From the IMG/VR virus record IMGVR_UViG_3300048580_000526, positions 1 to 64,000 of that record: a stretch of DNA of 64,000 bases, one strand, 5' to 3'. The notes under the pieces are model-generated. The model did no database searches. It was not told the origin of the DNA and was given only the letters and a program-made list of their open reading frames with translations. The position numbers and the translations under genes were made by a program. This stretch comes from a virus. Shown here in pieces: positions 1 to 64,000 of the stretch (the first letter of the stretch is position 1; the number at the start of each line of letters is the position of its first letter).

Positions 1-11
1 AAATTTTTTCA

Positions 12-40
12 TTGACTTTTGTATAATTTTCAGGTACCAT
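12..40 (+). promoter_or_regulatory. sigma70-type early promoter of nadE
   Basis: TTGACT(12-17)-17 bp-TACCAT(35-40). Confidence 0.6.
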
Positions 41-111
41 AATCATTGAATGGTGGATGAAAGTCACACCATCAAAATAAATTTAACCCATTTTTTAGTG
101 AGGTAACAATT

Positions 112-1794
112 ATGAAAAATTCCCTAAAAATCGCAACAGTTCAGATTAACCCAAAAGTAGGTGATCTTATGGGTAATATGGAGAAAATTCTCGCAGCCTA
201 TAATCAAGCAGCTTTGAATGGCGCAGAATTGGTAGTCACCAGCGAATGCTCCCTAACAGGATACCCATTGGAAGATTTGACCCGCAATAAAGATTTTCTC
301 GAAGACGTTGGAACCACTTTGAACCTACTCCAAACCAAAATCATGGATGGGGTGGGGTTGATTATCGGTTCACCATTATTTGATAAAGAAAAAAATAAAA
401 TTTATAATGCCGCCATCCTAATGGAGAAAAATACTATCCAGTGTGCTGCTAAATTTGAACTACCAAACTATGGGGTATTCGATGAAAAAAGAAACTTCGA
501 TAGTAACGATTTAACCAATGTCAAGCCACTAACCTTCAAAGGGTTTAAACTCGGTGTGTTGATCTGCGAAGATACTTGGTTCAATCGTGTTTCCAATACC
601 CTAAAAGAAAATGGGGCACAGATTCTAATCTCCATTAATGGGTCACCTTTTGAACGAGATAAACAACGAATTCGCTACCAAGTCGTCAAAGATCGTGTGG
701 AAGAAACTGGTCTAACCTGCGTCTATGTTAACCAAATTGGTGGACAAGATGAACTGGTCTTTGATGGTAGTTCTTTCATCGTCAATAAAAATACCAATAT
801 CGTTTGGCAAGGTGAACGGTTCAAAGAAGAAATCAAAATTCACGATTTCAACTTAGTCAGTGATAATAACTTTGCTATTATGGGAACGCCTTGGGTGAAA
901 AATGAAGACAGGCTTGCTGAAATCTATAATGCCCTCGTTCTCGGGACAAGGGATTATTTCAACAAGACTGGCGTTTTTAATGGGTGCGTACTTGGGCTTT
1001 CAGGGGGCATCGACTCTGCGTTGGTGGCTACCATCGCGGCAGATGCAGTCGGGGCTGATAAACTCCTTTGTGTCAGATTGCCTTCCCAATTCTCGTCCCA
1101 ACACTCCCTCGATGATGCAGAAGAATTGGCTAACAATCTCGGTGCAAAATTGAAAACAGTTAATATCCAAAAATCTGTTGATGCTCTTATGGATGATGAG
1201 GTGTTGATTAGGGCGTTTAATGATGCAGGGAAAAATTCTTTTGATGTTACAGAAGAAAATGTTCAAGCTCGGGTTAGAATGATCAAATTAATGGCGTTTT
1301 CAAACAAATTGGGACTAATGCTCCTAAGCACTTCAAATCGTTCTGAAGGGCTTTGTGGATATGGTACTCTCTATGGTGACGTTTCCGGTGGGTGGAATCC
1401 GTTAAAGGATTTGTTCAAAACCCTTGTTTTTGAAATCTGCAGATGGAGGAATAATAATTTCACCGATATTTGTTTGAATAAAAAACTAAATGTTATTCCA
1501 ATGAATATCATCACCAAACCACCAAGTGCTGAATTGCGTCCTGACCAGAAAGATACCGATAGTCTCCCTGATTATGACACTCTTGATTATATTTTGGGGC
1601 AATTGGTAGATTTGGAACAACCAAAAGAATTGGTTGTCACAGATAAAATTCCATTAGCATTGGTTGAAAAAATTGGGAGGATGGTGTTCAACGCTGAATA
1701 CAAACGTCGCCAAAGTCCTCCTGGTGTGAAAATCAGTGGAAAACTTTTAAACAAAGATCGCAGATACCCAATCATTAATGGGTGGAGGATTTAA
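112..1794 (+). CDS. nadE: Glutamine-dependent NAD+ synthetase (nitrilase-like glutaminase + synthetase domains)
   Basis: Glutaminase triad context SECSLTGY / KFELPNYGVFDEKR / ICEDTW; synthetase motifs LGLSGGIDS, ENVQARVR, PPSAELRPDQKD, EYKRRQSPPG. Confidence 0.96.
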   Translation: MKNSLKIATVQINPKVGDLMGNMEKILAAYNQAALNGAELVVTSECSLTGYPLEDLTRNKDFLEDVGTTLNLLQTKIMDGVGLIIGSPLFDKEKNKIYNAAILMEKNTIQCAAKFELPNYGVFDEKRNFDSNDLTNVKPLTFKGFKLGVLICEDTWFNRVSNTLKENGAQILISINGSPFERDKQRIRYQVVKDRVEETGLTCVYVNQIGGQDELVFDGSSFIVNKNTNIVWQGERFKEEIKIHDFNLVSDNNFAIMGTPWVKNEDRLAEIYNALVLGTRDYFNKTGVFNGCVLGLSGGIDSALVATIAADAVGADKLLCVRLPSQFSSQHSLDDAEELANNLGAKLKTVNIQKSVDALMDDEVLIRAFNDAGKNSFDVTEENVQARVRMIKLMAFSNKLGLMLLSTSNRSEGLCGYGTLYGDVSGGWNPLKDLFKTLVFEICRWRNNNFTDICLNKKLNVIPMNIITKPPSAELRPDQKDTDSLPDYDTLDYILGQLVDLEQPKELVVTDKIPLALVEKIGRMVFNAEYKRRQSPPGVKISGKLLNKDRRYPIINGWRI

Positions 1795-2135
1795 GTTCCA
1801 AAAGGATATTCAGGATGTTCTGGTAAATCGCCTTGACCTGTTTGTATAATAACACGCAGGTCATGGCGGTATTTGGTCCATTCTGGAGGTATTGGAAAAC
1901 CTGCTTCAAGACAACGCAATAGTGTTATGTCACTTTTAGCAAGCGATTCTTTAGCCTCTGTTACCAAATGTTCAATCTGTTGTTCTTTTGAAAGAACCAT
2001 ATTTGGTATTAAAACACCATTTTCCCATATATCACCAATAGTAGCTTTATCATTTTGCACAAACATCTTTGGCACAGTAGCATAATTTGCAACACTAATA
2101 ACCATATTTTGTTCATCAACTATCACATATCTCAT
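1791..2135 (-). CDS. Tail fibre assembly/chaperone-like small protein (late gene)
   Basis: C-terminal SDITLLRCLE..PPEWTKYRHDLR..LPEHPEYP resembles phage tail-assembly chaperones; start moved to ATG 2135 from AAGGAG spacing; late box at 2156-2163. Confidence 0.6.
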   Translation of the reverse strand: MRYVIVDEQNMVISVANYATVPKMFVQNDKATIGDIWENGVLIPNMVLSKEQQIEHLVTEAKESLAKSDITLLRCLEAGFPIPPEWTKYRHDLRVIIQTGQGDLPEHPEYPFGT

Positions 2136-2205
2136 AACCATCTCCTTTTTCTTTTTATTTATCATTTTTAAAATTATAAAAAGTGTGGAGTTTTAAATAA
2201 ATTAG

Positions 2206-2234
2206 TTGACTTTATATCATTTTTCCTGTATATT
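2206..2234 (+). promoter_or_regulatory. sigma70-type early promoter of pncB
   Basis: TTGACT(2206-2211)-17 bp-TATATT(2229-2234). Confidence 0.7.
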
Positions 2235-2306
2235 GATATTATGAATTCCCATATGGGAGTTACATAAAAAATTAAATTTAACCCATATTAAGTGAGGTAA
2301 AATATC

Positions 2307-3653
2307 ATGACCGATTTCACAACCCAGATTCGCCATCAAGGCACAGATTTCATTGTTCGTTCACTACTTGACATCGATTTTTATAAGCTAACAATGTGCC
2401 AATTCATTTGGAAAAATTATCGAGGGACTGAAGTGACTTTCAAGCTTATCAATCGTGATAAGCATATTCCTCTTGCCCGTATCATCCCTGAACACAAACT
2501 TCGTGAACAGCTTGACCATGTTCGGACGCTTCGTATGCGTAAAACCGACCTATACTACCTTCGTGGTATGGACCTATATGGTAAGAATATGTTCTCCGAT
2601 GAATATTTGGAATTTTTGAGCAATGTTCATCTTGGCGATTATGACCTTCGCAAGACTCCCGATGGTGAACAGTATATTCTAACCTTCAAAGGTCCATGGG
2701 AAATTGTGACGTTTTGGGAAACCATTGCGTTGGCGATCATCTCTGAATTGTTCTATCGTGAACTATTGTCCCACATGAATGACACTGAAATTAGTGTAAT
2801 TTATGCCAATGCTACCAAAAAGCTTTATGACAAATTGGTAGCGATTAAAAAGTTTGCACCTAAAGCCAAGGTCGCAGATTTTGGGCAGCGTCGTCGTCAC
2901 AGTTTCCTTTGGCAACAACAGGCTATCAAAATGGCTAAAGAAATTCTTGGTGACCAATTCGTAGGTACTTCAAATACCTACTTCGCCTTCAATCAGGATT
3001 TGGTACCAATTGGGACAAATGCCCATGAATTGGTCTGCACAATCGTTGCATTGGAAAAGGACGATTCCAAAAAAGTTCAGGCACAGTATAAGGTATTGAC
3101 TCAGTGGGAAGAAATGTATGGGGAAGGTCTTCGGGTCATGCTTCCAGACACTTATGGGTCTGAACAGTTCTTCCGAAATATGCCAGAAGAATTTGCCAAA
3201 AAAATTGCCACGACTTGGAAGGGACAACGCCAAGACTCTGGTGATCCTGCAACCGAAGCCAGAAATTATATGGCTTGGTTGTCCAAATTTGGGGTTGACC
3301 CAAAGGGTAAAGTGAACATTTTCTCAGATGGTCTTGATACTGGCTCTATCGTGTCATTGACAGAACAGTTCTCAGGTGAAATCATTACCCCATTTGGTTG
3401 GGGGACGAAATTAACCAATGATTTTGAGGGTTGTATCCCAAATGGTGATAGAGTTGTACCAAATATGGGTGTGACCTATGATATGTTGTTCCGGCCATTT
3501 TCAATGGTAGTCAAGGTCTATGAAGTTGATGGTGAACCTGCAGTTAAATTGTCCAATAACTACAATAAAGCCACAGGTACACCAGAAGCGATTGCCCGCT
3601 ATATCAAAATCTTTGGTGAAGGGGGCATGTCAACCCAAAAAACTGAAGTTTAA
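2307..3653 (+). CDS. pncB: Nicotinate phosphoribosyltransferase
   Basis: SLLDIDFYKLTM, DFGQRRRHS, GTNAHE (phospho-His motif), RQDSGDP, FSDGLD, FGWGTKLTND, VKLSNN; PncB-type rather than NadV/Nampt-type (no DSYKxSH). Confidence 0.93.
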   Translation: MTDFTTQIRHQGTDFIVRSLLDIDFYKLTMCQFIWKNYRGTEVTFKLINRDKHIPLARIIPEHKLREQLDHVRTLRMRKTDLYYLRGMDLYGKNMFSDEYLEFLSNVHLGDYDLRKTPDGEQYILTFKGPWEIVTFWETIALAIISELFYRELLSHMNDTEISVIYANATKKLYDKLVAIKKFAPKAKVADFGQRRRHSFLWQQQAIKMAKEILGDQFVGTSNTYFAFNQDLVPIGTNAHELVCTIVALEKDDSKKVQAQYKVLTQWEEMYGEGLRVMLPDTYGSEQFFRNMPEEFAKKIATTWKGQRQDSGDPATEARNYMAWLSKFGVDPKGKVNIFSDGLDTGSIVSLTEQFSGEIITPFGWGTKLTNDFEGCIPNGDRVVPNMGVTYDMLFRPFSMVVKVYEVDGEPAVKLSNNYNKATGTPEAIARYIKIFGEGGMSTQKTEV

Positions 3654-3656
3654 TAT

Positions 3657-3685
3657 TTGACTTTGGCATTTGGATAAGGTAGTAT
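3657..3685 (+). promoter_or_regulatory. sigma70-type promoter of a ~100-nt stand-alone transcript
   Basis: TTGACT(3657-3662)-17 bp-TAGTAT(3680-3685). Confidence 0.6.
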
Positions 3686-3690
3686 AAAGA

Positions 3691-3789
3691 ATGATTTGAA
3701 AGCATTTAAGATTAATAAAGATTAGGAGGTGATTAAATTCACGTAACTTGCTTTCAAAAACAAAAAGCTACCCATTGGGTGGCTTTTTT
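3691..3789 (+). ncRNA. Candidate small RNA with an AGGAGGUGAU-containing loop
   Basis: Own promoter and terminator; 10-bp stem TTTGAAAGCA(3695-3704)/TGCTTTCAAA(3749-3758); no ORF of meaningful length. Confidence 0.5.
3762..3789 (+). terminator. Rho-independent terminator
   Basis: AAAAAGCTACCC-att-GGGTGGCTTTTTT. Confidence 0.85.
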
Positions 3790-3790
3790 G

Positions 3791-3818
3791 TTGACAAGAT
3801 TTTGGGTTATGGTATAAT
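3791..3818 (+). promoter_or_regulatory. Consensus sigma70 promoter of the adenylyltransferase
   Basis: TTGACA-16 bp-TATAAT with TGn extended -10. Confidence 0.85.
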
Positions 3819-3876
3819 AAATTGTAAAAGTTAGCTATTGGCAATTTTTATGAAAATTTTAAAGGAGGATAAGTCA

Positions 3877-4398
3877 ATGAAAAAAGTTGGACTTGCGATT
3901 ATGAGAACACAGCCCCTATCAAAAGGGCACACCCGCATTATTTCCCGAATGATTGAAGATTGTGAAACCGTCATTCTCGGGCTTGGTAGTGCAGATAAAC
4001 ATGGAACCGAAGATAATCCCTACACCATCGAAGACAGAATGGAAATGGCGACAAACGTTTATGGAAAGCGTATCAAAATTGTCCCGTTGAAGGATTTGGG
4101 GTTGACTTCAGTAACGAACCAGTGGGTTGAATATTGTGTGAGTAAAATCACCAACCTTGGAATGCCAGAACCCACAGATTATTACACCGGTAGTATGGCT
4201 GATTCTGTCTATTATAGGGGATATTTTCCTGAAAAAAATCTTCATATTATTGAACGAACTGAATCGTTAATTCCACCTGCGACTGATTTACGAACCTTTT
4301 TATCGTTACGAAATGATGGATGGAAGGTTTGGGTACCAGAGGTTAACTGGGAAATTGTGGAAAGTCGTTATCCCGAACATCTTCGAGTGAAAGGTTAA
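3877..4398 (+). CDS. NadM-family nicotinate/nicotinamide mononucleotide adenylyltransferase
   Basis: MRTQPLSKGH (variant of RFQPxHxGH), GLGSA..TEDNPYTIEDRMEM, PATDLR (SxTxIR-like); start at 3877 after AAGGAGG. Confidence 0.8.
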   Translation: MKKVGLAIMRTQPLSKGHTRIISRMIEDCETVILGLGSADKHGTEDNPYTIEDRMEMATNVYGKRIKIVPLKDLGLTSVTNQWVEYCVSKITNLGMPEPTDYYTGSMADSVYYRGYFPEKNLHIIERTESLIPPATDLRTFLSLRNDGWKVWVPEVNWEIVESRYPEHLRVKG

Positions 4399-4425
4399 AA
4401 AATAGCCCCTTTAAGGGGCTATTTT
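4399..4425. terminator. Bidirectional intrinsic terminator
   Basis: AAAATAGCCCCT-tta-AGGGGCTATTTT between convergent genes. Confidence 0.9.
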
Positions 4426-4429
4426 CATA

Positions 4430-7400
4430 TTATCTTTTCAAAGGTTTCATATCAACTGAACCTTTCTTTGGAATTGGATTTGGTTTATCACTTTCAATAT
4501 CCACATCTGGTTCACTGGTCGAATGGTCTTTATCAAATTCTGGATCTGCATCACCCCAACCTGAATTTATACCACCATGTTCACCAACAGGTGTAGTCAA
4601 AATTTCTTTAACATGTTTTGCAGCTGCTTGTCCATGCGTCCATCCATCCCAAACATTTTTTGGATTTGATGCTTGTGGGATTTTTAATTCCATACCTGGT
4701 TTGATCATGTGTGGATTTGTCAATTCTGGATTTGCTGCAACCAATTGTTCTGCTGTTACATGATAATGTTGTGCAATTTTACCAATTTGATCACCTGATC
4801 TAACCACATAATCTGTTTGATATTGTGGGGCGGCGGCGTTGTTTTCACCGTTACCACTATCTGCTGGTGGGGCATCCCTTCCAGAATCTGGTGGTAAATC
4901 ATTGTCATAATTTTTAACTATACCATCTGTATTTTCACCACCATTTGCATGATAATTAATATCACCATCAGTTGGTTTATGAACATAATCTTCTGGTTTA
5001 TCAACTGGTTTGACACTATAATCTTCTGATTCTTCTGGTTTGAAAGTATCACTATCACCATCACCAATATTTGTATCAATTGTTGGGACACTTGCGCCAC
5101 CCCAAATTTGACTGATTCCATTGACTATTTCATGTCCTGCCCATCCGAATAATGCACCAATCAATGCACCAATAATCAATTCTTTGAAAAGTTTGGCTGT
5201 ATCCCTTTCCCCATTATAATATCTCCAACATCCTTTTATACAAGCACCCAAAACAGCAGTCATTGGTGGGGTGAGCATACCACCAGACGCAAATCCAGCA
5301 AGCATCACAATTATACCAACACCAAGACCTTCCAAAATTTTTTCTTTATTATTTTTAATTTTATCAATTAATTGTTTGAAAATTTTACCATCACCTTGTG
5401 ATAAATTTTGTCCTAATTTATCTTCAACATGAGCACATAAATCTTTAATATTACTTGGTGTTCCATTCACACCATCTGTTTCTGGTGCTGGTGGTGGCGC
5501 AGGAGTTGCTTCTGGTTTATCTCCCTTATCTTTTTCACCTGTTGGTTTATCACCTGTTGGCGGATTTGTTGGTGGGTCGTTTGGTGGGTCATCGTTTCCA
5601 CCACCACCTGCTGCTGGTTTTGGCGCAGGGGTTGCTTCTGATTTGTCACCTTTATCTTTTTCACCTGTTGGTTTATCACCTGTTGGTGGATTTGTTGGTG
5701 GGTCATCGTTTCCACCACCATTACCACCACCAGTTCCACTGTTTACATTTCTTCCTTTATAAACATCATCACCATATACTTGTCCACCTCCGTTTCCACC
5801 TCCGTTTCCACCTCCGTTTCCACCTCCGTTTCCACCTCCGTTTCCGCTTCCACCACCATAAATATTAATATTATTAACATTATTAGCAGATGCTACGTTT
5901 TGATTATTGGAATCAGCTTCAGCTTTAATTTCTGTATTAGCAGACACTGTTTTTTCATAATCAACATTTCCTTTTTTAGTGAAACTGATAAGATTACCAA
6001 CAATTTTATTGACAACTTCTGGAGGTAAATTCTGTCCAGAATTTTTAGCTACTGCTTTATTTTTTTGTTTGCCTTTAGGCATTTCTGTAAATTCTGCATC
6101 TATAATATCATTAACACCTTTGTTTAACAAAGGTGTTTTACTTGTTTTACTTCTTTTACGCCCTTTAAATTTATGAAAATTATTACCTTTTTCATCAGTA
6201 GTTGTTTCATCAGTATCTTCAACATCAGTACCACTATGAGCACCAACTTGTTGATTTTTATTTCGAGCTTTAATTTGTGCTGCAGTCGCAGGGGGTGGTG
6301 CTTCCATAACCAATGATTCATTAATAATATTCATAAATTTTCTTATTGAATGATTTGTTGTAGATTCACAAGCAATGGTTTTCTTATATTCATCAACACT
6401 TTCACCAACTGCAGATTTAACTGCTGTTTTGTTCTTTGCAGCATCATTAGAAGCTTTCTTTTTCAAATTCAAATTACCTTTGCTATCAACAGTTAAATAA
6501 TTGTCAACAGCAAACGAGAATACTCTAAACGATTCTGGATTATTATCATTGGCGAATTTCTTTATTTCTTTATTATATGTTGCATTATAATCTTCAATAA
6601 TTTCTTTTTTAAGGTCTTTTCTATCCTTACCATTAAAAAATTTTGGGAAATTTGAATATGCTATTTTATATTTAGTATCATATTTGATGCCATTTTTTGT
6701 TAATATTTTATCAACAGATAATGGGGCGAAAAATCCACAAAGAACCCTATAAATAGATGTTGCAGACTTTGATTTTAATTTATCAATGGCTTTAACGACA
6801 ACAGCCTTTGATGGAATTTTAACATTAGGAGCTGACATTTCTGGTTTTTCTTTTTTCTTTTCTTCTGGTTCTTCAAATAATATTCTATTATATTCCCTAT
6901 AAATAGATTCATTTTTTGTTGAAGTAGCCAATGATGCTAATTTTGTAAATGCTTTTTTCAACACACCAAATAAATTAATAAATGATGATAAAGCTTTCAA
7001 CCCCTTCTTTCCTTGAGTTTTGACAATATTATACATTGCTTCAATTTTTTTAACAAGACCAGAATCACCCAATACTTCTTTAGCTTTATTTTTAATATCA
7101 TCAATAGAATCTGAAACAGCTTTAACAGCATTTTTAGTCATATCAGCCACTTTCGCTGCACCAGCTTTTATAGTATCAATAATACCTTCATCTAATCTCA
7201 TTCCAGCATTTTGACATTTTATGGCAATTCTTCTGGCTTCTTTTAATCCATGGCGTTGAGCTATTATAGGCAACACAGCATTAATGAATTCTGGAAATAT
7301 ATTTCTATCCCAATCTTCCAAAAACACTCTTGTGTTTTTATCAAGAACTCTATATTGATGTTCTGTTATAAAAGATTTGCCGCATATAAAAGTGGTGTTT

Positions 7401-7456
7401 TCCAAAATTTTACGATGGGTTTGTGGTTTAGATATTAAAAGCTCAGTGTATCTCAT
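4430..7456 (-). CDS. 1008-aa late protein with low-complexity linker, hydrophobic glycine-zipper helices and a C-terminal LysM domain
   Basis: LysM YVVRSGDQIGKIAQHYHVTAEQLVAANPELTNPHMIKPGMELKIP; helices GLGVGIIVMLAGFASGG and LIIGALIGALFGWAG; late box at 7487-7494. Confidence 0.8.
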   Translation of the reverse strand: MRYTELLISKPQTHRKILENTTFICGKSFITEHQYRVLDKNTRVFLEDWDRNIFPEFINAVLPIIAQRHGLKEARRIAIKCQNAGMRLDEGIIDTIKAGAAKVADMTKNAVKAVSDSIDDIKNKAKEVLGDSGLVKKIEAMYNIVKTQGKKGLKALSSFINLFGVLKKAFTKLASLATSTKNESIYREYNRILFEEPEEKKKEKPEMSAPNVKIPSKAVVVKAIDKLKSKSATSIYRVLCGFFAPLSVDKILTKNGIKYDTKYKIAYSNFPKFFNGKDRKDLKKEIIEDYNATYNKEIKKFANDNNPESFRVFSFAVDNYLTVDSKGNLNLKKKASNDAAKNKTAVKSAVGESVDEYKKTIACESTTNHSIRKFMNIINESLVMEAPPPATAAQIKARNKNQQVGAHSGTDVEDTDETTTDEKGNNFHKFKGRKRSKTSKTPLLNKGVNDIIDAEFTEMPKGKQKNKAVAKNSGQNLPPEVVNKIVGNLISFTKKGNVDYEKTVSANTEIKAEADSNNQNVASANNVNNINIYGGGSGNGGGNGGGNGGGNGGGNGGGQVYGDDVYKGRNVNSGTGGGNGGGNDDPPTNPPTGDKPTGEKDKGDKSEATPAPKPAAGGGGNDDPPNDPPTNPPTGDKPTGEKDKGDKPEATPAPPPAPETDGVNGTPSNIKDLCAHVEDKLGQNLSQGDGKIFKQLIDKIKNNKEKILEGLGVGIIVMLAGFASGGMLTPPMTAVLGACIKGCWRYYNGERDTAKLFKELIIGALIGALFGWAGHEIVNGISQIWGGASVPTIDTNIGDGDSDTFKPEESEDYSVKPVDKPEDYVHKPTDGDINYHANGGENTDGIVKNYDNDLPPDSGRDAPPADSGNGENNAAAPQYQTDYVVRSGDQIGKIAQHYHVTAEQLVAANPELTNPHMIKPGMELKIPQASNPKNVWDGWTHGQAAAKHVKEILTTPVGEHGGINSGWGDADPEFDKDHSTSEPDVDIESDKPNPIPKKGSVDMKPLKR
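5784..5843. repeat. 5 x 12-bp perfect tandem repeat CCACCTCCGTTT (encodes NGGG)
   Basis: Read directly; an adjacent imperfect duplication at ~5495-5720 encodes DPPTNPPTGDKPTGEKDKGDK twice. Confidence 0.95.
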
Positions 7457-7576
7457 GGTAATGCTCCAAAAATTAGATTTATAAGTTATTTATCTTTTTA
7501 TTAAAAAAAAATGGATAAAATATTATCTTTACAATCTACAATATCATGGTATCATAAATTATAACATTGGAGATGG

Positions 7577-7933
7577 ATGATGAAAAAGAAATTAAAGACA
7601 CAATTGGCTGAATGTGCAGAATCGTTGGAATATCTTCATCGGTGGGATATGAAAAAACGTTGTGCCCCAACTGCAGACCAAATCCTAACAGGAATGGTAG
7701 ACTCTTATGATGGGCTTTCTGTGGATGATCAAAACATCATCGGAAGGGATATTGTGACAGAAATTGATCCCAGTGATGTTCTGCTAAAGTTCAAGGTGGA
7801 ACGGGTGGTGAATTTTTTCAAGTCATCTTTTGTACCTGAATTGCAATATTTTTATATGGTGAAGTTTTTGAAAGAAGTTCCAATTGCAAAAAAATATGAT
7901 TTTGTGGTGGAATATATGAATGTTTTCAAATAG
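7577..7933 (+). CDS. Hypothetical early protein
   Basis: ORF with GGAG RBS and upstream TTTACA-16-TATCAT promoter-like site. Confidence 0.7.
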   Translation: MMKKKLKTQLAECAESLEYLHRWDMKKRCAPTADQILTGMVDSYDGLSVDDQNIIGRDIVTEIDPSDVLLKFKVERVVNFFKSSFVPELQYFYMVKFLKEVPIAKKYDFVVEYMNVFK

Positions 7934-7945
7934 TTATTTTTTCAC

Positions 7946-7973
7946 TTGACATAAAATTAATTCCTGCTATAAT
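7946..7973 (+). promoter_or_regulatory. Consensus sigma70 promoter of the RNA ligase-Nudix operon
   Basis: TTGACA-16 bp-TATAAT with TGc extended -10. Confidence 0.85.
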
Positions 7974-8001
7974 GGGGTGGTATTTAGAAAGGACCACTAT
8001 C

Positions 8002-8631
8002 ATGCATCGTGTAAAATATCAAAGAACATACCATTTTCCATGGTCGCAAGGTTGCATGGGTGATGATAAGATGTTGTCTTCCACCAAATCTTTTGAAGGT
8101 GAAGAAATCGTTATCTTGGAAAAAATGGACGGCGAAAACTCTTCGTTGTATCGTGAAGGTTATCATGCTCGGTCCCTTGATAGTCATGGGCATCCTTGGC
8201 AGTCTTGGCTCCAAAATTTCCACGCTGGGTTGAGGTTGGATATTCCCGAAGGGTTTAGAATCTGCGGCGAAAACCTTTATGCAGAACATTCAATCAGGTA
8301 TGATAATTTGGAATCGTTCTTCATGGGCTTTAGTATGTGGAATGATAAAAATGAATGTTTGTCGTTCGATGATACTTTGGAATGGTTCAAACTGCTAAAT
8401 ATTGTTCATGTTCCAGTGTTGTGGCGTGGAATGTGGGATGAAAAATTTGTCAAAAATTTTTATAAAACGATGGACTTGGAAAAACAAGAAGGATTTGTGG
8501 TAAGAGTCACACGTTCATTTGATTTTGATGAATTTTCGTCTGTTGTAGGGAAGTGGGTCAGGATTGGCCACTGCACTTCAGATCGCCACTGGAGTAAAAA
8601 TTGGAAACCAAATAAAATGAGGGACAGTTAA
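8002..8631 (+). CDS. ATP-dependent RNA ligase family protein (adenylyltransferase domain only)
   Basis: KYQRTYHFPWS, motif I EKMDGEN, GENLYA, QEGFVVR, KWVR; the ATG at 7972 overlaps the -10 box, so 8002 is preferred. Confidence 0.88.
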   Translation: MHRVKYQRTYHFPWSQGCMGDDKMLSSTKSFEGEEIVILEKMDGENSSLYREGYHARSLDSHGHPWQSWLQNFHAGLRLDIPEGFRICGENLYAEHSIRYDNLESFFMGFSMWNDKNECLSFDDTLEWFKLLNIVHVPVLWRGMWDEKFVKNFYKTMDLEKQEGFVVRVTRSFDFDEFSSVVGKWVRIGHCTSDRHWSKNWKPNKMRDS

Positions 8632-9056
8632 TGAAGGATAAATTACAACAATATGGGGCATTGCCTTTCTCAATCGTGGAAGGTGTACCCCATATTGCCC
8701 TCATCACTTCCAAAACAACCCATCGGTGGATTATCCCAAAAGGTCATCCAGAAATTGGAATGAAAAAATTTCACGTCGCAAAAAATGAAGCTTGGGAAGA
8801 AGCAGGGTTAATTGGGAAGATGAAACAAGACCCATTCTTGAAAGTAGATACCATCAAAATCAAAAAAGGTATTGAAATCCCAACAGAATTGACTGTTTTT
8901 TTGATGAAAATTAAAGAATTTAAAGATGTTTGGCCAGAACAAGATGAAAGAGAACGTTGCTTCGTTCCAGCGATTGAAGCAATGAAAATGGTTTCAGATG
9001 ATGCGATGGCTAAAGTGATTGAACGTTTCTTGAAAAAATTTCCAAAGGAGAAATGA
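8631..9056 (+). CDS. Nudix hydrolase (Ap6A/diphosphoinositol-polyphosphate-like subfamily)
   Basis: LITSK..RWIIPKGHPE..AKNEAWEEAG Nudix box; WPEQDERER. Confidence 0.88.
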   Translation: MKDKLQQYGALPFSIVEGVPHIALITSKTTHRWIIPKGHPEIGMKKFHVAKNEAWEEAGLIGKMKQDPFLKVDTIKIKKGIEIPTELTVFLMKIKEFKDVWPEQDERERCFVPAIEAMKMVSDDAMAKVIERFLKKFPKEK

Positions 9057-9057
9057 A

Positions 9058-9297
9058 ATGCTTTATATGTTGGTTGTGACTTCAGCACTTTGGGGGAATG
9101 GGGTGGTGGATATGGGGGAATATCGTTCCTGCGAAAAAGCCATGTATGCGTTGGGGCAAGAGTTTGATAATCGTGCCAAAATGATTGAACAAAGTGTCGA
9201 GGGGGATCAAGAAAAAATTGATAAGGCTTGGACGTTTAAAATCTCTTGTAAAATCCGTGATAGGAATGCTACGTTTAAAAATTTAAAAGATTTTTAG
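9058..9297 (+). CDS. Hypothetical protein
   Basis: AAGGAG RBS, coupled to the Nudix gene. Confidence 0.65.
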   Translation: MLYMLVVTSALWGNGVVDMGEYRSCEKAMYALGQEFDNRAKMIEQSVEGDQEKIDKAWTFKISCKIRDRNATFKNLKDF

Positions 9298-9563
9298 AAC
9301 GGGGAACCACCGCCGCCACCACCTTCTTCTTCTTTTGGTTTGCCATAAATGACGCTATAAAGTTTTTGACGTTTGATCATTTCAAGCTTCTTTACAGCAC
9401 GAATTTTCTTGAGGCGATTTAATTTTTGCAAAGTAAGTTTTTGTTTGCGTTGTTGATTTTTATGACGAGTATTCAATTCGTCAAACCTTGGGTCATATAA
9501 TCCCTGTGATGTGGCATCTGGGTCTGGCATTGAATTAAATTCTAAAAGTTCTTGTACACGCAT
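9294..9563 (-). CDS. Small basic late protein downstream of portal
   Basis: MRVQELLE N-terminus; RKQKLTLQKLNRLKKIR; late box at 9593-9600. Confidence 0.75.
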   Translation of the reverse strand: MRVQELLEFNSMPDPDATSQGLYDPRFDELNTRHKNQQRKQKLTLQKLNRLKKIRAVKKLEMIKRQKLYSVIYGKPKEEEGGGGGGSPF

Positions 9564-9614
9564 TTTTCAAATTCCTAAATTGTTGGTATATTTATTTATC
9601 TTTTTATCACAATA

Positions 9615-11378
9615 TTAAAGACCACCTGCGTCAGCTGCTGGGGCGGCGCCTGCGTCTGCTGCTGGGGATGCGCCTGCGTCACCACCCATGTCACCACCGC
9701 CCATGTCACCACCCATGTCACCACCCATGTCACCACCCATGTCCATTCCACCACCGAAGTCACCGCCGCCTCCACCGACACCAACAGAACCAAGTCCAGC
9801 TTCTTCTTCACCTGAAGATGCACCATCCTCAACAGCATCTGGATTTTCTTCAGCCCAAAGTTGTTCGTTTTCAATGATTTCGTCTTCTGAAAGATTCAAG
9901 AAGCGTTTCATTATAAATCTCTTGGATAAATATGGAACGTCAGCTAATGATGAAAATACCCCAATTTGAGCACTGTCAAGTTCTATTTGACGATAGCTGG
10001 AAAAATTTTGTGGTTGGTTAAAGGTGACTTGGAATAATTCACTATCAATTTGGACGCCCTTTCGTTCCATAAATCTCTTGAACTCTAAATCTATTGTCTC
10101 TATAAACAATCGTTGGATTCTTTCACATGTCTTACTAAAACGGAATTCTTGTATATAAGCAGTTCCTGTTTTACCATCTGTCATTTGTGTACTCCCATCA
10201 TCTGTTCCCAATGGGATATAGCTTGTAGGGATACCCAAACCACGAATTAATTTTCTGGAAAAATATTGTAAGTCTGCGATTTCATTGATATTTCCACCTT
10301 CACCCAATTGTTCAACACGGGAACCTCTGGAGTTTTCACCAACAGCGAAGAAGTAATCCTCCAACATCCCTAATGGGTTAAAGGCAGCGTCACCAATGTT
10401 CAATCCACCACCAGTGCGATTTGGAATTCTACGTTGGTGGATTTGGTTCTTCACTTTTTCCAAATATGGTTGGGCTTTCATTGGAGGTGTACTACCAACG
10501 TCGATATAAAATACTCGTCTATCTGGGGCACGTTGAACACGGTAAATTATAACTGAATCTTCTAAAAGTTCTTTTTGTTTATAGGTTTTGTAGATGGATT
10601 CAAGAACAGATGTTCCAAATGGCCAACTAATATCTTGCCCAGTTGTCATAGAAAGATGGATAACGTGTTTGGCGTCAATTTCATAAGATGCTTCTGATTG
10701 TTGTTTTGATCCTGGCATACCTGCTTTTGATGGTGATGTTACGTTCTGTGTCCCATAATTTCCAACTGAATGTGGTCCAATTGCGTTGTAGGTTGATTGT
10801 ACAACTGGTTTGGATGCTGTTTTATTTACGAGGTTCAATTCCAAATTCTTCATGATGTACATAAGGGGTTTTTTCCCTTTGGACTCGTCAACCACAATTT
10901 TTAAAACGTTAGCTGGGTCTACCCATTGCCATTCAAAAGTTTCCGGGTCACGAATAAAGAATTGATCTCCATATTTAATAGTATTGCGAACGATAGACCA
11001 AATTCTTGATTGGAATTTATTCACTTTAATCCATGATAACATCGATGCTTTCAGGACTTCAATTTCTGAATCAATGGCGTCTTCAAAGAATTCAAAGTCA
11101 AATGGTAAGGGGTTTTGTTCTTCTGTTTGGGTACAAAAATCTGCAATGATATCAAGGGCGATTTTAATATCTGAATCTTGGTCCATGTTATCATATTGGG
11201 TATAACGTTCAATTCTGTTTGGTTGTCCTGCATACACTTCTGGTAGATATGATGAATATTTTGAATTCGCAGTAGCAGGTGCATCACTGGAATTATAATT
11301 CTGTTGATTGGCTACTTGCAACGCTTGTTCAAGTCGTTGATTGCGTGGTACGTGAACGAAATGTTTTTTCCAAGGCAT
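9615..11378 (-). CDS. Portal protein (T4 gp20-like)
   Basis: LLEDSVIIYRVQRAPDRRVFYIDVG, EDYFF, RGSRVEQL, IQEFRFSK; GGDM repeats in the acidic tail; late box at 11408-11415. Confidence 0.93.
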   Translation of the reverse strand: MPWKKHFVHVPRNQRLEQALQVANQQNYNSSDAPATANSKYSSYLPEVYAGQPNRIERYTQYDNMDQDSDIKIALDIIADFCTQTEEQNPLPFDFEFFEDAIDSEIEVLKASMLSWIKVNKFQSRIWSIVRNTIKYGDQFFIRDPETFEWQWVDPANVLKIVVDESKGKKPLMYIMKNLELNLVNKTASKPVVQSTYNAIGPHSVGNYGTQNVTSPSKAGMPGSKQQSEASYEIDAKHVIHLSMTTGQDISWPFGTSVLESIYKTYKQKELLEDSVIIYRVQRAPDRRVFYIDVGSTPPMKAQPYLEKVKNQIHQRRIPNRTGGGLNIGDAAFNPLGMLEDYFFAVGENSRGSRVEQLGEGGNINEIADLQYFSRKLIRGLGIPTSYIPLGTDDGSTQMTDGKTGTAYIQEFRFSKTCERIQRLFIETIDLEFKRFMERKGVQIDSELFQVTFNQPQNFSSYRQIELDSAQIGVFSSLADVPYLSKRFIMKRFLNLSEDEIIENEQLWAEENPDAVEDGASSGEEEAGLGSVGVGGGGGDFGGGMDMGGDMGGDMGGDMGGGDMGGDAGASPAADAGAAPAADAGGL

Positions 11379-11453
11379 AGATTTTGTTTCCTAATTTGGT
11401 TTTATTTTATTTATCATTATAACATTAATAGTTGCGAAAAATAAAATTAAAAA

Positions 11454-14339
11454 TTATACTATATTATAAGCACCTTCATTACGTGATCTATTAGTTGCGT
11501 CAATAAGCCTTTTGTTGTCTTGTGCATCTTTTGCTAATTTAGCTTTAGCTATTTCATTGGCTTCTTCTTGTGCTAATAATATTCTTTCTTGGATTTTATT
11601 ACCATCAACAGTATCAGGAGCAATCCAATCACCTGGTTTTGAATTTGCTGTCAATGATGAATTGGCTGTGTCACCAGCACCATATAAATCAGGGGTCTTC
11701 CCTTCACTTGGGTTTCCATATGGACGACCTGCACCTGCTGAAACATCACCTGGACCTCCACCACCTTCACCTGTGTCTGACATTCCACTATCGTCAGAGC
11801 CACCACCTTCATCTGATTTACTTTTCCCACCCATCCAAGATGGAAGTTTACTTTGTATATATTCAATTGCACCATCCCACATATCTGTGAAAAATTTTCC
11901 AATAGCTTTAAAGCCATCTATGATTTTTCCAGCCAACCATTTATCAAATTCATATAATTTTTTAAACGGCCATAAAACAGCATCAAGAACCCAGCCACCA
12001 ACAGCCAACAATCCTTTTCCCATACCTTTAAAAGCATCATCTAATAATCCAGCTAAATTAAAATCTTCCCACCAAGCTGCTATATCATCCCAATTTTCAA
12101 AAATAGCCATAATAGCACCAAGTGCAGCACCTATACCAGCACCCCAAGGTCCAAATGCAGCACCCATGGCTGCATATTCACCAACAGTACCCAATCCCTT
12201 TGTAACTTTTTGCGCTGTTGAACCTTCTTCCATATGACTTGCTGCCATATTTAATCCAACAGCAGCTATACCTGCAGCCATACCAACATTAGCTTTTAAA
12301 GCACCACCGACAGATTTAACTGCACCTGTTGCCATATCTTTCATTGCTTTAGGGTCTTTAACTGTTTCGATTGCCGCTTTAGCTGTTTCTTTTGCCTTTT
12401 CTTTTATTGATTTTTTAACATCATCTACAGGTGGTTTTTTATCAGGTACATACCCAGAAGGGTCTCTTGTAATACTCCCTTCACCAGCCCCACCCATCGC
12501 TCCTTGTACCATTATAACATACATTGGATTTGTTTTTGTTCCCATAAGACCTTCACCAGCAATACCCAATGCACCTTTAGCAGCATCCATTGCCCCACCC
12601 AATCCCCCTTTAGCTTTCCCAACCATACCACCCATGGGTGACTTTTCTATGGATTCTTGAATTTTTTTCATCAAACCAGGTGTGATTTTTTCAACCATAT
12701 TACCAAACACCATTCTAATTCTATCTTTAAGAAACCAAAGAGCACCTATCATACCAAGTTGTATTGCACCAAAAACATCTTCACCCAACCAGTCATTTAA
12801 ATAATCAATCATATTACTAAATTTTTCTGTCAATGATTTGAGCATATCAATTAATGGATTTAATACACTCCCCAATTGCAATACTATTTTACCAATAAGA
12901 TTAAATGCAGGACTCAATATTGTCCCCACAACATTAATCACCCCACTAAAAATAGCCATTAATTTTTGTCCTATACCTTCAATATTTTGCATCAAAATAC
13001 TAAAGGATTTTAATTTACTATTTTCTGCTTCTTCTGCTCGTTGGGCTGCAGATTGTAACGCTTCTGATTGTCTGGCAAGATTTAATAATTTTTTCGCCCC
13101 TTCATCCCCAGCACGAGACATTGCTTCTAATTGTGGAATGGAACTTTTATCTATTCCCTTTGCCATATTAGCCAAAGCCCTGGTGGATTGAGCAGCAGTC
13201 ATTGTACCATCACCCATCTTTTTAGTCAAATCAGCAAACCCCGGAGCGAATCCTTCCATAACAGCTGATGTTCCAGACCTAATACTACTACCAAATGCCT
13301 TTTGGTCTCTAATCATTTCAGCCATTAAATCACCAACAGGTTGACTAACAGCACCAATACCAGCCAAACTCAACCCCAAATTATCTTTGGCTTTACCAAA
13401 CATATCCTTTGTTAAAAGCGCCATCGTGTCGTCTTTAAATATATTTTTGAATGCAGCTATAATATCTTTTCTGGCTACACCTGTGGCTTTTGATACACTA
13501 TCAACATCTTTCACAAATGATTGGAAATTTTGAGATACTTTTGCTTGGTTATCTTTGTCGCGCATTTGATTATAAGTCATACGAGCAGTTTCAGTTTCCA
13601 TATAATCACCCAATGCTTTGGTGGTCATTTCTGTAGTCATACCAAGATTTCCAACACCCTCAAGAGCACGCCTTGTATTAACAGTCACAGCACCCAAACC
13701 TTCCATACCAAATCTTCTAACTTCAGCACTTGTCCCACTAATAAAATTTGTAAAATTATCAAGCGACATACCAGCAGCAGAAGCATTCATTCTCATTGTC
13801 ATCATTGAATCATCCAATGATGCACCTGTTTCTTTCATTGCACTAAAATGTTTTGTGGTATCATCTAAAGCTAAAGCTAATGCCCCTAAAGCACCACCTG
13901 CCATACCTGTCATACCCAATAATGTTTTAAATCCACCTTGACCACTACCTAATTGTGATGCAGCATCACCCAATACAGTATAATTATGTCCCAACAGTGA
14001 TGATTTAGAAGTCAATTTTCCTTCAGCATCAAAACGTTTATTAAGCATCCCTGCAAATAAATTTTCTTGCTTCATATTCTTCTGTAATGCAGCAGTTGCT
14101 TCCTCAACTGTTTCTGCTTCATGTAATGAAGCATTAATTTTTCTTTTAGTAGCAGCCATTTCTGCTTCAAGCATATCAATATTTCTTTTAGATAACTGCG
14201 CTGCTTTACCACCCTGCGCTGCTTTAGCTTTAATATCATCAATTACAGCTTTATTAGCATCTCTATATGCTTTATTCATACCTGCAAGGGTTTTTTCTAA
14301 TTCGTCAATACGTTTCTGTAATTCGTCATCAGTTGCCAT
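11454..14339 (-). CDS. Tail tape-measure-like protein
   Basis: Long Ala/Gly/Lys-rich helical protein with hydrophobic segments and W/F-spaced C-terminal repeats; adjacent to the tail chaperone genes. Confidence 0.7.
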   Translation of the reverse strand: MATDDELQKRIDELEKTLAGMNKAYRDANKAVIDDIKAKAAQGGKAAQLSKRNIDMLEAEMAATKRKINASLHEAETVEEATAALQKNMKQENLFAGMLNKRFDAEGKLTSKSSLLGHNYTVLGDAASQLGSGQGGFKTLLGMTGMAGGALGALALALDDTTKHFSAMKETGASLDDSMMTMRMNASAAGMSLDNFTNFISGTSAEVRRFGMEGLGAVTVNTRRALEGVGNLGMTTEMTTKALGDYMETETARMTYNQMRDKDNQAKVSQNFQSFVKDVDSVSKATGVARKDIIAAFKNIFKDDTMALLTKDMFGKAKDNLGLSLAGIGAVSQPVGDLMAEMIRDQKAFGSSIRSGTSAVMEGFAPGFADLTKKMGDGTMTAAQSTRALANMAKGIDKSSIPQLEAMSRAGDEGAKKLLNLARQSEALQSAAQRAEEAENSKLKSFSILMQNIEGIGQKLMAIFSGVINVVGTILSPAFNLIGKIVLQLGSVLNPLIDMLKSLTEKFSNMIDYLNDWLGEDVFGAIQLGMIGALWFLKDRIRMVFGNMVEKITPGLMKKIQESIEKSPMGGMVGKAKGGLGGAMDAAKGALGIAGEGLMGTKTNPMYVIMVQGAMGGAGEGSITRDPSGYVPDKKPPVDDVKKSIKEKAKETAKAAIETVKDPKAMKDMATGAVKSVGGALKANVGMAAGIAAVGLNMAASHMEEGSTAQKVTKGLGTVGEYAAMGAAFGPWGAGIGAALGAIMAIFENWDDIAAWWEDFNLAGLLDDAFKGMGKGLLAVGGWVLDAVLWPFKKLYEFDKWLAGKIIDGFKAIGKFFTDMWDGAIEYIQSKLPSWMGGKSKSDEGGGSDDSGMSDTGEGGGGPGDVSAGAGRPYGNPSEGKTPDLYGAGDTANSSLTANSKPGDWIAPDTVDGNKIQERILLAQEEANEIAKAKLAKDAQDNKRLIDATNRSRNEGAYNIV

Positions 14340-14379
14340 AACCAAAATTCCCCATTTAATTAAAAATATTTCTTTATTG

Positions 14380-14424
14380 TATTTATAAAATAATTAACTA
14401 TATAGTTAATAATGGTTATAAATA
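14380..14424. promoter_or_regulatory. Divergent late promoters flanking an 18-bp palindrome
   Basis: TATAAATA(-) 14380-14387, ATTAACTATATAGTTAAT 14393-14410, TATAAATA(+) 14417-14424. Confidence 0.8.
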
Positions 14425-14461
14425 TCCCTATAATAGAAAAATGACCAGGAGGTTACCAAAA

Positions 14462-15550
14462 ATGGCTAAAATAAATTTTCCGTTAAATGATGATGCACCA
14501 CATGTTATGCAAAAATTTAATGTAGCAGATGAAGCGTTTGCAAAATATAATCCAAAACAACGTCAGTTGTTAGTGGAAGATGAAGAAGATGTTCCAATGG
14601 ATGTTATCCCAGATGATGTTCTTCCAAGACGCCCTGTTAGACAACAGGCTTATGATGATTTACCAAATTTTGCCCCAGCTTATCAAAACACTGTAGAGGT
14701 GAAATTCGATAGAACCATTGAACGCAATCAAAACCCATTGGCGAAGTATTTTAGAAAACCCGGGACTTTCGTGAACCTTCCAACCAAGGGGCAATTCTAT
14801 AATGACCGCACAATCAAAATGACGAATATGGGGCAAGTTGCAGTTCAACCAATGGCTGCAGCCGACGAATTGTTACTACAAAATCCTGATGCACTTTTTA
14901 ATGGGGAGGCGATAAAAGGGTTAATGAAAAGTTGCATCCCAGATTTATATGATGTTGATGCACTTTTGACACCAGATGTTGATACGTTGCTTTTGGCTAT
15001 TAGAGTGGCTACTTATGGAAATGAAATGGAATTGGATATTAGCTGCCCAAATTGTGAAGCAGAAAACCAGTTTGCTATTAATATCAAAGAAGTGTTAGGG
15101 GAAATTACGTTTTTGGATTCTGAATACACCTTTACTTCATTGAATGGATTGACTTTTCATTTGAAACCTTATAGCTACAAAACAACCATCACAGCGTCTT
15201 TGGCTGCTTATGAAGAAATGAAATTCCTCCAAGCGTTCAAGGATGCACCAGAGGATGTTCAAAAGTTAAAATCCAAAGAAGCGATGGGAAGAGTGTCCAA
15301 CTTGGCAATTGATTTATTACCTGATGCTATTATTAAAGTCACTACACCTGATGGTGATGAGATTTCGGACCATGATTTTATTAAAGAATTTATTCAAAAT
15401 AGTGACAAGGTAACGACAAAATCAATCCAAGATATTGTTCAACAATTGAATAACACTGGTATTAATAGAAAAGTTCAAGTGGATTGTGTTAATTGCGACC
15501 ATCATTGGGAGACAGAAATTTCTTTTGATCCAAGCCATTTTTTCGGATAA
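14462..15550 (+). CDS. Baseplate hub/tail assembly chaperone (T4 gp26-like)
   Basis: NPLAKYFRKP..LPTKGQFY, LLAIRVATYG, CPNC and CVNC zinc pairs; start after AGGAGG. Confidence 0.8.
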   Translation: MAKINFPLNDDAPHVMQKFNVADEAFAKYNPKQRQLLVEDEEDVPMDVIPDDVLPRRPVRQQAYDDLPNFAPAYQNTVEVKFDRTIERNQNPLAKYFRKPGTFVNLPTKGQFYNDRTIKMTNMGQVAVQPMAAADELLLQNPDALFNGEAIKGLMKSCIPDLYDVDALLTPDVDTLLLAIRVATYGNEMELDISCPNCEAENQFAINIKEVLGEITFLDSEYTFTSLNGLTFHLKPYSYKTTITASLAAYEEMKFLQAFKDAPEDVQKLKSKEAMGRVSNLAIDLLPDAIIKVTTPDGDEISDHDFIKEFIQNSDKVTTKSIQDIVQQLNNTGINRKVQVDCVNCDHHWETEISFDPSHFFG

Positions 15551-15555
15551 GGCTC

Positions 15556-15777
15556 TTGGCTGCTGAAACCCCAGAAGAAATGCAAGATATAATAAATGGG
15601 TATGAACGCAGAGCAGGAGCCTTATTGGAACAAATAGATCAAATAGGCTGGTATATGAGAGGTGGTATAACGAGAAATGAAGCTTGGTCTTTGAGTTTAA
15701 GTGAAAGAGAAAGTATATTTAAATTGATAAATGAGAACATAAAAAGAACAAAAGAGTCAAAAATGCCTCTATTGTAA
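15556..15777 (+). CDS. gp51-like chaperone segment, probably expressed as a -1 frameshift extension of the upstream gene
   Basis: WYMRGGI..EAW motif; no good RBS at the TTG; open in the -1 frame from slippery T TTT TTC at 15538-15544. Confidence 0.7.
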   Translation: MAAETPEEMQDIINGYERRAGALLEQIDQIGWYMRGGITRNEAWSLSLSERESIFKLINENIKRTKESKMPLL

Positions 15778-15844
15778 TTTTAAATATTGACAACTATTTG
15801 ATATCTATAATATTATAAACAATTACACTATTGAGGTATTTTAT

Positions 15845-16492
15845 ATGATTAATATTTACACTGATGGAAGTTGTTATGCGAGAACCATGGGAACCAATAA
15901 TAAAGGTGACGGTGGTTGGTGTGCTTTATTTGAAATTGAAGGAAACATTGAAATCATTTCTGGTTTCGAAACTAATACTACAAATAATCGTATGGAAATG
16001 ATAGCAGCCATAAAAGCCATCGAAGCACTACCACTTGGGTCAAATGTAAAAATTTATTCTGATTCCCAAATTTTAATTAATGGTATGACTGGTAATTCAA
16101 AAAGAATGAAAGTTTGGAAGGATGTTTGTGAAGCAAGAAAAAAATCCCCAAAATATGACATGGATTGTTTAAAAGAAAAAATAACCATTTTAGAAAATTC
16201 TTTCAAAAAGTCATTTAAAAAAGCTGGTCCTGAAAAGAAAATAAATTTAGAAAAGAAATTTATTTTTCAAAAGGAACAACTCGTCAATGAATTTGAATCT
16301 AAATCAGGAAACTTTAGTAAGTTAGCAGAACTTGCCAATTGGGATTTGTGGCAAAAATTAGAAAAAATAGCACATTATCATGACATTGATTGGGTTTGGA
16401 TTAAAGGACATAATGGAAATAAATACAATGAGGTCGCAGATCATTTCGCCAGTTATGCAGCCACCAATCAAAAAATCCTTGAATTAGAATAA
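15845..16492 (+). CDS. rnhA: Ribonuclease HI with a long Lys-rich insertion
   Basis: IYTDGS, TTNNRMEM, IYSDSQ, NWDLW, WIKGHNG..NEVADHFA. Confidence 0.92.
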   Translation: MINIYTDGSCYARTMGTNNKGDGGWCALFEIEGNIEIISGFETNTTNNRMEMIAAIKAIEALPLGSNVKIYSDSQILINGMTGNSKRMKVWKDVCEARKKSPKYDMDCLKEKITILENSFKKSFKKAGPEKKINLEKKFIFQKEQLVNEFESKSGNFSKLAELANWDLWQKLEKIAHYHDIDWVWIKGHNGNKYNEVADHFASYAATNQKILELE

Positions 16493-16512
16493 AGCCCTTT
16501 AGGGGCTTTTTT
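16491..16512 (+). terminator. Rho-independent terminator
   Basis: AAAGCCCTT-t-AGGGGCTTTTTT. Confidence 0.85.
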
Positions 16513-16553
16513 AATATCCCGAAAATTTTTTAGTTCACTTTAAAGTCAAGACA

Positions 16554-16750
16554 CTCTCTGAAATTTTTATTGAAACAATGGTAGCATTATGTCTGATGTT
16601 TTTATCAGAGATATCTCTCTGAAATTTTTATGAGTATTCTTTTTAATATTTTTTAGAGAGATCTATTCATTAATGTTCTTTTTATTTTTACGGGGAGATA
16701 GTTTTATTTAATTTTCAGCGCGATTATGTTTTTATTTTTACGGGGAGATA
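16554..16750. repeat. Direct repeats in T-rich non-coding DNA
   Basis: CTCTCTGAAATTTTTAT at 16554 and 16615; TTTTTATTTTTACGGGGAGATA at 16679 and 16729. Confidence 0.9.
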
Positions 16751-16934
16751 TAATTTTAAAGTACTCAATTCTGTTTCCCATTATATTGTTTTAATTATAA
16801 GAAGAAGAGTTGTTATTGAAAGGGAGATCACACACTCTACCCTAAGAAAAACATATCGAAAAAAAGTACACAAAATTATCTCTATGTTTTTCCTAAAGTA
16901 AAGTAAATTTTTTGTGTGAAGTATTGACTTTTCA

Positions 16935-17772
16935 ACCACTCAAATATCCTAACCAAATTGTTAGATGACGAATTCTTTTATGAATTTCTAACTGGAAGGC
17001 GGGCTACTAATCCTTCCAAGATTCGGTTTCTACCTTCCCTTTACAACGAAGTATTTTACGGGAATAGCCGGTGTCCACGCTTGGCTCGTGATATTATAAC
17101 CAAGATAAATCGGATTTTAAAAAATGCGATTATGCTCCTACGACCTGAGATATTTGACGAAGTGTTTTTTGTTTTAGAATTTAGTAAAGACTAAATCTAA
17201 AATATAGCTTCTATTAAACGCTGACGTTTAATTAACATTCTTCTGGAAAAAATTACTACTCACATGATATTCATTTTAACTGTTTTGTAGGTTTAGATAA
17301 TCACAATAATTTTATTTTATTATTTTTTCATTATTGACTACAAACTAAATGCGAAGCCAAATAATCATCCCATACGGACGGAACTATTAATTCCTTACAT
17401 GGAGATCACATGGATTGCAGGTTGTCAGTGCTGGGACATTGCCTGCTCATTCTTACAATAACCATCAGTTATTGGTCCCCTTTTACACATTTAAGTGATG
17501 GCGGTTTCGGAATATAATTACAATTAAAGTCAATAATTACATTAGATATCCTTGCTAACAGCTACCCTTTAATAGCTTGATAATATCCACCCGTTCTTTC
17601 CAAACGATGTCAATAGCCACACCTCAACATTACGGTCCTGTATTCCGTTAATTGTTTAAATACCAATGCTATTGTGAGTTTTACGCCTGGTGGCAAAAAT
17701 GAGTAGTTAGAATATAGTTAGTGAGCCAATATTCATTTACTATAGATTGACGTCATCTCTGATGTCTATATT
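16935..17772 (-). ncRNA. Candidate large structured non-coding RNA (~830 nt), family unassigned; strand tentative
   Basis: No credible ORF; GC-richer than flanks; many hairpins plus long-range pairings (16940-16948/17149-17157, 17255-17262/17700-17707, 17611-17617/17668-17674). Confidence 0.6.
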
Positions 17773-17897
17773 AATTTATCTGTAAATTTGAATTTTTGAC
17801 AAAAAATTTTAACAATTTTAAAAAATAAATACTAAATATTTTAAACAATTGAATTACAAGGAAAAAATTTTATTATGTGGGGGTTTTTCAAAAAAAA

Positions 17898-17981
17898 GAT
17901 AAATAGATGTGGTAATCAAATGAATATCAATCATTTGAAACTGGACACTGGAGTATCAGCTGTCCCACAACAATATTTATA
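17898..17981. promoter_or_regulatory. Structured leader bounded by convergent late boxes
   Basis: GATAAATA(+) 17898-17905; hairpins TCAAATGA/TCATTTGA and GGACA/TGTCC; TATAAATA(-) 17974-17981. Confidence 0.6.
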
Positions 17982-17996
17982 CTGGGGTAACCGAAA

Positions 17997-18929
17997 ATGA
18001 ATTATCAATTTATATATGAACAATTAATTAATAAAGCTAAAGAAAGAAATTGGACTAAAAAAACATCAAATTGTTATGTTGAAACCCATCATATAAAACC
18101 AAGAATTTTATTTCCAGAATTGATTGATGATAGCTTTAATTTGGTATGTTTAACAGCAAGAGAGCATTTTATTGCTCATCTTTTATTGGCTAAGATATAT
18201 GGTGGGAGTATGATTTATGCTGCCAATGCTATGATGTATAAAAATAGGAAAAAATATAATAACAAACAATATTCTTGGTTAAAGGAAAAATTTTCAGATT
18301 TGATGAGTGATAAATTTTCTGGTATCTCACAAAGTGAAGAACATATAAATAAAAGAGTTAAAAAGACTAAAGGTAAAAAAAGAACAGATAAATCTAAAAA
18401 ATTATATTCAGAAGCAGCCAAAATAAGATGGAATTCTATGTCAGAAGAAGAACGAAAATTGGAAAATCGTTTTACCCCAGAACAAGTTGATGATATTAGA
18501 AAAAAGAAACAAACTACACACCAAGAAAATTTTCAACCAAGAACATTTGAAGAACTGTATGGTGAAGAAAAAGCAGAACAAATGAAACAAAATTTATCAG
18601 AAAAACATAAAACTAATTGGGAAAATAAAACTGAAGAAGAAAAACAACAACACGCAAATAAAACACGGGAAATTTATAATACTTATTCAGAAGAAAAGAA
18701 ACAATTAATTAGTAAAAAGAAATCTGAAGCAGGTATAAAAATACAACAAAAAATATTTGAACAAAAAATAGATTTATATAAACAAATTGCTAAATTAATA
18801 TTGGAAGGATTCAAAAATAAATATATATCAACAAAATTAGAAGTTTCGAAAAGTTTAGTTTGTTGTGTTAGGCATAAAGAACATAAAATATGGAAATATA
18901 TAGAGGATGAACAAAATGGAAACAGTTAA
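17997..18929 (+). CDS. Free-standing HNH homing endonuclease with NUMOD3-like repeats
   Basis: YVETHHIKPR..NLVCLTAREHFIAHLLL; QSEEHINK; terminal HTH-like segment; very AT-rich. Confidence 0.9.
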   Translation: MNYQFIYEQLINKAKERNWTKKTSNCYVETHHIKPRILFPELIDDSFNLVCLTAREHFIAHLLLAKIYGGSMIYAANAMMYKNRKKYNNKQYSWLKEKFSDLMSDKFSGISQSEEHINKRVKKTKGKKRTDKSKKLYSEAAKIRWNSMSEEERKLENRFTPEQVDDIRKKKQTTHQENFQPRTFEELYGEEKAEQMKQNLSEKHKTNWENKTEEEKQQHANKTREIYNTYSEEKKQLISKKKSEAGIKIQQKIFEQKIDLYKQIAKLILEGFKNKYISTKLEVSKSLVCCVRHKEHKIWKYIEDEQNGNS

Positions 18930-19437
18930 ACGAAAAAAATCACCATCAAAATCAAAAGGAAATAGGGGGGAAAGAGAAATTTGTATGTTTCTTTCCGAAA
19001 CATTGGGTGGATCATTTGTTAGAGTCCCAAATAGTGGTGCCTTTATTGGTGGGAAAAATAGTTTTAGAAAAATGTCTTTATCAAATACACAGCAGATATT
19101 ATCAAAGGGTGATATTATCCCGCCAGACAATTTACCAAAATTAGTGATTGAAAGTAAAAATTATAAAGATTTTTCATTTCATCAACTTATTTGTGATGGG
19201 GATTGTAAACAACTTGATGAGTGGATCGAACAAACAGTTTGTGTGTGTGATGATTCTGATGTTTGGTTTACTATTTTTAAAATTAATAATAAATCTACTT
19301 ATATTGTGTTTGATGGTAGATTAGTAGAAAAATTTATTATGCCAACAAATTATGTTAATTATAAAACTTTTATAATAACAGAAATGAAACCATTTGTTAT
19401 TAAAAATAAAGAAAATATTATAACTATTTGTAGTTAA
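18907..19437 (+). CDS. Holliday junction resolvase (Hjc-type PD-(D/E)xK)
   Basis: SKSKGNRGEREI, RVPNSGA, GDI, IESKNY. Confidence 0.85.
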   Translation: MNKMETVKRKKSPSKSKGNRGEREICMFLSETLGGSFVRVPNSGAFIGGKNSFRKMSLSNTQQILSKGDIIPPDNLPKLVIESKNYKDFSFHQLICDGDCKQLDEWIEQTVCVCDDSDVWFTIFKINNKSTYIVFDGRLVEKFIMPTNYVNYKTFIITEMKPFVIKNKENIITICS

Positions 19438-20627
19438 ATTATTCGTTTAATTGATTGAACCCTATTTGGTGGAAGTCTAAATTCACTTTCACCAAATAAA
19501 TATTCATCTTTTTCTTCTAACTTTACCACACAAGCCAAAATCCCAATATCCTTTATATCCCTATCTTTCATTAACTCTAACGTTTCTTCAATATAGGTAA
19601 ACATTGGGTCTGTGCGGATTTCTGAAAGTGCCAAATAGACCTTATATAGCTTGGCTGTTTCTTCTTTGGACTTCAATTCATGGAGTTGTTTCAAACGATA
19701 CCTTGATTGGAACCTTGAATCTTCATTTGGTTCTTCAACGCCAATCCCTACAGTGCCAGCAATATTTTCATATTTCTGGTCAATTTTTTCAGCTTTAAAC
19801 CAACCTAAAATAGTTTTTGCCGACAATTGCCCATGTTGTATCATCCACACTTCCCTCAAAGCACGACATAAATCTTGGGCAATTTTATAATCGTGGGTGA
19901 ATGAAATACCATTCTGTTCCCCATAATTCCCTAAACCCCTCCTACCTTGTGGTTTTTCAGCCTTGAAACCATCTCTGACGATTTCGCTTGCAAACGCAGT
20001 GGCATGATATAATGTTTCCACTTCATCGTGTTCTGGACGATATTTGTGTGGGTCCAATTCAAATTGTTTCACACGTATCACTGCTGAAATTTTTTCTTTA
20101 ATCTCTTTCAAAATTGGGGATGCCTTTTCAATGACCCCCTTGACTATGACAAGACCCTTGCACAATTCCAACGCAGCCAAATATTCAGGATCGTCGTCAT
20201 TATCGTTAAAACCATACCCTTTAGCTCCATCCTTGACGAATTTCAACCCATCAAAAATTTCCCTATAATCGTCGTGGAAAGGTTGTGTATATTCAAATTT
20301 CCCGATGATATATTGGATAAACGATGGACCATGACGAAGATAATCCTCTAAAGATTTTTTGACTTCAATGATGGGAAAAAATCTTTCAAATTGTCTGACA
20401 AAATATTCCACATTACCAACGCTTGGGCTGATTGAATAATCACTTCCAATCCTTATGAATTGACTAACCAAATCACTCCCAACCCTTTCGTTATTTTTGA
20501 CTAATTCTTGTCCAATAGCCAATTGATTTTCCAGTTCTGAAAGTTGTTTGATTCTGGTTTCAAGATAATGTTTTAATTTTCTTGGACGATTGACGATGGT
20601 TTCGTTTAAAAATTCATATGCTCTCAT
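19434..20627 (-). CDS. Putative ADP-ribosyltransferase-fold protein (strand corrected to -)
   Basis: CAT at 20625-20627 and TTA at 19434-19436 place it on the - strand; C-terminal LYHAT..IVRDGF / ISFT / ESE pattern. Confidence 0.55.
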   Translation of the reverse strand: MRAYEFLNETIVNRPRKLKHYLETRIKQLSELENQLAIGQELVKNNERVGSDLVSQFIRIGSDYSISPSVGNVEYFVRQFERFFPIIEVKKSLEDYLRHGPSFIQYIIGKFEYTQPFHDDYREIFDGLKFVKDGAKGYGFNDNDDDPEYLAALELCKGLVIVKGVIEKASPILKEIKEKISAVIRVKQFELDPHKYRPEHDEVETLYHATAFASEIVRDGFKAEKPQGRRGLGNYGEQNGISFTHDYKIAQDLCRALREVWMIQHGQLSAKTILGWFKAEKIDQKYENIAGTVGIGVEEPNEDSRFQSRYRLKQLHELKSKEETAKLYKVYLALSEIRTDPMFTYIEETLELMKDRDIKDIGILACVVKLEEKDEYLFGESEFRLPPNRVQSIKRII

Positions 20628-20631
20628 TTTA

Positions 20632-21729
20632 TCACCAATATATAGCCTGTTGGAATAACCATTTATAACTGCTCAAGTCTTTTTCAATATTGACTGGAAC
20701 ATAAGGGTCTTTCTTTTTTGAACATTTATCAGTAAAACGTTTTTTAGCTGCGAATTCTGTAGATGGGTCATTGGATTGTTTTCCGCCAAAACCACCATAA
20801 AAATCCTTCCACATACCATTTTTATAAGCATATCCAATTAATTTGTCGCTACCACGTTTTCCAGCATAAGGGTCTGTGAAACGAGCAATTTTAAAAGTCC
20901 ATCCTGAAGTTGGGTCATAATATTCCCCATTTTGTGTTTTCCCTGATGATTTATTTTTATATTTTGAATATTCTTTTTCATCGTCATAAGGATTTGATTT
21001 TGGTTCTTCATAATCAAAATCTTCATAATCTTTGTATTTAAATTCTTCAAAATCTGGTTCATCATATGGATTTGATTTTGGTTTATCAACGAATGGGGTT
21101 AAATCTTCATCTCTGAATGGTTTCAAGGCATCACGAAGAACAATTTTAAAACCATAAACATTATCTTGGATAAAATTTTCCACGACACTTTTGACTTTCC
21201 CTACTAAAACAGTATCGCCAATTTTGAAACGAGTCTTCCCTAAAATATCACTTTGGTGTATTGGAAAAGACCTGCTACCATCTTCAGCGTACACTATATA
21301 CCACAATTTGGAATTTAATTTATTTATAATTCCTGTTTTTTCTTTAGTAGTATAGCTAATAAACACTATTCTGTCACCTTTTTTATATTTGTGATCAATT
21401 GTGTCCTTTTGGTTAGACCTGTTATTTTGAGAACTTGATTGTGTTGACCTTGGTGGTTCTTGATAAGATTGTTTTGGTTCTGGTTTTTTGTATGACCTTC
21501 TCGCAACAGCATCTTCAGCTTGTTTGGCTTTCAAATCACCAAATTCTTTTCTGATTCTATCAAGAACTTTTCCATACATATTTTTCGCAGCGTTAACTTC
21601 ACCTTCCACCCCAGCGTTAATCAACCCTTGAATAGAAACAAGTTTGTCTACCAATTGTTCATAAGTGTTGGCTTCGAATAAATTATACCCTTCTAATAGA
21701 AAAGTGGGGTCAATGTGATAATACTTCAT
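20632..21729 (-). CDS. Late hypothetical multidomain protein (SH3/KOW-like repeats, possible WGR-like C-terminus)
   Basis: KYKKGDRIV and RFKIGDTVL repeats, duplicated PKSNPYD, GSDKLIGY..FYGGFG; late box at 21758-21765. Confidence 0.65.
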   Translation of the reverse strand: MKYYHIDPTFLLEGYNLFEANTYEQLVDKLVSIQGLINAGVEGEVNAAKNMYGKVLDRIRKEFGDLKAKQAEDAVARRSYKKPEPKQSYQEPPRSTQSSSQNNRSNQKDTIDHKYKKGDRIVFISYTTKEKTGIINKLNSKLWYIVYAEDGSRSFPIHQSDILGKTRFKIGDTVLVGKVKSVVENFIQDNVYGFKIVLRDALKPFRDEDLTPFVDKPKSNPYDEPDFEEFKYKDYEDFDYEEPKSNPYDDEKEYSKYKNKSSGKTQNGEYYDPTSGWTFKIARFTDPYAGKRGSDKLIGYAYKNGMWKDFYGGFGGKQSNDPSTEFAAKKRFTDKCSKKKDPYVPVNIEKDLSSYKWLFQQAIYW

Positions 21730-21756
21730 AATAGAAACTCCAAAAAACAGTTTCTA

Positions 21757-22182
21757 TTATTTATCTTTATCTTCTTCTTTAGCCCTCTTTAAAAATTCAG
21801 CCCGTTCTTTAGCTTCTTTGACCCGCAATTCTTTTTCTTCTTCTTGTCTCAAAATGGCTTCTTCATCTTCTGTATGTTGTTCTACAGTTCCGAACCAAGA
21901 GTTAAAATCTTCAATAGAATACATTTTCCATTGTAAAAGGACAATAGAATCAGTGAGATAGAAGTCATCTTTTTTGCAATACCACCTACCCCCTTCTTCC
22001 CCCAAATCCTTTGTAAATTTTTGTTTAATTTTGTTAGTATTGTTTAACTGTGTGATGAACGAGTCTTGATGCTTTAGGGTCACCTTTAGGTTGTACCCGG
22101 AAAAAATTGCCTTTGCATCCCAATCTGAATGATATTTATTGACTTTTGTGAATTCAACTTCTTCTGTTGCGGTCTTATCCAT
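21757..22182 (-). CDS. Hypothetical protein
   Basis: ORF with AGGG RBS and upstream TTGACT-17-TATTGT. Confidence 0.7.
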   Translation of the reverse strand: MDKTATEEVEFTKVNKYHSDWDAKAIFSGYNLKVTLKHQDSFITQLNNTNKIKQKFTKDLGEEGGRWYCKKDDFYLTDSIVLLQWKMYSIEDFNSWFGTVEQHTEDEEAILRQEEEKELRVKEAKERAEFLKRAKEEDKDK

Positions 22183-22200
22183 ACTATTCCCTTCCAAACT

Positions 22201-22252
22201 AAAAAACTCCCTTGACTTACAATATCAAGGGGGTTCTAAATAGTCAAGGGAA
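22201..22252 (-). terminator. Terminator-like inverted repeat after gp46, overlapping an early promoter
   Basis: TCCCTTGACT...AGTCAAGGGA followed by GTTTTTT on the - strand. Confidence 0.6.
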
Positions 22253-22256
22253 ATTT

Positions 22257-24425
22257 TTATTCCTGCATAAAAGAAGTAAACGAATTTTCCTTTATAACCT
22301 TTAACACATTACTTGAACGATTCAACAATTCTTCTCGATGGGAAATCAAGAATACGCTTTTGGCACGATCCCTTGAGAACGTTTTCAAAATATCATAAGC
22401 TGTTTCCACCCCGATAGTATCAAGCCCACTATCAAGGATTTCGTCAATAAAAAATAGATTAATATTGGTGTTCATACTTTCCCAAATATCCCTAAACGCC
22501 CAACTCAACCCAAGAATCAAACGATTATGCTCACCACGGGAAAGATTTCCGGCATCATAATCATGCCCAAGGTAGGTAATTTCCACATTCAAATCGTTCA
22601 TAAATTTGACTTCGTGTGGCAACCCTAACTTGGCAATATAATGGTTCAACCGATGATTTAGGAATGCAAGATTTTGGTCGATAATTTTTTTACGAATGAA
22701 CGAGTTCTTGTCTGTCAATAGCTTCAACAATATCGCTTGATGGTCCCTCAACATATACAGGGATTCGAGTCTATCACGATTCACCACCTGAAGTCCATCA
22801 TCTCTTGTCTGGTTGATTTGTTCAATGAATGGATTAATCAACCCAACTTCCCTATCTCGTTCTGAGATCAACTTCTCCAACTTCAACCGATGTTCATATG
22901 CTTCATCAACTGTGTCATAATAGGTTTTACAATTCCCAAATACAATGGCTTTCAATTTTTCAATTTCACCTTCAATCATCCCAACATCGATTTCATTAAC
23001 TTGTTCCAAATATGGGTTAACATCTTTTTCTTCACGTTCCAAATCTTTTTCCAATTGTTCAATTGTGGAACGATGGTTATAAGCATCGTTGATTTTATTG
23101 TAATAGGTTTTTGTATCCCCCAAATCCCCCAAAGCTTTGTTTTTTTCTTCAATGGATTTTTCTAAAATTTCAACTTCATCTTGTTCTTTTTTCAAATCAG
23201 TGGTATGTTTTAAAATATTCCCATTCAATTCTTCAATCAATTCATCCAAAGAACTATCATGAATTTCTTGTCCACAAGTGGGGCAATTATGTTCAACAGC
23301 TTTGGCGAGATTATCTTGTTCTTTCTTTAGTAACGTTTCCAATCTTGTGATATTCTTGTCTTTCTGTTTAAAAGACGTTTCCAAGTGTGAAATTTCAGTT
23401 ACTAACGTTGCTTTTTTGGTTTTGTTTTCATGGGCTGCTAATTCATTTTCAATATTGATATGGGAAAGCTCATCGATGGCTTTTTTATATTCCAAGACCC
23501 TTACAACCTTATCATCATCCCATTTATCCAATTTGGTTTTCAACGCTTTAAACGAAGTCAACTCTTTTTCCAACCCAACGACCAACTTATCATTTTCTAA
23601 TTTTTTAGCTTTATTATCGTGTGCTACCAATTCAGCATCAATATCAACGTGAGACAATTTATCAATTGATAAATTCAAACGCTTGACGTTACTACTATTA
23701 TCAGCATCCCAAACCTTCTTTCTATTTTCCAAGTCAGAGATGATTTTTTCAACTTTTTCGTTGGCTTTAGTGATAGCTTCAATTTTAATTTCTTCTTCTT
23801 TGATATAATCTTTGGTCCCGTCAATACCAAGTGCTTTGTCACCATTCAATAGGGCTTTTAATTTATCTGCTTTTAACGATAGCATTGTAATACCAAGAAG
23901 TTCTTCGATTATTTCTCTTTGATCTTTGGCTGCTAAATTGAGGAATGGTGTTGTATAGGTATTCAGTGCTATAATATGTTTGAATAATGAAGGGGAAAGA
24001 CCTAACACTTTGACGATTTCTGCATTAGTCCACTTTGAGTCACCATGGGATTCATCATTATCTGGTACCAATTGTTCTCTATCACCTACATACCAACGGG
24101 TAAAAGTTGGTTTGCGTCCACGTTCAATACGATAATTTATACCATCTTTTTCAAAATCCAAAATAACTTCCATTTCTTTTGAATTACTTTTGTTGACGAG
24201 ATTATCTTTTTTGATTGGTGTAATTGGCCAAGAAAATAGGGCAAATGATATGGCGTTCACAATCGTGGATTTTCCAGTCCCATTACGGGCAGCATTTGGA
24301 TCACCAATTGCGTCTAAATTTTCACCCATAATGAGGGTTAACCCTGTTGCGTCTAAATCAATTACCTGTGGAACATTACCGACTGAAAGAAAATTTTTAA
24401 TAGTAATTCTTTTTAATTTTAGCAT
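22257..24425 (-). CDS. Recombination exonuclease ATPase subunit (T4 gp46/Rad50/SbcC)
   Basis: KNFLSVGN, NGTGKS Walker A, CPTC zinc hook, LSRGE signature, FIDEILDSGLD, ISH. Confidence 0.95.
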   Translation of the reverse strand: MLKLKRITIKNFLSVGNVPQVIDLDATGLTLIMGENLDAIGDPNAARNGTGKSTIVNAISFALFSWPITPIKKDNLVNKSNSKEMEVILDFEKDGINYRIERGRKPTFTRWYVGDREQLVPDNDESHGDSKWTNAEIVKVLGLSPSLFKHIIALNTYTTPFLNLAAKDQREIIEELLGITMLSLKADKLKALLNGDKALGIDGTKDYIKEEEIKIEAITKANEKVEKIISDLENRKKVWDADNSSNVKRLNLSIDKLSHVDIDAELVAHDNKAKKLENDKLVVGLEKELTSFKALKTKLDKWDDDKVVRVLEYKKAIDELSHINIENELAAHENKTKKATLVTEISHLETSFKQKDKNITRLETLLKKEQDNLAKAVEHNCPTCGQEIHDSSLDELIEELNGNILKHTTDLKKEQDEVEILEKSIEEKNKALGDLGDTKTYYNKINDAYNHRSTIEQLEKDLEREEKDVNPYLEQVNEIDVGMIEGEIEKLKAIVFGNCKTYYDTVDEAYEHRLKLEKLISERDREVGLINPFIEQINQTRDDGLQVVNRDRLESLYMLRDHQAILLKLLTDKNSFIRKKIIDQNLAFLNHRLNHYIAKLGLPHEVKFMNDLNVEITYLGHDYDAGNLSRGEHNRLILGLSWAFRDIWESMNTNINLFFIDEILDSGLDTIGVETAYDILKTFSRDRAKSVFLISHREELLNRSSNVLKVIKENSFTSFMQE

Positions 24426-24440
24426 TATCGTTTCCTTATT

Positions 24441-25460
24441 TTAAAGGTTTAAATATATATCGACTAATTTGTCTTTATTGATTAGTTCACTTTCGAAGCT
24501 TTTCAATCCTTCAATAACCAATTGGTCAATGGAACGGAATTCAACTTCACCATCAAATTCTTGTTCTTCGATTGAACGGGAAGATTGGATTAATTCTATC
24601 TTTCTTGCCCCATAATGTTCTGTAAGGGTTTCTTTGATAACTGACGCTTCTTCAAATGAAATTTCAAAATCAATATCCACTTTAGCGAAAGTTCTATCAT
24701 CAATAAATTTTTCTGGTGTTTCCAAAAGCTGGCTCAATTTTAGGGTATGATATTTTGGTGCCATATCCCAATTTTTGAAGAAAGGCTCTTTCCCCCACTC
24801 CAAGAACATCATCCCTCTTTCATCATCCCAAGCGTCGGAAAAATTGTGTGGAAAACAATTACCCATGTAGACGACATTTTCTCTAACTTGACGTTTATGG
24901 AAATGCCCTGAGAAAACATATTCTTGTTTCTTGAAATCTTTAATATCGTTAGCATTACCATTATCTGGCATTTGGATCATTTTGTTCATATAAAAGTGTG
25001 GGAGTTCAAAATGCCCAAACATGTAGCGAGATTTAATATGGGGGATTTTTTTGTGTTCATCATCTACCAACCAAGGGGCAAAAGTAACATCACCAACTGT
25101 AACGAAATCGTTAATAATTTGTAAATTTTTTATATTTCTTGCCCATTCGATTGAATTCAAGTCCCGTTTTTCTCGATAAAATAGATCATGATTTCCCGGT
25201 ATAAACCAAAATTGTTTGAATGCTCCTGATATTAATTCTAACGCTGTTAGGGAATAATTCATTGTCCCGACATGAAGTGTGTTTCTTTGATTATGAAAAT
25301 CACCTGTAAAAATACAAGTATCTGCCCCCCAAGTTTTCCCCTCTTCAATCATCCATTTGACGAAATTTAAACAATCATCATTGTGTTGTTGATTATTTTG
25401 TTTTGCGCCGAAATGAATATCTGTGAATACTATAGCTTTTTTGAATAATTGTTCTGACAT
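24441..25460 (-). CDS. Recombination exonuclease nuclease subunit (T4 gp47/Mre11/SbcD)
   Basis: DIHFG, GDFH, GNHD, FGHFE, SGHFH metallophosphoesterase motifs. Confidence 0.95.
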   Translation of the reverse strand: MSEQLFKKAIVFTDIHFGAKQNNQQHNDDCLNFVKWMIEEGKTWGADTCIFTGDFHNQRNTLHVGTMNYSLTALELISGAFKQFWFIPGNHDLFYREKRDLNSIEWARNIKNLQIINDFVTVGDVTFAPWLVDDEHKKIPHIKSRYMFGHFELPHFYMNKMIQMPDNGNANDIKDFKKQEYVFSGHFHKRQVRENVVYMGNCFPHNFSDAWDDERGMMFLEWGKEPFFKNWDMAPKYHTLKLSQLLETPEKFIDDRTFAKVDIDFEISFEEASVIKETLTEHYGARKIELIQSSRSIEEQEFDGEVEFRSIDQLVIEGLKSFESELINKDKLVDIYLNL

Positions 25461-25521
25461 TATTGGGTTCCCTCTATTTAAACATATGTTATATTAGAGG
25501 AAACCCAATACTGAAGTCAAA

Positions 25522-26508
25522 TTATTTATTATTGTGATTGTAGTGAGCCAATACTGCTTTTACGAAATCTTCTTTTTTGGCTGATATTTTTCTTGTGTGC
25601 AAGTCATAATGTTGTTCTGAAGCAGTAATCAAATCATCTTCATCTGTTAGTGTAAAGGCTAACTCCCTTGCTTGGGCTTCTGTGCTTTCATGGTCTAATT
25701 GCCTTGTTGATGACGACACCTCTCCAGCTTGTTCCAAAAGATCATCACGTAAATTTTGGTTCTTTTTTTCTGTATTCAATATTCTGGTAAACGATGTTGT
25801 GATAATGGTGGTATAATAGGCGAATGGATTTTCTGAACGATGTTCGTCAAATTGCAAACCCACTGTGGACAATTGTAGAAGGGCTTGTGCTTTCATTTCA
25901 TCGAGGTATGAATAGTTTCGCCAGTTTGACCTTTGCCCATATTTGTCTACTAATTTCATAAACATTAACGCTAATCTATTAGATATTCTTCCTTTTTCCC
26001 CTACGAAACTACCATTTTCCAACCCATTTTCCCAATGACTTCTTCCACCTTCTTTTAAAATTATGTTGGTATATTTTGGGACTGTTGTAATGGTTATTAC
26101 ACCATTTTCATCTTCTTGTTCAATATCTGTATTGGTAATGTCCATACTATCTATAAAATAATGTTTGAATGCTGCGAAATTTGTTTTAACTTTTGTGTCT
26201 TTATTTATTTTGGTTTCTGCTTTCGCTTCCCTTATTGGGCATACAGGGATATGTTCGTTTGTAATTCTTCTTATAACTATATCCAATGCTGAGACAGGTT
26301 CGTTTTTATTTTCCAAGCGTCGTTTTCTTGTAGCCAACGCCTTTTCAATTATTTCACTCGTTATATCATCTGTTGTTTCAACGATGACATCATAATCTTC
26401 ATATTTTTTATCAATAAAATAGCAAAATGTTTTTTTGCTTTCGTTAATTTCTTTTAATATTTCCTTATTAGAAAGATAATTTATTTTTTTAGGTGGTATA
26501 TATGTCAT
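25522..26508 (-). CDS. Late-transcription sigma factor (T4 gp55-like)
   Basis: NYLSNKEIL, NWRNYSYLDEM, FDEHRSENPFAYYT; T4-like 55-47-46 gene order. Confidence 0.85.
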   Translation of the reverse strand: MTYIPPKKINYLSNKEILKEINESKKTFCYFIDKKYEDYDVIVETTDDITSEIIEKALATRKRRLENKNEPVSALDIVIRRITNEHIPVCPIREAKAETKINKDTKVKTNFAAFKHYFIDSMDITNTDIEQEDENGVITITTVPKYTNIILKEGGRSHWENGLENGSFVGEKGRISNRLALMFMKLVDKYGQRSNWRNYSYLDEMKAQALLQLSTVGLQFDEHRSENPFAYYTTIITTSFTRILNTEKKNQNLRDDLLEQAGEVSSSTRQLDHESTEAQARELAFTLTDEDDLITASEQHYDLHTRKISAKKEDFVKAVLAHYNHNNK

Positions 26509-26548
26509 AACTGTATTCTCCAAAAAACATTAAATAGTGTAATAAGTT

Positions 26549-26618
26549 AGTATATTTATAACTACTAATGATTGTCAATATATTTAATTAACTCTATAGT
26601 TAATAGAATGGATAAATA
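26549..26618. promoter_or_regulatory. Divergent promoter region with the palindrome
   Basis: - strand: TTGACA-18-TATACT overlapping TATAAATA(26553-26560); palindrome ATTAACTCTATAGTTAAT 26587-26604; + strand: GATAAATA 26611-26618. Confidence 0.75.
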
Positions 26619-26640
26619 AAAGTAAAGTGAGGAAAAGAAA

Positions 26641-27318
26641 ATGAGATTGAGTGATTTAGAGCCAGAAGTACAAGAACCAATACAAGGTGTTGATGATGTT
26701 GTTGTTGTTTATGGTGGACGTTTTCAACCACCCCATAAAGGACATTATGCTGTTTATAAATACTTGGCTGGATTATTTGGTGCTGATAAAACCTTTATAG
26801 GCACGAGTAACAGTTGTGATTTTGAAAACAAAGGGCAGTTATTTAAAGCTGGTAAAAATAAAGGATTACCAAAACCAGTTAAAAGTCCATTCACATTTGA
26901 TGAAAAGTTTAAAATTTGGACAACGATGTTTCCAGTGCCAAAGGATAAAGTGGTTCAGTGTGTCAACCCTACGTTTACACCAAAAGAAATCCTTGATGGA
27001 TACTCTGGTAACGAAGCATTGGTTATGGCTGTTGGGGAAAAAGATTATGAGGAACGTTATAAGGACAGTGACCATTGGTTATTGTACCCGGATAATAAAA
27101 AATTTGGTGTGGTGAAGGGTGAATTATATCCAATGTCATTTAAAGGGTATTGTATTATAGTCCCAATGCAAGAGGATGGAATAAGCGCCAGTGTTGTTAG
27201 AAAGACACTTGGTAGTAACGCCCCACTTGATAAGAAGCAAGAAGCATTTGTAAAACTTTATGGTAAGTTTGATGAAGAAATTTTTAATTTAATAGTTGGA
27301 AAGGTTGAGGGGATATAA
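26641..27318 (+). CDS. Cytidyltransferase-like (HxGH) nucleotidyltransferase, late
   Basis: YGGRFQPPHKGH, SPFTFDEK, ISASVVR. Confidence 0.85.
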   Translation: MRLSDLEPEVQEPIQGVDDVVVVYGGRFQPPHKGHYAVYKYLAGLFGADKTFIGTSNSCDFENKGQLFKAGKNKGLPKPVKSPFTFDEKFKIWTTMFPVPKDKVVQCVNPTFTPKEILDGYSGNEALVMAVGEKDYEERYKDSDHWLLYPDNKKFGVVKGELYPMSFKGYCIIVPMQEDGISASVVRKTLGSNAPLDKKQEAFVKLYGKFDEEIFNLIVGKVEGI

Positions 27319-28256
27319 TGGTTGCAGTACCAATATCAGTATTACAGGCTAAAAAATCACAAGAGCAGGTTGCTGCTGCTGGTAATGCTGTGGTTGCTGC
27401 AACCAACAAAACACCAGTCCCAACACAACAAGATGCATTAGCTTCATTAAGGAGCCAAGGTTTTCAAACTGCAGAAGAACGAACAGCTGCAGAAGCCAAG
27501 CAAGCAAAAGAATTAGAAGATAAAACAGCGGCTGAAAAGGCTGCAGCTGAAAAAGCCAAACAAGAGGCTACAGTAAAAACCAGTCCAGATATGAGTCCTT
27601 TTAGTGATTGGCGTGTTAGGATTCGCCCTATGCGTGGTACTGATATTTTTGGTGATGGATTTTTAAAAGAAACATTTAGTGTCACAGATAATTCTGTGAT
27701 ATTTCCCTATACACCTGGGTCATTTCCATTATCAGTGTCGGCTGATTATTCACAACAAGCCATGGCTGCTGTTAACCAAGATTTTTATGCTTATCAGAGA
27801 ACACAAATGCCAACAATCACAGCATCGAGTATGTTTTCATCCCAAACTGTCAATCAGGCAAAATATGCATTAGCTGTGATTCATTTTTTTAGAAGTATTA
27901 CAAAGATGCGTTATGGTGAAAAAGATAAAAATGCAGGTGAACCACCACCAAGGGTTTTTCTTGATGCATTTGGACAATATAATATTAGAAGTTTACCTGT
28001 TTACATAACAGGCTTTAGTTATGATTTACCTGATAGCGTTAACTACACCAAAGTTGATATTCAAGTTGGTGGTGTGACTAAAAGTTCTTGGATACCTGTT
28101 ACCTTTACCATATCGGCAACATTGGTACCTCAAATTCATCAAAGCTTGTGGAATATACCTGGTGGAAAATCTGAAACAAGTTCACCAGGTGAACAAATGT
28201 TTAATTGGGATAAATTCGCCAGTGGTGAATTATTAAGGAACGGAGGTTGGATTTAA
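27318..28256 (+). CDS. Baseplate/tail-tube initiator-like protein (gp48/gp54-like), paralogue 1
   Basis: IFPYTP, HFFRSITKMRYG, PPP..LDAFG, LPV; position in the baseplate cluster. Confidence 0.7.
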   Translation: MVAVPISVLQAKKSQEQVAAAGNAVVAATNKTPVPTQQDALASLRSQGFQTAEERTAAEAKQAKELEDKTAAEKAAAEKAKQEATVKTSPDMSPFSDWRVRIRPMRGTDIFGDGFLKETFSVTDNSVIFPYTPGSFPLSVSADYSQQAMAAVNQDFYAYQRTQMPTITASSMFSSQTVNQAKYALAVIHFFRSITKMRYGEKDKNAGEPPPRVFLDAFGQYNIRSLPVYITGFSYDLPDSVNYTKVDIQVGGVTKSSWIPVTFTISATLVPQIHQSLWNIPGGKSETSSPGEQMFNWDKFASGELLRNGGWI

Positions 28257-29164
28257 TGGCTACACCTGAAGAATTAAAAGCCAGACAAGACTTGATAGAT
28301 AGTAATTCACCTGAAGCTGCTGCATCGTTTCAGCAATCATTGAAACAAAAAGTAACCAATGATGGTATTATAGCTAATGCGATTGCTAATGATAAATCAC
28401 AGGCAGTATCAACAAGAGTTCAGGCTGAAGCTAAAGCAGTAGCTGATAAAATGAATTCTGGTAATGAAAAAAAAGTATCGCCAGAACCAGTCAAAACAGA
28501 ATTGCCAGCAGAACAACCAGACCAACGTGCAAGATTGCGTCCATATGCTGGCACAAGTTCAAAAGTTTATGTTGGTATAATGAAAGTGTTGGAAACAACA
28601 AATGGGATGTTGTTTCCCTATACACCATCAATAACTCATACCCCTGCTACAGAATATTCAAAATATTCTCTTATTCATGCCAATACTGAATATCAAGCAT
28701 TTAGTAAAAACACTGCTCAAAATTTATCGGTGAAGGGGACATTTACATCACAAACCCCAGACCAAGCAAGATATACTTTAGCTTGTATTCATTTTTTGAA
28801 GACAATAACCAAGATGCGATTTGGTTCTACCGATGAAAAGCGTGGGATGCCACCACCACTATTGTTGTTTGATGCTTATGGATTTTTTATGTTTAATCAA
28901 TTGCCTGTTATATTGAAAAAATTTGACGTTAATTTTGAAGGGGGTGTTGATTATGTCCCTGTTGATGCATCAGGTGGTTCTATTAGTGATTTGAATTCAG
29001 ATTCATTGACATGGGTACCGAGTAAATTGGATATTTCCATTGAGATGGTAGTTCAACAACAGCCAAGAGCTTGGCGTAAAGATTTTGATTTTGATGGATT
29101 TAGAAGTGGTAAATTAATGTTGAAAAATGATGGGGTTACAAAACGTTCAGGAGGATGGTTATGA
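28256..29164 (+). CDS. Baseplate/tail-tube initiator-like protein (gp48/gp54-like), paralogue 2
   Basis: LFPYTP, HFLKTITKMRFG, PPP..FDAYG, LPV; clear paralogue of the preceding gene. Confidence 0.7.
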   Translation: MATPEELKARQDLIDSNSPEAAASFQQSLKQKVTNDGIIANAIANDKSQAVSTRVQAEAKAVADKMNSGNEKKVSPEPVKTELPAEQPDQRARLRPYAGTSSKVYVGIMKVLETTNGMLFPYTPSITHTPATEYSKYSLIHANTEYQAFSKNTAQNLSVKGTFTSQTPDQARYTLACIHFLKTITKMRFGSTDEKRGMPPPLLLFDAYGFFMFNQLPVILKKFDVNFEGGVDYVPVDASGGSISDLNSDSLTWVPSKLDISIEMVVQQQPRAWRKDFDFDGFRSGKLMLKNDGVTKRSGGWL

Positions 29165-29460
29165 CAGTTTCTTATAATAAATCGAGTCCATACTATGGGA
29201 CTTATCAAACATCTTGGTATTTAGATTTTTGGCAACAACGACCAATTCCACCGAGTTCAAAAGATTTATTTATTGAGGTTGAACCTAAACATCACCAGCG
29301 CCCAGATTTATTGTCATTTGAATTATATGACACATCTGAATATTGGTGGGTATTTATGGTTAGAAATCGGGATTTGATAGAAGACCCTATATATGACTTG
29401 GTTGCTGGTATGAAAATATGGGTACCATCGAAGAATTATTTAAAGACCATTATGGGATAA
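29161..29460 (+). CDS. Baseplate wedge LysM-like protein (T4 gp53-like)
   Basis: RPDLLSFELY..YWWVF..RN..DPI. Confidence 0.85.
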   Translation: MTVSYNKSSPYYGTYQTSWYLDFWQQRPIPPSSKDLFIEVEPKHHQRPDLLSFELYDTSEYWWVFMVRNRDLIEDPIYDLVAGMKIWVPSKNYLKTIMG

Positions 29461-29516
29461 AAATTAACCGAATGAATTATTTGATTATAAATAAACAATA
29501 AAAGGGAAGTATAAGT

Positions 29517-32500
29517 ATGACTGGAATGAATGATGCAGTAGAGAAAGCACAAAAGGCAAACGCTGATAGAACAGCTCAGTTGGCTAATAGAACTGACGCT
29601 GAAAAAGCTGCTGTTAAATTAGATTCACAAAAACCATCTGAAACTGTTGTAAGTATGGGTGGAATGGCTGGTGCCCAAAAAGCAGCATTAGATAATAGAA
29701 CCCCTGCTATGATGGCAAGGGATACTGCATTAGCAAATGCTAACACACCAGAAGCTAAAAAAAGAGCAGCAGCAGAAGCTAAAAAAAGAGCAGCAGCTGC
29801 AGAAATAACAGCACAATCTATTAGTGGGTTGAAAAAACCTGATACAGATCCAAGAAATGGTCTTGCCACATTATTAGATGGTATTTTCCCAAATGAATTG
29901 ATCTATAATTATACAGAACCAACATACCATTTAACTTGGTCAATGATACCAGAAAAGTTAGCTATATATGATAATAATATTACATCTAATACAGATTGGG
30001 ATGAAGTAAGAGGAATTTTGGAGGAACAAAGGGGTGAATTTGAGTATGTCAGTCCAACCCCAGATAAAGATGGAAAACCAAAACAAGGTAGATTTTTTGA
30101 TGAAAGAATTATTATAGCAGAATCAGCAGTTACTGCTGATTTGAATATTCAATCATTTACTATTGAGACAAATTTGGCTGTAAATTCAGATGCGAGAAAA
30201 ACCATCCCTACAGAATTTACCATGGAATTATTTGAGCCATATGGTTGTACGATGTTTGATACACTTTATCAAACAGCTATAATTTTAGGGTTTGAGGATT
30301 GGAAAAAAGGAACCCATCATGTTTTAGAAATTGAATTTTTTGGGAGAAATAAAAATACTGGTGTGTATGAACGATGTACATTTCCTCTTGGTGGAAAATC
30401 AAGATGGCTTTGGAGATTTTGCATAACAGGTATAAATGCCAAAGTAGATGAAGGTGGAACACATTATACATTGAAAGGTTGTCCTATAGGTGATATGTCA
30501 CAAAATAAGCAGGTATTTCAAATTCCAAAAACTATGGATTTTCCAAAAGGACAAAAAGTTTGGGATTTTTTTAACGGACATTTAAAAAAACAATTGGATA
30601 CTTTTTATGAAAAAGCAAGAAATGAAAAAGTTCCAATACCAAGACATACTTTTAGTTTTATTTTTGAAAATTCTACTGCAAGTAAAGAAGCATTGACGTT
30701 GATGACTTCTCTTGGTATAAACCCTGATTTTAAAAATTGGACAATTGTTGATGACAAATCAACATCAAATAGAGCTGCATCGCAGCAAGGACGAGAAAAG
30801 ATTGGTAAGTGGTCTGAAGGAACCACATTTGAACAAATTTTGCAAGATGTTCAGTGTGCTACAAAGGAAATGCAAATAGTTATTACAGGAAAAAAGACTC
30901 CACAAAGCGAGCCAATAGTTGATAGGAAACATATTTTAAAAGTTGATTTTAGAATAGTATCAGATATTATACCAAAGCAATATGATGCTATATTGAGAGA
31001 ATATGAGTATCATTATGTACATAGAATTGTTCCGTTTGTGACTACTATGCATATTGTTGATGAGAAAAAACCAAAAGACAGAGATTTAAAGGATAAGAAA
31101 ACAGCAGAACATCAAGACGACCGTTATAAAAATATTGGTAAAAATAAAATGGTTTGTAAAAAATATTCACATATTTATACAGGTGAAAACCAAGACCTTT
31201 TGAGTTTTAATATTGAATTGAATTTGATGACTTTTTCTCAGTTACCGAAAATGACTGCTACTTATAATACACAAGATGCCGGTGTTATCAAAAATGCAGC
31301 ATTTCAGGATGCAATTGCAAAAGTAAAAGCTGCTGGAGAGACACAACATAAAACAGATGCAGAAATACAAAAAATGGTTGATAATGAAGCAAAAAAAGGT
31401 ATCTCTAATTATTATGGTGACGAATATGTTAGAAATTCTTTGGCAGGGAAGATATCTTCTAATATAAAGATTACTGATAGTGATGGAAAAGATGCCAACG
31501 TTAATACTACAGAGCTTGGGCAAAAAATGATTAATGCATTGAAAAATGATGTTGCGGGGCAATCTGTTCTTATGTCGTTGGATGGGGCAATAGAAAGTAA
31601 TAATAATATGCAACGCCTTATAGCGTTAGAACAAGGATTGCGTACTGCTGCGTTGAAAGGTGGTTCTGATAAAACTAACTTTCAAAAAGCTGCAGATAGT
31701 GTTAGGGCACAAATTAATCAAATTAGTGCAAAACAAATAGCTGAAAATGCTACAAATGCAAGAAAAGCTGCTGGGATGGTAGTTGGTGGACGCAATTACG
31801 CTATTGAATTAAAATATAAAAATTCTGATGTTGGTAAGGCAATGAAAGAAGCATTAGAAAAAATGCAGCATATAGATATAATTCAAATACCAACATTGGC
31901 TGATATGGAAACTGCTGCTGCTGCAATGGAAGGAAATGATAAAACACCTGATATGCAAAAATTGACAATGGCAATGCTGAACCAAACGCATAATACTTCA
32001 CAAATGATTGAAGCAAAAATTGAAATTGTTGGAGACCCGTATTGGTTGGGACAAGATAATATAGAAGACATTAAAAAATTAATGGAAAAAATGGAGGAAA
32101 GGGCTAATAAACAGCCAAATCCTATAGCAGCATCTGTCATGTTTTTGTTGGAATTAAAATTTCCAGAAGCATATAATGAAGAAACAGGGACGATGGAATT
32201 TAGTAGTGAGAATTTGTTCAAGGGTCTTTATAATGTCATAAAAGCAACCCATAAATTTTCTGATGGTAAATTCACACAAGAGCTTACAGCATATAGAGAA
32301 TTATTAACTAATATGTTAACACAATCGGTAGACCCAACAGAAGCAAAACCAAATCAAAAACCTGCAGAAGGAGTTGGGAAAGATGGTAATAAATCAACAA
32401 CAAATCCACCACCAAAACCTTCTAAACCAACTAAAGAAGATAGCCCAGAAAGAATAGCTCAACGTAAAAAATATGTTGAATATATGATGACGAAAAAAGG

Positions 32501-32966
32501 TCCAAATGGGGAATATTGGACAGAAGAACAAGCAAAAGGTATTGTTGCTAATCTTGAAAAAGAAAGTAGATTAAACCCAACAGCAGTGGAAGAGGGAAAA
32601 TTGTCAGATAAAAGAATGGCTGCAGGTGGCGAGAGAGGTGAGGGGCTTGCACAATGGACTTCAAGGGGGCAGAAAGATGCTTTGGCACAACATGCAGGTT
32701 ATCCACCGGGGACACCAATTGGGCAAATACCAGAAGAAAAACAATTGGATTATTTAAATTATCAATTGACTACTGGAAACCCTAAAGCTGGTGGATATGG
32801 TGAATTGGCAGCTGGTAAAGCTATGCAAAAGGAAACAACTATAGCTGGGGCAACTTCTACCTTCACTACTAAATTTGAACGTCCTGCTAATGCTAATGGT
32901 GAAGCTGCAGCGAGAGCACAAATGGCTGAAGCTAAATATGGTACATTGAATGTTACAAAAGTATGA
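29517..32966 (+). CDS. Baseplate hub protein with C-terminal phage tail lysozyme domain
   Basis: IVGDPYWL and GLYNVIKATHKFSDGKFTQEL hub motifs; QAKGIVANLEKES..GLAQW..QLDYL..FERPA; late box at 29486-29493. Confidence 0.75.
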   Translation: MTGMNDAVEKAQKANADRTAQLANRTDAEKAAVKLDSQKPSETVVSMGGMAGAQKAALDNRTPAMMARDTALANANTPEAKKRAAAEAKKRAAAAEITAQSISGLKKPDTDPRNGLATLLDGIFPNELIYNYTEPTYHLTWSMIPEKLAIYDNNITSNTDWDEVRGILEEQRGEFEYVSPTPDKDGKPKQGRFFDERIIIAESAVTADLNIQSFTIETNLAVNSDARKTIPTEFTMELFEPYGCTMFDTLYQTAIILGFEDWKKGTHHVLEIEFFGRNKNTGVYERCTFPLGGKSRWLWRFCITGINAKVDEGGTHYTLKGCPIGDMSQNKQVFQIPKTMDFPKGQKVWDFFNGHLKKQLDTFYEKARNEKVPIPRHTFSFIFENSTASKEALTLMTSLGINPDFKNWTIVDDKSTSNRAASQQGREKIGKWSEGTTFEQILQDVQCATKEMQIVITGKKTPQSEPIVDRKHILKVDFRIVSDIIPKQYDAILREYEYHYVHRIVPFVTTMHIVDEKKPKDRDLKDKKTAEHQDDRYKNIGKNKMVCKKYSHIYTGENQDLLSFNIELNLMTFSQLPKMTATYNTQDAGVIKNAAFQDAIAKVKAAGETQHKTDAEIQKMVDNEAKKGISNYYGDEYVRNSLAGKISSNIKITDSDGKDANVNTTELGQKMINALKNDVAGQSVLMSLDGAIESNNNMQRLIALEQGLRTAALKGGSDKTNFQKAADSVRAQINQISAKQIAENATNARKAAGMVVGGRNYAIELKYKNSDVGKAMKEALEKMQHIDIIQIPTLADMETAAAAMEGNDKTPDMQKLTMAMLNQTHNTSQMIEAKIEIVGDPYWLGQDNIEDIKKLMEKMEERANKQPNPIAASVMFLLELKFPEAYNEETGTMEFSSENLFKGLYNVIKATHKFSDGKFTQELTAYRELLTNMLTQSVDPTEAKPNQKPAEGVGKDGNKSTTNPPPKPSKPTKEDSPERIAQRKKYVEYMMTKKGPNGEYWTEEQAKGIVANLEKESRLNPTAVEEGKLSDKRMAAGGERGEGLAQWTSRGQKDALAQHAGYPPGTPIGQIPEEKQLDYLNYQLTTGNPKAGGYGELAAGKAMQKETTIAGATSTFTTKFERPANANGEAAARAQMAEAKYGTLNVTKV

Positions 32967-32982
32967 TAAGGAGAATATATAA

Positions 32983-34179
32983 ATGGTAGTTTTATCAGGG
33001 GCACAACCAGCTAATACAGTATCAGCAGCAGCCAATAGAGGACCAGGTGTTGGACAAGTCCAATTTAATCATGCCTATATTGGTTTTATTAAAAACAATA
33101 ATGATGCAACAAGAATGGGAAGAGTTTCTGTTTTTATTCCAGGTTTTGCAGGTGACCCAGCTAACCCAAATGATTGGTATATTTGTTCTCTCACTACACC
33201 ATTCGCAGGTTCAACCCCTTTATCAAACGTAACTGGTGACCATAATTCAACGCAAACATCATATGGTATGTGGTTCCCAGCACCTGATATTGATAACCAA
33301 GTGGTGGTTATGTTTTTAAATGGTGATCCATCACAAGGTGTGGTAGTTGGAATGTTATATGATACATCAATGAACCATACAGTGCCGGGATTACCAGGAA
33401 GTAAAGTTTTTACACAAGATGGTGTTCAAACATATGGCGTCCCAAAAGAATATAGTAAAACAGATACTTCTGTTAATTATAATAGCCCAATTAGACCAGA
33501 AGCTAAAGGTATAAATGACCAATTAAAGAAACAAGGGCTAAACGAAGATTATGTTCGTGGATTGAACACATCATCAGCCAGAAGAGAGTCCCCATCTAAA
33601 GTTGCAGGATTTTTGACCAAAACAGGATGGCAATTATTTTTTGACGAGCACGACGAAGAAAACTTTTTTAGAGTTCGTTCCCCAAAAGGTGCCCAAATAA
33701 TAATCAATGACAAACATGGGTTTATTAGAATAAATACCCGTGATGGTAATTCTTGGATTGAAATGAATTTGGATGGGTCGATGGATATCCATTGCAAGAA
33801 ATCTATTAACTACCATACTGAAGAAGATTTCAATTTGAGAGCTGCCAGAGATATTAATATAGAAGCTGGTAGAAACATATCAATTAAAGTCTTGGGTGAG
33901 GTGCCGGGTGTAGATAGAGGGTCTGGTAATTTGATGCTTGAAACCAAAAACGATGTTCACGTAAGGTCACACAGAACGATTTATGTTGAAGCCACAAACG
34001 ACCTTCATCAAAAATGTGATAACTTTTATTTACGAGCCAAAAGTTCTATAAATAACACTGCAGGGACAAATTTAGTAAGTTTGGGAAAGACAGTTTACAC
34101 CACGGCATCTGGAAATATGACCAATGAAGCTGGCGGGACTTATGAAGAAAAAGCTGGATTAATTAAAATGAATTGTTAA
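32983..34179 (+). CDS. Central spike protein (gp5/VgrG OB-fold + beta-helix)
   Basis: D..RMGRVSVFIP, SYGMWFPAPDI..VVVMFLNGD; beta-repeat C-terminus. Confidence 0.85.
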   Translation: MVVLSGAQPANTVSAAANRGPGVGQVQFNHAYIGFIKNNNDATRMGRVSVFIPGFAGDPANPNDWYICSLTTPFAGSTPLSNVTGDHNSTQTSYGMWFPAPDIDNQVVVMFLNGDPSQGVVVGMLYDTSMNHTVPGLPGSKVFTQDGVQTYGVPKEYSKTDTSVNYNSPIRPEAKGINDQLKKQGLNEDYVRGLNTSSARRESPSKVAGFLTKTGWQLFFDEHDEENFFRVRSPKGAQIIINDKHGFIRINTRDGNSWIEMNLDGSMDIHCKKSINYHTEEDFNLRAARDINIEAGRNISIKVLGEVPGVDRGSGNLMLETKNDVHVRSHRTIYVEATNDLHQKCDNFYLRAKSSINNTAGTNLVSLGKTVYTTASGNMTNEAGGTYEEKAGLIKMNC

Positions 34180-34189
34180 GGAAAATAAA

Positions 34190-36004
34190 ATGATACCACA
34201 GTTACCAAAATCGCCAATAACACCATTCGTTTATAACCATACAGATAACGCAAATGTTACCAAGAGTATAACCAGTATTTTACCTGAAGGCGAGCCTTGG
34301 AAACCCCATAAATTGGAAGGACAGGTTTTATATGCAGAAGAAAATCAACAGCCAAAAATGGGTCCAGAATCACTGTTGAAAGATGCACAAGACCTTCTCA
34401 GTAACCCTTTTAATATGTTGCCATTAAAAGACGCAATAGCCAAGCCAGATTATGTTCCACCAAAAACTGACAAGTGTACAAATTACAAACCACTATTACA
34501 ACATGAATTGTCAGACAAAGGATTAGCCCATATGATGCAAGGGTCGAGTTATTCCCCTTATGCAAAAACATCAGAAGCAGACCCAACTAAAAAAACTATT
34601 GGTTTTGGATCATTGGAAAATTTCGGAACAGATTGGTTCACACGTTTCCCCCAAGGAGTCACCAAACAACAAAGTTTAGGATTGGCAAGAGAAGACACTT
34701 TCAACGATGTTCAAAATACCAAGCGAATTTTTGGTGCAAATAACCCAACAGTATCACAAGAACAGTTTGATGCATTGGTTGGATTGACCCATAACGTTGG
34801 TGCTGCCAATTTGACAAAATACACAGACCTTCAATCTTTGGTTGGCAATCAAAAATATGCAGAAGCTGGTGTGGTTATTAACCAAATCGTTAGTAATACC
34901 CCTTCTTTAAAATCCCAATCAAATTCTTTAGCCTTATTATGGAATCAATGCGACTATGGGACTGCTACAAGCAAGGGATCAGGATTGTTTGATGGATTGG
35001 GGCTTGGAAATTCCAATGGCTCCAGTGATGGGCTAATGGGTTTGGGGGGATTAGGTTTGGGAGGCTTGGGTGCCTTATTGGGTGGGCTTGGTGGTGGAAT
35101 GGCATTTCCAGCTTATGCCGATGGATTTTTTGATGATGACTTTAGTAACGCAAATCCATTTCAACAGCTTCAAATTGCAGGTGTAGCAGCACAAGAAAAC
35201 CGCCTATTGCGACTATCAGAAATGTACCCGAATAACGTCAACATCGCTACTATCGCTAAATTATCACAGGATAACTTCGCAGGGTTCAAGAAGCACGAAT
35301 TCTTCACCCCACCAGTCGTTGACCCAACATCCTATCAGAACATCTACAGTAACCCTGTTGTGGCTGAAACCTATAACATTACCACACCTGTGGTTAATCA
35401 GAAACATAATATGATTGGGTGTGAAGATTTAGTTCAATATGCTGAAAATTTCCAAAAGACGATGCAACTTACTTCAAATTATCGTTTGTCGGATTTTACA
35501 ATGTCTGGTTCTATAAATGGACAATTGGCTACTACTAAGACAGAAGTTGTTTGTAACCTTCGTGCATTGGCTATGAATATTTTGGAACCAATGATCACAG
35601 CAGGTATATTAAAACAAAATATCGTTATCGTTTCTGCCTTGCGTAACGGGAATGACACCAACCCACATTATAAAGGGCAAGCCATTGATTTTTATATTAA
35701 AAATTATAATATTGCTGCTATTGATGCTGCTATATGGATTGAAGAAAATTTGTCAAATAGCTTTGATGAGATTTGTATAATGAATTGTGGTAATAATACG
35801 TCAACTGTCCACGTAACATATAATCAATTTGCAGAACCACATTTACTCAAAAAACAATGGAAGCCTACCATTGATCGTAATATTTACCTTGATATTACCC
35901 AAGTCAATGGTACTTATGGTGGTGGTTGGAAAACTTATAGGGAAATGAAGAACAACACAACAAAATCCAAAATCAATGTTGGGTGGTTGGGTGAACTGAT
36001 TTAA
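34190..36004 (+). CDS. Virion muralytic protein: degenerate GH24-like lysozyme + peptidase M15 domain
   Basis: TIGFG and SQEQFDALV..THNVG (GH24-like); SALR..PHYKGQAID..VHV (M15 zinc ligands). Confidence 0.7.
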   Translation: MIPQLPKSPITPFVYNHTDNANVTKSITSILPEGEPWKPHKLEGQVLYAEENQQPKMGPESLLKDAQDLLSNPFNMLPLKDAIAKPDYVPPKTDKCTNYKPLLQHELSDKGLAHMMQGSSYSPYAKTSEADPTKKTIGFGSLENFGTDWFTRFPQGVTKQQSLGLAREDTFNDVQNTKRIFGANNPTVSQEQFDALVGLTHNVGAANLTKYTDLQSLVGNQKYAEAGVVINQIVSNTPSLKSQSNSLALLWNQCDYGTATSKGSGLFDGLGLGNSNGSSDGLMGLGGLGLGGLGALLGGLGGGMAFPAYADGFFDDDFSNANPFQQLQIAGVAAQENRLLRLSEMYPNNVNIATIAKLSQDNFAGFKKHEFFTPPVVDPTSYQNIYSNPVVAETYNITTPVVNQKHNMIGCEDLVQYAENFQKTMQLTSNYRLSDFTMSGSINGQLATTKTEVVCNLRALAMNILEPMITAGILKQNIVIVSALRNGNDTNPHYKGQAIDFYIKNYNIAAIDAAIWIEENLSNSFDEICIMNCGNNTSTVHVTYNQFAEPHLLKKQWKPTIDRNIYLDITQVNGTYGGGWKTYREMKNNTTKSKINVGWLGELI

Positions 36005-36464
36005 TAAAATCCAATTCAGTGCTAAACAATTCACTATAGATAATTTTGGTGTAAATCCAAGCAGCCCTATATTTTACATAATGGTTGCTTGTTTCCAATG
36101 GACCTTCATTGAACAACACATCCCAAGCCAATTGATTTTTATAAATCCTAAACTTGTGTAAAAATTTATCTGTCAGACTCCTAACCATATCCAAATTATG
36201 CTTTGAAAACCGCCCAGATTTATCCCCGCCCTTTTTTAGATTGTTCACAATATAATCCCGAAGGGCATATTTAATTTGGACTGGGGCATTTCCGATAGCA
36301 TTATTGACAAGGGAACAAGCAGGAACAACATTCATAAATCCAATTTTTTCAAACTGAATATTGCGGTAACGATGGCATGACAGAAGATGCTCCCTTGTCA
36401 TTGCAGTTTGGCTTCTGGTATCATCGCAAATCAGCCCTGTATACCAGCAGATATTATTTTTCAT
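35973..36464 (-). CDS. HNH-like protein, paralogue 2
   Basis: CWYTG..TREH..NVVPAC..VNNAIGNAP. Confidence 0.65.
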   Translation of the reverse strand: MKNNICWYTGLICDDTRSQTAMTREHLLSCHRYRNIQFEKIGFMNVVPACSLVNNAIGNAPVQIKYALRDYIVNNLKKGGDKSGRFSKHNLDMVRSLTDKFLHKFRIYKNQLAWDVLFNEGPLETSNHYVKYRAAWIYTKIIYSELFSTELDFIKSVHPTTQH

Positions 36465-37030
36465 CGATTTTCCCCAACCAGCATATCACGAACGAAGTTG
36501 AGTTCATTCTTGACGAACGAGACACAGATAATCTTGGCATAAACGATAGCCAGTCGGAAGATGGCTCGTTCAAAAGCACTATCCTTGCGAGGCGGGAAAT
36601 TCAGTGAGATGTTAACCATCTCCCAAGCGAGGGAATTCTTGTATACCCGATACTTATCGAGGAAGCTATCAACACTGGTCTTGATCAGTTCCATGTTGTG
36701 GGTGGTAAACTGACCAGTACCATCGCCATGTTCGGCAATGACAGTCTTGAGATGCTCTCGCAGGTCACACTTGACTTGGGCTGGGGCATTACCAATGGCG
36801 TTATTGACATACCGACAAGCGATGACAACATTGTTGACCCGAATGCGACGATTGAATTCATCATGGGTCAGCATGTTCATGCGGGACTTGGGGAAGATGT
36901 GTTCACGAGTGGGGAAATAAAACGTATCAGGGTGGGTGTCATGTTCGATGACACAATTCAACCCAGTATACCAACAAGAAGAACCCAGCCGATTAATCAG
37001 GCGGCTAATTCCACGCTTCTTGAGGGACAT
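36461..37030 (-). CDS. HNH-like protein, paralogue 1
   Basis: CWYTG..TREHIFPKS..NVVIAC..VNNAIGNAP; early promoter TTGACA-16-TATTAT at 37086-37059. Confidence 0.7.
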   Translation of the reverse strand: MSLKKRGISRLINRLGSSCWYTGLNCVIEHDTHPDTFYFPTREHIFPKSRMNMLTHDEFNRRIRVNNVVIACRYVNNAIGNAPAQVKCDLREHLKTVIAEHGDGTGQFTTHNMELIKTSVDSFLDKYRVYKNSLAWEMVNISLNFPPRKDSAFERAIFRLAIVYAKIICVSFVKNELNFVRDMLVGENR

Positions 37031-37091
37031 GATGTTTTCTCCAATTCGTTATATAGATATAATACCATGATTTAAAAAATTGTCAAGGGAA

Positions 37092-37364
37092 TTAATTTTG
37101 TTTTTGGAATCTTGGTTGTGATTGTTGGTTTGGTAATGTTGGGGGAATTGTTAACTGTTGTCGTTGACGTCGCAATTCATCCATTTTTTGTTGTTGTTCT
37201 AATAGATTTTTTCTTTCTATTTCATATAATAATAAATCTTTTTCTTTTATACATTCATAATCATATGGTGAACAATTAGGTTTTAATGGTGTTGCAGAAC
37301 TAATAACAGAAATACTCATTATAAACATTATTATTGATAATAATATTAATAGTTTATTTGACAT
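37092..37364 (-). CDS. Small protein with signal peptide/TM segment and coiled coil
   Basis: Hydrophobic N-terminus LLILLSIIMFIMSISVISSA. Confidence 0.65.
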   Translation of the reverse strand: MSNKLLILLSIIMFIMSISVISSATPLKPNCSPYDYECIKEKDLLLYEIERKNLLEQQQKMDELRRQRQQLTIPPTLPNQQSQPRFQKQN

Positions 37365-37749
37365 TTTTTATCTCCTTCAAACAATCTCGTTCATCTTGTT
37401 TGGATTTTTTATCAGTTAGTATTTGTATTTGTGTTTGGTGTTGTGTAATAACATCAGTTAATTTCTTTAATTCAACATATGCTTGTGCAGGGATATTATT
37501 TTTATATTTACCTGTTATAATAGCTTCTTGTTGGTATAATTGGTGTAGTCCTTCTTTTAATGAATATAATTCATATTTTATATCTATTTGTTTAATTGAA
37601 CGGTCATTTAAACATTGAACATAATCAACATTTTCTTTTAGTGCAAATTTTGTTGTAATATATGTCCATCCAGCTGTTCCTATTGATACTGCTGTTATTA
37701 ATGCTGTTATTATATCTTTAAACTGTTTAACTTTATCTAATATTGCCAT
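37354..37749 (-). CDS. Single-TM coiled-coil protein (possibly lysis-related)
   Basis: IITALITAVSIGTAGWTYI then a coiled coil with two Cys. Confidence 0.6.
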   Translation of the reverse strand: MAILDKVKQFKDIITALITAVSIGTAGWTYITTKFALKENVDYVQCLNDRSIKQIDIKYELYSLKEGLHQLYQQEAIITGKYKNNIPAQAYVELKKLTDVITQHQTQIQILTDKKSKQDERDCLKEIKNVK

Positions 37750-37757
37750 AGCAATAT

Positions 37758-38111
37758 TTAGAATGTTTTTGTGCGATTTGTAATAATTTTTTCACTATTT
37801 ATATTGACTGTTTTTTCAAATTCTACTTTGGCATCATAATAATTTTCAAAAAATGTAGTCAATGATGAATATGCTGTTGTGCATTCTCTAACCACCCATA
37901 CTTCCTCTTTTTTAAATTTTGTAATGGTTTTGATACCATCCATTTCATTATAACCAGTTATTATTTTTTCTTTTTTTAATTGGATAAATGGCGTCCAAAA
38001 TAATTCTTTATTATATTTTGTAGGCATAAAAAAAACCTCTTCATCGAATTGAAGAGGTATAACGTTATTTGGGACTGTGAAATCGAATTCAAGTTGAGTT
38101 TCTAAAAGCAT
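37758..38111 (-). CDS. Hypothetical late protein
   Basis: AAGGAG RBS; TATAAATA(-) at 38141-38148. Confidence 0.65.
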   Translation of the reverse strand: MLLETQLEFDFTVPNNVIPLQFDEEVFFMPTKYNKELFWTPFIQLKKEKIITGYNEMDGIKTITKFKKEEVWVVRECTTAYSSLTTFFENYYDAKVEFEKTVNINSEKIITNRTKTF

Positions 38112-38212
38112 AGTGTGACTCCTTTTTAAATCATTTTTTATATTTATACAAAAACCCATTTTCCAATGTTGCGTTTTTAGCGTTTTTTGAAAAATATAAA
38201 AAATAAATTTAA

Positions 38213-38244
38213 ATTAACTCTATAGTTAATAAAAAAGATAAATA
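38213..38244 (+). promoter_or_regulatory. Palindrome + late promoter of the gp25 operon
   Basis: ATTAACTCTATAGTTAAT-6 bp-GATAAATA. Confidence 0.8.
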
Positions 38245-38265
38245 AAAGCAAAGGAGTTTATAAAA

Positions 38266-38679
38266 ATGGTAAAAACGATTTATCCCGGTGACAAATTTAG
38301 AGGTTTCTCAACAGTTGGTGTAATTGATGGAAATTACAAATTAACTGATATTGACCTTGTGAAAAGAGATTTATTAAACGAGTTCATGACCCCTCAAGGT
38401 TCTCGTCGTCGGTTACCATTGTTCGGGAGTATTATTTGGGGATTAATTTTTGAGCCAATGACAAGTGGTGTTGCGAGTATGATTAAAGATGATATTACCC
38501 GTATCGTCAATCGTGACCCAAGATTGGAATTAATTGATGTATCGGTTTATGAAATTGAATATGGTTTTGGTGCTACTGTTACTGTTAAATATAACCCAAC
38601 ACAAACAGTTGAAGTTTTTACAGCTAATTTTGACCAAAGAGTATTGAATGATGAGTTTACAGGTTCGGGGACACTTTAA
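38266..38679 (+). CDS. Baseplate wedge protein (T4 gp25-like)
   Basis: FRGFST, DIDLVKRDLLN, P.FGSIIW..IFEP, DPR. Confidence 0.9.
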   Translation: MVKTIYPGDKFRGFSTVGVIDGNYKLTDIDLVKRDLLNEFMTPQGSRRRLPLFGSIIWGLIFEPMTSGVASMIKDDITRIVNRDPRLELIDVSVYEIEYGFGATVTVKYNPTQTVEVFTANFDQRVLNDEFTGSGTL

Positions 38680-38699
38680 AATTTGGAGAATGAAGAGAT

Positions 38700-41600
38700 A
38701 TGGCACAGGCTACGAGGCAGAATGAATTATTAGCAGCAGAGGTTTGGGAAACAATTTACCAAAGCTTTAGCTCTATAAATTTCGCAAGTTATGATTTTAA
38801 TACCATTAGAACATCAATGGTAAATTATATTCGTGCAAATTATCCTGAAGATTATAACGATTGGATTGAAAGTTCAGAATTTATTTTCATATTAGATTTA
38901 TTAGCCTACCTTGGGGAACAATTGGCATTCCGCTTTGACTTGAACGTTCGTGAAAATTTTATGGACACAGCAGAGAGAAAAGATTCCATTTTGCGTCTTG
39001 CCAGAATGTTATCCTATTCACCAAAGAGAAACTACCCAGCCTCTGGTTTATTGAAGATCGAACAAATAACCACCACCGAATCGTTGGTTGATTCTAATGA
39101 TAGAGATTTGTCCAATCGTGTCATTTCTTGGAATGATCCAGCCAATGCGGATTGGTTTGAACAATGGGTTATTGTTATGAATGCTATTTTCACTAACACT
39201 AATCCGTTTGGTCGTCCAGTTAATCAAGGGACTATTTTGGGAATTCAAACAGAACTTTACACAATGAACAACATGCCATTTACTATTCCAACAATGTCTT
39301 TTAGTGCTGATATTGATGGAACTGGAATGAATTTTGAAATCGTTAATCCAAACTTTACCGATGGTGAATATTTTTATGAAGTCCCGCCTAACCCAGTTAA
39401 TTCATTTGGTTTATTATACCAAAACGATAGTTTGGGGAACAATTCTAACAATACAGGGTTCTTTTTCTACTTCAAAGAAGGCAATTTACAAAAAGAAGAT
39501 TACTATTTACAAAACCCAACAGAAAATCGTGTTTTGGATATCAATACTACAGGTATCAACGAACCTGACGTTTGGTTCCATGAAATAACAGACAATGGAT
39601 TATTCATTCAAGAGTGGAAGAACGTCCCAACATTATTCGGGGAAAACATTATCTATAACTCCATCGCAGCCACCGTTCGTAACATCTATACAGTAACCAC
39701 AAGGGAAGACGAGCAAATTTCTTTACGTTTCGCTGATGGACGTTATGGCTCAATCCCACAAGGATTTTATCGTTTATGGTATAGAACATCCAATGGCTTG
39801 GTTTATCGTATAAAGGCACAAGATATTCAACGTCAAGAAGTATCAATGCGTTATTATAATTCCAGAAATGAGTTGAATACTGTTACTTTTACGTTTTCAT
39901 TGAAGGACACAGTTTCCAATTCACAACCAGCAGAAACAACTGAAGAAATTCGTGTTCGTGCCCCAAGAGTTTATTATACCCAAAATCGTATGGTGTCTGG
40001 TGAAGATTACAACTTATTCCCACAACGTTCAAACGTTGCAGTAAAGGTCAAGGCAGTTAATAGAACATATTCTGGTCACAGTCGTTATATTGATATCAAC
40101 GATCCAACAGGGACTTATCAAAATACAAATGTTTTTTCTAATGATGGTATAATTTATAAAGCCAGAGAAGACACTTATAAGAATATTTCACGTTCAACAA
40201 ATTTAACTCCAACACAAATAGTTATTGATGAACTTCAGCCATTATTGGTTACAACTGAAATGAAAAATTTCTTGTTTGAACAATTGGCATCACAATTCAT
40301 TTTAACAGCTAATAATACTCCAAATATGCCCGGTACACCTAATGCAATTTTCTGGGTTCCAATCACATGGACAGCATCAGATTCGACTATCTACAATCAT
40401 ACAGGTATATTCAGTACTTCAGTATCACAAGGCACTGGTGGGAATAATGCAGACTATATAACTGAAGGTGCAATGATAAAATTTGCGTCTGCTGGTTGGG
40501 TAAAAGTTGAAAGTATTGTTAATTATGGAAATGAATTCCCAAATAATGATAGAACAGTTGCAGGTGAAGTTGTGTTGTCAGCGATAGTTAAAACTGGTGA
40601 TACTGTTTTGCAAATAAAACCTGCATTTGATACCACTTTGGTACAAGTTGAGATTTCATCATTTGAAACTTATATTCGTAATTCAAATACTTTTGCGATT
40701 CGTTATGATATTCCAACAAAAACTTGGAAAGCCATTGATGGTAACCATATTAACTTGACCAACGATTTTAATTTATCCACTGCTGGTGATGTTTTAAATC
40801 AAAACAACGATTCATCATGGTTAGTATATGTTGAATACTCCCCAGATAGTTGGAACATTACTGCAAGAGGAATGATTTATGTTTTTGAATCTGTGAAGGA
40901 CACAAGATTTTTCTACGTTAACAACTATAAAGTCACAGATTTGACTACAGGCTTGGCAAAAAGAGATTACATTAAAATAGTTTCCACTAACAAGCGTCCA
41001 ACATCAAACCCAATGGTGTGGCAATCAAACACAGTTTACCAACAAGGAGAATTCGTTTTATACAACGGGAAGACTTGGCGAGCCACTGTTGCCAATACAG
41101 CGTTAAACACCATTCCACAAACAGGTTCGACCTCTTGGGTTGAAGTCCCTGTTTCATCATTTGGGGAAGATTTATATTTTAAAGTTTATGATTCTTTTAT
41201 ATACAACGATGGGCATGTTGAAACTCGTCGTGTTAAAATTGACTTTTATGATTCCCAAGACGATGGTTTACCAGACGACCCAGAAAGTTTTGAGAAAATT
41301 GTTATGAATGACTTTTTCAATGGTGATGTTCAACTTTCAGAAAGGTTCAGATATGCATTTTGGGAAACCTATACAGAGACAGATGGTTATCTTTACAAAC
41401 GTCCAAATTTGAATGTTAGACAATTACCAAATTTGGAATCAGGTAACATTTACTATTATAGCACAGCAGCAACAAATAAAATAACATCAATCACAAGTTA
41501 TGCTAATATTTCCACCCCAACCCTAACAGGGGCTGCTATTGGCGATCTTTATATGATATATTTTGACATTGATGATAATAATTCAGCTTTAATTTGGCGT

Positions 41601-42482
41601 TACAGTGGTACAGCATGGGTTCCATTGACTGGCACGACTGTTGATGAAGATGTTGTTTATGCTAATGGATTGTTCTTCATTAGAACATTTGATGGTTCAA
41701 AAGCTGTTCCTAATTACTTTGAACAAGTTGATAACGTTTATGGTAATGTTGTGTTTGATTGGAAAAATAAAAAATTCTGGAAATGTGACCCTATCACTAA
41801 CCCATTATTGCCTTGGACACAAGCTGCAGATGGAGCATATGAATATAATGTTGGGCGTGTTAATTTGGATTACCAATGGAAACATTATGCACCAAGAGAT
41901 CAACGAATTGACCCAGCAATTACAAATATTATTGATTTGTACGTATTGACTACAGAATATAATAGGTCATTGCGTAATTGGATAGCTACAGGGACATTGA
42001 CAACTGATAAACCACTACCACCAACAATTAATGAACTTCAAAGTTCTTTTACAGAATTTGAAGATTTCAAGATGGTATCAGACCAATTAATTTGGAAGCC
42101 AGTTAGATATAAATTATTATTTGGTAATGCTGCAGATGACAATTTGAAGGCTATAATTAAAGTAGTGAAAACTAATAGCACAACAATGTCTGATGGTGAA
42201 ATTAAGAGTGCAGTTATTACTGCGATAAATAATTACTTTAGTTTAGTGAATTGGGATTTTGGTGAAACTTTTTACTTTACAGACATGGCTGCATATATCC
42301 ATCAACAGATGGCTACTATCATTGGTTCTATTGTTTTAGTACCATTAAATGCAGAAGCAAAGTTTGGAAATTTATTCCAAATTAAATGTGAATCTGATGA
42401 ACTTTTTATAAGTTGTGCAGATGTTACAAACGTGACAATTGAGACTAATTTTAATAATTCAACATTAAGGATTGGGAAATAA
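38700..42482 (+). CDS. Baseplate wedge protein (T4 gp6-like)
   Basis: SYDFNTIR, ENFMDTAER.DSILRLA..YSPKR, TQNRMVSGEDY, NWDFGETFYF; CBM5/12-like insert WQSNTVYQQGEFVLYNGKTWRA. Confidence 0.88.
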   Translation: MAQATRQNELLAAEVWETIYQSFSSINFASYDFNTIRTSMVNYIRANYPEDYNDWIESSEFIFILDLLAYLGEQLAFRFDLNVRENFMDTAERKDSILRLARMLSYSPKRNYPASGLLKIEQITTTESLVDSNDRDLSNRVISWNDPANADWFEQWVIVMNAIFTNTNPFGRPVNQGTILGIQTELYTMNNMPFTIPTMSFSADIDGTGMNFEIVNPNFTDGEYFYEVPPNPVNSFGLLYQNDSLGNNSNNTGFFFYFKEGNLQKEDYYLQNPTENRVLDINTTGINEPDVWFHEITDNGLFIQEWKNVPTLFGENIIYNSIAATVRNIYTVTTREDEQISLRFADGRYGSIPQGFYRLWYRTSNGLVYRIKAQDIQRQEVSMRYYNSRNELNTVTFTFSLKDTVSNSQPAETTEEIRVRAPRVYYTQNRMVSGEDYNLFPQRSNVAVKVKAVNRTYSGHSRYIDINDPTGTYQNTNVFSNDGIIYKAREDTYKNISRSTNLTPTQIVIDELQPLLVTTEMKNFLFEQLASQFILTANNTPNMPGTPNAIFWVPITWTASDSTIYNHTGIFSTSVSQGTGGNNADYITEGAMIKFASAGWVKVESIVNYGNEFPNNDRTVAGEVVLSAIVKTGDTVLQIKPAFDTTLVQVEISSFETYIRNSNTFAIRYDIPTKTWKAIDGNHINLTNDFNLSTAGDVLNQNNDSSWLVYVEYSPDSWNITARGMIYVFESVKDTRFFYVNNYKVTDLTTGLAKRDYIKIVSTNKRPTSNPMVWQSNTVYQQGEFVLYNGKTWRATVANTALNTIPQTGSTSWVEVPVSSFGEDLYFKVYDSFIYNDGHVETRRVKIDFYDSQDDGLPDDPESFEKIVMNDFFNGDVQLSERFRYAFWETYTETDGYLYKRPNLNVRQLPNLESGNIYYYSTAATNKITSITSYANISTPTLTGAAIGDLYMIYFDIDDNNSALIWRYSGTAWVPLTGTTVDEDVVYANGLFFIRTFDGSKAVPNYFEQVDNVYGNVVFDWKNKKFWKCDPITNPLLPWTQAADGAYEYNVGRVNLDYQWKHYAPRDQRIDPAITNIIDLYVLTTEYNRSLRNWIATGTLTTDKPLPPTINELQSSFTEFEDFKMVSDQLIWKPVRYKLLFGNAADDNLKAIIKVVKTNSTTMSDGEIKSAVITAINNYFSLVNWDFGETFYFTDMAAYIHQQMATIIGSIVLVPLNAEAKFGNLFQIKCESDELFISCADVTNVTIETNFNNSTLRIGK

Positions 42483-45400
42483 TGGCAAATAACGAACAAC
42501 TTTTTATATACGCAGACATAATTCAAGTACCAGATAAAAGAAAAATGATTAAACAACTTCCAGGGGTTGTTCAAACACAAACATTGCAAAATTTCTTTTC
42601 TGCTACTGTGGATCATTTATTTCAACCAGTTCAAAGTGAACGTGTCGCAGGATATATTGGTCAAAAGCCATCATATTATGACCCATCCAAAGATTTTTAT
42701 GTTCCAGAATTATCTCAAGAACGTTCAATTTATCAATTGGAACCATGTGCAACCACAAAAAATGGTAATAGCATCACCAATGCAATTTTCTTCGCAGATT
42801 TATTACAAGCATTGCGTTCTGAAGGTGCTAATATAACCAACCAAAATCGTTTGTTTGAGCAAGATTATTATTCTTGGTGTCCACCTATCAATTTGGATAT
42901 GCTTATCAACTACTCCCAATACTATTGGCTTGAAAATGGTCCAGAACCAATTTTAGTTAAAACAGCCACTGATATTGATACACAATTGGTTGGTAAGACA
43001 GCACCAGATGCAGCTGACTTGACTTTTGGTGATTCAGGTTCTGTAAAAATCACTTCTGGTATGAGAATAATATTATTAAACGACTCAAATCCAGCTTATA
43101 ATGGAAAAACTATATCTATTGAAGGCGTTGGGAAAAGTATTTTTATCGTTGAATTTAATGAAACAGACCTAAATTCTACACCATGGGATTTATTCCCTTG
43201 GGATAGGTTTGATTGGGATTTGAGTACTTTGACAAGTTCTGATTATATCATCATGGAACGAGGCTGTAAGGATACAAATTCTTGGGCAAGAAACAATCAC
43301 TGGTATCATAAAGACGTTCTTTTGGCATCAAATACTTCATTGTTTACTAACATTAATAAACAAGCCAGTAGACCTATTATTTGTTTTGAACGCAACTTGG
43401 AACTTTATAATTATGGGGATTTTAGAAGAAGTTCTGTGGACCTTATTGATGTTGATTCACAATCTATGGACCCATTTAATAATTTCCACCCACCACAAGG
43501 GGAACGTTGGGTATTATTACAGGTTGATGGTACGTTGCAATTTATTAATGAAAACAATGGGATATCATACCAAGAACAAATTAGAACATTAAAAGCACAA
43601 TATCCGGAACAACCAGAAAAAGTTCAAATTATTAAAAATGGTAGTACGATTTTATTTACTGCTATTATTGATAGCGATGTTAAAAACAACAAACCATATT
43701 TGGTAAAAATCGACAATCCAGTTTCAACAAGCAGTGTTAATTCTTGGGATTCTGAACCATTGGATATTGATGTATGGGAAGAATCAGACCCAGACATTAG
43801 CTTATCATATTCTGAAATAATAACTGGATTCTTGCGTTTTACACCTGTCACTGACAGTCAAGATGGAACAGCTGGACCAAACATTGGTGATATTATTAAA
43901 ATAAAATTTGGTGAATATCAAGGGAAAGAGATGTGGTTTGATGGGCATAATTGGATTATCGCTCAAGAGAAGAAAGACGTTAACCAAGAACCATTATTCA
44001 CCCTTTATGATGCTAACCCAAATGGTAATGTTGGGGTAAGATTGGATGATGAAACCCGTTACCCAGGAAGCTCATTCAAGGGAAATAAAATTTTTGGGTT
44101 CTTGTTGAACACAGATAATAGAACTGTAACAGATCAATATATTGGTAAAAAATTAACCTATAATGAATGGGGCGAAATAAAGTATCAAGATTTCTTGGAT
44201 ATAGTAACTGACAACGATTTGGTTAATACTCGTTATACCTATACAAAATCAAAATACAATAACCAACCAATATCAGGTTATTATTTCTGGAAAATTAAAT
44301 CAGATGAATTTTATGGTAATAATTGGTGGACTGTTAACGAAACATCAAAACAATTTATCGTTGATAATTTTATAGTAACATCTGACCAACCAATAATTAA
44401 TAAACAAACATTCATTGGTGATGGGGTAACTTCATCGTTTATTTTGAATCATAATGTTCCAACAAAAGATTATTTGAGGGTCGTGGTAAAAGATTCTACC
44501 ACCAATACAAATATATTTTATAAAATGGATGATAATAGTAATAAGGTTGAATTTTATGACATTCCATCTGTTGGACAAGTTATAACTTTTTATCACTATA
44601 GTAAACCAAAATCTAATTTAGAATTTATTATCAGTCAAGAACCAGATGTTAATTTACTATTAAATAAACAAGATAATTTGATGGTTTATATTAATGGAAA
44701 AGTCGCAACACCAGGTGAACATTATTTATTAGTTAACCAAAGAGAATTTGATGCCACAACACCTATTAGTAAAATAGCAATATTACAAACAACAGATTCA
44801 ACAAACATTAGTATTATGAAAAATACTAACATTACAGTTAAATCATATTCTCCTCTCACACCTGATTTGGACATTAATGGGCACTATGAAATACCAAATA
44901 ACTTGGCAATCAATCCAGATTGGAGTGAAGTATCTTATATAACATCAGACCAATTCTTACCACAATTTAGTGCTATTATTAAGAACCAACCAAATTTTTC
45001 TGGTATTGAATATGAAGCCAATAATTGGAGAGATACTATACAGGATCGTTCACTTGGTAGGACAATTATCCAACATACATCCCCATTATTGCGCCTTATG
45101 ATAAGCAATGCCAATGATGATTTGGATTATATGAAGTCCAGTCGTTTTGTGGAAACAGAATACACCAGATTTAAAAATAAATTCTTACAAAAATTGACTA
45201 AATTTTGGATTAAAGATTTTATTCATGTAGACATAACATCAACCACAGAAGCACAAAGAAAAATTGTAAAGAAAGCTGCCATTGATAGTATTATGAAAGA
45301 AATCAACCTTGGAAAAGTTTATAAGGTATCACCATTCTCATATTCCAATATGGCTGGTATGAATTGGTTTATCCCCCCAACTCCAAGTTTTCTTGGATTA

Positions 45401-48400
45401 TTCCCAACATTCAAACCAGAAAAATATGTTGATGATACTTACCTAACTCCTATTGAAGTTATCCAATGCCATGATGGTTCATTGTTGAAAACTTTTGGTG
45501 ATTATCGTGATGAAATTATTTTGGAATTGGAAACATTAATTTATGAATCAATCCCATTAAAATTTAGAGATGGAAATCCACATAATGCATTCCAATACAA
45601 ACGTTATTTCCCAGGAAAATTCAGAACACAACTTTCGGAATATACAAGGGAAGAAATAAACACCATTTCACAACCTATGTTTGAACGTTGGGTATCTGAA
45701 AACCAACAATCATATCGTCCACATACAGGATTTGATTATACAAATTTGTGGACTTATAACTGGTCCACTTCTACAGATAATTTGGGAAATCCAGTACCGG
45801 GACATTGGAGGGGAATCTTCAATTGGTTCTTTGATACAGATAGACCTCATACTCATCCATGGGAAATGTTAGGTTTCAGCGAAAGCCCTGACTGGTGGGA
45901 AACATATTATGGACCAGTCCCATATACAAGAGGGAACATGAACCTTTGGGAAGATTTGGAAAAAGGTATTATTCGTGAAGGTTCGAGGGCTGGTATTGAT
46001 CCATATTATGCAAGACCTGGGCTATTGAATATATTACCAGTTGATGAATATGGACACTTGATAGACCCATGGACAGCAGGTATGTTGAGAAGAAAACCAA
46101 ATTATTCAGAAGCAGAAGCAGATTGGGTATATGGTGATGGTTCACCAGTTGAAACAAAATGGAAAAAAACTTCACAATTCCCGTTTGCAATGTCACAAAT
46201 TGGATATTTGATTAAACCAGCACGTTGGATGGAACAATGCTGGAACCCATTAGACGATGAATTTATTTATGACCAAAAACAATTAATCAGAAAGTCAACA
46301 TTGAATAGAAGTTCTCATTCAAAATTCACAGTTCATGGTGAAACTTATAATGGGCAATTGGTTATAAATTATGGTTATCAACAATGGATAACTGATCGCT
46401 TATTATCAAACAACAAATCACCTGGAAGCAATTTCGGTGATGTTATCAGGGCACTTGGTGTTCAACTTGGTTATAAGGTTGGTGGGTTCTGTAATCCATA
46501 TACATTCTATGCTGATAACATTTTGGGTTCATTGCCAGCAGAAAATATTAATCAATTTTTATACAGAAGCCCATCTGTCAGGGAAGAAATCTACAGTGGT
46601 GTAATCATTGAATGGACAGGACGTTCTTATAAAGTTTCTGGTTATGATTCCATAAATCCAGTGTTCAAGATCATCCCAAGCGACGTTTTTGGTAAGAAAG
46701 TATCACATGACGTTGGTGGGACTGTTACCATCCAACCACCAGAATGGCAACAAGGGATTCTTTATAATGTTGGCGACACAGTAATGTTTAACTACACATA
46801 TTATAAGGCTATTAAAACAAATCAATCCACTACTTATTTCGACCCTACAGTTTGGGTGGAGACAACATTGAGTGCATCATTAAGTGGCACCACTGTTTTT
46901 GAATATTTGGAACCAATTTATGACAGACGTATTGAGACAATTCCATATGGTTATGAGTTTAGTTCAAGACAAGATACTTTTGATTTCTTGGTATCTTATC
47001 AACGCTATTTAATATCTCGTGGATGGGCATTTGATGATATTGATGAAACCACCACCAACGAAAAAATTGATTGGATATTATCAGGTAGATTGTTTGTTCA
47101 ATGGTCATTGGAAAGAGATAAGAACGTTGGGACATTTATTAAATTATCCCCATATGCAATTCATGCCCAATACAAATCCTCCTTTGGCTCTATCCAATCA
47201 ATTGAGCAAGTTCTCAATGGTGTGTATAGCTTGTTGGATGAAAATGGCTTTATTATTGAACCTCATGATATAATTTCTATGCGTTCTGATGACGTTATGG
47301 ATATCAATTTATTATTAAATGATCGTTCATTATCATCTGTTAGATTGTTCGTTAGTGAAATTGAGCATGTTATATTATTTGATAACGTCACAGTGTTCAA
47401 TGATTTGATATTTGACCCATTATTTAACCAACGCCAAGTTCGTTTGAAGGTCGATGGCACCAGAACACTTGCATGGAATGGAAGAATTGATGCCCCTGGT
47501 TATATCATTAGTGATAATTTGATTTATCCAAACTTTGAAAAAACCGCCAAAGATTTCTTGCGACTTTATGGCATTGAGGACGTTGTTGATAACGTTGAAT
47601 TACAAAACCGTGCTCGTCACCTTATTGGATACCAAGAGCGTCCATATTTACAAAATCTTCTTTTGAGTCCAACCACAAATTTCCAATTCTACCAAGGGAT
47701 GATTCATGCGAAGGGTTCTCGTGGAAGTATGACCAAATTATTCAGAAGCGAATATGTTTCAGAATCAAGGGACTTCAAAATATTTGAAGAATGGGCGTTC
47801 AAGTTGGGCGACTACGGCGCAATTGACACCAACCCAACCATGGAGTTTTATTTAGACCCATTGAACGGAAAACAAATCACTGAAGACCCACAATTGGTTA
47901 CCTTTAATGAATTACAAAACAGTTCATCCTTGCCAGCAGAACCAAGCGACCTCGATGATCGTTATGATAATATTATTTCACTTTATGACTATTTTGAAGA
48001 TGGTAAATTGGTAACACCAGATAAACGCTGGTTGCGCCGTCCAAATGGTATTGGTAATCTATGGGAAAAACGAGACTTTGGGTTCTATGCATCAGATATT
48101 CCAAACGCTGGTCCAATAAAATTAGATGAAGTTGATTATTTCATAACCAATACTACAGAATTATTGAAATTCTCCACAAATTTACGTGTTGATAAAAACA
48201 AGTCATTGACAGATGGTGAAAGATTGTGGATATATGACACTGGTTGTGGTGATTGGAGTGTTTATCGTGTTACAGGTGTTACATCAAATAGTGCAAGTGT
48301 AACATCTGTGAGTCTGAATGCATCAATTGACCAAGATTCATTGTGTGGTTTAGACGTTTCCACAGTCACATTAATTCCTAATCAAAAAATGGATTTAACA

Positions 48401-51400
48401 TCTGTACACAGTTTGGTAGATGGACAATATTTTGTTGTTGTTGAACAACCAAAGTACCCATTAGGACAATATGAAAGTTTGTTGGGGACTTATAAGGCTG
48501 AGATTGGTACACATGGTACTATGATTTATTATTCTTCACCAAATACCATATCTAATACTTGGACAGATGGTACTGGACCACAAATTTTTTCATATATGCC
48601 AATGAGATACCCAACATTGAATTCTGTTACTGGTATTAATCCAAATACAGGATGGAAATCAAAAAACAATAATTATATTTTTGAATTAAATTCGAACGTC
48701 TTGGCAGTTGATTCAAATGGGCATTATATTGGGAGTTTAAAATTAATCGATTCATCTAAAATCAACAGTACTACTATTTTGGGTGTGTCGTTAGAGTTGG
48801 TTACTCCAACAAATAATATCCATAACGAAGCTTTTACAGTTGAAATTGGTAATGTATTTAAAAATAATTATTATACATTCACTACCCCATCATTAGTTTC
48901 TAATGATTTGGTGCAATCATTTACATTAAATGATAATATTGCAGGTACAGGTTTGAGACAGATTATTATTGGTTCAACACCACATAATTTTAATGCAAAA
49001 TATAAAATTGGTACACAAATTGTTGGAAAAATTTCAAATATACAAGTTGATATTACACATGCTTTTGCACAAACAGTTAATCCAGTTACTTTTAGTATTG
49101 GTACTTTGGCTGATCCAAACAAATATATTGTGAGTGGTTCTGTTAATATCACTGTTATCAACACTGTTGTATTTGATACTTTGCATGAAATATATGAACC
49201 AGAAGATATTTATGTGTTTTATGATTTGGGGAATATCCCAGACCAATTGGGTTCAATGAATGTTGCAATCACCTATAAGAATGAAATTGATTATACCACT
49301 AACGTTTTATACACCACCAACGATGATTTGATGATGTACTATAACTTTGGTACTATTTTACCATCTGACAACGCCATGGGCACCTTTAGGGTTCATATTA
49401 CTATTAAAGAAGACAACAGTGATATTATTTGGGTTGATGATGCGAGAACATCTTATGAAATTCAAAAATCCATCACACCATATTGGGCATCTTACATACC
49501 TGCAATGATGGAGACAACAATTTCCTATAACGACCAAAAATATTTTAATGGGAATAAATTCCTAACAGCATCAACCCCACGTAATCTTTTTAATAATGAA
49601 GATAGATTGATTAATAAACAAATTACAAGAATTGAAGTTGAAGTGCAGGAAGCATTTACTAATACATCCACAGTATTTAATGGAAGTTTTGATTATAGTG
49701 ATTTAGGGTCTGCTAACACTACTGTTATTAACGGGCAATCTTGGATGTACAATGAAATTAATTTGGTTGGTGAAACATCTAATGCTATGGATGGTGTTGT
49801 GACTGATTTACAAATCACCATTGCAAGTCAAGGTTCATTTGTTCGTCCAACAACAATTAAATTGTTTACACCAAACACTTCTTATGCTGCAGGGGCATTA
49901 ATTTGTCAAAATGGATTGATTGAAAAAGCAAGAGTTTCATTCACCAGTGGTGCAACATACAATCAATCAGATTGGATTCAGATGCCAAAGTTGCAAATGA
50001 TGATTGGTACAATGTCCAATCCTAATATTGTTTTGAATGAAAATATTATTGATTTGGCTACAGCTAATGTTACAGATATACCAATGAAAGTTGAAGTAAT
50101 ATCACCAAACGTTGGTTCACCAGAAGCATTGTATGTTTTCTATAACTTCAATCAATATAATATTAATACAAGTAACACAAGTGCTGTGACAATTTCTGGT
50201 ACAATTAAATCATTTGTGAAAATTGGTCATATGTCTGGTAATAATTTTGGGTTCGCCCCAATAGTTCTCACAGATGAACTAAAAACCACAGGTGTTTACA
50301 CTTATGCACCAAAATATTATTATGATTCATTATTGAAAACAAATAACTTGCAAATTGGTATAGTTGGACATGACACATCTACAGGTAAAATCATTGTTCG
50401 TGTTACCACATGGGATCAAACATGGGTACAAGATCGTGTTGAAATCAAGAAAATTTCACCAAATCAAATTGAATCAGCATTATTATATAATATTGAAACA
50501 GATCGTATTGAACGTTATTTGACATATTATGATTTATATAAGGGCATCGTTCCAGGTAATGCTAATAGGGAAATTTATTACAGAACATTAACAGACCCTG
50601 CAAAATACACACATGGAACTGGATTGTCTGACAAAAATATTGACCCAGAACAAGCTTGGGGTATGCCAGAGTTGGGCAGAGTTTGGTGGGACTTGTCCAC
50701 CACACGTGCATTAGAATATGAAATTGGTGATGACTTGCAATACTCTTGGAAAAATTGGGGCAAGACAGTTCCAAATTCCACTATTGACATTTATGAATGG
50801 GTTCGTTCTCCAGTTGCACCAAAAGCATTGGCTGCAGGCAATTCATCATTCAACGCTTCATCCTATTCAGGGCAATTGGACGGTATCGTTAAAGACGCCG
50901 ACAATCCATTCTGGGTCGAGAGTAAAGAATTTGACAAGACCGTTGGGACTTTTAAAACTTTTTATTATTTCTGGATGAAGAACAAGAACACCGTTCCAGC
51001 AGTACCATTTAGAAACGTTTCTGTATCGCAAGTAGCGGCAATGATCTCCAACCCATCTGGGCAGGACATTCCTTGGTTTGCGCCTATCAACGAAAACTCC
51101 ATTCTTTTGGGATCGCTAAAACAATACTACACCAATGGTAATATCGTTCTCCAAATCAACTGGAAAACTGGTACTAACGATGGTAACATCCATCGCCAAT
51201 GGGTGTTGTTGCGTGAAAACGACCCAATGTCACAAATTGACACAAGACTTTGGAATAAAATGCGTGACAGTTTAACTGGCTGGGATTCCTATAGCGAGAC
51301 GGTTGTAAATCTTGATGGAAGCCATTCTGTTGTGTCTACACCAAAACAAGTCCCAGAGCCAAATTTGACAATCGTACAAAAATATGGTACACTATATCGT

Positions 51401-54400
51401 CCTCGTCAAACATGGTTCAAGACTGAAGCTGACAACTCACCATCACGTATGGCAAGAAAAGTGTTAGTCCAAAAATTGAATTCATCGTTTATGGACAGGA
51501 CAACACCATTTGTGGATGACTATGCAGATTTCGTTGAATCGTTAAATGTCAGTTCTCCAATGCCTGCTGCAAGGTTCAAGCCTGTAGTTAGCCAAAACAT
51601 TGCATATACTAACACAACATCTCCTATTACTTTGAAGCCAAGTGTTATTGGGTATTTGTCACTTATAACCATCACAGTGACTACAATGTTCGTCCAAGGT
51701 TCTCCAACAATATCTGTTGGTACAGATGCCAATCCAGAATTGTTTGTTCCAAGATCATCTGTTAATTTAAAAACAACAGGTACTTTTATATTTGGAACAA
51801 AACATCTATTGAATAGTAAAACAGATATTAAAATATTCACAGATTTTAATAACTCTATCGCTGGGGAATTCAAAATTGCAGTGACAACTGTTGAAGCTAA
51901 CCTTGATGGTTATGATTATGTTGTTGGACCAACTAATGATGGGGTTACCGGTAGAGAAGTTCGTGATTTACTTCTTTATAACCCAGGATTAAATGATGGT
52001 GATAGGGTTCTTGTTACCAATGATATTGACGTTGCAGGGTTCTGGTCATTTTGGGAATGGCAAAAACCAGCATCATCAAGTGTTGGAAGTTTTGTGATGC
52101 TTGGCGTACAAACATATAATATTAATGTTGCAAATGATGATTTTATTGGTTATGTTGATTGGTATCGCAATGATTCTACCTACCAAATTACTTCTAACAG
52201 CAAACCATTATTTTATTTTGATACCATTGAGGATATGGCTGCTGCAATTGATACTTGGCAAGAAGGTTCATTGGTCGCTGTTAATAATGTTGATGGGCGT
52301 TGGTCTTGGTATATTAGAAGTGTGACTACTATAACACTTGATTTGACTACTGGTTGGGTTCTTGTTGCAAGACAAAATGGGTCCATTGCATTAAATAGTT
52401 CATTTTATAATAACACAACAGTGTTCGCCCCAAAATTTAAAACATTTAGTGAATGGACGATTGATTATGATACTATTGTGGCAAGAGATGGTAGTAATGA
52501 AATAGTTGAGTTGTTGGATATATTACAAACAAGAACAGATGAAGAATTTAAATTATTCCAAAACCAATTATTCTTTACAATGGTGAAATTTGTATTGTCT
52601 CAACAACACTTGGTAGATTGGATATTCAAAACATCCTACATTTACATTACAGGGTTGAATCAACAACTTGAACAAAATCCAGTCGTTATACCAGACAACA
52701 CAGAAAGCATTCTTGATTATATCAAGGAAGTGAAACCATATCACACCAAGATCAGGGAATTCATTCGTTCATTGGCTACTCCACTTGAGGTCAACACCTA
52801 TATTGCCACAGACTTTGATAATCCTTCCACTTGGGATGCACCATTGCTTGACAGCACATTCTTGGGAACCTATCGCTTGGCAAATCCATCTGATTCTGAC
52901 GCAGCGACTGCTGACGATATTGGACCATATGACGAGAAGACTGTTGCTGGACAAACTGGTTTGACAACGAAGCGACCATGGAACGAATGGTGGGCTGCAT
53001 ATTCTGGTAGTGTATCTTTGGCAAACGACGCTACTGGTATGAGAATTGATTATAAAAATAATGACAACAGATCACCAAACACAGAGCACTGGAAATATTT
53101 GAACACTGTCCGCACCTATAACATGGAGATGACATTTGATAGGGTCCAGACTGACCTTGACACATTGATGGCAAAACCATTTGACCAATGGACCACAGCA
53201 GATCACACTTTATTAGCCAACTCTGGTGTAGTGGCAAAAATGTTTGCCCAATACTCTGATTTCCAAGAAAACTGGGTATATTACAAATCCCTAATAAGCG
53301 GTTCACAATTCAGAGGCACTGTAATGGAAGGTGGTGAATTGTTGAATTATGACATTATCGACTTTGAAAACAATCAATGGGATACTCGTCCATGGTCTGT
53401 TTACAATTGGGACGAAACCCAATATAGCGATTCATACCCAACAACCCAAATCAAAAAATTGGTTTTCTCTTATACAGATTTCACAACCCCAATTACGGGT
53501 GTCCCATCAGGGAAGGGAACATGGTATAAGAAACGTATCACAAAAGATTTCGTTGGTATCGTTACAGACGTTATATTCTTGGTTGGTACAGGATTTAAGA
53601 ACGTCCCATTCCAACAAATCACATCATACGTTGGAACCGACGCTGCATTTGATTATTTGGTAGGAAATTCCACAACATCTTCTGATTTTGCGTTTGAAAA
53701 CCAAGATTTGACATTTAGTGGGACATTTGTTCACCCAACTTTCACAGAAATCAACACCAAGCAGGATTTGAACCTTTATGTTCGTCTTGAAGGCACTCCA
53801 ACAGCTGGTGAAGGTTTTGTGGTTGTGAAGTCGGCAGATAAAGTCCAGCATTTAACCTATACAGTTGAGATTGATGGTGCCTCTGGGCAATCTGGTTCAA
53901 AGATGTTGGTAGCCCATTCCATTGGAAACATTTCGACTGTTAAAGTTACAGTTTTGGAACCATTTAGCGCCACAGAAATTCCAAATCTTTCTGTGTCTGT
54001 TGGAACACCATACAACCATTCGTCAATATTGGATTCAAGTTTGGTTAATTTATCAAATTATAAACAACCAGTGGGCACGTCCTATCCAGGTGAAGTGGTT
54101 TACTCCATTGCACAACACAATAGAACACCTGTTAATTTGAACGTATATTATGACTTCCTTCAAGCAACGGCAGGTAAGATTAAAGTTGAAATTAACATTG
54201 ATACTGTAAAACAAAAATTGTCCGCCGCAGGTCCACTTGAACCTTATTATGATTTGGGTGTTAGTGGTGGGACTTTAGAAGGGATTGCCAAGGGTGTTAT
54301 TGAGCCAGCATATGACCCATTAACTGATAATGATCCAAACATTCTTATTGAAGGTGGAAGATTTATCCAACCATATATTGAGCAAGATCGTCCAGAAGAA

Positions 54401-57400
54401 TTGGTTCGTTCATTTGTGAATGATATAGCTGCAGTAACTGTTAATACAAACAGTTCTTTTGGATCGCCAATGATCCATATGCAAAGATTTAAAGGAACAG
54501 GTTCACCAGGACCATTTAATATTTTCTCTATAGGACAAAGTATTAGTGCTATCATTGTTCATAAAAACAATAAATTATTAATTGAAAGCGAAGATTATAC
54601 TATTGATTGGATTAGTATGACTATTACCTTCTTGGATAGTTCTGTCAATTATGGTTCTATAACCAATCCATCAACAACTGTTGATTATGGTTCTATAACT
54701 GAAGTAGTTACTTCATCTGTTGATTATGGTAACGTTTCTGATATTACAGATTCAGAAAATAATTCAAATAATACCAACTTGAACGATGATTATTTGGTAA
54801 CTACTTTCACTACAGGTGGTGCTCAAGTTCTTCAGGAAGCCACATTTATTGCGCCAACAGATTATGTTTTATCAAATAGCATTATCAACGAAAGCGTTTG
54901 GGCTAACACTGGGGTAAATAAAAATGCAATAATGGTAACTGTCAACGGTTATATCCCAAGCAGTTTTGATTTTGATATTATTGAAAATAAAGTTATCGGT
55001 ATCGTCCCAGAACCAAATATTGGTGATAGGGTCCAAGTAACATTATTTGATTCTGATGTTTATAGTGTGGTTAGGGTTGAAAATTTCATTGTTGGTTCTG
55101 ATCCAGTTGTGTATCCATATGATTTGAATTTGTCATGGCATCAACAATCCACTACCCCTGCAAGTTCAGCTATCTTGGTTTATAATAATGGTTATAGATT
55201 ATTGCCACCTGATGTTGAATATTTTGATGGTAATGGTGTGAATAATATATTTGTCATCCCAGCCCCAAAAACATTAACCAACCTTACAGCAATCATCAAT
55301 GGTGTGACCACCACAGATTATAAAATCCGCCCATTTAGTGACGTTACCATTAATCTATTATACACCATTACAATAAGTGGTGCTGATTATTTGGCAAATG
55401 GATATGTTGAAATACCATTCACCAGTATAACAGGTTCTGTGTGGGACATTGCAAAAGAAATTCCAAAAGATGCATTGTTTATTATTAAAAATAATCAAGT
55501 AATGCAGGATAGAGTTGTTGAGCACGGTAATAGGGTTCGTTTGATTAGATTTGATGAACAACCAATTGCATCAGATACTATCACTATTGAAGTTTATGAT
55601 TCGTTTGTTTATCGCTTACCAACATTTGTGAAAGATGGTATCCATTATGACTTTACAAGTTTGACCGCTAATTATACCTTTGAATCCAATATTCAAACAT
55701 CAGACCAATTATATGTTTATGTTGATGGGATTGTTGTTTATAATTATTTTATATCAACACCAAATATTCAAACACCAAGTATTAGAAAGTTAACATTCTT
55801 TGCCACAGATTCTTCTTGGGATATGGATAATATTGGTATTGATGCTTCGACTTGGGATGGTTTTGCTTCTTTTATGCCAGGAAAATCAATTCCAACAGCA
55901 GTTAATACTGTTAAAATTGTTGTTCTTGATACAAAGTTAAATAATCATGATGTTGAAATAGTATTTGACGTAATCCCACCAATGAAGTCGTTGATTGAAG
56001 TTACAATTATGGAGAATTATGATTATATCGTTAATGGTGATATTGTAGAAATACAATCACAAGTTCAACTAACAGAAAAAGATGAGCTACAAGTAATTTC
56101 ATTCTCTGAAGATTCATCATTTGGTATAAGGACAGAAATTTTTGAAGGAACAGTCGATTCCACTTATGATTTGAGTCAAATGCCATATAGCTCCAACGCA
56201 ATTTGGGCTACAGTTGATCGTTTTGACATGAATAATCCTACAGACCCAACCAAAGGTATGGATCAATATCAAACCAAAGACTTTAAAGTATCATATAAAA
56301 TGGTTGACGAAGGTAATGGTGTGACTAAAGAAGTTGCAGAAGTAAAATTCGGAATACCACATGCAAGATTATTTAATATTGGTTTGGGGTGGTCAATAAA
56401 TCCTGGTTCTGAATTAGGAATGGACCAACAATACACTTGGGACAAGAAACCATGGGAAGACCCAAATTATACATTTGAACCAGATTCAAGCAAGACAGTT
56501 GGGCAAACAATTCCAGAACCAGCAGGATTAGTTTATGAACATGGTTGGGAAATGGATGCATGGGAAGGTGGGTCATCAATTGAGCGTGATAGAGTTTGGA
56601 TCACATCATTCTCTGGTACACCAAACGTTCCAGCGGTGTCGTTTAGATTGTTTAAGACAAATAACGGTACTTGGGAACATATTAGAATATCAGATTCTTA
56701 TAAGACATATTTGAATAAACCAATTTATACAGCATCAAGGACTATTGAATTGGTAGCCAATCCTGAAATTCCTGTATCAAACATCCCAGTTGATTTATTA
56801 GATATTCCTGCTAATAAACCAGGTGTTATTTGGATTGAAAATGAGCGTATTGAATATAAGAACATGAGTATGTCAATGGTGAACAACCGTCCTGTGTATA
56901 CATTATCAAATATCACCAGAGGATCGTTGGGAACCCCATCAATGCAATATTTGCGTTATGATAGACAGCATTATTATGGTGATGGATTGAATAAAGTGTT
57001 TATTATTGACCAAAACATTAAAAATAATTTTGATAATTTGGCATTTATAAAATACCAATACATCGTTGATAAAATTGTTGATGGGTTTACCTATTATAAA
57101 ATATATAAAGAAACACGTTTGGAATCAACTGATTATACAATTTATAGAGAAGCTGGTGTATGGTATGTTAAATTTAATACAGCCCTTCCACAAGCTGTTA
57201 TTGCCAATCAAGAACCATTCTACCCAATTTATAATGTTAATTCTTATTCTTGGGATAGTAATGTTATATGGGGTAATGATGTTTGGGATCAAACTGGCAC
57301 AATACCAAATCCAAATCCAACACCACAACCAACAATTGTGAATACTTATTACCCAACTGTTGTGATGGTAGGATTTAATAACGAAGCTACTTATATAAAC

Positions 57401-57550
57401 GACGTTTTACAATATGAAGAAGGGACTATGGCAATTAACGGGGCACATATTATTCCTGGTGGCTATCATTTTGAAGTGAACCCATCTGGTATTCAACGTA
57501 GTGAGTCCGAAATAGCTAAATATTTAATTGCCGAACCTGGAACATTTTGA
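42482..57550 (+). CDS. Giant 5022-aa baseplate/virion structural protein (gp7 position)
   Basis: Continuous ORF coupled to gp6; YIKEVKPYHTKIRE, GVIWIENERIEY..RGSLGT; repeated beta-sandwich and FxGDG modules. Confidence 0.8.
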   Translation: MANNEQLFIYADIIQVPDKRKMIKQLPGVVQTQTLQNFFSATVDHLFQPVQSERVAGYIGQKPSYYDPSKDFYVPELSQERSIYQLEPCATTKNGNSITNAIFFADLLQALRSEGANITNQNRLFEQDYYSWCPPINLDMLINYSQYYWLENGPEPILVKTATDIDTQLVGKTAPDAADLTFGDSGSVKITSGMRIILLNDSNPAYNGKTISIEGVGKSIFIVEFNETDLNSTPWDLFPWDRFDWDLSTLTSSDYIIMERGCKDTNSWARNNHWYHKDVLLASNTSLFTNINKQASRPIICFERNLELYNYGDFRRSSVDLIDVDSQSMDPFNNFHPPQGERWVLLQVDGTLQFINENNGISYQEQIRTLKAQYPEQPEKVQIIKNGSTILFTAIIDSDVKNNKPYLVKIDNPVSTSSVNSWDSEPLDIDVWEESDPDISLSYSEIITGFLRFTPVTDSQDGTAGPNIGDIIKIKFGEYQGKEMWFDGHNWIIAQEKKDVNQEPLFTLYDANPNGNVGVRLDDETRYPGSSFKGNKIFGFLLNTDNRTVTDQYIGKKLTYNEWGEIKYQDFLDIVTDNDLVNTRYTYTKSKYNNQPISGYYFWKIKSDEFYGNNWWTVNETSKQFIVDNFIVTSDQPIINKQTFIGDGVTSSFILNHNVPTKDYLRVVVKDSTTNTNIFYKMDDNSNKVEFYDIPSVGQVITFYHYSKPKSNLEFIISQEPDVNLLLNKQDNLMVYINGKVATPGEHYLLVNQREFDATTPISKIAILQTTDSTNISIMKNTNITVKSYSPLTPDLDINGHYEIPNNLAINPDWSEVSYITSDQFLPQFSAIIKNQPNFSGIEYEANNWRDTIQDRSLGRTIIQHTSPLLRLMISNANDDLDYMKSSRFVETEYTRFKNKFLQKLTKFWIKDFIHVDITSTTEAQRKIVKKAAIDSIMKEINLGKVYKVSPFSYSNMAGMNWFIPPTPSFLGLFPTFKPEKYVDDTYLTPIEVIQCHDGSLLKTFGDYRDEIILELETLIYESIPLKFRDGNPHNAFQYKRYFPGKFRTQLSEYTREEINTISQPMFERWVSENQQSYRPHTGFDYTNLWTYNWSTSTDNLGNPVPGHWRGIFNWFFDTDRPHTHPWEMLGFSESPDWWETYYGPVPYTRGNMNLWEDLEKGIIREGSRAGIDPYYARPGLLNILPVDEYGHLIDPWTAGMLRRKPNYSEAEADWVYGDGSPVETKWKKTSQFPFAMSQIGYLIKPARWMEQCWNPLDDEFIYDQKQLIRKSTLNRSSHSKFTVHGETYNGQLVINYGYQQWITDRLLSNNKSPGSNFGDVIRALGVQLGYKVGGFCNPYTFYADNILGSLPAENINQFLYRSPSVREEIYSGVIIEWTGRSYKVSGYDSINPVFKIIPSDVFGKKVSHDVGGTVTIQPPEWQQGILYNVGDTVMFNYTYYKAIKTNQSTTYFDPTVWVETTLSASLSGTTVFEYLEPIYDRRIETIPYGYEFSSRQDTFDFLVSYQRYLISRGWAFDDIDETTTNEKIDWILSGRLFVQWSLERDKNVGTFIKLSPYAIHAQYKSSFGSIQSIEQVLNGVYSLLDENGFIIEPHDIISMRSDDVMDINLLLNDRSLSSVRLFVSEIEHVILFDNVTVFNDLIFDPLFNQRQVRLKVDGTRTLAWNGRIDAPGYIISDNLIYPNFEKTAKDFLRLYGIEDVVDNVELQNRARHLIGYQERPYLQNLLLSPTTNFQFYQGMIHAKGSRGSMTKLFRSEYVSESRDFKIFEEWAFKLGDYGAIDTNPTMEFYLDPLNGKQITEDPQLVTFNELQNSSSLPAEPSDLDDRYDNIISLYDYFEDGKLVTPDKRWLRRPNGIGNLWEKRDFGFYASDIPNAGPIKLDEVDYFITNTTELLKFSTNLRVDKNKSLTDGERLWIYDTGCGDWSVYRVTGVTSNSASVTSVSLNASIDQDSLCGLDVSTVTLIPNQKMDLTSVHSLVDGQYFVVVEQPKYPLGQYESLLGTYKAEIGTHGTMIYYSSPNTISNTWTDGTGPQIFSYMPMRYPTLNSVTGINPNTGWKSKNNNYIFELNSNVLAVDSNGHYIGSLKLIDSSKINSTTILGVSLELVTPTNNIHNEAFTVEIGNVFKNNYYTFTTPSLVSNDLVQSFTLNDNIAGTGLRQIIIGSTPHNFNAKYKIGTQIVGKISNIQVDITHAFAQTVNPVTFSIGTLADPNKYIVSGSVNITVINTVVFDTLHEIYEPEDIYVFYDLGNIPDQLGSMNVAITYKNEIDYTTNVLYTTNDDLMMYYNFGTILPSDNAMGTFRVHITIKEDNSDIIWVDDARTSYEIQKSITPYWASYIPAMMETTISYNDQKYFNGNKFLTASTPRNLFNNEDRLINKQITRIEVEVQEAFTNTSTVFNGSFDYSDLGSANTTVINGQSWMYNEINLVGETSNAMDGVVTDLQITIASQGSFVRPTTIKLFTPNTSYAAGALICQNGLIEKARVSFTSGATYNQSDWIQMPKLQMMIGTMSNPNIVLNENIIDLATANVTDIPMKVEVISPNVGSPEALYVFYNFNQYNINTSNTSAVTISGTIKSFVKIGHMSGNNFGFAPIVLTDELKTTGVYTYAPKYYYDSLLKTNNLQIGIVGHDTSTGKIIVRVTTWDQTWVQDRVEIKKISPNQIESALLYNIETDRIERYLTYYDLYKGIVPGNANREIYYRTLTDPAKYTHGTGLSDKNIDPEQAWGMPELGRVWWDLSTTRALEYEIGDDLQYSWKNWGKTVPNSTIDIYEWVRSPVAPKALAAGNSSFNASSYSGQLDGIVKDADNPFWVESKEFDKTVGTFKTFYYFWMKNKNTVPAVPFRNVSVSQVAAMISNPSGQDIPWFAPINENSILLGSLKQYYTNGNIVLQINWKTGTNDGNIHRQWVLLRENDPMSQIDTRLWNKMRDSLTGWDSYSETVVNLDGSHSVVSTPKQVPEPNLTIVQKYGTLYRPRQTWFKTEADNSPSRMARKVLVQKLNSSFMDRTTPFVDDYADFVESLNVSSPMPAARFKPVVSQNIAYTNTTSPITLKPSVIGYLSLITITVTTMFVQGSPTISVGTDANPELFVPRSSVNLKTTGTFIFGTKHLLNSKTDIKIFTDFNNSIAGEFKIAVTTVEANLDGYDYVVGPTNDGVTGREVRDLLLYNPGLNDGDRVLVTNDIDVAGFWSFWEWQKPASSSVGSFVMLGVQTYNINVANDDFIGYVDWYRNDSTYQITSNSKPLFYFDTIEDMAAAIDTWQEGSLVAVNNVDGRWSWYIRSVTTITLDLTTGWVLVARQNGSIALNSSFYNNTTVFAPKFKTFSEWTIDYDTIVARDGSNEIVELLDILQTRTDEEFKLFQNQLFFTMVKFVLSQQHLVDWIFKTSYIYITGLNQQLEQNPVVIPDNTESILDYIKEVKPYHTKIREFIRSLATPLEVNTYIATDFDNPSTWDAPLLDSTFLGTYRLANPSDSDAATADDIGPYDEKTVAGQTGLTTKRPWNEWWAAYSGSVSLANDATGMRIDYKNNDNRSPNTEHWKYLNTVRTYNMEMTFDRVQTDLDTLMAKPFDQWTTADHTLLANSGVVAKMFAQYSDFQENWVYYKSLISGSQFRGTVMEGGELLNYDIIDFENNQWDTRPWSVYNWDETQYSDSYPTTQIKKLVFSYTDFTTPITGVPSGKGTWYKKRITKDFVGIVTDVIFLVGTGFKNVPFQQITSYVGTDAAFDYLVGNSTTSSDFAFENQDLTFSGTFVHPTFTEINTKQDLNLYVRLEGTPTAGEGFVVVKSADKVQHLTYTVEIDGASGQSGSKMLVAHSIGNISTVKVTVLEPFSATEIPNLSVSVGTPYNHSSILDSSLVNLSNYKQPVGTSYPGEVVYSIAQHNRTPVNLNVYYDFLQATAGKIKVEINIDTVKQKLSAAGPLEPYYDLGVSGGTLEGIAKGVIEPAYDPLTDNDPNILIEGGRFIQPYIEQDRPEELVRSFVNDIAAVTVNTNSSFGSPMIHMQRFKGTGSPGPFNIFSIGQSISAIIVHKNNKLLIESEDYTIDWISMTITFLDSSVNYGSITNPSTTVDYGSITEVVTSSVDYGNVSDITDSENNSNNTNLNDDYLVTTFTTGGAQVLQEATFIAPTDYVLSNSIINESVWANTGVNKNAIMVTVNGYIPSSFDFDIIENKVIGIVPEPNIGDRVQVTLFDSDVYSVVRVENFIVGSDPVVYPYDLNLSWHQQSTTPASSAILVYNNGYRLLPPDVEYFDGNGVNNIFVIPAPKTLTNLTAIINGVTTTDYKIRPFSDVTINLLYTITISGADYLANGYVEIPFTSITGSVWDIAKEIPKDALFIIKNNQVMQDRVVEHGNRVRLIRFDEQPIASDTITIEVYDSFVYRLPTFVKDGIHYDFTSLTANYTFESNIQTSDQLYVYVDGIVVYNYFISTPNIQTPSIRKLTFFATDSSWDMDNIGIDASTWDGFASFMPGKSIPTAVNTVKIVVLDTKLNNHDVEIVFDVIPPMKSLIEVTIMENYDYIVNGDIVEIQSQVQLTEKDELQVISFSEDSSFGIRTEIFEGTVDSTYDLSQMPYSSNAIWATVDRFDMNNPTDPTKGMDQYQTKDFKVSYKMVDEGNGVTKEVAEVKFGIPHARLFNIGLGWSINPGSELGMDQQYTWDKKPWEDPNYTFEPDSSKTVGQTIPEPAGLVYEHGWEMDAWEGGSSIERDRVWITSFSGTPNVPAVSFRLFKTNNGTWEHIRISDSYKTYLNKPIYTASRTIELVANPEIPVSNIPVDLLDIPANKPGVIWIENERIEYKNMSMSMVNNRPVYTLSNITRGSLGTPSMQYLRYDRQHYYGDGLNKVFIIDQNIKNNFDNLAFIKYQYIVDKIVDGFTYYKIYKETRLESTDYTIYREAGVWYVKFNTALPQAVIANQEPFYPIYNVNSYSWDSNVIWGNDVWDQTGTIPNPNPTPQPTIVNTYYPTVVMVGFNNEATYINDVLQYEEGTMAINGAHIIPGGYHFEVNPSGIQRSESEIAKYLIAEPGTF

Positions 57551-57574
57551 TAAATAGGGTAAAGGAGAAAATGA

Positions 57575-57742
57575 ATGAGTGATTTTAATGAACATGCAGG
57601 GGTAAAGGTTACAGATTTTTTGGTACTCACTGACCCTGATACCAGCGAAGTCCTATACAATGGGCGTGGAATGATGACTCGTGAAATTGTTGAACAAATT
57701 AAAAAAGATATGGAGAATAATGATGTTAATACCAGAAAATAA
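57575..57742 (+). CDS. 55-aa small late protein missing from the ORF track
   Basis: MSDFNEHAGVKVTDFLVLTDPDTSEVLYNGRG...; AAGGAG RBS; GATAAATA at 57549-57556. Confidence 0.65.
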   Translation: MSDFNEHAGVKVTDFLVLTDPDTSEVLYNGRGMMTREIVEQIKKDMENNDVNTRK

Positions 57743-58328
57743 AATGGCAGAATTGGCTAAAACGGGCATTATAGGGCATTGTAAAATTACTGATGACCTT
57801 GGAAATGTTTTGGTTGATAAATATAACTCAATTCATTACGAGAACATGTCCATTGCTTTGGCAAAATCGTTAGCCCATAAACCAGATGGCACCATTTATA
57901 CAATGTGGTTTGGTAATGGTGGTGCCACCGTTTCAGGTTCAGGACAAATATCATACCTCCCACCAAGAGTTTCTGGTTCAGGTGCAAATTTATATAATCC
58001 AACATATTATAAAGTTATTGATAATGAAAGTTCATTGAATACGAACATTGATTTAAATAATATGACAATTCAACATACTTCTGGTGCATTATATACAGAT
58101 ATAGTTATAGCTTGTACTTTGGATTTTGGTGAACCAGCATCCCAAGCAGCATTTGATAATGCCACTGATTTAAATGCCACTTATGTTTTTTCTGAAATTG
58201 GATTGAAGACATTCAACACCACACCATCTGAAGGATTGTTGGTGACACATTTGATATTCTCTCCTGTGCAAAAATCTCTAAATAGAAAAATCGCAATTCT
58301 CTATACCATTAGAATACAGAATGGGTAA
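57720..58328 (+). CDS. Virion structural protein (baseplate/fibre attachment)
   Basis: NSIHYENMS, FGNGG, LDFGEP, FSEIGL, THLIFSPVQKSLNR; GGAG RBS before 57720. Confidence 0.75.
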   Translation: MMLIPENKMAELAKTGIIGHCKITDDLGNVLVDKYNSIHYENMSIALAKSLAHKPDGTIYTMWFGNGGATVSGSGQISYLPPRVSGSGANLYNPTYYKVIDNESSLNTNIDLNNMTIQHTSGALYTDIVIACTLDFGEPASQAAFDNATDLNATYVFSEIGLKTFNTTPSEGLLVTHLIFSPVQKSLNRKIAILYTIRIQNG

Positions 58329-58389
58329 TGTTTCTTGAAATTATTTTGTCTATTTAACTGTGTAGTTAATAAACAGTTTCAAAATTGAT

Positions 58390-59643
58390 CTAAACGACCA
58401 CTTTCGCTTTATTGAGCCGAAGGGAGACTGTGGACTTCCCTCTGTCAAGCATAAATTTACTATTATTTATCCCAAGAGTCAATATTTGTTTGGCTCCATG
58501 AATATCTGCATCTTCTTTATGCCCACATTTCCTACAAATGAATAATTCGCCGTTGCGGTTATCCTTTTCGCAGTGCCCACATATTCTACAAGCCTGACTT
58601 GTATATTCAGGATAGATCAGACCCACATGGACTCCATGAGTTTCTGCTTTGTAGATTATGTTTTGATTAATGAATGAATAACTCCAGTGGTGCTTATTAA
58701 ATCCGTTGGAGTATTTTCCATTATTTACTTTCATATATTTTAAATTTTCCAAATATATCTGATTAACATTATTCCAATCAATATCATGATTTAGACTATA
58801 ACCTATTTGGTTATTCATAAATTTCTTTATATCATTTATATTTTTACTATAATATCCTATTTGTTTTGTTTTATTATGTTTCTTATTATAATTTGTTCTA
58901 TTCAGAGCCATGGCTTTAAATTTGGTATTTAATTTAGCGATCAATTCAGTTAATAATAATCCATTTTTATGGGTCGTTTCCACTTTTCCGTCTGATACAG
59001 AGATACATTTGTTCATCCCAATATCAATACCCAAAACACCTGTATTGGAGTTATAAGTTAATTCTTTTTTAAAATATAAATCAATGCTACCATTTGGTCT
59101 AATCCTGATACTTTTGGTATTCAATGAATATCCTTGTTGGATTAAATTATTATGATATCTGGACAATTTAATCGGTATAGTGATTTTTGGTTCTCTGGGC
59201 ATTTTAATATGGATATAATGACTAAAAAATTTAGAGGTAGATACTTGTATTTCAACAGTTCGTTGGTCTAAATCAATCCCTCCTGTAAATTTTGGTGGAA
59301 CCCATGTTGGGTCATTCAACGCTTTTAATAATTCAGTTTGGTATTTTGTTGGTGATTGATTTTTTAATGCCTTTTCTGCTTTATTAACTATTGACCTTGT
59401 AACTGATGATGCTGTTTTTGTCAAACATTGAGTTAATATTGCAGAAGCTGATTTAATTTGGTCTGTAATATGTTTTGGTGGAAATTGTTGTATTTCGTTG
59501 GTGGCTTTATAATCATTAAATAATAATTCTATTGATTGATTGATAATTGGTTGGTTGATGGAAACGAAAGATATTAAATATTTCACCTTTTGTTTATTTG
59601 CGTGTTTCAAATTAATATTGGCTGTTCTATTTAATATCTTCAT
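58390..59643 (-). mobile_element. tnpB: TnpB/Cas12f-like RNA-guided nuclease gene without transposase (strand corrected to -)
   Basis: RuvC-I LGIDIG, RuvC-II LENL, zinc finger TSQACRICG..CRKCG, RuvC-III DAD; CAT at 59641-59643, CTA at 58390-58392. Confidence 0.88.
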
Positions 59644-59658
59644 TTCTTTATTATACTC

Positions 59659-59838
59659 TTATTTGTCTTCGTTGTCCAATTCATTTATGGTTTGTTCTAA
59701 TTTCAACTCTATTTTTTTACTATCAAGCCAGAATTCATAAATCATCGAAAGGTCGTCGCCATATTTTTTTGACCTTTCCCTATAATATTCTAAATTCTCT
59801 AATAATTGTTTTTTAATTTGTTCGTTATGATTTGACAT
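59659..59838 (-). CDS. 59-aa hypothetical protein directly upstream of tnpB
   Basis: AGGAGG RBS before MSNHNEQ. Confidence 0.65.
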   Translation of the reverse strand: MSNHNEQIKKQLLENLEYYRERSKKYGDDLSMIYEFWLDSKKIELKLEQTINELDNEDK

Positions 59839-59855
59839 AATATGTCCTCCTATTG

Positions 59856-59955
59856 TATAAATATAATTGTATAAGAAAGAAACGCGGATTAACTCCTGTT
59901 GTTCGCTGAAATGGAGGTTAAGCACTCCATTTCCTTTCTTATATATTTATTTATC
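59856..59955. promoter_or_regulatory. Three-way-junction element bounded by convergent late boxes
   Basis: TATAAATA(+) 59856-59863; outer stem 59870-59879/59934-59943; inner stem 59908-59916/59925-59933; GATAAATA(-) 59948-59955. Confidence 0.7.
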
Positions 59956-59975
59956 AATTTTCGCAAAAAAGTGCC

Positions 59976-60233
59976 TCAAATAGATGAAAAAATCGACTTT
60001 TTTAATCTATATTTTTCCTTATTTTTCTTACTGATTTCTTCTTTATGGGACTCATAATATTTTTTATCATATCCAACCCTTTCATATTCATGTTTTTGGC
60101 TGGTAATCTTACAACATTCGACACAGGTACCATTTAAAGTATATCTATCTGATAAATGCCCATTTCGACAAGGCTTGCCTGTATTATACTTGTCCAGTCC
60201 CTGTGCTTTCGCTTCTTTTCTTTTCATCTTCAT
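59976..60233 (-). CDS. Zinc-binding N-terminal module of an HNH endonuclease with no nuclease domain (possible remnant)
   Basis: YNTGKPCRNGH..RY..GTCVEC. Confidence 0.55.
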   Translation of the reverse strand: MKMKRKEAKAQGLDKYNTGKPCRNGHLSDRYTLNGTCVECCKITSQKHEYERVGYDKKYYESHKEEISKKNKEKYRLKKSIFSSI

Positions 60234-60390
60234 CCTTTTTCTTTTGGGCAATATCAGCCAATTTCTTTTCTTTAGATATTTCTGCTTTGCGGTCTTTATC
60301 CAATTTTTCTTGCCTGTCTTTAACCAATTGTTTTTTGGCTAATTTTATATGCTGTTCTGTGTCTTCATTAACTATTTCATGCCATCTCAT
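60184..60390 (-). CDS. Small charged late protein
   Basis: MRWHEIVNE start; GATAAATA(-) at 60419-60426. Confidence 0.65.
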   Translation of the reverse strand: MRWHEIVNEDTEQHIKLAKKQLVKDRQEKLDKDRKAEISKEKKLADIAQKKKDEDEKKRSESTGTGQV

Positions 60391-60487
60391 AATAAAATAC
60401 CTTCTTTTAATGTAAAAGTATTTATCAATACTGGGTCTAAAATGATAAATACTTTTATAAATAATATTTAATTGAAGGAAACATAAC

Positions 60488-62179
60488 ATGCCATACACAA
60501 TCAATAAGTATAACGGTGAATTATTAACCAGTATAAATGATGGTCAGATTGACACATCATCTACATCTTTACGACTTTTGGGTAAAGGTTCAACCAATTA
60601 TGGGGAATTGACTGCTGAAAATTTCATATTCTTGTTGGAAAATTTCGCAAGAACTAATTCACCATCAAATCCATTAGTTGGACAATTGTGGTACCATTTA
60701 AATGCCAATGGCACAGGTAATCATATTCTGAAAATCTGTACAGCGATAACACCTGCGATAGTTTGGGAAGGTATAAATGAAATCAACAAAGACGCAATTG
60801 GTTCTGCTGTAGGTTCTGGTCGTCCACCATTGCCATCAAGTGGTACCACTTATTGGAATGGTAGTCAGTTGGAAGCATATTGCCCAACATACCCCTTTAA
60901 TGGTGGTTGGAGAATAATTGGTCCGATTGCCCCAGCTGCAAATAATACCCTTACCAACAATCTTCAAAGTGATGTTTATTATGATGTTATTACCGATAGT
61001 GCAAATGTCACCCATGGCGTTGTTGTAATTGCGACTAATGGCGTACCTGTTGTGATTTTTTCTGAAACTGCTGCATCTTTTACCCCAAAAGCCAATACTT
61101 CAACAGCAAAAAACACACCATTAACAAAATTTACAAATATTTCTGGTGGAATGAACATCAATTCAGATTTCACCACCGGTTCTGTGTTTAACCCTGTTAG
61201 TATATCCACCAATCTTTTACCAAATGGTGATGCCAATTTGACTATTGGTAGTGTATCCAAACGTTGGGGAATCGTGTATTCTCGTGCTATTCAGTTTGAT
61301 TATATTAGAACTTCAGACGTTAATGGTAATTGGTCTGGTGAAACTGATGTTAGAACATTGATGAGAAACAACATTGACAATACCCCTGCATTGTCAAATA
61401 CCTATAATTTGGGTGGTAGTTCATCAAAATGGAAGAACGTTTATGGGCAAACAGTCAACGCAGATACTTTATCTGTTGGTGGCTCGACAATTGATTTCTC
61501 CAAATATATGAGATTGGACGCCAGTAATGAGCCAACAACATCTTCTACAAGTTTGGGTTCTCCTATTACTGCTTGGGGAAAAGTTTACGCAGGTGAACTT
61601 CATGTCAATAATATTTTCTTGGGATTGACTGGTGCTACTTCAACAACATCGGTCAGCATATTAAATTTCGCAAGAAAAGATGATGATATTATTCCATTGA
61701 TAGATTCTACTAATAATATTGGTAGTGCCACCAATCGCTACAATAACGTATACACCAATACTGCTACAGTTGCCACCTTGACCGTTAGTGGAACAATCAA
61801 CAATATCGCTCCAGCGAATTTGGTTAGGACAGACTTGGTTCAAGCATTTACCAAGCAACACAATTTCCCTGCTATTTTGTTAACAGGTATATCCATTGCT
61901 TGGAACCTTGATAATGCACAAACTGGGCAAGTGGTCCTCGATAGTGATAAATTGATAAATAATCCTGTAGGTATGGTGAACGGTGGAAGATACACTTTAA
62001 TCGTTCAGCAAGATGGTGTTGGGAATCATGTTTTAGCATTCCCATCTGTTGGTTCTGTTTATAAGTTTGATGCCAGTATGTCATCAAATGTTATGGCTGC
62101 AGCCGATTCCACCACTATCTATGAATTTATTAGCGACAGTGCATTTATGTACTGCGTGAATGTGAAGCAGTTTAGTTGA
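60488..62179 (+). CDS. Tail fibre protein
   Basis: MPYTINKYNG..YGE..AENF..LLENFA..P..GQLWY anchor; repeated P....LGS...W..VY units; late boxes at 60444-60463. Confidence 0.8.
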   Translation: MPYTINKYNGELLTSINDGQIDTSSTSLRLLGKGSTNYGELTAENFIFLLENFARTNSPSNPLVGQLWYHLNANGTGNHILKICTAITPAIVWEGINEINKDAIGSAVGSGRPPLPSSGTTYWNGSQLEAYCPTYPFNGGWRIIGPIAPAANNTLTNNLQSDVYYDVITDSANVTHGVVVIATNGVPVVIFSETAASFTPKANTSTAKNTPLTKFTNISGGMNINSDFTTGSVFNPVSISTNLLPNGDANLTIGSVSKRWGIVYSRAIQFDYIRTSDVNGNWSGETDVRTLMRNNIDNTPALSNTYNLGGSSSKWKNVYGQTVNADTLSVGGSTIDFSKYMRLDASNEPTTSSTSLGSPITAWGKVYAGELHVNNIFLGLTGATSTTSVSILNFARKDDDIIPLIDSTNNIGSATNRYNNVYTNTATVATLTVSGTINNIAPANLVRTDLVQAFTKQHNFPAILLTGISIAWNLDNAQTGQVVLDSDKLINNPVGMVNGGRYTLIVQQDGVGNHVLAFPSVGSVYKFDASMSSNVMAAADSTTIYEFISDSAFMYCVNVKQFS

Positions 62180-62189
62180 GAGATAGAAA

Positions 62190-64000
62190 ATGCCATATGA
62201 AATTATTAGATACAACGGTGCCCCATTAGTAGTAATCAATGATGGTACTATTAATACATCATCAACATCCTTACAATTAGTTGGTAAGGGAGTAGCGACA
62301 TATGGCGAGGCAATAGCAGAAGATTTGGTTCATTTGTTGGAACATTGCACAAGTCCAACAGAACCATTGAACCCAATTGTTGGGCAAGTATGGAATCATT
62401 TGGATGCTGGTGGCACTGGTGTTCATATTTTGAAAGTTTGTAAAGCAGAGTCCCCTGTTGTTTGGGATGCTATAATTCAATCATCTGGTGGAACAATGAC
62501 TGGTTCATTGATGTTAGCCCATGATCCTGTGCAACCATTAGAAGCTGCGACCAAAAGATATATTGATCAACGAAGTAATTTCACAGGATTGTTAGATGTT
62601 CCACATTCTTATACTGCTGGTGGTGCAGGACCGGGTTGGGTGCCTGTAATTAATTCTACCATGACAGGATTGGAATGGGGTTTGGCTGCTGGAACTGGTG
62701 GCGGAACTGTTGGTAATTTGGTTATTGACCATCATGGAGGTGGTCCTAATACAGCTGCTAATGAATTATTGATAACAGTTGAAAATTTCACAGGAACTGG
62801 TTCACAGACGGTTTTTACACTTGCAAGTACAATTGGCTCGCAAAACAGAATAAATGTTTTTATTGATGGTATATATCAAAATAAAAATACATTTACGTTG
62901 ACAGGTTCAACATTGACATTTACAGAAATTCCTTTAGTTGGTTCAATTATTGAAGTTGAAATTTTATCAATAGTCAACCAAGGAACCACTACATTAGCTA
63001 CCAATAGCACTTTGAATGTTAATATTGATAGATTTACTGGGAATGGTGTGTTGGTTAATTATACTTTGACACATTCTTCTCTTTTAAATTATACAAATGT
63101 TTTTATTGATGGTGTATATCAAAACAAAGATTCTTATACAGTTTCTGGGACAACACTAACATTTACAGAAGCACCGTTAAATACTTCCATTATTGAAATA
63201 GAAGGATTGTATATTACAGGTACAGCCAATGATACATTAACTATTAGTGTTGACAGATTTACTTCTTCTGGTACAACTTATACATTATATGGTTCTTCAA
63301 CATTGAATTATATAGATGTTTACATTTCTGGTGTATATCAAAACAAAAATACTTACACTGTTTCTGGGACAACATTAACTCTATCAACTGCACCAATAAA
63401 TGGAGAGACAGTAGAAATATTGCGACATTCATTTGTTGCAGGTTCTGGTGGTAGTGTGACAGCTGTTACTAATGAATTATTGATAACTGTTGAAAATTTC
63501 ACAGGCACAGGCACACAAACAATGTTTAATCTTGCGAGTACTATTGGTTCACAAAATAGAATAAATGTTTTCATAAGTGGGTTGTATCAAAACAAAGATA
63601 CTTATGTTATCTCGGGAAGCATTTTAACATTATCAGTCGCTCCACCAAGTGGTTCAATCATTGAAGTTGAGGTAGTATCAATAGTCAACCAAGGAACCAC
63701 GACATTAGCCACTAATAGCACTTTGAATGTTAATATTGATAGATTTACAGGAGATGGGTCTTTGGTTAATTATACTTTATCCCAAGCTTCTTCGTTGAAT
63801 TTTACTAATGTTTATGTTGATGGTTTATATCAAAATAAAGATACTTATGCAGTTTCAGGAACTACTTTAACATTTACACAGGCACCACCAAATGGTTCTA
63901 TTATTGAAATAGAAGGTTTGTCAGTTACAGGAACAGCTAACGATACATTAACTATTAGTGTTGACAGATTTACTTCTTCAGGTGTTACTTATACATTAGC
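62190..64000 (+). CDS. Second tail fibre protein, runs off the window end (not in the ORF track)
   Basis: MPYEIIRYNG.. N-terminus paralogous to the previous gene; repeated FTG.G....F.L..VFIDG.YQN..Y.VSGTTLTF modules. Confidence 0.8.
   Translation, partial: MPYEIIRYNGAPLVVINDGTINTSSTSLQLVGKGVATYGEAIAEDLVHLLEHCTSPTEPLNPIVGQVWNHLDAGGTGVHILKVCKAESPVVWDAIIQSSGGTMTGSLMLAHDPVQPLEAATKRYIDQRSNFTGLLDVPHSYTAGGAGPGWVPVINSTMTGLEWGLAAGTGGGTVGNLVIDHHGGGPNTAANELLITVENFTGTGSQTVFTLASTIGSQNRINVFIDGIYQNKNTFTLTGSTLTFTEIPLVGSIIEVEILSIVNQGTTTLATNSTLNVNIDRFTGNGVLVNYTLTHSSLLNYTNVFIDGVYQNKDSYTVSGTTLTFTEAPLNTSIIEIEGLYITGTANDTLTISVDRFTSSGTTYTLYGSSTLNYIDVYISGVYQNKNTYTVSGTTLTLSTAPINGETVEILRHSFVAGSGGSVTAVTNELLITVENFTGTGTQTMFNLASTIGSQNRINVFISGLYQNKDTYVISGSILTLSVAPPSGSIIEVEVVSIVNQGTTTLATNSTLNVNIDRFTGDGSLVNYTLSQASSLNFTNVYVDGLYQNKDTYAVSGTTLTFTQAPPNGSIIEIEGLSVTGTANDTLTISVDRFTSSGVTYTL
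62760..64000 (+). repeat. Internal duplication with a 711-bp (237-codon) period
   Basis: AATGAATTATTGATAAC at 62760 and 63471; TCAATAGTCAACCAAGGAACCAC at 62967 and 63678. Confidence 0.9.

Follow-up and report, generated by a model that had tools for sequence, protein, structure and literature searches.

The presence of NAD genes in a giant lake-water phage raises the question of which route to NAD+ they encode and what purpose that route serves during infection. The three genes, nadE, pncB and a nadM-type gene, are found at positions 112–4398 of the analysed stretch of 64,000 nucleotides (hereafter the window), on a 90-kb contig of a T4-like jumbo phage that represents about 23% of the phage genome and whose end coincides with window position 1. 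We consider it probable that the region is a phage-borne module for deamidated (Preiss-Handler) NAD+ synthesis, with a Shine-Dalgarno-masking leader on nadE and pncB. The module would serve to maintain or restore NAD+ in the infected cell, most plausibly as a response to defences that deplete it. The initial annotation described the genes as clustered and co-oriented. All three are intact and on the plus strand, but they are not contiguous: a minus-strand ORF (1791–2138) lies between nadE and pncB, and a promoter/terminator unit (3657–3790) separates pncB from nadM. The intervening ORF encodes a tail-fibre-assembly-like protein of about 115 aa (PHROG 4912, E 5e-6; SD and ATG present, no Pfam match) and is not a pathway member. 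Downstream of nadM, a two-way terminator hairpin of 12 bp (4399–4425, unstranded) is located between nadM and a converging LysM gene.

The enzyme identities assigned to the trio were borne out by profile and structure comparisons. NadE (112–1794, plus strand, 560 aa) is a glutamine-dependent NAD+ synthetase that exceeds the NCBIfam NF010588 cut-off of 479 with 637.6 bits and contains a CN_hydrolase domain (PF00795, residues 6–248) and an NAD_synthase domain (PF02540, residues 272–534). Aligned to PDB 5kha (E 1.4e-118), it was found to retain the glutaminase triad (E45/K114/C152) and the PP-loop (SGGIDS, 297–302), and the nearest structures are the NAD+ synthetases of A. baumannii, Streptomyces avermitilis and Burkholderia thailandensis. 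PncB (2307–3653, plus strand, 448 aa) is a nicotinate phosphoribosyltransferase by NF003704 (393.6 bits, cut-off 379) and falls marginally under the cut-off of TIGR01514 (267.0 vs 269.55); both NAPRTase domains (PF17767 and PF04095) were found, and PDB 1ybe was matched with an E-value of 1.4e-108. The histidine of the GTxAHE motif is the one autophosphorylated in ATP-coupled PncB enzymes; the motif is present here as GTNAHE (236–241), and its His240 is kept and invariant in 22 homologues. A preference for nicotinate over nicotinamide is predicted from family membership.

The third gene (3877–4398, plus strand) encodes a NadM/archaeal-type nicotinate/nicotinamide-mononucleotide adenylyltransferase of 173 aa that lacks a kinase domain. 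Its likely start is ATG 3877, preceded by a AAAGGAGGA Shine-Dalgarno, which was favoured over TTG 3838. The protein matches PDB 1f9a by sequence (E 2.9e-11), and in a Foldseek search with its AlphaFold (AF2) model (pLDDT 93) ranks 1–14 were all NMNAT/NadM chains (1f9a, E 9.2e-11, TM 0.70–0.75). It stays under the cut-offs of the NCBIfam NMNAT models (PRK01153, 52.4 vs 127; TIGR01527, 50.4 vs 181.2) and is placed in a subfamily of its own, comprising about 94 clusters at E <= 1e-30, which appears to be mainly phage-borne. Based on a scan with one family-specific peptide pattern, which returned two MAG contigs among 185,579 species genomes, the subfamily is provisionally considered rare in cellular genomes. 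Elsewhere its members are fused to NAD synthase (NadE), Nudix or NADAR domains, the NadE fusion joining two consecutive pathway steps.

The adenylyltransferase motif GRxQPxHxGH reads MRTQPLSKGH in the window protein, where Arg10 and His18 are kept and the first His of HxGH is replaced by Ser15, the sole case among 28 aligned members. This substitution could weaken or abolish activity, and the module might then be decaying in this phage, with the adenylyltransferase crippled, PncA and Nudix lost, and PncB and NadE relying on the host NadD. Such a reading would fit the histidine found in all 27 other aligned homologues, the length of the protein, which is among the shortest in the alignment and lacks the variable insert, and the absence of PncA together with a non-coding unit in the Nudix slot. 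We nevertheless judge decay improbable: nadM is an uninterrupted ORF that follows a strong SD and the best promoter of the window, and the confident model retains Arg10, His18 and the C-terminal SxTxxR motif (PATDLR, Thr136 and Arg139, with Arg139 invariant in alignment A3). The superfamily motif is moreover (H/T)xGH and the human NMNATs have Thr at the first position, so Ser may be tolerated.

Taken together, the enzymes are predicted to form the sequence originally proposed for them, in which PncB would convert nicotinate and PRPP to NaMN, the NadM-family enzyme would adenylylate NaMN to NaAD, and the glutamine-dependent NadE would amidate NaAD to NAD+, a well-supported assignment. The order of the last two steps could in principle be reversed, as NadM-type enzymes often prefer NMN. 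In a Francisella-like order, NadE would first turn NaMN into NMN, as an NMN synthetase, and NMN would then be adenylylated by the NadM-type enzyme, which would return the route to the amidated branch. The NadM-family enzymes of Francisella, Acinetobacter and archaea are known to favour NMN, PDB 2qjt, 2r5w and 1f9a are among the matches, and the one-domain NadE of related phages has the size of the Francisella enzyme. The window NadE, on the other hand, is of the two-domain glutamine-dependent type nearest to NAD+ synthetase structures and matches PDB 3fiu, which we take to be the Francisella NMN synthetase, much more weakly (E 3.6e-18); archaea, which are without NadD, must in addition use NadM on NaMN. 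The Francisella-like order thus seems quite improbable here, and the deamidated order is preferred.

The proposed route starts from nicotinate, and the initial annotation had noted that nicotinamidase (PncA) is absent from the window. This holds for the whole 90-kb contig, in which neither PF00857 (nicotinamidase, isochorismatase family) nor the PncA of related phages, used as tblastn query, gave a match. Also absent from the contig, itself incomplete, were Prs (PF13793, PRPS-like), PnuC (PF04973), a second NAPRTase-family gene, an NAD-dependent ligase and a Pfam-level Nudix; at about 23% of the genome, these negative searches denote absence from the module and not from the whole phage. Nicotinamide set free by NADases has no entry to the pathway unless a nicotinamidase is available, and the phage would need such an enzyme from its host or from another part of its own genome. 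A location upstream of nadE, suggested earlier, is not what related phages indicate, as their nicotinamidase is found downstream of nadM. A possible accessory Nudix hydrolase of 141 aa is encoded at 8631–9056 (plus strand; PHROG 10313, E 3.6e-14; Pfam NUDIX 20.5 bits, slightly under cut-off), co-transcribed with an RNA ligase and with a perfect sigma70 promoter at 7946–7973. It gave no tblastn match to the Nudix of the related modules, to which it is not orthologous.

A survey for co-occurrence of the three genes, as had been suggested, revealed a conserved five-gene order, nadE-pncB-nudix-nadM-pncA, on some 20 different IMG/VR contigs, many of them 137–465 kb long, and in phage Phosso. These relatives were retrieved with an alignment query; a search with the single PncB protein returned none. 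The window trio is a trimmed copy of this jumbo-phage module, without its Nudix and nicotinamidase and with a non-coding unit in the Nudix slot. The NadE slot is occupied by either a one-domain or a two-domain form (the latter in the window and in contigs L030, L041 and L044), which argues for selection on function and not on one gene lineage. Neither Phosso nor either of two complete 460-kb relatives has a PRPS-like gene or any gene of the NAPRTase family besides the module PncB; among the families searched, the module is therefore their only recognisable route to NAD+.

The same relatives bear on whether the block could be host DNA mis-assembled onto the phage, a reading prompted by the position of the trio at the extreme contig end and by the GC3 of its genes (0.36–0.40), which lies above that of the structural genes (0.15–0.32). 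It is scarcely credible: the best cellular relatives of the trio proteins share just 48–61% identity, the phage tail-fibre-assembly-like ORF is interleaved in the trio, and both a related 296-kb phage contig and the complete 460-kb phage genomes have the module between the genes for the gp23-type major capsid protein and the portal.

Whether the system is new was assessed against known phage and bacterial pathways. The trio had been put forward as a candidate third type of NAD reconstitution system, a place already taken by NARP3 (PnuC and NadR; PMC13464706, 2026). NARP1 (Adps and Namat) and NARP3 resemble the trio as phage-encoded NAD+ restoration, but their chemistry (ADPR-PP ligation, and import and conversion of nicotinamide riboside, respectively) is unrelated; a PRPS-like Adps was absent from the incomplete contig and, for NARP3, PnuC was likewise absent from the contig and the adenylyltransferase has no kinase domain. 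NARP2 (Nampt/NadV and Nmnat; Vibrio phage KVP40 NadV/NatV), a proven counter to NAD+-depleting defence, is similar in combining a phosphoribosyltransferase with a NadM-type adenylyltransferase, often together with a Nudix. It uses nicotinamide directly via NMN with no NadE or PncA, whereas the trio requires a PncB phosphoribosyltransferase and NadE, and the sole PF04095 gene in the contig is PncB-type and not Nampt/NadV. Complete nicotinamide salvage (PncA-PncB-NadD/M-NadE) is not encoded in the 90-kb contig, while PncA is present in the relatives. Bacterial pncA-pncB-nadE operons and the Francisella NadE*/NadM route share the enzyme families and the overall chemistry; in contrast to these, the trio is phage-borne and has no cellular match above 61% identity.

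The possibility that the arrangement was unreported did not hold either. Jumbo phages with complete Preiss-Handler pathways, e.g. Kuafu_71 with pncB-nadD-nadE, were described by Li et al. (2024, Microbiome) and proposed, on bioinformatic grounds alone, to make NAD+ from nicotinate (PMC11662467). Those clusters share PncB, the NaMN adenylyltransferase step and NadE with the present locus. They differ in that their adenylyltransferase is NadD and not of the NadM/archaeal family, in their gut and not freshwater habitat, and in that a fixed order with Nudix and PncA in a wider module and a conserved leader RNA are found here. The closest isolated-phage homologues of all three proteins (39–44% identity) are from Sinorhizobium phage Phosso and Agrobacterium phage Atu_ph07, both annotated with these genes. 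Phosso has the order nadE-x-pncB-...-MutT-NMNAT-isochorismatase (‘hydrolase’), with a one-domain NadE and, unlike the window phage, both Nudix and PncA; in Atu_ph07, nadE is about 85 kb away from the other NAD genes. A megablast search of window positions 1–9000 against 50,697 phage records gave no match. Phage Preiss-Handler gene sets were thus known before (reported 2024); what is new is the definition of the five-gene module, the adenylyltransferase subfamily, and a covarying leader RNA on nadE and pncB.

The NAD genes would be transcribed from host-type (early) promoters. Of the sigma70 promoters claimed for each gene, that of nadM (3791–3818, plus strand) is a perfect TTGACA-16-TG-TATAAT, one of two perfect sites in the 64-kb window. 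Those of nadE (12–40, plus strand; TTGACT-17-TACCAT, 9/12) and pncB (2206–2234, plus strand; TTGACT-17-TATATT, 10/12) are weaker matches, and promoter-like sites across the region were not in excess (37 observed vs 30.2 +/- 5.3 shuffled). The latter two are homologous to each other (TTGACT-17-TAnnnT), aligning base for base, and relatives have TTGAC-N17/18-TATAA(A/G)TA at an equal distance to the leader hairpin as in nadE.

Each of these two promoters is followed by a copy of the leader RNA. Copy 1 (46–111, plus strand; covariance model R1, 50.4 bits at 50–109) folds into hairpins H1 (46–75) and H2 (86–104), the 3' strand of H2 carrying the SD GAGG (100–103). Copy 2 (2238–2306, plus strand), which is outside the R1 seed alignment, was recovered with 30.1 bits (E 6.5e-5) and has H1 at 2241–2265, H2 at 2281–2298 and the SD GAGG at 2294–2297. 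In H2, the Shine-Dalgarno sequence is paired with an ACCCAU anti-SD. The copies carry one identical 13-mer; a chance repeat was rejected, since the alignment extends over the entire cassette of promoter and leader, which also conforms to the covariance model. All 25 R1 matches (E <= 1) in 823 kb are on the sense strand and directly 5' of nadE, pncB, pncA or a replacement PRTase, with one leader in each of the two complete 460-kb relatives; the Phosso leader matches R1 weakly (16 bits). The leader alignment has 95.6% paired cells, with compensatory change in 11 of the 14 pairs and a covariation score of 0.46 against 0.17 for shuffled alignments (0/500 shuffles as high), a signal that partly reflects two clades; for H1, an independent test with MAFFT alone found 93.3% paired. 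In each hairpin a U.G wobble is almost invariant, which argues for function at the RNA rather than the DNA level, and a DNA operator for NrtR, NiaR or NadR was rejected since the wobbles are kept and all copies are sense-strand. In Rfam, the leader has no match: NAD+-I and NAD+-II were absent at E <= 10 (window 1–140; L041 3300–3480), and none occurred at E <= 1 in window 1–9000; permissive thresholds gave only noise. R1 was not found in a Micavibrio MAG or in 151 genomes sampled from its class, which is weak evidence as the search had no cellular positive control.

On nadE and pncB, H2 would bury the ribosome-binding site, and its pairing of SD with anti-SD suggests that a ligand or a protein probably controls translation. 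A tentative reading, which we regard as rather unlikely, is that the RBS is buried while NAD+ is plentiful and freed when a SIR2/TIR defence drains NAD+, making the leader a virus-encoded sensor of immune NAD+ depletion with the enzymes translated only under attack. Close to an even chance is given to the leader not sensing a metabolite but serving as the operator of an RNA-binding protein (one of the module enzymes or a translational repressor of the phage), or as a constitutive structure for SD masking or processing. A metabolite sensor would be expected to have larger hairpins, and the two found here are short and similar to each other (N-A-U / G-U-N' with a bulged purine), fitting two sites of a dimeric protein; their apical parts are variable and unpaired conserved bases are few. 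Against a protein operator, the motif occurs only on NAD genes, and no conserved small RNA-binding gene accompanies the module in the loci inspected. The NAD+-I riboswitch (nadA motif) consists of two similar tandem bulged stem-loops, and the tandem design of the leader with an RBS-occluding second domain resembles it, which also speaks against the operator. RBS sequestration is likewise the mechanism proposed for NAD+-II (pnuC motif), as an OFF switch (PMC7749635). Both riboswitches are 5' leaders of NAD-pathway genes like the present RNA, but the leader hairpins are much smaller, the conserved bases differ and neither Rfam model matches.

Bacteria very commonly defend themselves against phages by depleting NAD+, and experiments have proven three phage pathways that rebuild it; the deamidated phage route is so far known from catalogues only. 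For the module described here a counter-defence role is plausible, and its NaMN and NaAD intermediates might, as initially suggested, escape the NADases. The trio might instead be a general auxiliary metabolic set that raises NAD+ for the redox reactions, nucleotide synthesis and NAD-consuming enzymes of the phage in nutrient-poor lake hosts, a real possibility if not a probable one. Li et al. (2024) interpret such clusters as general auxiliary metabolism (PMC11662467), NAD-salvage islands are interpreted as AMGs in a freshwater jumbo-phage paper, and jumbo phage PA5oct raises expression of the host pncA-pncB1-nadE operon in ordinary infection; the window phage, furthermore, is without PncA, the link from NADase products to the pathway. 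The relatives, however, retain both PncA, which would turn nicotinamide into nicotinate, and Nudix, which probably splits ADP-ribose, thus keeping recyclers of both NADase products, and with NARP1–3 it is experimentally proven that phage NAD synthesis defeats SIR2/TIR defences. The two purposes are not mutually exclusive.

Sensing of NAD+ or a breakdown product would make the leader the first phage regulator with a direct link to the metabolite lost to immune attack, as well as a small new building block for controlling genes in response to NAD; if it senses neither, the locus would simply be one more case of a class described before. In a single metatranscriptome, three 151-nt contigs were found, two of them in pncB, which are not counted as expression because DNA carry-over is possible. 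The same phage recurs in lake metagenomes of several studies.

Three intact genes, all on the + strand, were found at 112–4398 of the window. The first (112–1794) encodes a two-domain, glutamine-dependent NadE, which scored 637.6 bits against NF010588 (cut-off 479), had 5kha as its best structure match (E 1.4e-118) and carries the E45/K114/C152 triad and the SGGIDS loop. The second (2307–3653) encodes a PncB (NF003704, 393.6 bits vs. a cut-off of 379; best structure match 1ybe, E 1.4e-108) in which the histidine of the GTNAHE motif is kept. The third, ending at 4398, likely starts at the ATG at 3877, 5' of which lies a strong Shine-Dalgarno sequence, and encodes a NadM-like adenylyltransferase of 173 aa. 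This protein scored far under the NCBIfam cut-offs; its nearest solved relatives by sequence are archaeal NMN adenylyltransferases (1f9a, E 2.9e-11), and the top Foldseek ranks of its predicted model (pLDDT 93) are exclusively NMNAT/NadM chains. The initial annotation of clustered, co-oriented nadE, pncB and NadM-type genes is confirmed. The three genes are non-contiguous: a tail-fibre-assembly-like ORF on the − strand separates nadE from pncB, and a short promoter-to-terminator unit separates pncB from nadM.

The gene content supports the proposed Preiss-Handler pathway as judged from sequence. A Francisella-like order of the steps remains a minor rival, since a preference for NaMN or NMN is unreadable from sequence. 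The further proposal that this constitutes an unreported third type of phage NAD+ reconstitution found no support in the literature: in addition to NARP1 and NARP2, defined by Osterman et al., NARP3 (2026) comprises PnuC plus NadR (PMC13464706), and Li et al. 2024 described 174 "NAD-jumbo phages" in which the salvage or the Preiss-Handler pathway is complete, along with a pncB-nadD-nadE cluster (PMC11662467). No paper testing the deamidated phage route against defence was found. What the present analysis adds is a conserved five-gene module, a phage-rich NadM-like subfamily and, above all, an uncatalogued leader RNA.

A survey of phages for co-occurrence of pncB, nadM and nadE, as suggested initially, was carried out by scanning IMG/VR with PncB and adenylyltransferase alignments, followed by tblastn on the retrieved loci. 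An ordered set of nadE, pncB, a Nudix gene, the NadM-like gene and a gene for an isochorismatase-family, PncA-like protein (Pfam) recurred on some 20 different viral contigs, many of them 137–465 kb long. The NadE slot is filled by a one-domain enzyme in most contigs and by the two-domain form in the window and three related loci (L030, L041, L044), so that the function of the slot is conserved while its occupant has been replaced. The module PncB is the sole NAPRTase-family gene of the isolated jumbo phage Phosso and of two relatives with complete 460-kb genomes, and no PRPS-like gene was found in these three genomes. Homologues of the module Nudix and PncA were absent from the 90-kb contig of the window's phage (23% of its genome), whose copy of the module is trimmed. 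A Nudix gene unrelated to that of the module lies 4 kb downstream of the window's NAD genes, its start overlapped by the stop of an RNA ligase gene (PF09414; promoter and gene pair at 7946–9056, + strand). In the related locus L035, the NAD module is followed by a PF09414 RNA ligase gene as well as one resembling nucleoside 2-deoxyribosyltransferase genes, and Phosso also has the latter; these genes may belong to an extended NAD island. Directly 5' of the module on a 137-kb viral contig (L007, 3939–8724) is a complete PrkA/DUF444 (YeaH)/SpoVR triad, an unusual phage cargo.

For the NadM-like ADENYLYLTRANSFERASE, a profile run against 1.84 billion representatives retrieved 94 clusters at E <= 1e-30; in a single pattern scan covering 185,579 species genomes, the subfamily signature was present on just two MAG contigs. 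Fusions to an N-terminal Nudix domain, an NADAR domain or a C-terminal NAD synthase occur in some members. The last of these fusions ties the adenylyltransferase to NadE as the adjacent pathway step, and the N-terminal NADAR domain of one member (P0288) points to a link with ADP-ribose metabolism or reversal of ADP-ribosylation. In the HxGH motif, the window's protein has Ser in place of the first His, which the other 27 aligned homologues keep. As the superfamily motif tolerates Thr at this position, adenylyltransferase activity is plausible but uncertain.

The IMG/VR virus contig comprises 89,963 bases, and its first 64 kb make up the window; position 1 is the contig end, and anything 5' of that position thus lies outside the data. 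CheckV completeness of 23% implies a genome near 390 kb. The contig encodes a portal, a baseplate hub, SbcCD and a single ORF of 5,022 aa (42482–57550, + strand) downstream of a 1,260-aa ORF. Host DNA mis-assembled onto a phage was considered as a source of the NAD genes and dismissed, because a 296-kb relative, with a portal 52% identical to that of the window, carries the NAD set between a gp23-type capsid gene and the portal gene. The nearest cellular homologues of the window's NAD proteins reach just 48–61% identity, and of isolated phages, the jumbo phages Atu_ph07 and Phosso carry the closest relatives of all three. In the 296-kb relative, the homologous portal (L009, 16754–19756, − strand) is a 1,000-aa ORF matching the window's 587-aa portal as two blocks ~1.2 kb apart, which suggests an intein or other insertion. 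Several independent studies of lake-water metagenomes yielded identical short contigs of the window's phage, and one further lake metagenome a variant strain. At 4432–4583, the 3' end of a LysM gene, the variant contig has 15 other letters in place of 150 bases; several loose ends at 5400–7500 suggest that this gene differs among strains. One metatranscriptome held three short contigs of the phage, two of them within pncB, which is only a weak hint of expression.

Each NAD gene had been assigned its own sigma70 promoter. This stands for nadM, whose extended promoter matches the consensus perfectly; the window has just one other such site (7946, + strand), which drives the RNA-ligase/Nudix pair. 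The nadE and pncB promoters are weaker and homologous to each other (TTGACT-17-TAnnnT), and the count of promoter-like sites over the whole region showed no excess over shuffled sequence. Between pncB and nadM, a candidate small RNA unit (3657–3790, + strand) has a promoter-like site (TTGACT-17-TAGTAT) and, 3' of it, ~100 nt of strongly folding sequence (-31.1 kcal/mol, z -4.7), ending in a terminator hairpin and U run. It occupies the slot of the Nudix gene in the relatives' module and had no credible match in Rfam.

The promoter-leader cassettes of nadE and pncB can be aligned with each other and have in common an exact 13-mer absent elsewhere in the window. When 21 leaders, taken from the window, from Phosso and from relatives, were folded singly, two tandem hairpins recurred nearly always. 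In the first, H1, a one-base purine bulge sits above the lower stem and is followed by N-N', A-U and U.G pairs below a variable top. In the second, H2, (A)CC(C/U)AU pairs with the Shine-Dalgarno GU(G/A)AGG, with the same bulge/A-U/U.G geometry. In a plain MAFFT alignment, H1 was 93.3% paired, with compensatory changes in 6 of 8 pairs and a covariation score of 0.54 vs. 0.18 in shuffles. A covariance model, R1, was built from 11 seeds excluding the window's pncB leader, which nevertheless scored 30.1 bits. Across 823 kb of loci and the window, R1 gave 25 matches (E <= 1), all on the sense strand and directly 5' of nadE, pncB, pncA or the gene of a putative divergent phosphoribosyltransferase that replaces PncB in L030 and L047. 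The R1 alignment, which is fitted to the model and so biased towards its structure, had 95.6% of cells paired and 11 of 14 pairs covarying, and slid controls collapsed. The anti-SD/SD pair is C-G or U-A by clade, without exception.

The two complete 460-kb genomes hold exactly one copy of the leader motif each, and no copy turned up among 151 bacterial genomes sampled; no match was found in Rfam 15 and no published description in the literature search. The U.G wobbles and the bias for the sense strand argue against a DNA operator and for a leader acting as RNA. With tandem bulged hairpins, the second masking the ribosome-binding site, the leader is alike in principle to the NAD+-I and NAD+-II riboswitches. 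Its hairpins are small, however, and the probability of a protein operator is no lower. Further, weakly scoring copies of the leader occur immediately 5' of the PncA-like gene in L043 (9794–9856, 16.9 bits) and L035 (9735–9798, 15.8 bits), and some phages may thus gate three module genes separately. In L030 (5684–6985) and L047 (3318–4493), the leader precedes a protein of 391–433 aa in the position of PncB, which matches QRPTase_N only weakly and is possibly a divergent phosphoribosyltransferase of type II.

Follow-up and report, generated by a model that had tools for sequence, protein, structure and literature searches.

A gene-free locus between the RNase HI and resolvase genes of a lake phage, with positional counterparts in cultured jumbo myoviruses

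A block of 1.4–1.5 kb without open reading frames, located between the RNase HI gene (rnh) and an HNH homing-endonuclease gene of a lake phage, is likely a functional non-coding locus, with an RNA gene as its most probable form. Our best reading, to which we assign a probability of roughly 0.45, is a gene of about 0.9–1.1 kb for an untranslated transcript, which would be the local version of a locus found in the phages Phosso and PA5oct and perhaps in Atu_ph07. A preliminary description had proposed a large, highly structured RNA here: the block is non-coding, it is conserved above its flanking genes and its map position recurs in other phages, but exceptional structure was not found. An ornate particle of the GOLLD/ROOL type is not supported.

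The whole stretch of DNA that was analysed (the window, 64,000 nt) is the start of an 89,963-bp IMG/VR virus record, which corresponds to about 23% of the genome according to a completeness estimate. DNA of this phage is seen in many lake-water metagenomes among the public sequencing runs. The phage encodes T4-type functions, including a portal, baseplate hub and wedge proteins, SbcCD-like nucleases and a gp55-like late sigma factor, and among cultured phages the jumbo myoviruses Phosso, Atu_ph07 and PA5oct are closest to it (portals 48–50% identical; about 48% for PA5oct). The late motif [GT]ATAAATA is present in 46 exact copies in the whole record, and several copies that were checked precede gene starts by about 22–25 nt and point in the direction of the gene. 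Together with the gp55-like gene (25522–26523), these copies fit a T4-type late promoter system. Promoters of the form TTGACA/TTGACT-N16-18-TAnnnT are found upstream of early-type genes, rnh among them. The features of the gap and its surroundings are as follows.

15787: sigma70-like promoter upstream of rnh
15845–16492 (+): RNase HI gene (rnh), left neighbour of the gap (PF00075, E 7.5e-28; phrog_531)
16491–16509 (+): strong intrinsic rnh terminator (8-bp stem, then a T-run); the hairpin can also be read on the minus strand
16554–16750: T-rich left part of the gap, with two exact 17-nt repeats (period 61) and two exact 22-nt repeats (period 50)
16605–16622 (+): terminator-like hairpin in the left part, 100 nt past the strong rnh terminator
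16834–16904: longest hairpin of the gap, 29-nt arms that are 76% complementary, 13-nt loop
16935–17772: core, the part named in the preliminary description; G+C 0.34, no coding signal, no Rfam family match
17749–17766 (+): weak terminator candidate, 7-bp hairpin followed by a moderately T-rich tail
17773–17802 (−): sigma70-like promoter TTGTCA-N18-TAAATT, firing leftwards into the core
17870–18929 (+): HNH homing-endonuclease cassette, with a late box GATAAATA at 17898–17905 and the gene at 17997–18929 (phrog_655, E 3e-46)
18907–19437 (+): gene of a PDDEXK/RusA-like Holliday-junction resolvase, used as synteny anchor (PF24608, E 5e-23)

The ORF-free block extends over 16493–17996 and contains no ORF of at least 50 aa apart from two chance frames. 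It had been described as the only non-coding block above 1 kb in the window; this is confirmed, and the block is also the sole ORF-free stretch of at least 250 nt in the entire 89,963-bp record. The direct repeats of its left part (16554–16750) are found nowhere else in the record, and this part may be a separate small plus-strand unit or a set of protein-binding sites. Concerning the neighbouring genes, the resolvase is 48% identical to that of Phosso and 38–39% identical to that of PA5oct. A second HNH homologue is present in run X3 (84% identical over 18033–18214). The gene after the resolvase (19434–20627, minus strand) encodes a 397-aa protein with no Pfam match; its family has at least 70 members, on contigs of up to 637 kb that are probably from jumbo phages, and many invariant residues (e.g. 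H200, E204, H208, S242, E380 and E382).

Evidence for constraint within the lake phage comes from public runs that were compared over 14400–20700, using part of the difference table. In run X21, a 2,235-nt contig, which starts at 16811, covers 16811–17869 (1059 nt) with 74 mismatches and 22 gap letters (~7%). Past 17869, 506 unrelated letters replace 17870–19430, and the contig resumes in the 397-aa gene at 19431–20084 with 78 mismatches in 654 nt (12%). Based on these counts (74/1059 vs 78/654; Fisher p 6e-4), the non-coding block is less diverged than the piece of the 397-aa gene, a comparison that would be weakened if that gene evolves fast or has a separate history. The same piece contains two separate 1-nt deletions, so the gene may be broken in X21. 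Among near-identical strains from three other lake runs there are 3 differences in 1558 nt of the gap vs 24 in 2289 nt of the flanking genes (p 0.0013; p 0.02 for the gap vs rnh alone); the contigs of runs X2–X4 have no cover at about 16721–16931 of the gap. The conserved block ends on the right where the HNH cassette has inserted, the left breakpoint being 17869/17870. The right breakpoint of the X21 replacement is at the stop codon of the 397-aa gene, and the resolvase gene has possibly been replaced too. A sweep around the endonuclease is unlikely, because diversity has returned to a high level about 550 nt past the HNH gene. On these sequence comparisons, the DNA of the gap looks constrained.

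DNA similar to the gap was not found in GenBank phages, and the flanking proteins have no close relative in IMG/VR, JGI metagenome contigs or GTDB genomes, the nearest protein relatives (P0002, P0005 and others) being 46% identical. Exact-pattern scans with four conserved segments of 18–24 nt found nothing, and a 20-mer match in a Lachnospiraceae MAG was rejected as chance because its flanks are unrelated. IMG/VR relatives of the 397-aa gene (36–38% identical) lack both rnh and a comparable gap, and nothing in them is similar to the gap of the window; two 514-nt gaps found in them are unrelated AT-rich spacers without an Rfam match. Also, the partial protein of X21 is absent from the protein collection searched, and there is no paralogue of the gap in the available 90 kb. 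None of the sequencing runs listed with this stretch is on record as RNA, and X21 could be taken for RNA by guess only.

The relatives contain gaps in the same neighbourhood, where the order of genes is portal, large structural gene, baseplate hub, one to five small genes and gap; RNase HI is one of the small hub-side genes in two of the phages. The resolvase and SbcC/D-like genes come after the gap in the window, Phosso and PA5oct. In Phosso, a 1014-nt unannotated gap (229759–230772) separates the resolvase from RNase HI. In PA5oct, 1513 nt (75.7–77.2 kb) are found between the resolvase and the next real gene, which belongs to the hub module with the portal beyond it; the PA5oct authors annotated four ORFs of 38–50 aa there, and the same interval is left empty in four independent annotations of sister phages. 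The 990-nt gap of Atu_ph07 is likewise found in the neighbourhood of hub and portal, with another neighbour on the far side. Such gaps are rare when counted as stretches of at least 500 nt without an ORF of at least 60 aa: Phosso has two in 469 kb, one of them the gap between resolvase and RNase HI, and PA5oct has nine, of which three are tRNA clusters, two hold the ncRNAs 002 and 004 known from RNA-seq, and two share a module with ncRNA004. The terminal-repeat region of PA5oct (L043 3256–6395 and 18713–19282) contains ORF-free DNA of 3.1 kb and 0.57 kb that is neither a tRNA cluster nor an annotated ncRNA. The gaps of the window, Phosso, PA5oct and Atu_ph07 share no primary sequence according to BLAST or nhmmer.

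The PA5oct gap is linked to a known transcript. ncRNA004 of this phage, a ‘putative lncRNA’ annotated at 246116–246734, is a 619-nt RNA according to RNA-seq (Lood et al. 2020, PMC7318152). A segment of about 130 nt in the PA5oct gap is 83–84% identical to segments in ncRNA004 and in a 911-nt ORF-free gap at 12.8–13.7 kb. A multi-stem module is common to the folds of all three copies. Of its 34 pairs, 4 are compensatory, and two of the copies have a sigma70-type promoter (TTGACA, 17-nt spacer) about 40–60 nt upstream. The PA5oct gap and the 3′ flank of ncRNA004 also have in common a 16-bp hairpin, whose stem sequences are wholly different and whose loop is the same, followed by a second hairpin. 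The Phosso gap carries this two-hairpin element at the end distal to the resolvase (230554–230639). Aligning the three sequences shows compensatory changes in 12 of 28 pairs, together with an invariant loop, AGTTTACGAA. The three PA5oct loci are listed below.

PA5oct gap locus: module 75984–76127, 3′ element 76947–77031; annotated with tiny ORFs
PA5oct ncRNA004 locus: module 246146–246289, 3′ element 246772–246852; annotated ncRNA
PA5oct 12.8–13.7 kb locus: module 12895–13039, 3′ element only a weak match; unannotated

The covariance model of the 5′ module (R1) finds the three PA5oct copies at 156–165 bits. That of the 3′ element (R2) finds exactly three sites in the 756 kb of PA5oct and Phosso, at 93.7 and 93.2 bits in PA5oct and 66.6 bits in Phosso. 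The family of two-hairpin 3′ elements appears to be undescribed and has no Rfam match. Weak matches to the same model are also found near 8.0–8.8 kb of PA5oct, adjoining ncRNA001. The three PA5oct loci have the same build, which consists of a sigma70 promoter, the covarying 130-nt module, a body of 0.5–0.9 kb and the two-hairpin 3′ element; of the three, only ncRNA004 is annotated as an ncRNA. Across seven PA5oct-like genomes, the gap is variable at 17 of 1514 columns (1.1%), with 2 variable columns in a 750-nt core, compared with 32 of 451 third codon positions (7%) in the adjacent resolvase and hub genes (p 2e-10). Based on the shared covarying elements and on the conservation in PA5oct, the PA5oct and Phosso gaps are homologous, constrained, RNA-like loci, which would be transcribed away from the resolvase if the strand of the module is the sense strand.

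The same models do not recognise the gap of the window. With filters off, it scores at most 6.6 bits with the 5′ module model, and the best score with the 3′ element model is a non-significant 9.4 bits (E 0.14), for a match that takes in the hairpin at 17749–17766; the loop AGTTTACGAA is absent from the gap even when one mismatch is allowed. Since there is neither sequence similarity nor a match to either model, the homology of this gap to the syntenic gaps is positional only. It does share with loci of the ncRNA004 type the location at the junction of the resolvase and the hub module, the absence of ORFs over about 1 kb or more and apparent purifying selection.

Concerning coding capacity, each frame of the gap carries 32–44 stops. 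When TGA, TAG or TAA is read as sense, no frame in the gap exceeds 102 codons, and an alternative genetic code was rejected because reassignment of a single stop opens no frame. A codon-usage log-odds score trained on the phage’s own genes is −0.45 for the core, +0.33 for the genes and −0.42 for the shuffled core. As the score of the core equals that of the shuffled core, a recently decayed gene is ruled out; a recent pseudogene was rejected on the same absence of codon signal. The longest frames of the gap have no Pfam or PHROG match, and tblastn of the ORFs of relatives and of the phage itself against the gap gave noise only. A group I/II intron carrying the HNH gene was rejected (no model match, no split exons), as was a mobile element with terminal inverted repeats, for which only low-complexity AT matches were found. 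The earlier statement that the block is non-coding is therefore borne out by the codon score, by stop reassignment and by the X21 indels in the gap, which are not multiples of three.

That the gap nevertheless hides coding sequence, as micro-proteins, through recoded stops or in a gene that is split or contains an intron, is hardly credible. It could draw on the sole SD-led small ORF of the gap (17410–17517, 35 aa), whose SD is a good one, on the tiny ORFs placed in the syntenic gap by the PA5oct annotators and on a conserved ATG inside the PA5oct module. However, the 35-aa ORF is frameshifted by a 1-nt deletion in X21, and the reassignment, the coding score and the searches with protein families and intron models all speak against it.

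The core had been called highly structured. All the hairpins and long-range complementarities listed for it are present, but in energy, hairpin count and long-range pairing it is at the level of dinucleotide shuffles, so that this description is not supported; folding at the level of shuffles is an outcome that the preliminary description had itself counted as a refutation. The MFE z-scores of 16935–17772 are −1.50 on the plus strand and −0.98 on the minus strand, and 150-nt sliding windows within it range from −2.0 to +1.1 on both strands. There are 5 hairpins with at least six Watson–Crick pairs (2.8–3.1 in shuffles), and 42, 13 and 3 perfect long-range complementary 7-, 8- and 9-mers (37, 10 and 3 in shuffles). 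The sole exception is G-U-tolerant stems on the minus strand, with a nominal p of 0.03. The MFE structure has a frequency of 0 in the ensemble on both strands, and the centroid of the minus strand is far above the MFE (−115.9 vs −183.8 kcal/mol). Among the X21 substitutions, the 39 that were listed (part of the difference table) show no tendency to spare predicted pairs or to compensate for changes in them, whichever strand is considered. The strongest local folds are found outside the core, at 16551–16700 on the plus strand (z −3.5) and at 16801–16950 on the minus strand (z −3.7); the X21 changes at the top of the 16834–16904 stem are non-compensatory.

Known RNA classes were searched with cmscan against Rfam, including GOLLD, ROOL, group I/II introns, RNase P, tmRNA, 6S, OLE, raiA and HEARO. 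The window has no match at the gathering thresholds, and 16400–18100 scanned with all of Rfam at E ≤ 10 gave only noise of 20 bits or less; the negative result for GOLLD rests on these all-Rfam scans of window and gap. ROOL (RF03087) is not found at E ≤ 10 in the whole record, nor in 14 control genomes, and RF01998 (group-II-D1D4-1) has no match. The reported lack of group I/II intron, RNase P and tmRNA hallmarks agrees with the scans, where E ≤ 10 gave no more than noise. ARAGORN finds no tRNA or tmRNA gene in the window or in the whole 89,963-bp record (~23% of the genome). A resemblance to GOLLD/ROOL had been suggested on the basis of size; the size is comparable, but a family match is missing, as is the proximity to tRNA islands that is usual for these RNAs, and membership of these classes fails every test that could be run. 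We give very little credence to an ornate, highly structured large RNA of this kind, or to a new class of the same nature. Its size, its origin in a lake phage and the strong sequence constraint would suit such an RNA, but the scans, the tRNA-free 90-kb record, energies and hairpin counts equal to shuffles and the dispersed ensemble all argue against it.

Signals for the strand of the transcript are mixed. The minus strand is favoured by the purine skew, which is slight (GC skew −0.09 and AT skew −0.06 on the plus strand), by the promoter at 17802–17773, which is the only one in the gap that fits the early-promoter pattern of the phage, and by analogy with PA5oct; the 1-nt deletion of X21 at 17787 would give this promoter a spacer of 17 nt. 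For the plus strand speak the terminator-like hairpin at 17749–17766 and the G-U-compatible X21 change at 17157, which keeps its pair on that strand only. We lean to a transcript on the minus strand. The preference of the preliminary description for this strand is favoured by the purine excess and the early-type promoter and opposed by the hairpin and the change at 17157. Concerning the late-like boxes it pointed out, GATAAATT at 17780–17773 is one base off [GT]ATAAATA, and TATAAATA at 17981–17974 is located inside the HNH cassette that is absent from X21.

If the gap is an RNA gene, host RNA polymerase would start at the sigma70-like promoter 17802–17773 on the minus strand and move away from the resolvase, as the PA5oct module points, and transcription would cross the core and end at about the long hairpin (16904–16834). 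As a guess at its role, the RNA may be tied to the replication/recombination module, for example as a regulatory RNA or as an R-loop-forming RNA that RNase HI could process.

The location of the gap between RNase HI and a Holliday-junction resolvase, near SbcCD-like genes, would also suit a cis-acting DNA element of the replication/recombination module, e.g. a lytic origin, possibly with a short R-loop transcript, in which constraint would come from protein binding and unwinding. The two pairs of exact direct repeats and the T-rich tracts at 16554–16750 are features of this kind; they are outside the core, which has no iterons or tandem repeats and whose G+C (0.34–0.37) is like that of coding DNA and unlike that of an unwinding element; also, none of the 26 near-DnaA boxes of the window is in the gap. 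Long palindromes are found at the far end of the syntenic gaps, and the stem covariation fits DNA cruciforms equally well. PA5oct has three loci of similar build, which may be compared with phage T4 and its several origins. Against this, PA5oct-like phages keep about 750 nt almost unchanged, whereas origins usually manage with less, and one of the PA5oct paralogues is seen as a 619-nt RNA (PMC7318152). We regard a DNA element as unlikely.

A non-functional spacer or long-decayed DNA, conserved through recent ancestry, recombination or co-conversion with the homing endonuclease, is more improbable still. A spacer would explain why X21 diverges roughly evenly (7–10%) in AT-rich as well as G+C-richer DNA and why neither structure nor homology was detected; separate histories of the two flanks of the HNH indel, which are possible, would fit it too. 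However, the genome is otherwise tightly packed, and since jumbo phages pack their genes tightly, a conserved kilobase without genes is likely functional. Diversity has its minimum in the gap and is high only about 550 nt past the HNH gene, which speaks against an endonuclease sweep; the syntenic gap of PA5oct-like phages has six-fold fewer variable sites than third codon positions; and a gap that is rare and found at the same map position in Phosso and PA5oct, perhaps also in Atu_ph07, is unlikely to arise by chance.

An RNA gene thus remains our preferred reading of the gap. A broader proposal is more doubtful: the gap of the window, PA5oct 75.7–77.2 kb and Phosso 229.8–230.8 kb might all represent a single RNA gene of about 1 kb that is found across the clade, diverges fast and is linked to the replication/recombination module in jumbo phages of the Atu_ph07/PA5oct type. 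This class is absent from Rfam, and the lake version would be shorn of recognisable sequence motifs. Such a gene could, for example, provide an R-loop or primer RNA processed by RNase HI, or a regulator acting with the resolvase. The comparison turns a guess from a single sequence into a comparative observation, since phages infecting Sinorhizobium and Pseudomonas share with an uncultured lake phage a rare gene-free locus next to the resolvase gene, and a similar gap is present in the same neighbourhood of an Agrobacterium phage. What is new here is a rare ORF-free region of 1.0–1.5 kb at a shared map position beside a RusA/PDDEXK resolvase in related jumbo phages, which in two of them bears covarying RNA-type elements shared with a known phage lncRNA. 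Long non-coding regions are few in this phage group, and one of them could be explained in this way; because PA5oct and Phosso can be cultured, the function of the locus (RNA, origin or both) is directly testable.

R-loop or RNA-primed origins are known from oriF and oriG of phage T4 and from ColE1, whose RNA II is processed by RNase H; such origins need only tens to a few hundred nucleotides. The gap resembles them in its putative promoter-driven, untranslated transcript beside replication/recombination genes, with RNase HI adjacent in two of the four phages, and differs in that about 1 kb is constrained here. GOLLD and ROOL are large, ornate non-coding RNAs of phages and prophages (Rfam; bioRxiv 10.1101/2024.12.08.627333), and GOLLD was first seen in lake metagenomes. 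The gap is likewise a large, phage-encoded non-coding locus of lake origin, but it has no covariance-model match, no neighbouring tRNA island and no exceptional folding. Compared with the Phosso gap, it has no sequence similarity and does not contain the 3′ element of PA5oct type that Phosso has (66.6 bits); also, RNase HI points away from the gap in Phosso and ends at the gap in the window, which we count against the best reading. The two gaps are alike in having RNase HI on one side, a RusA/PDDEXK resolvase on the other (48% identical) and about 1 kb without ORFs in between. The PA5oct loci of the ncRNA004 type differ from the gap, which lacks the 5′ module and the 3′ element, has no paralogue in 90 kb and is known from DNA alone. 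They resemble it as ORF-free loci of 0.7–1.5 kb in a related jumbo myovirus, with nucleotide constraint and no database homologue, and one copy of this type is located at the same map position, beside the resolvase.
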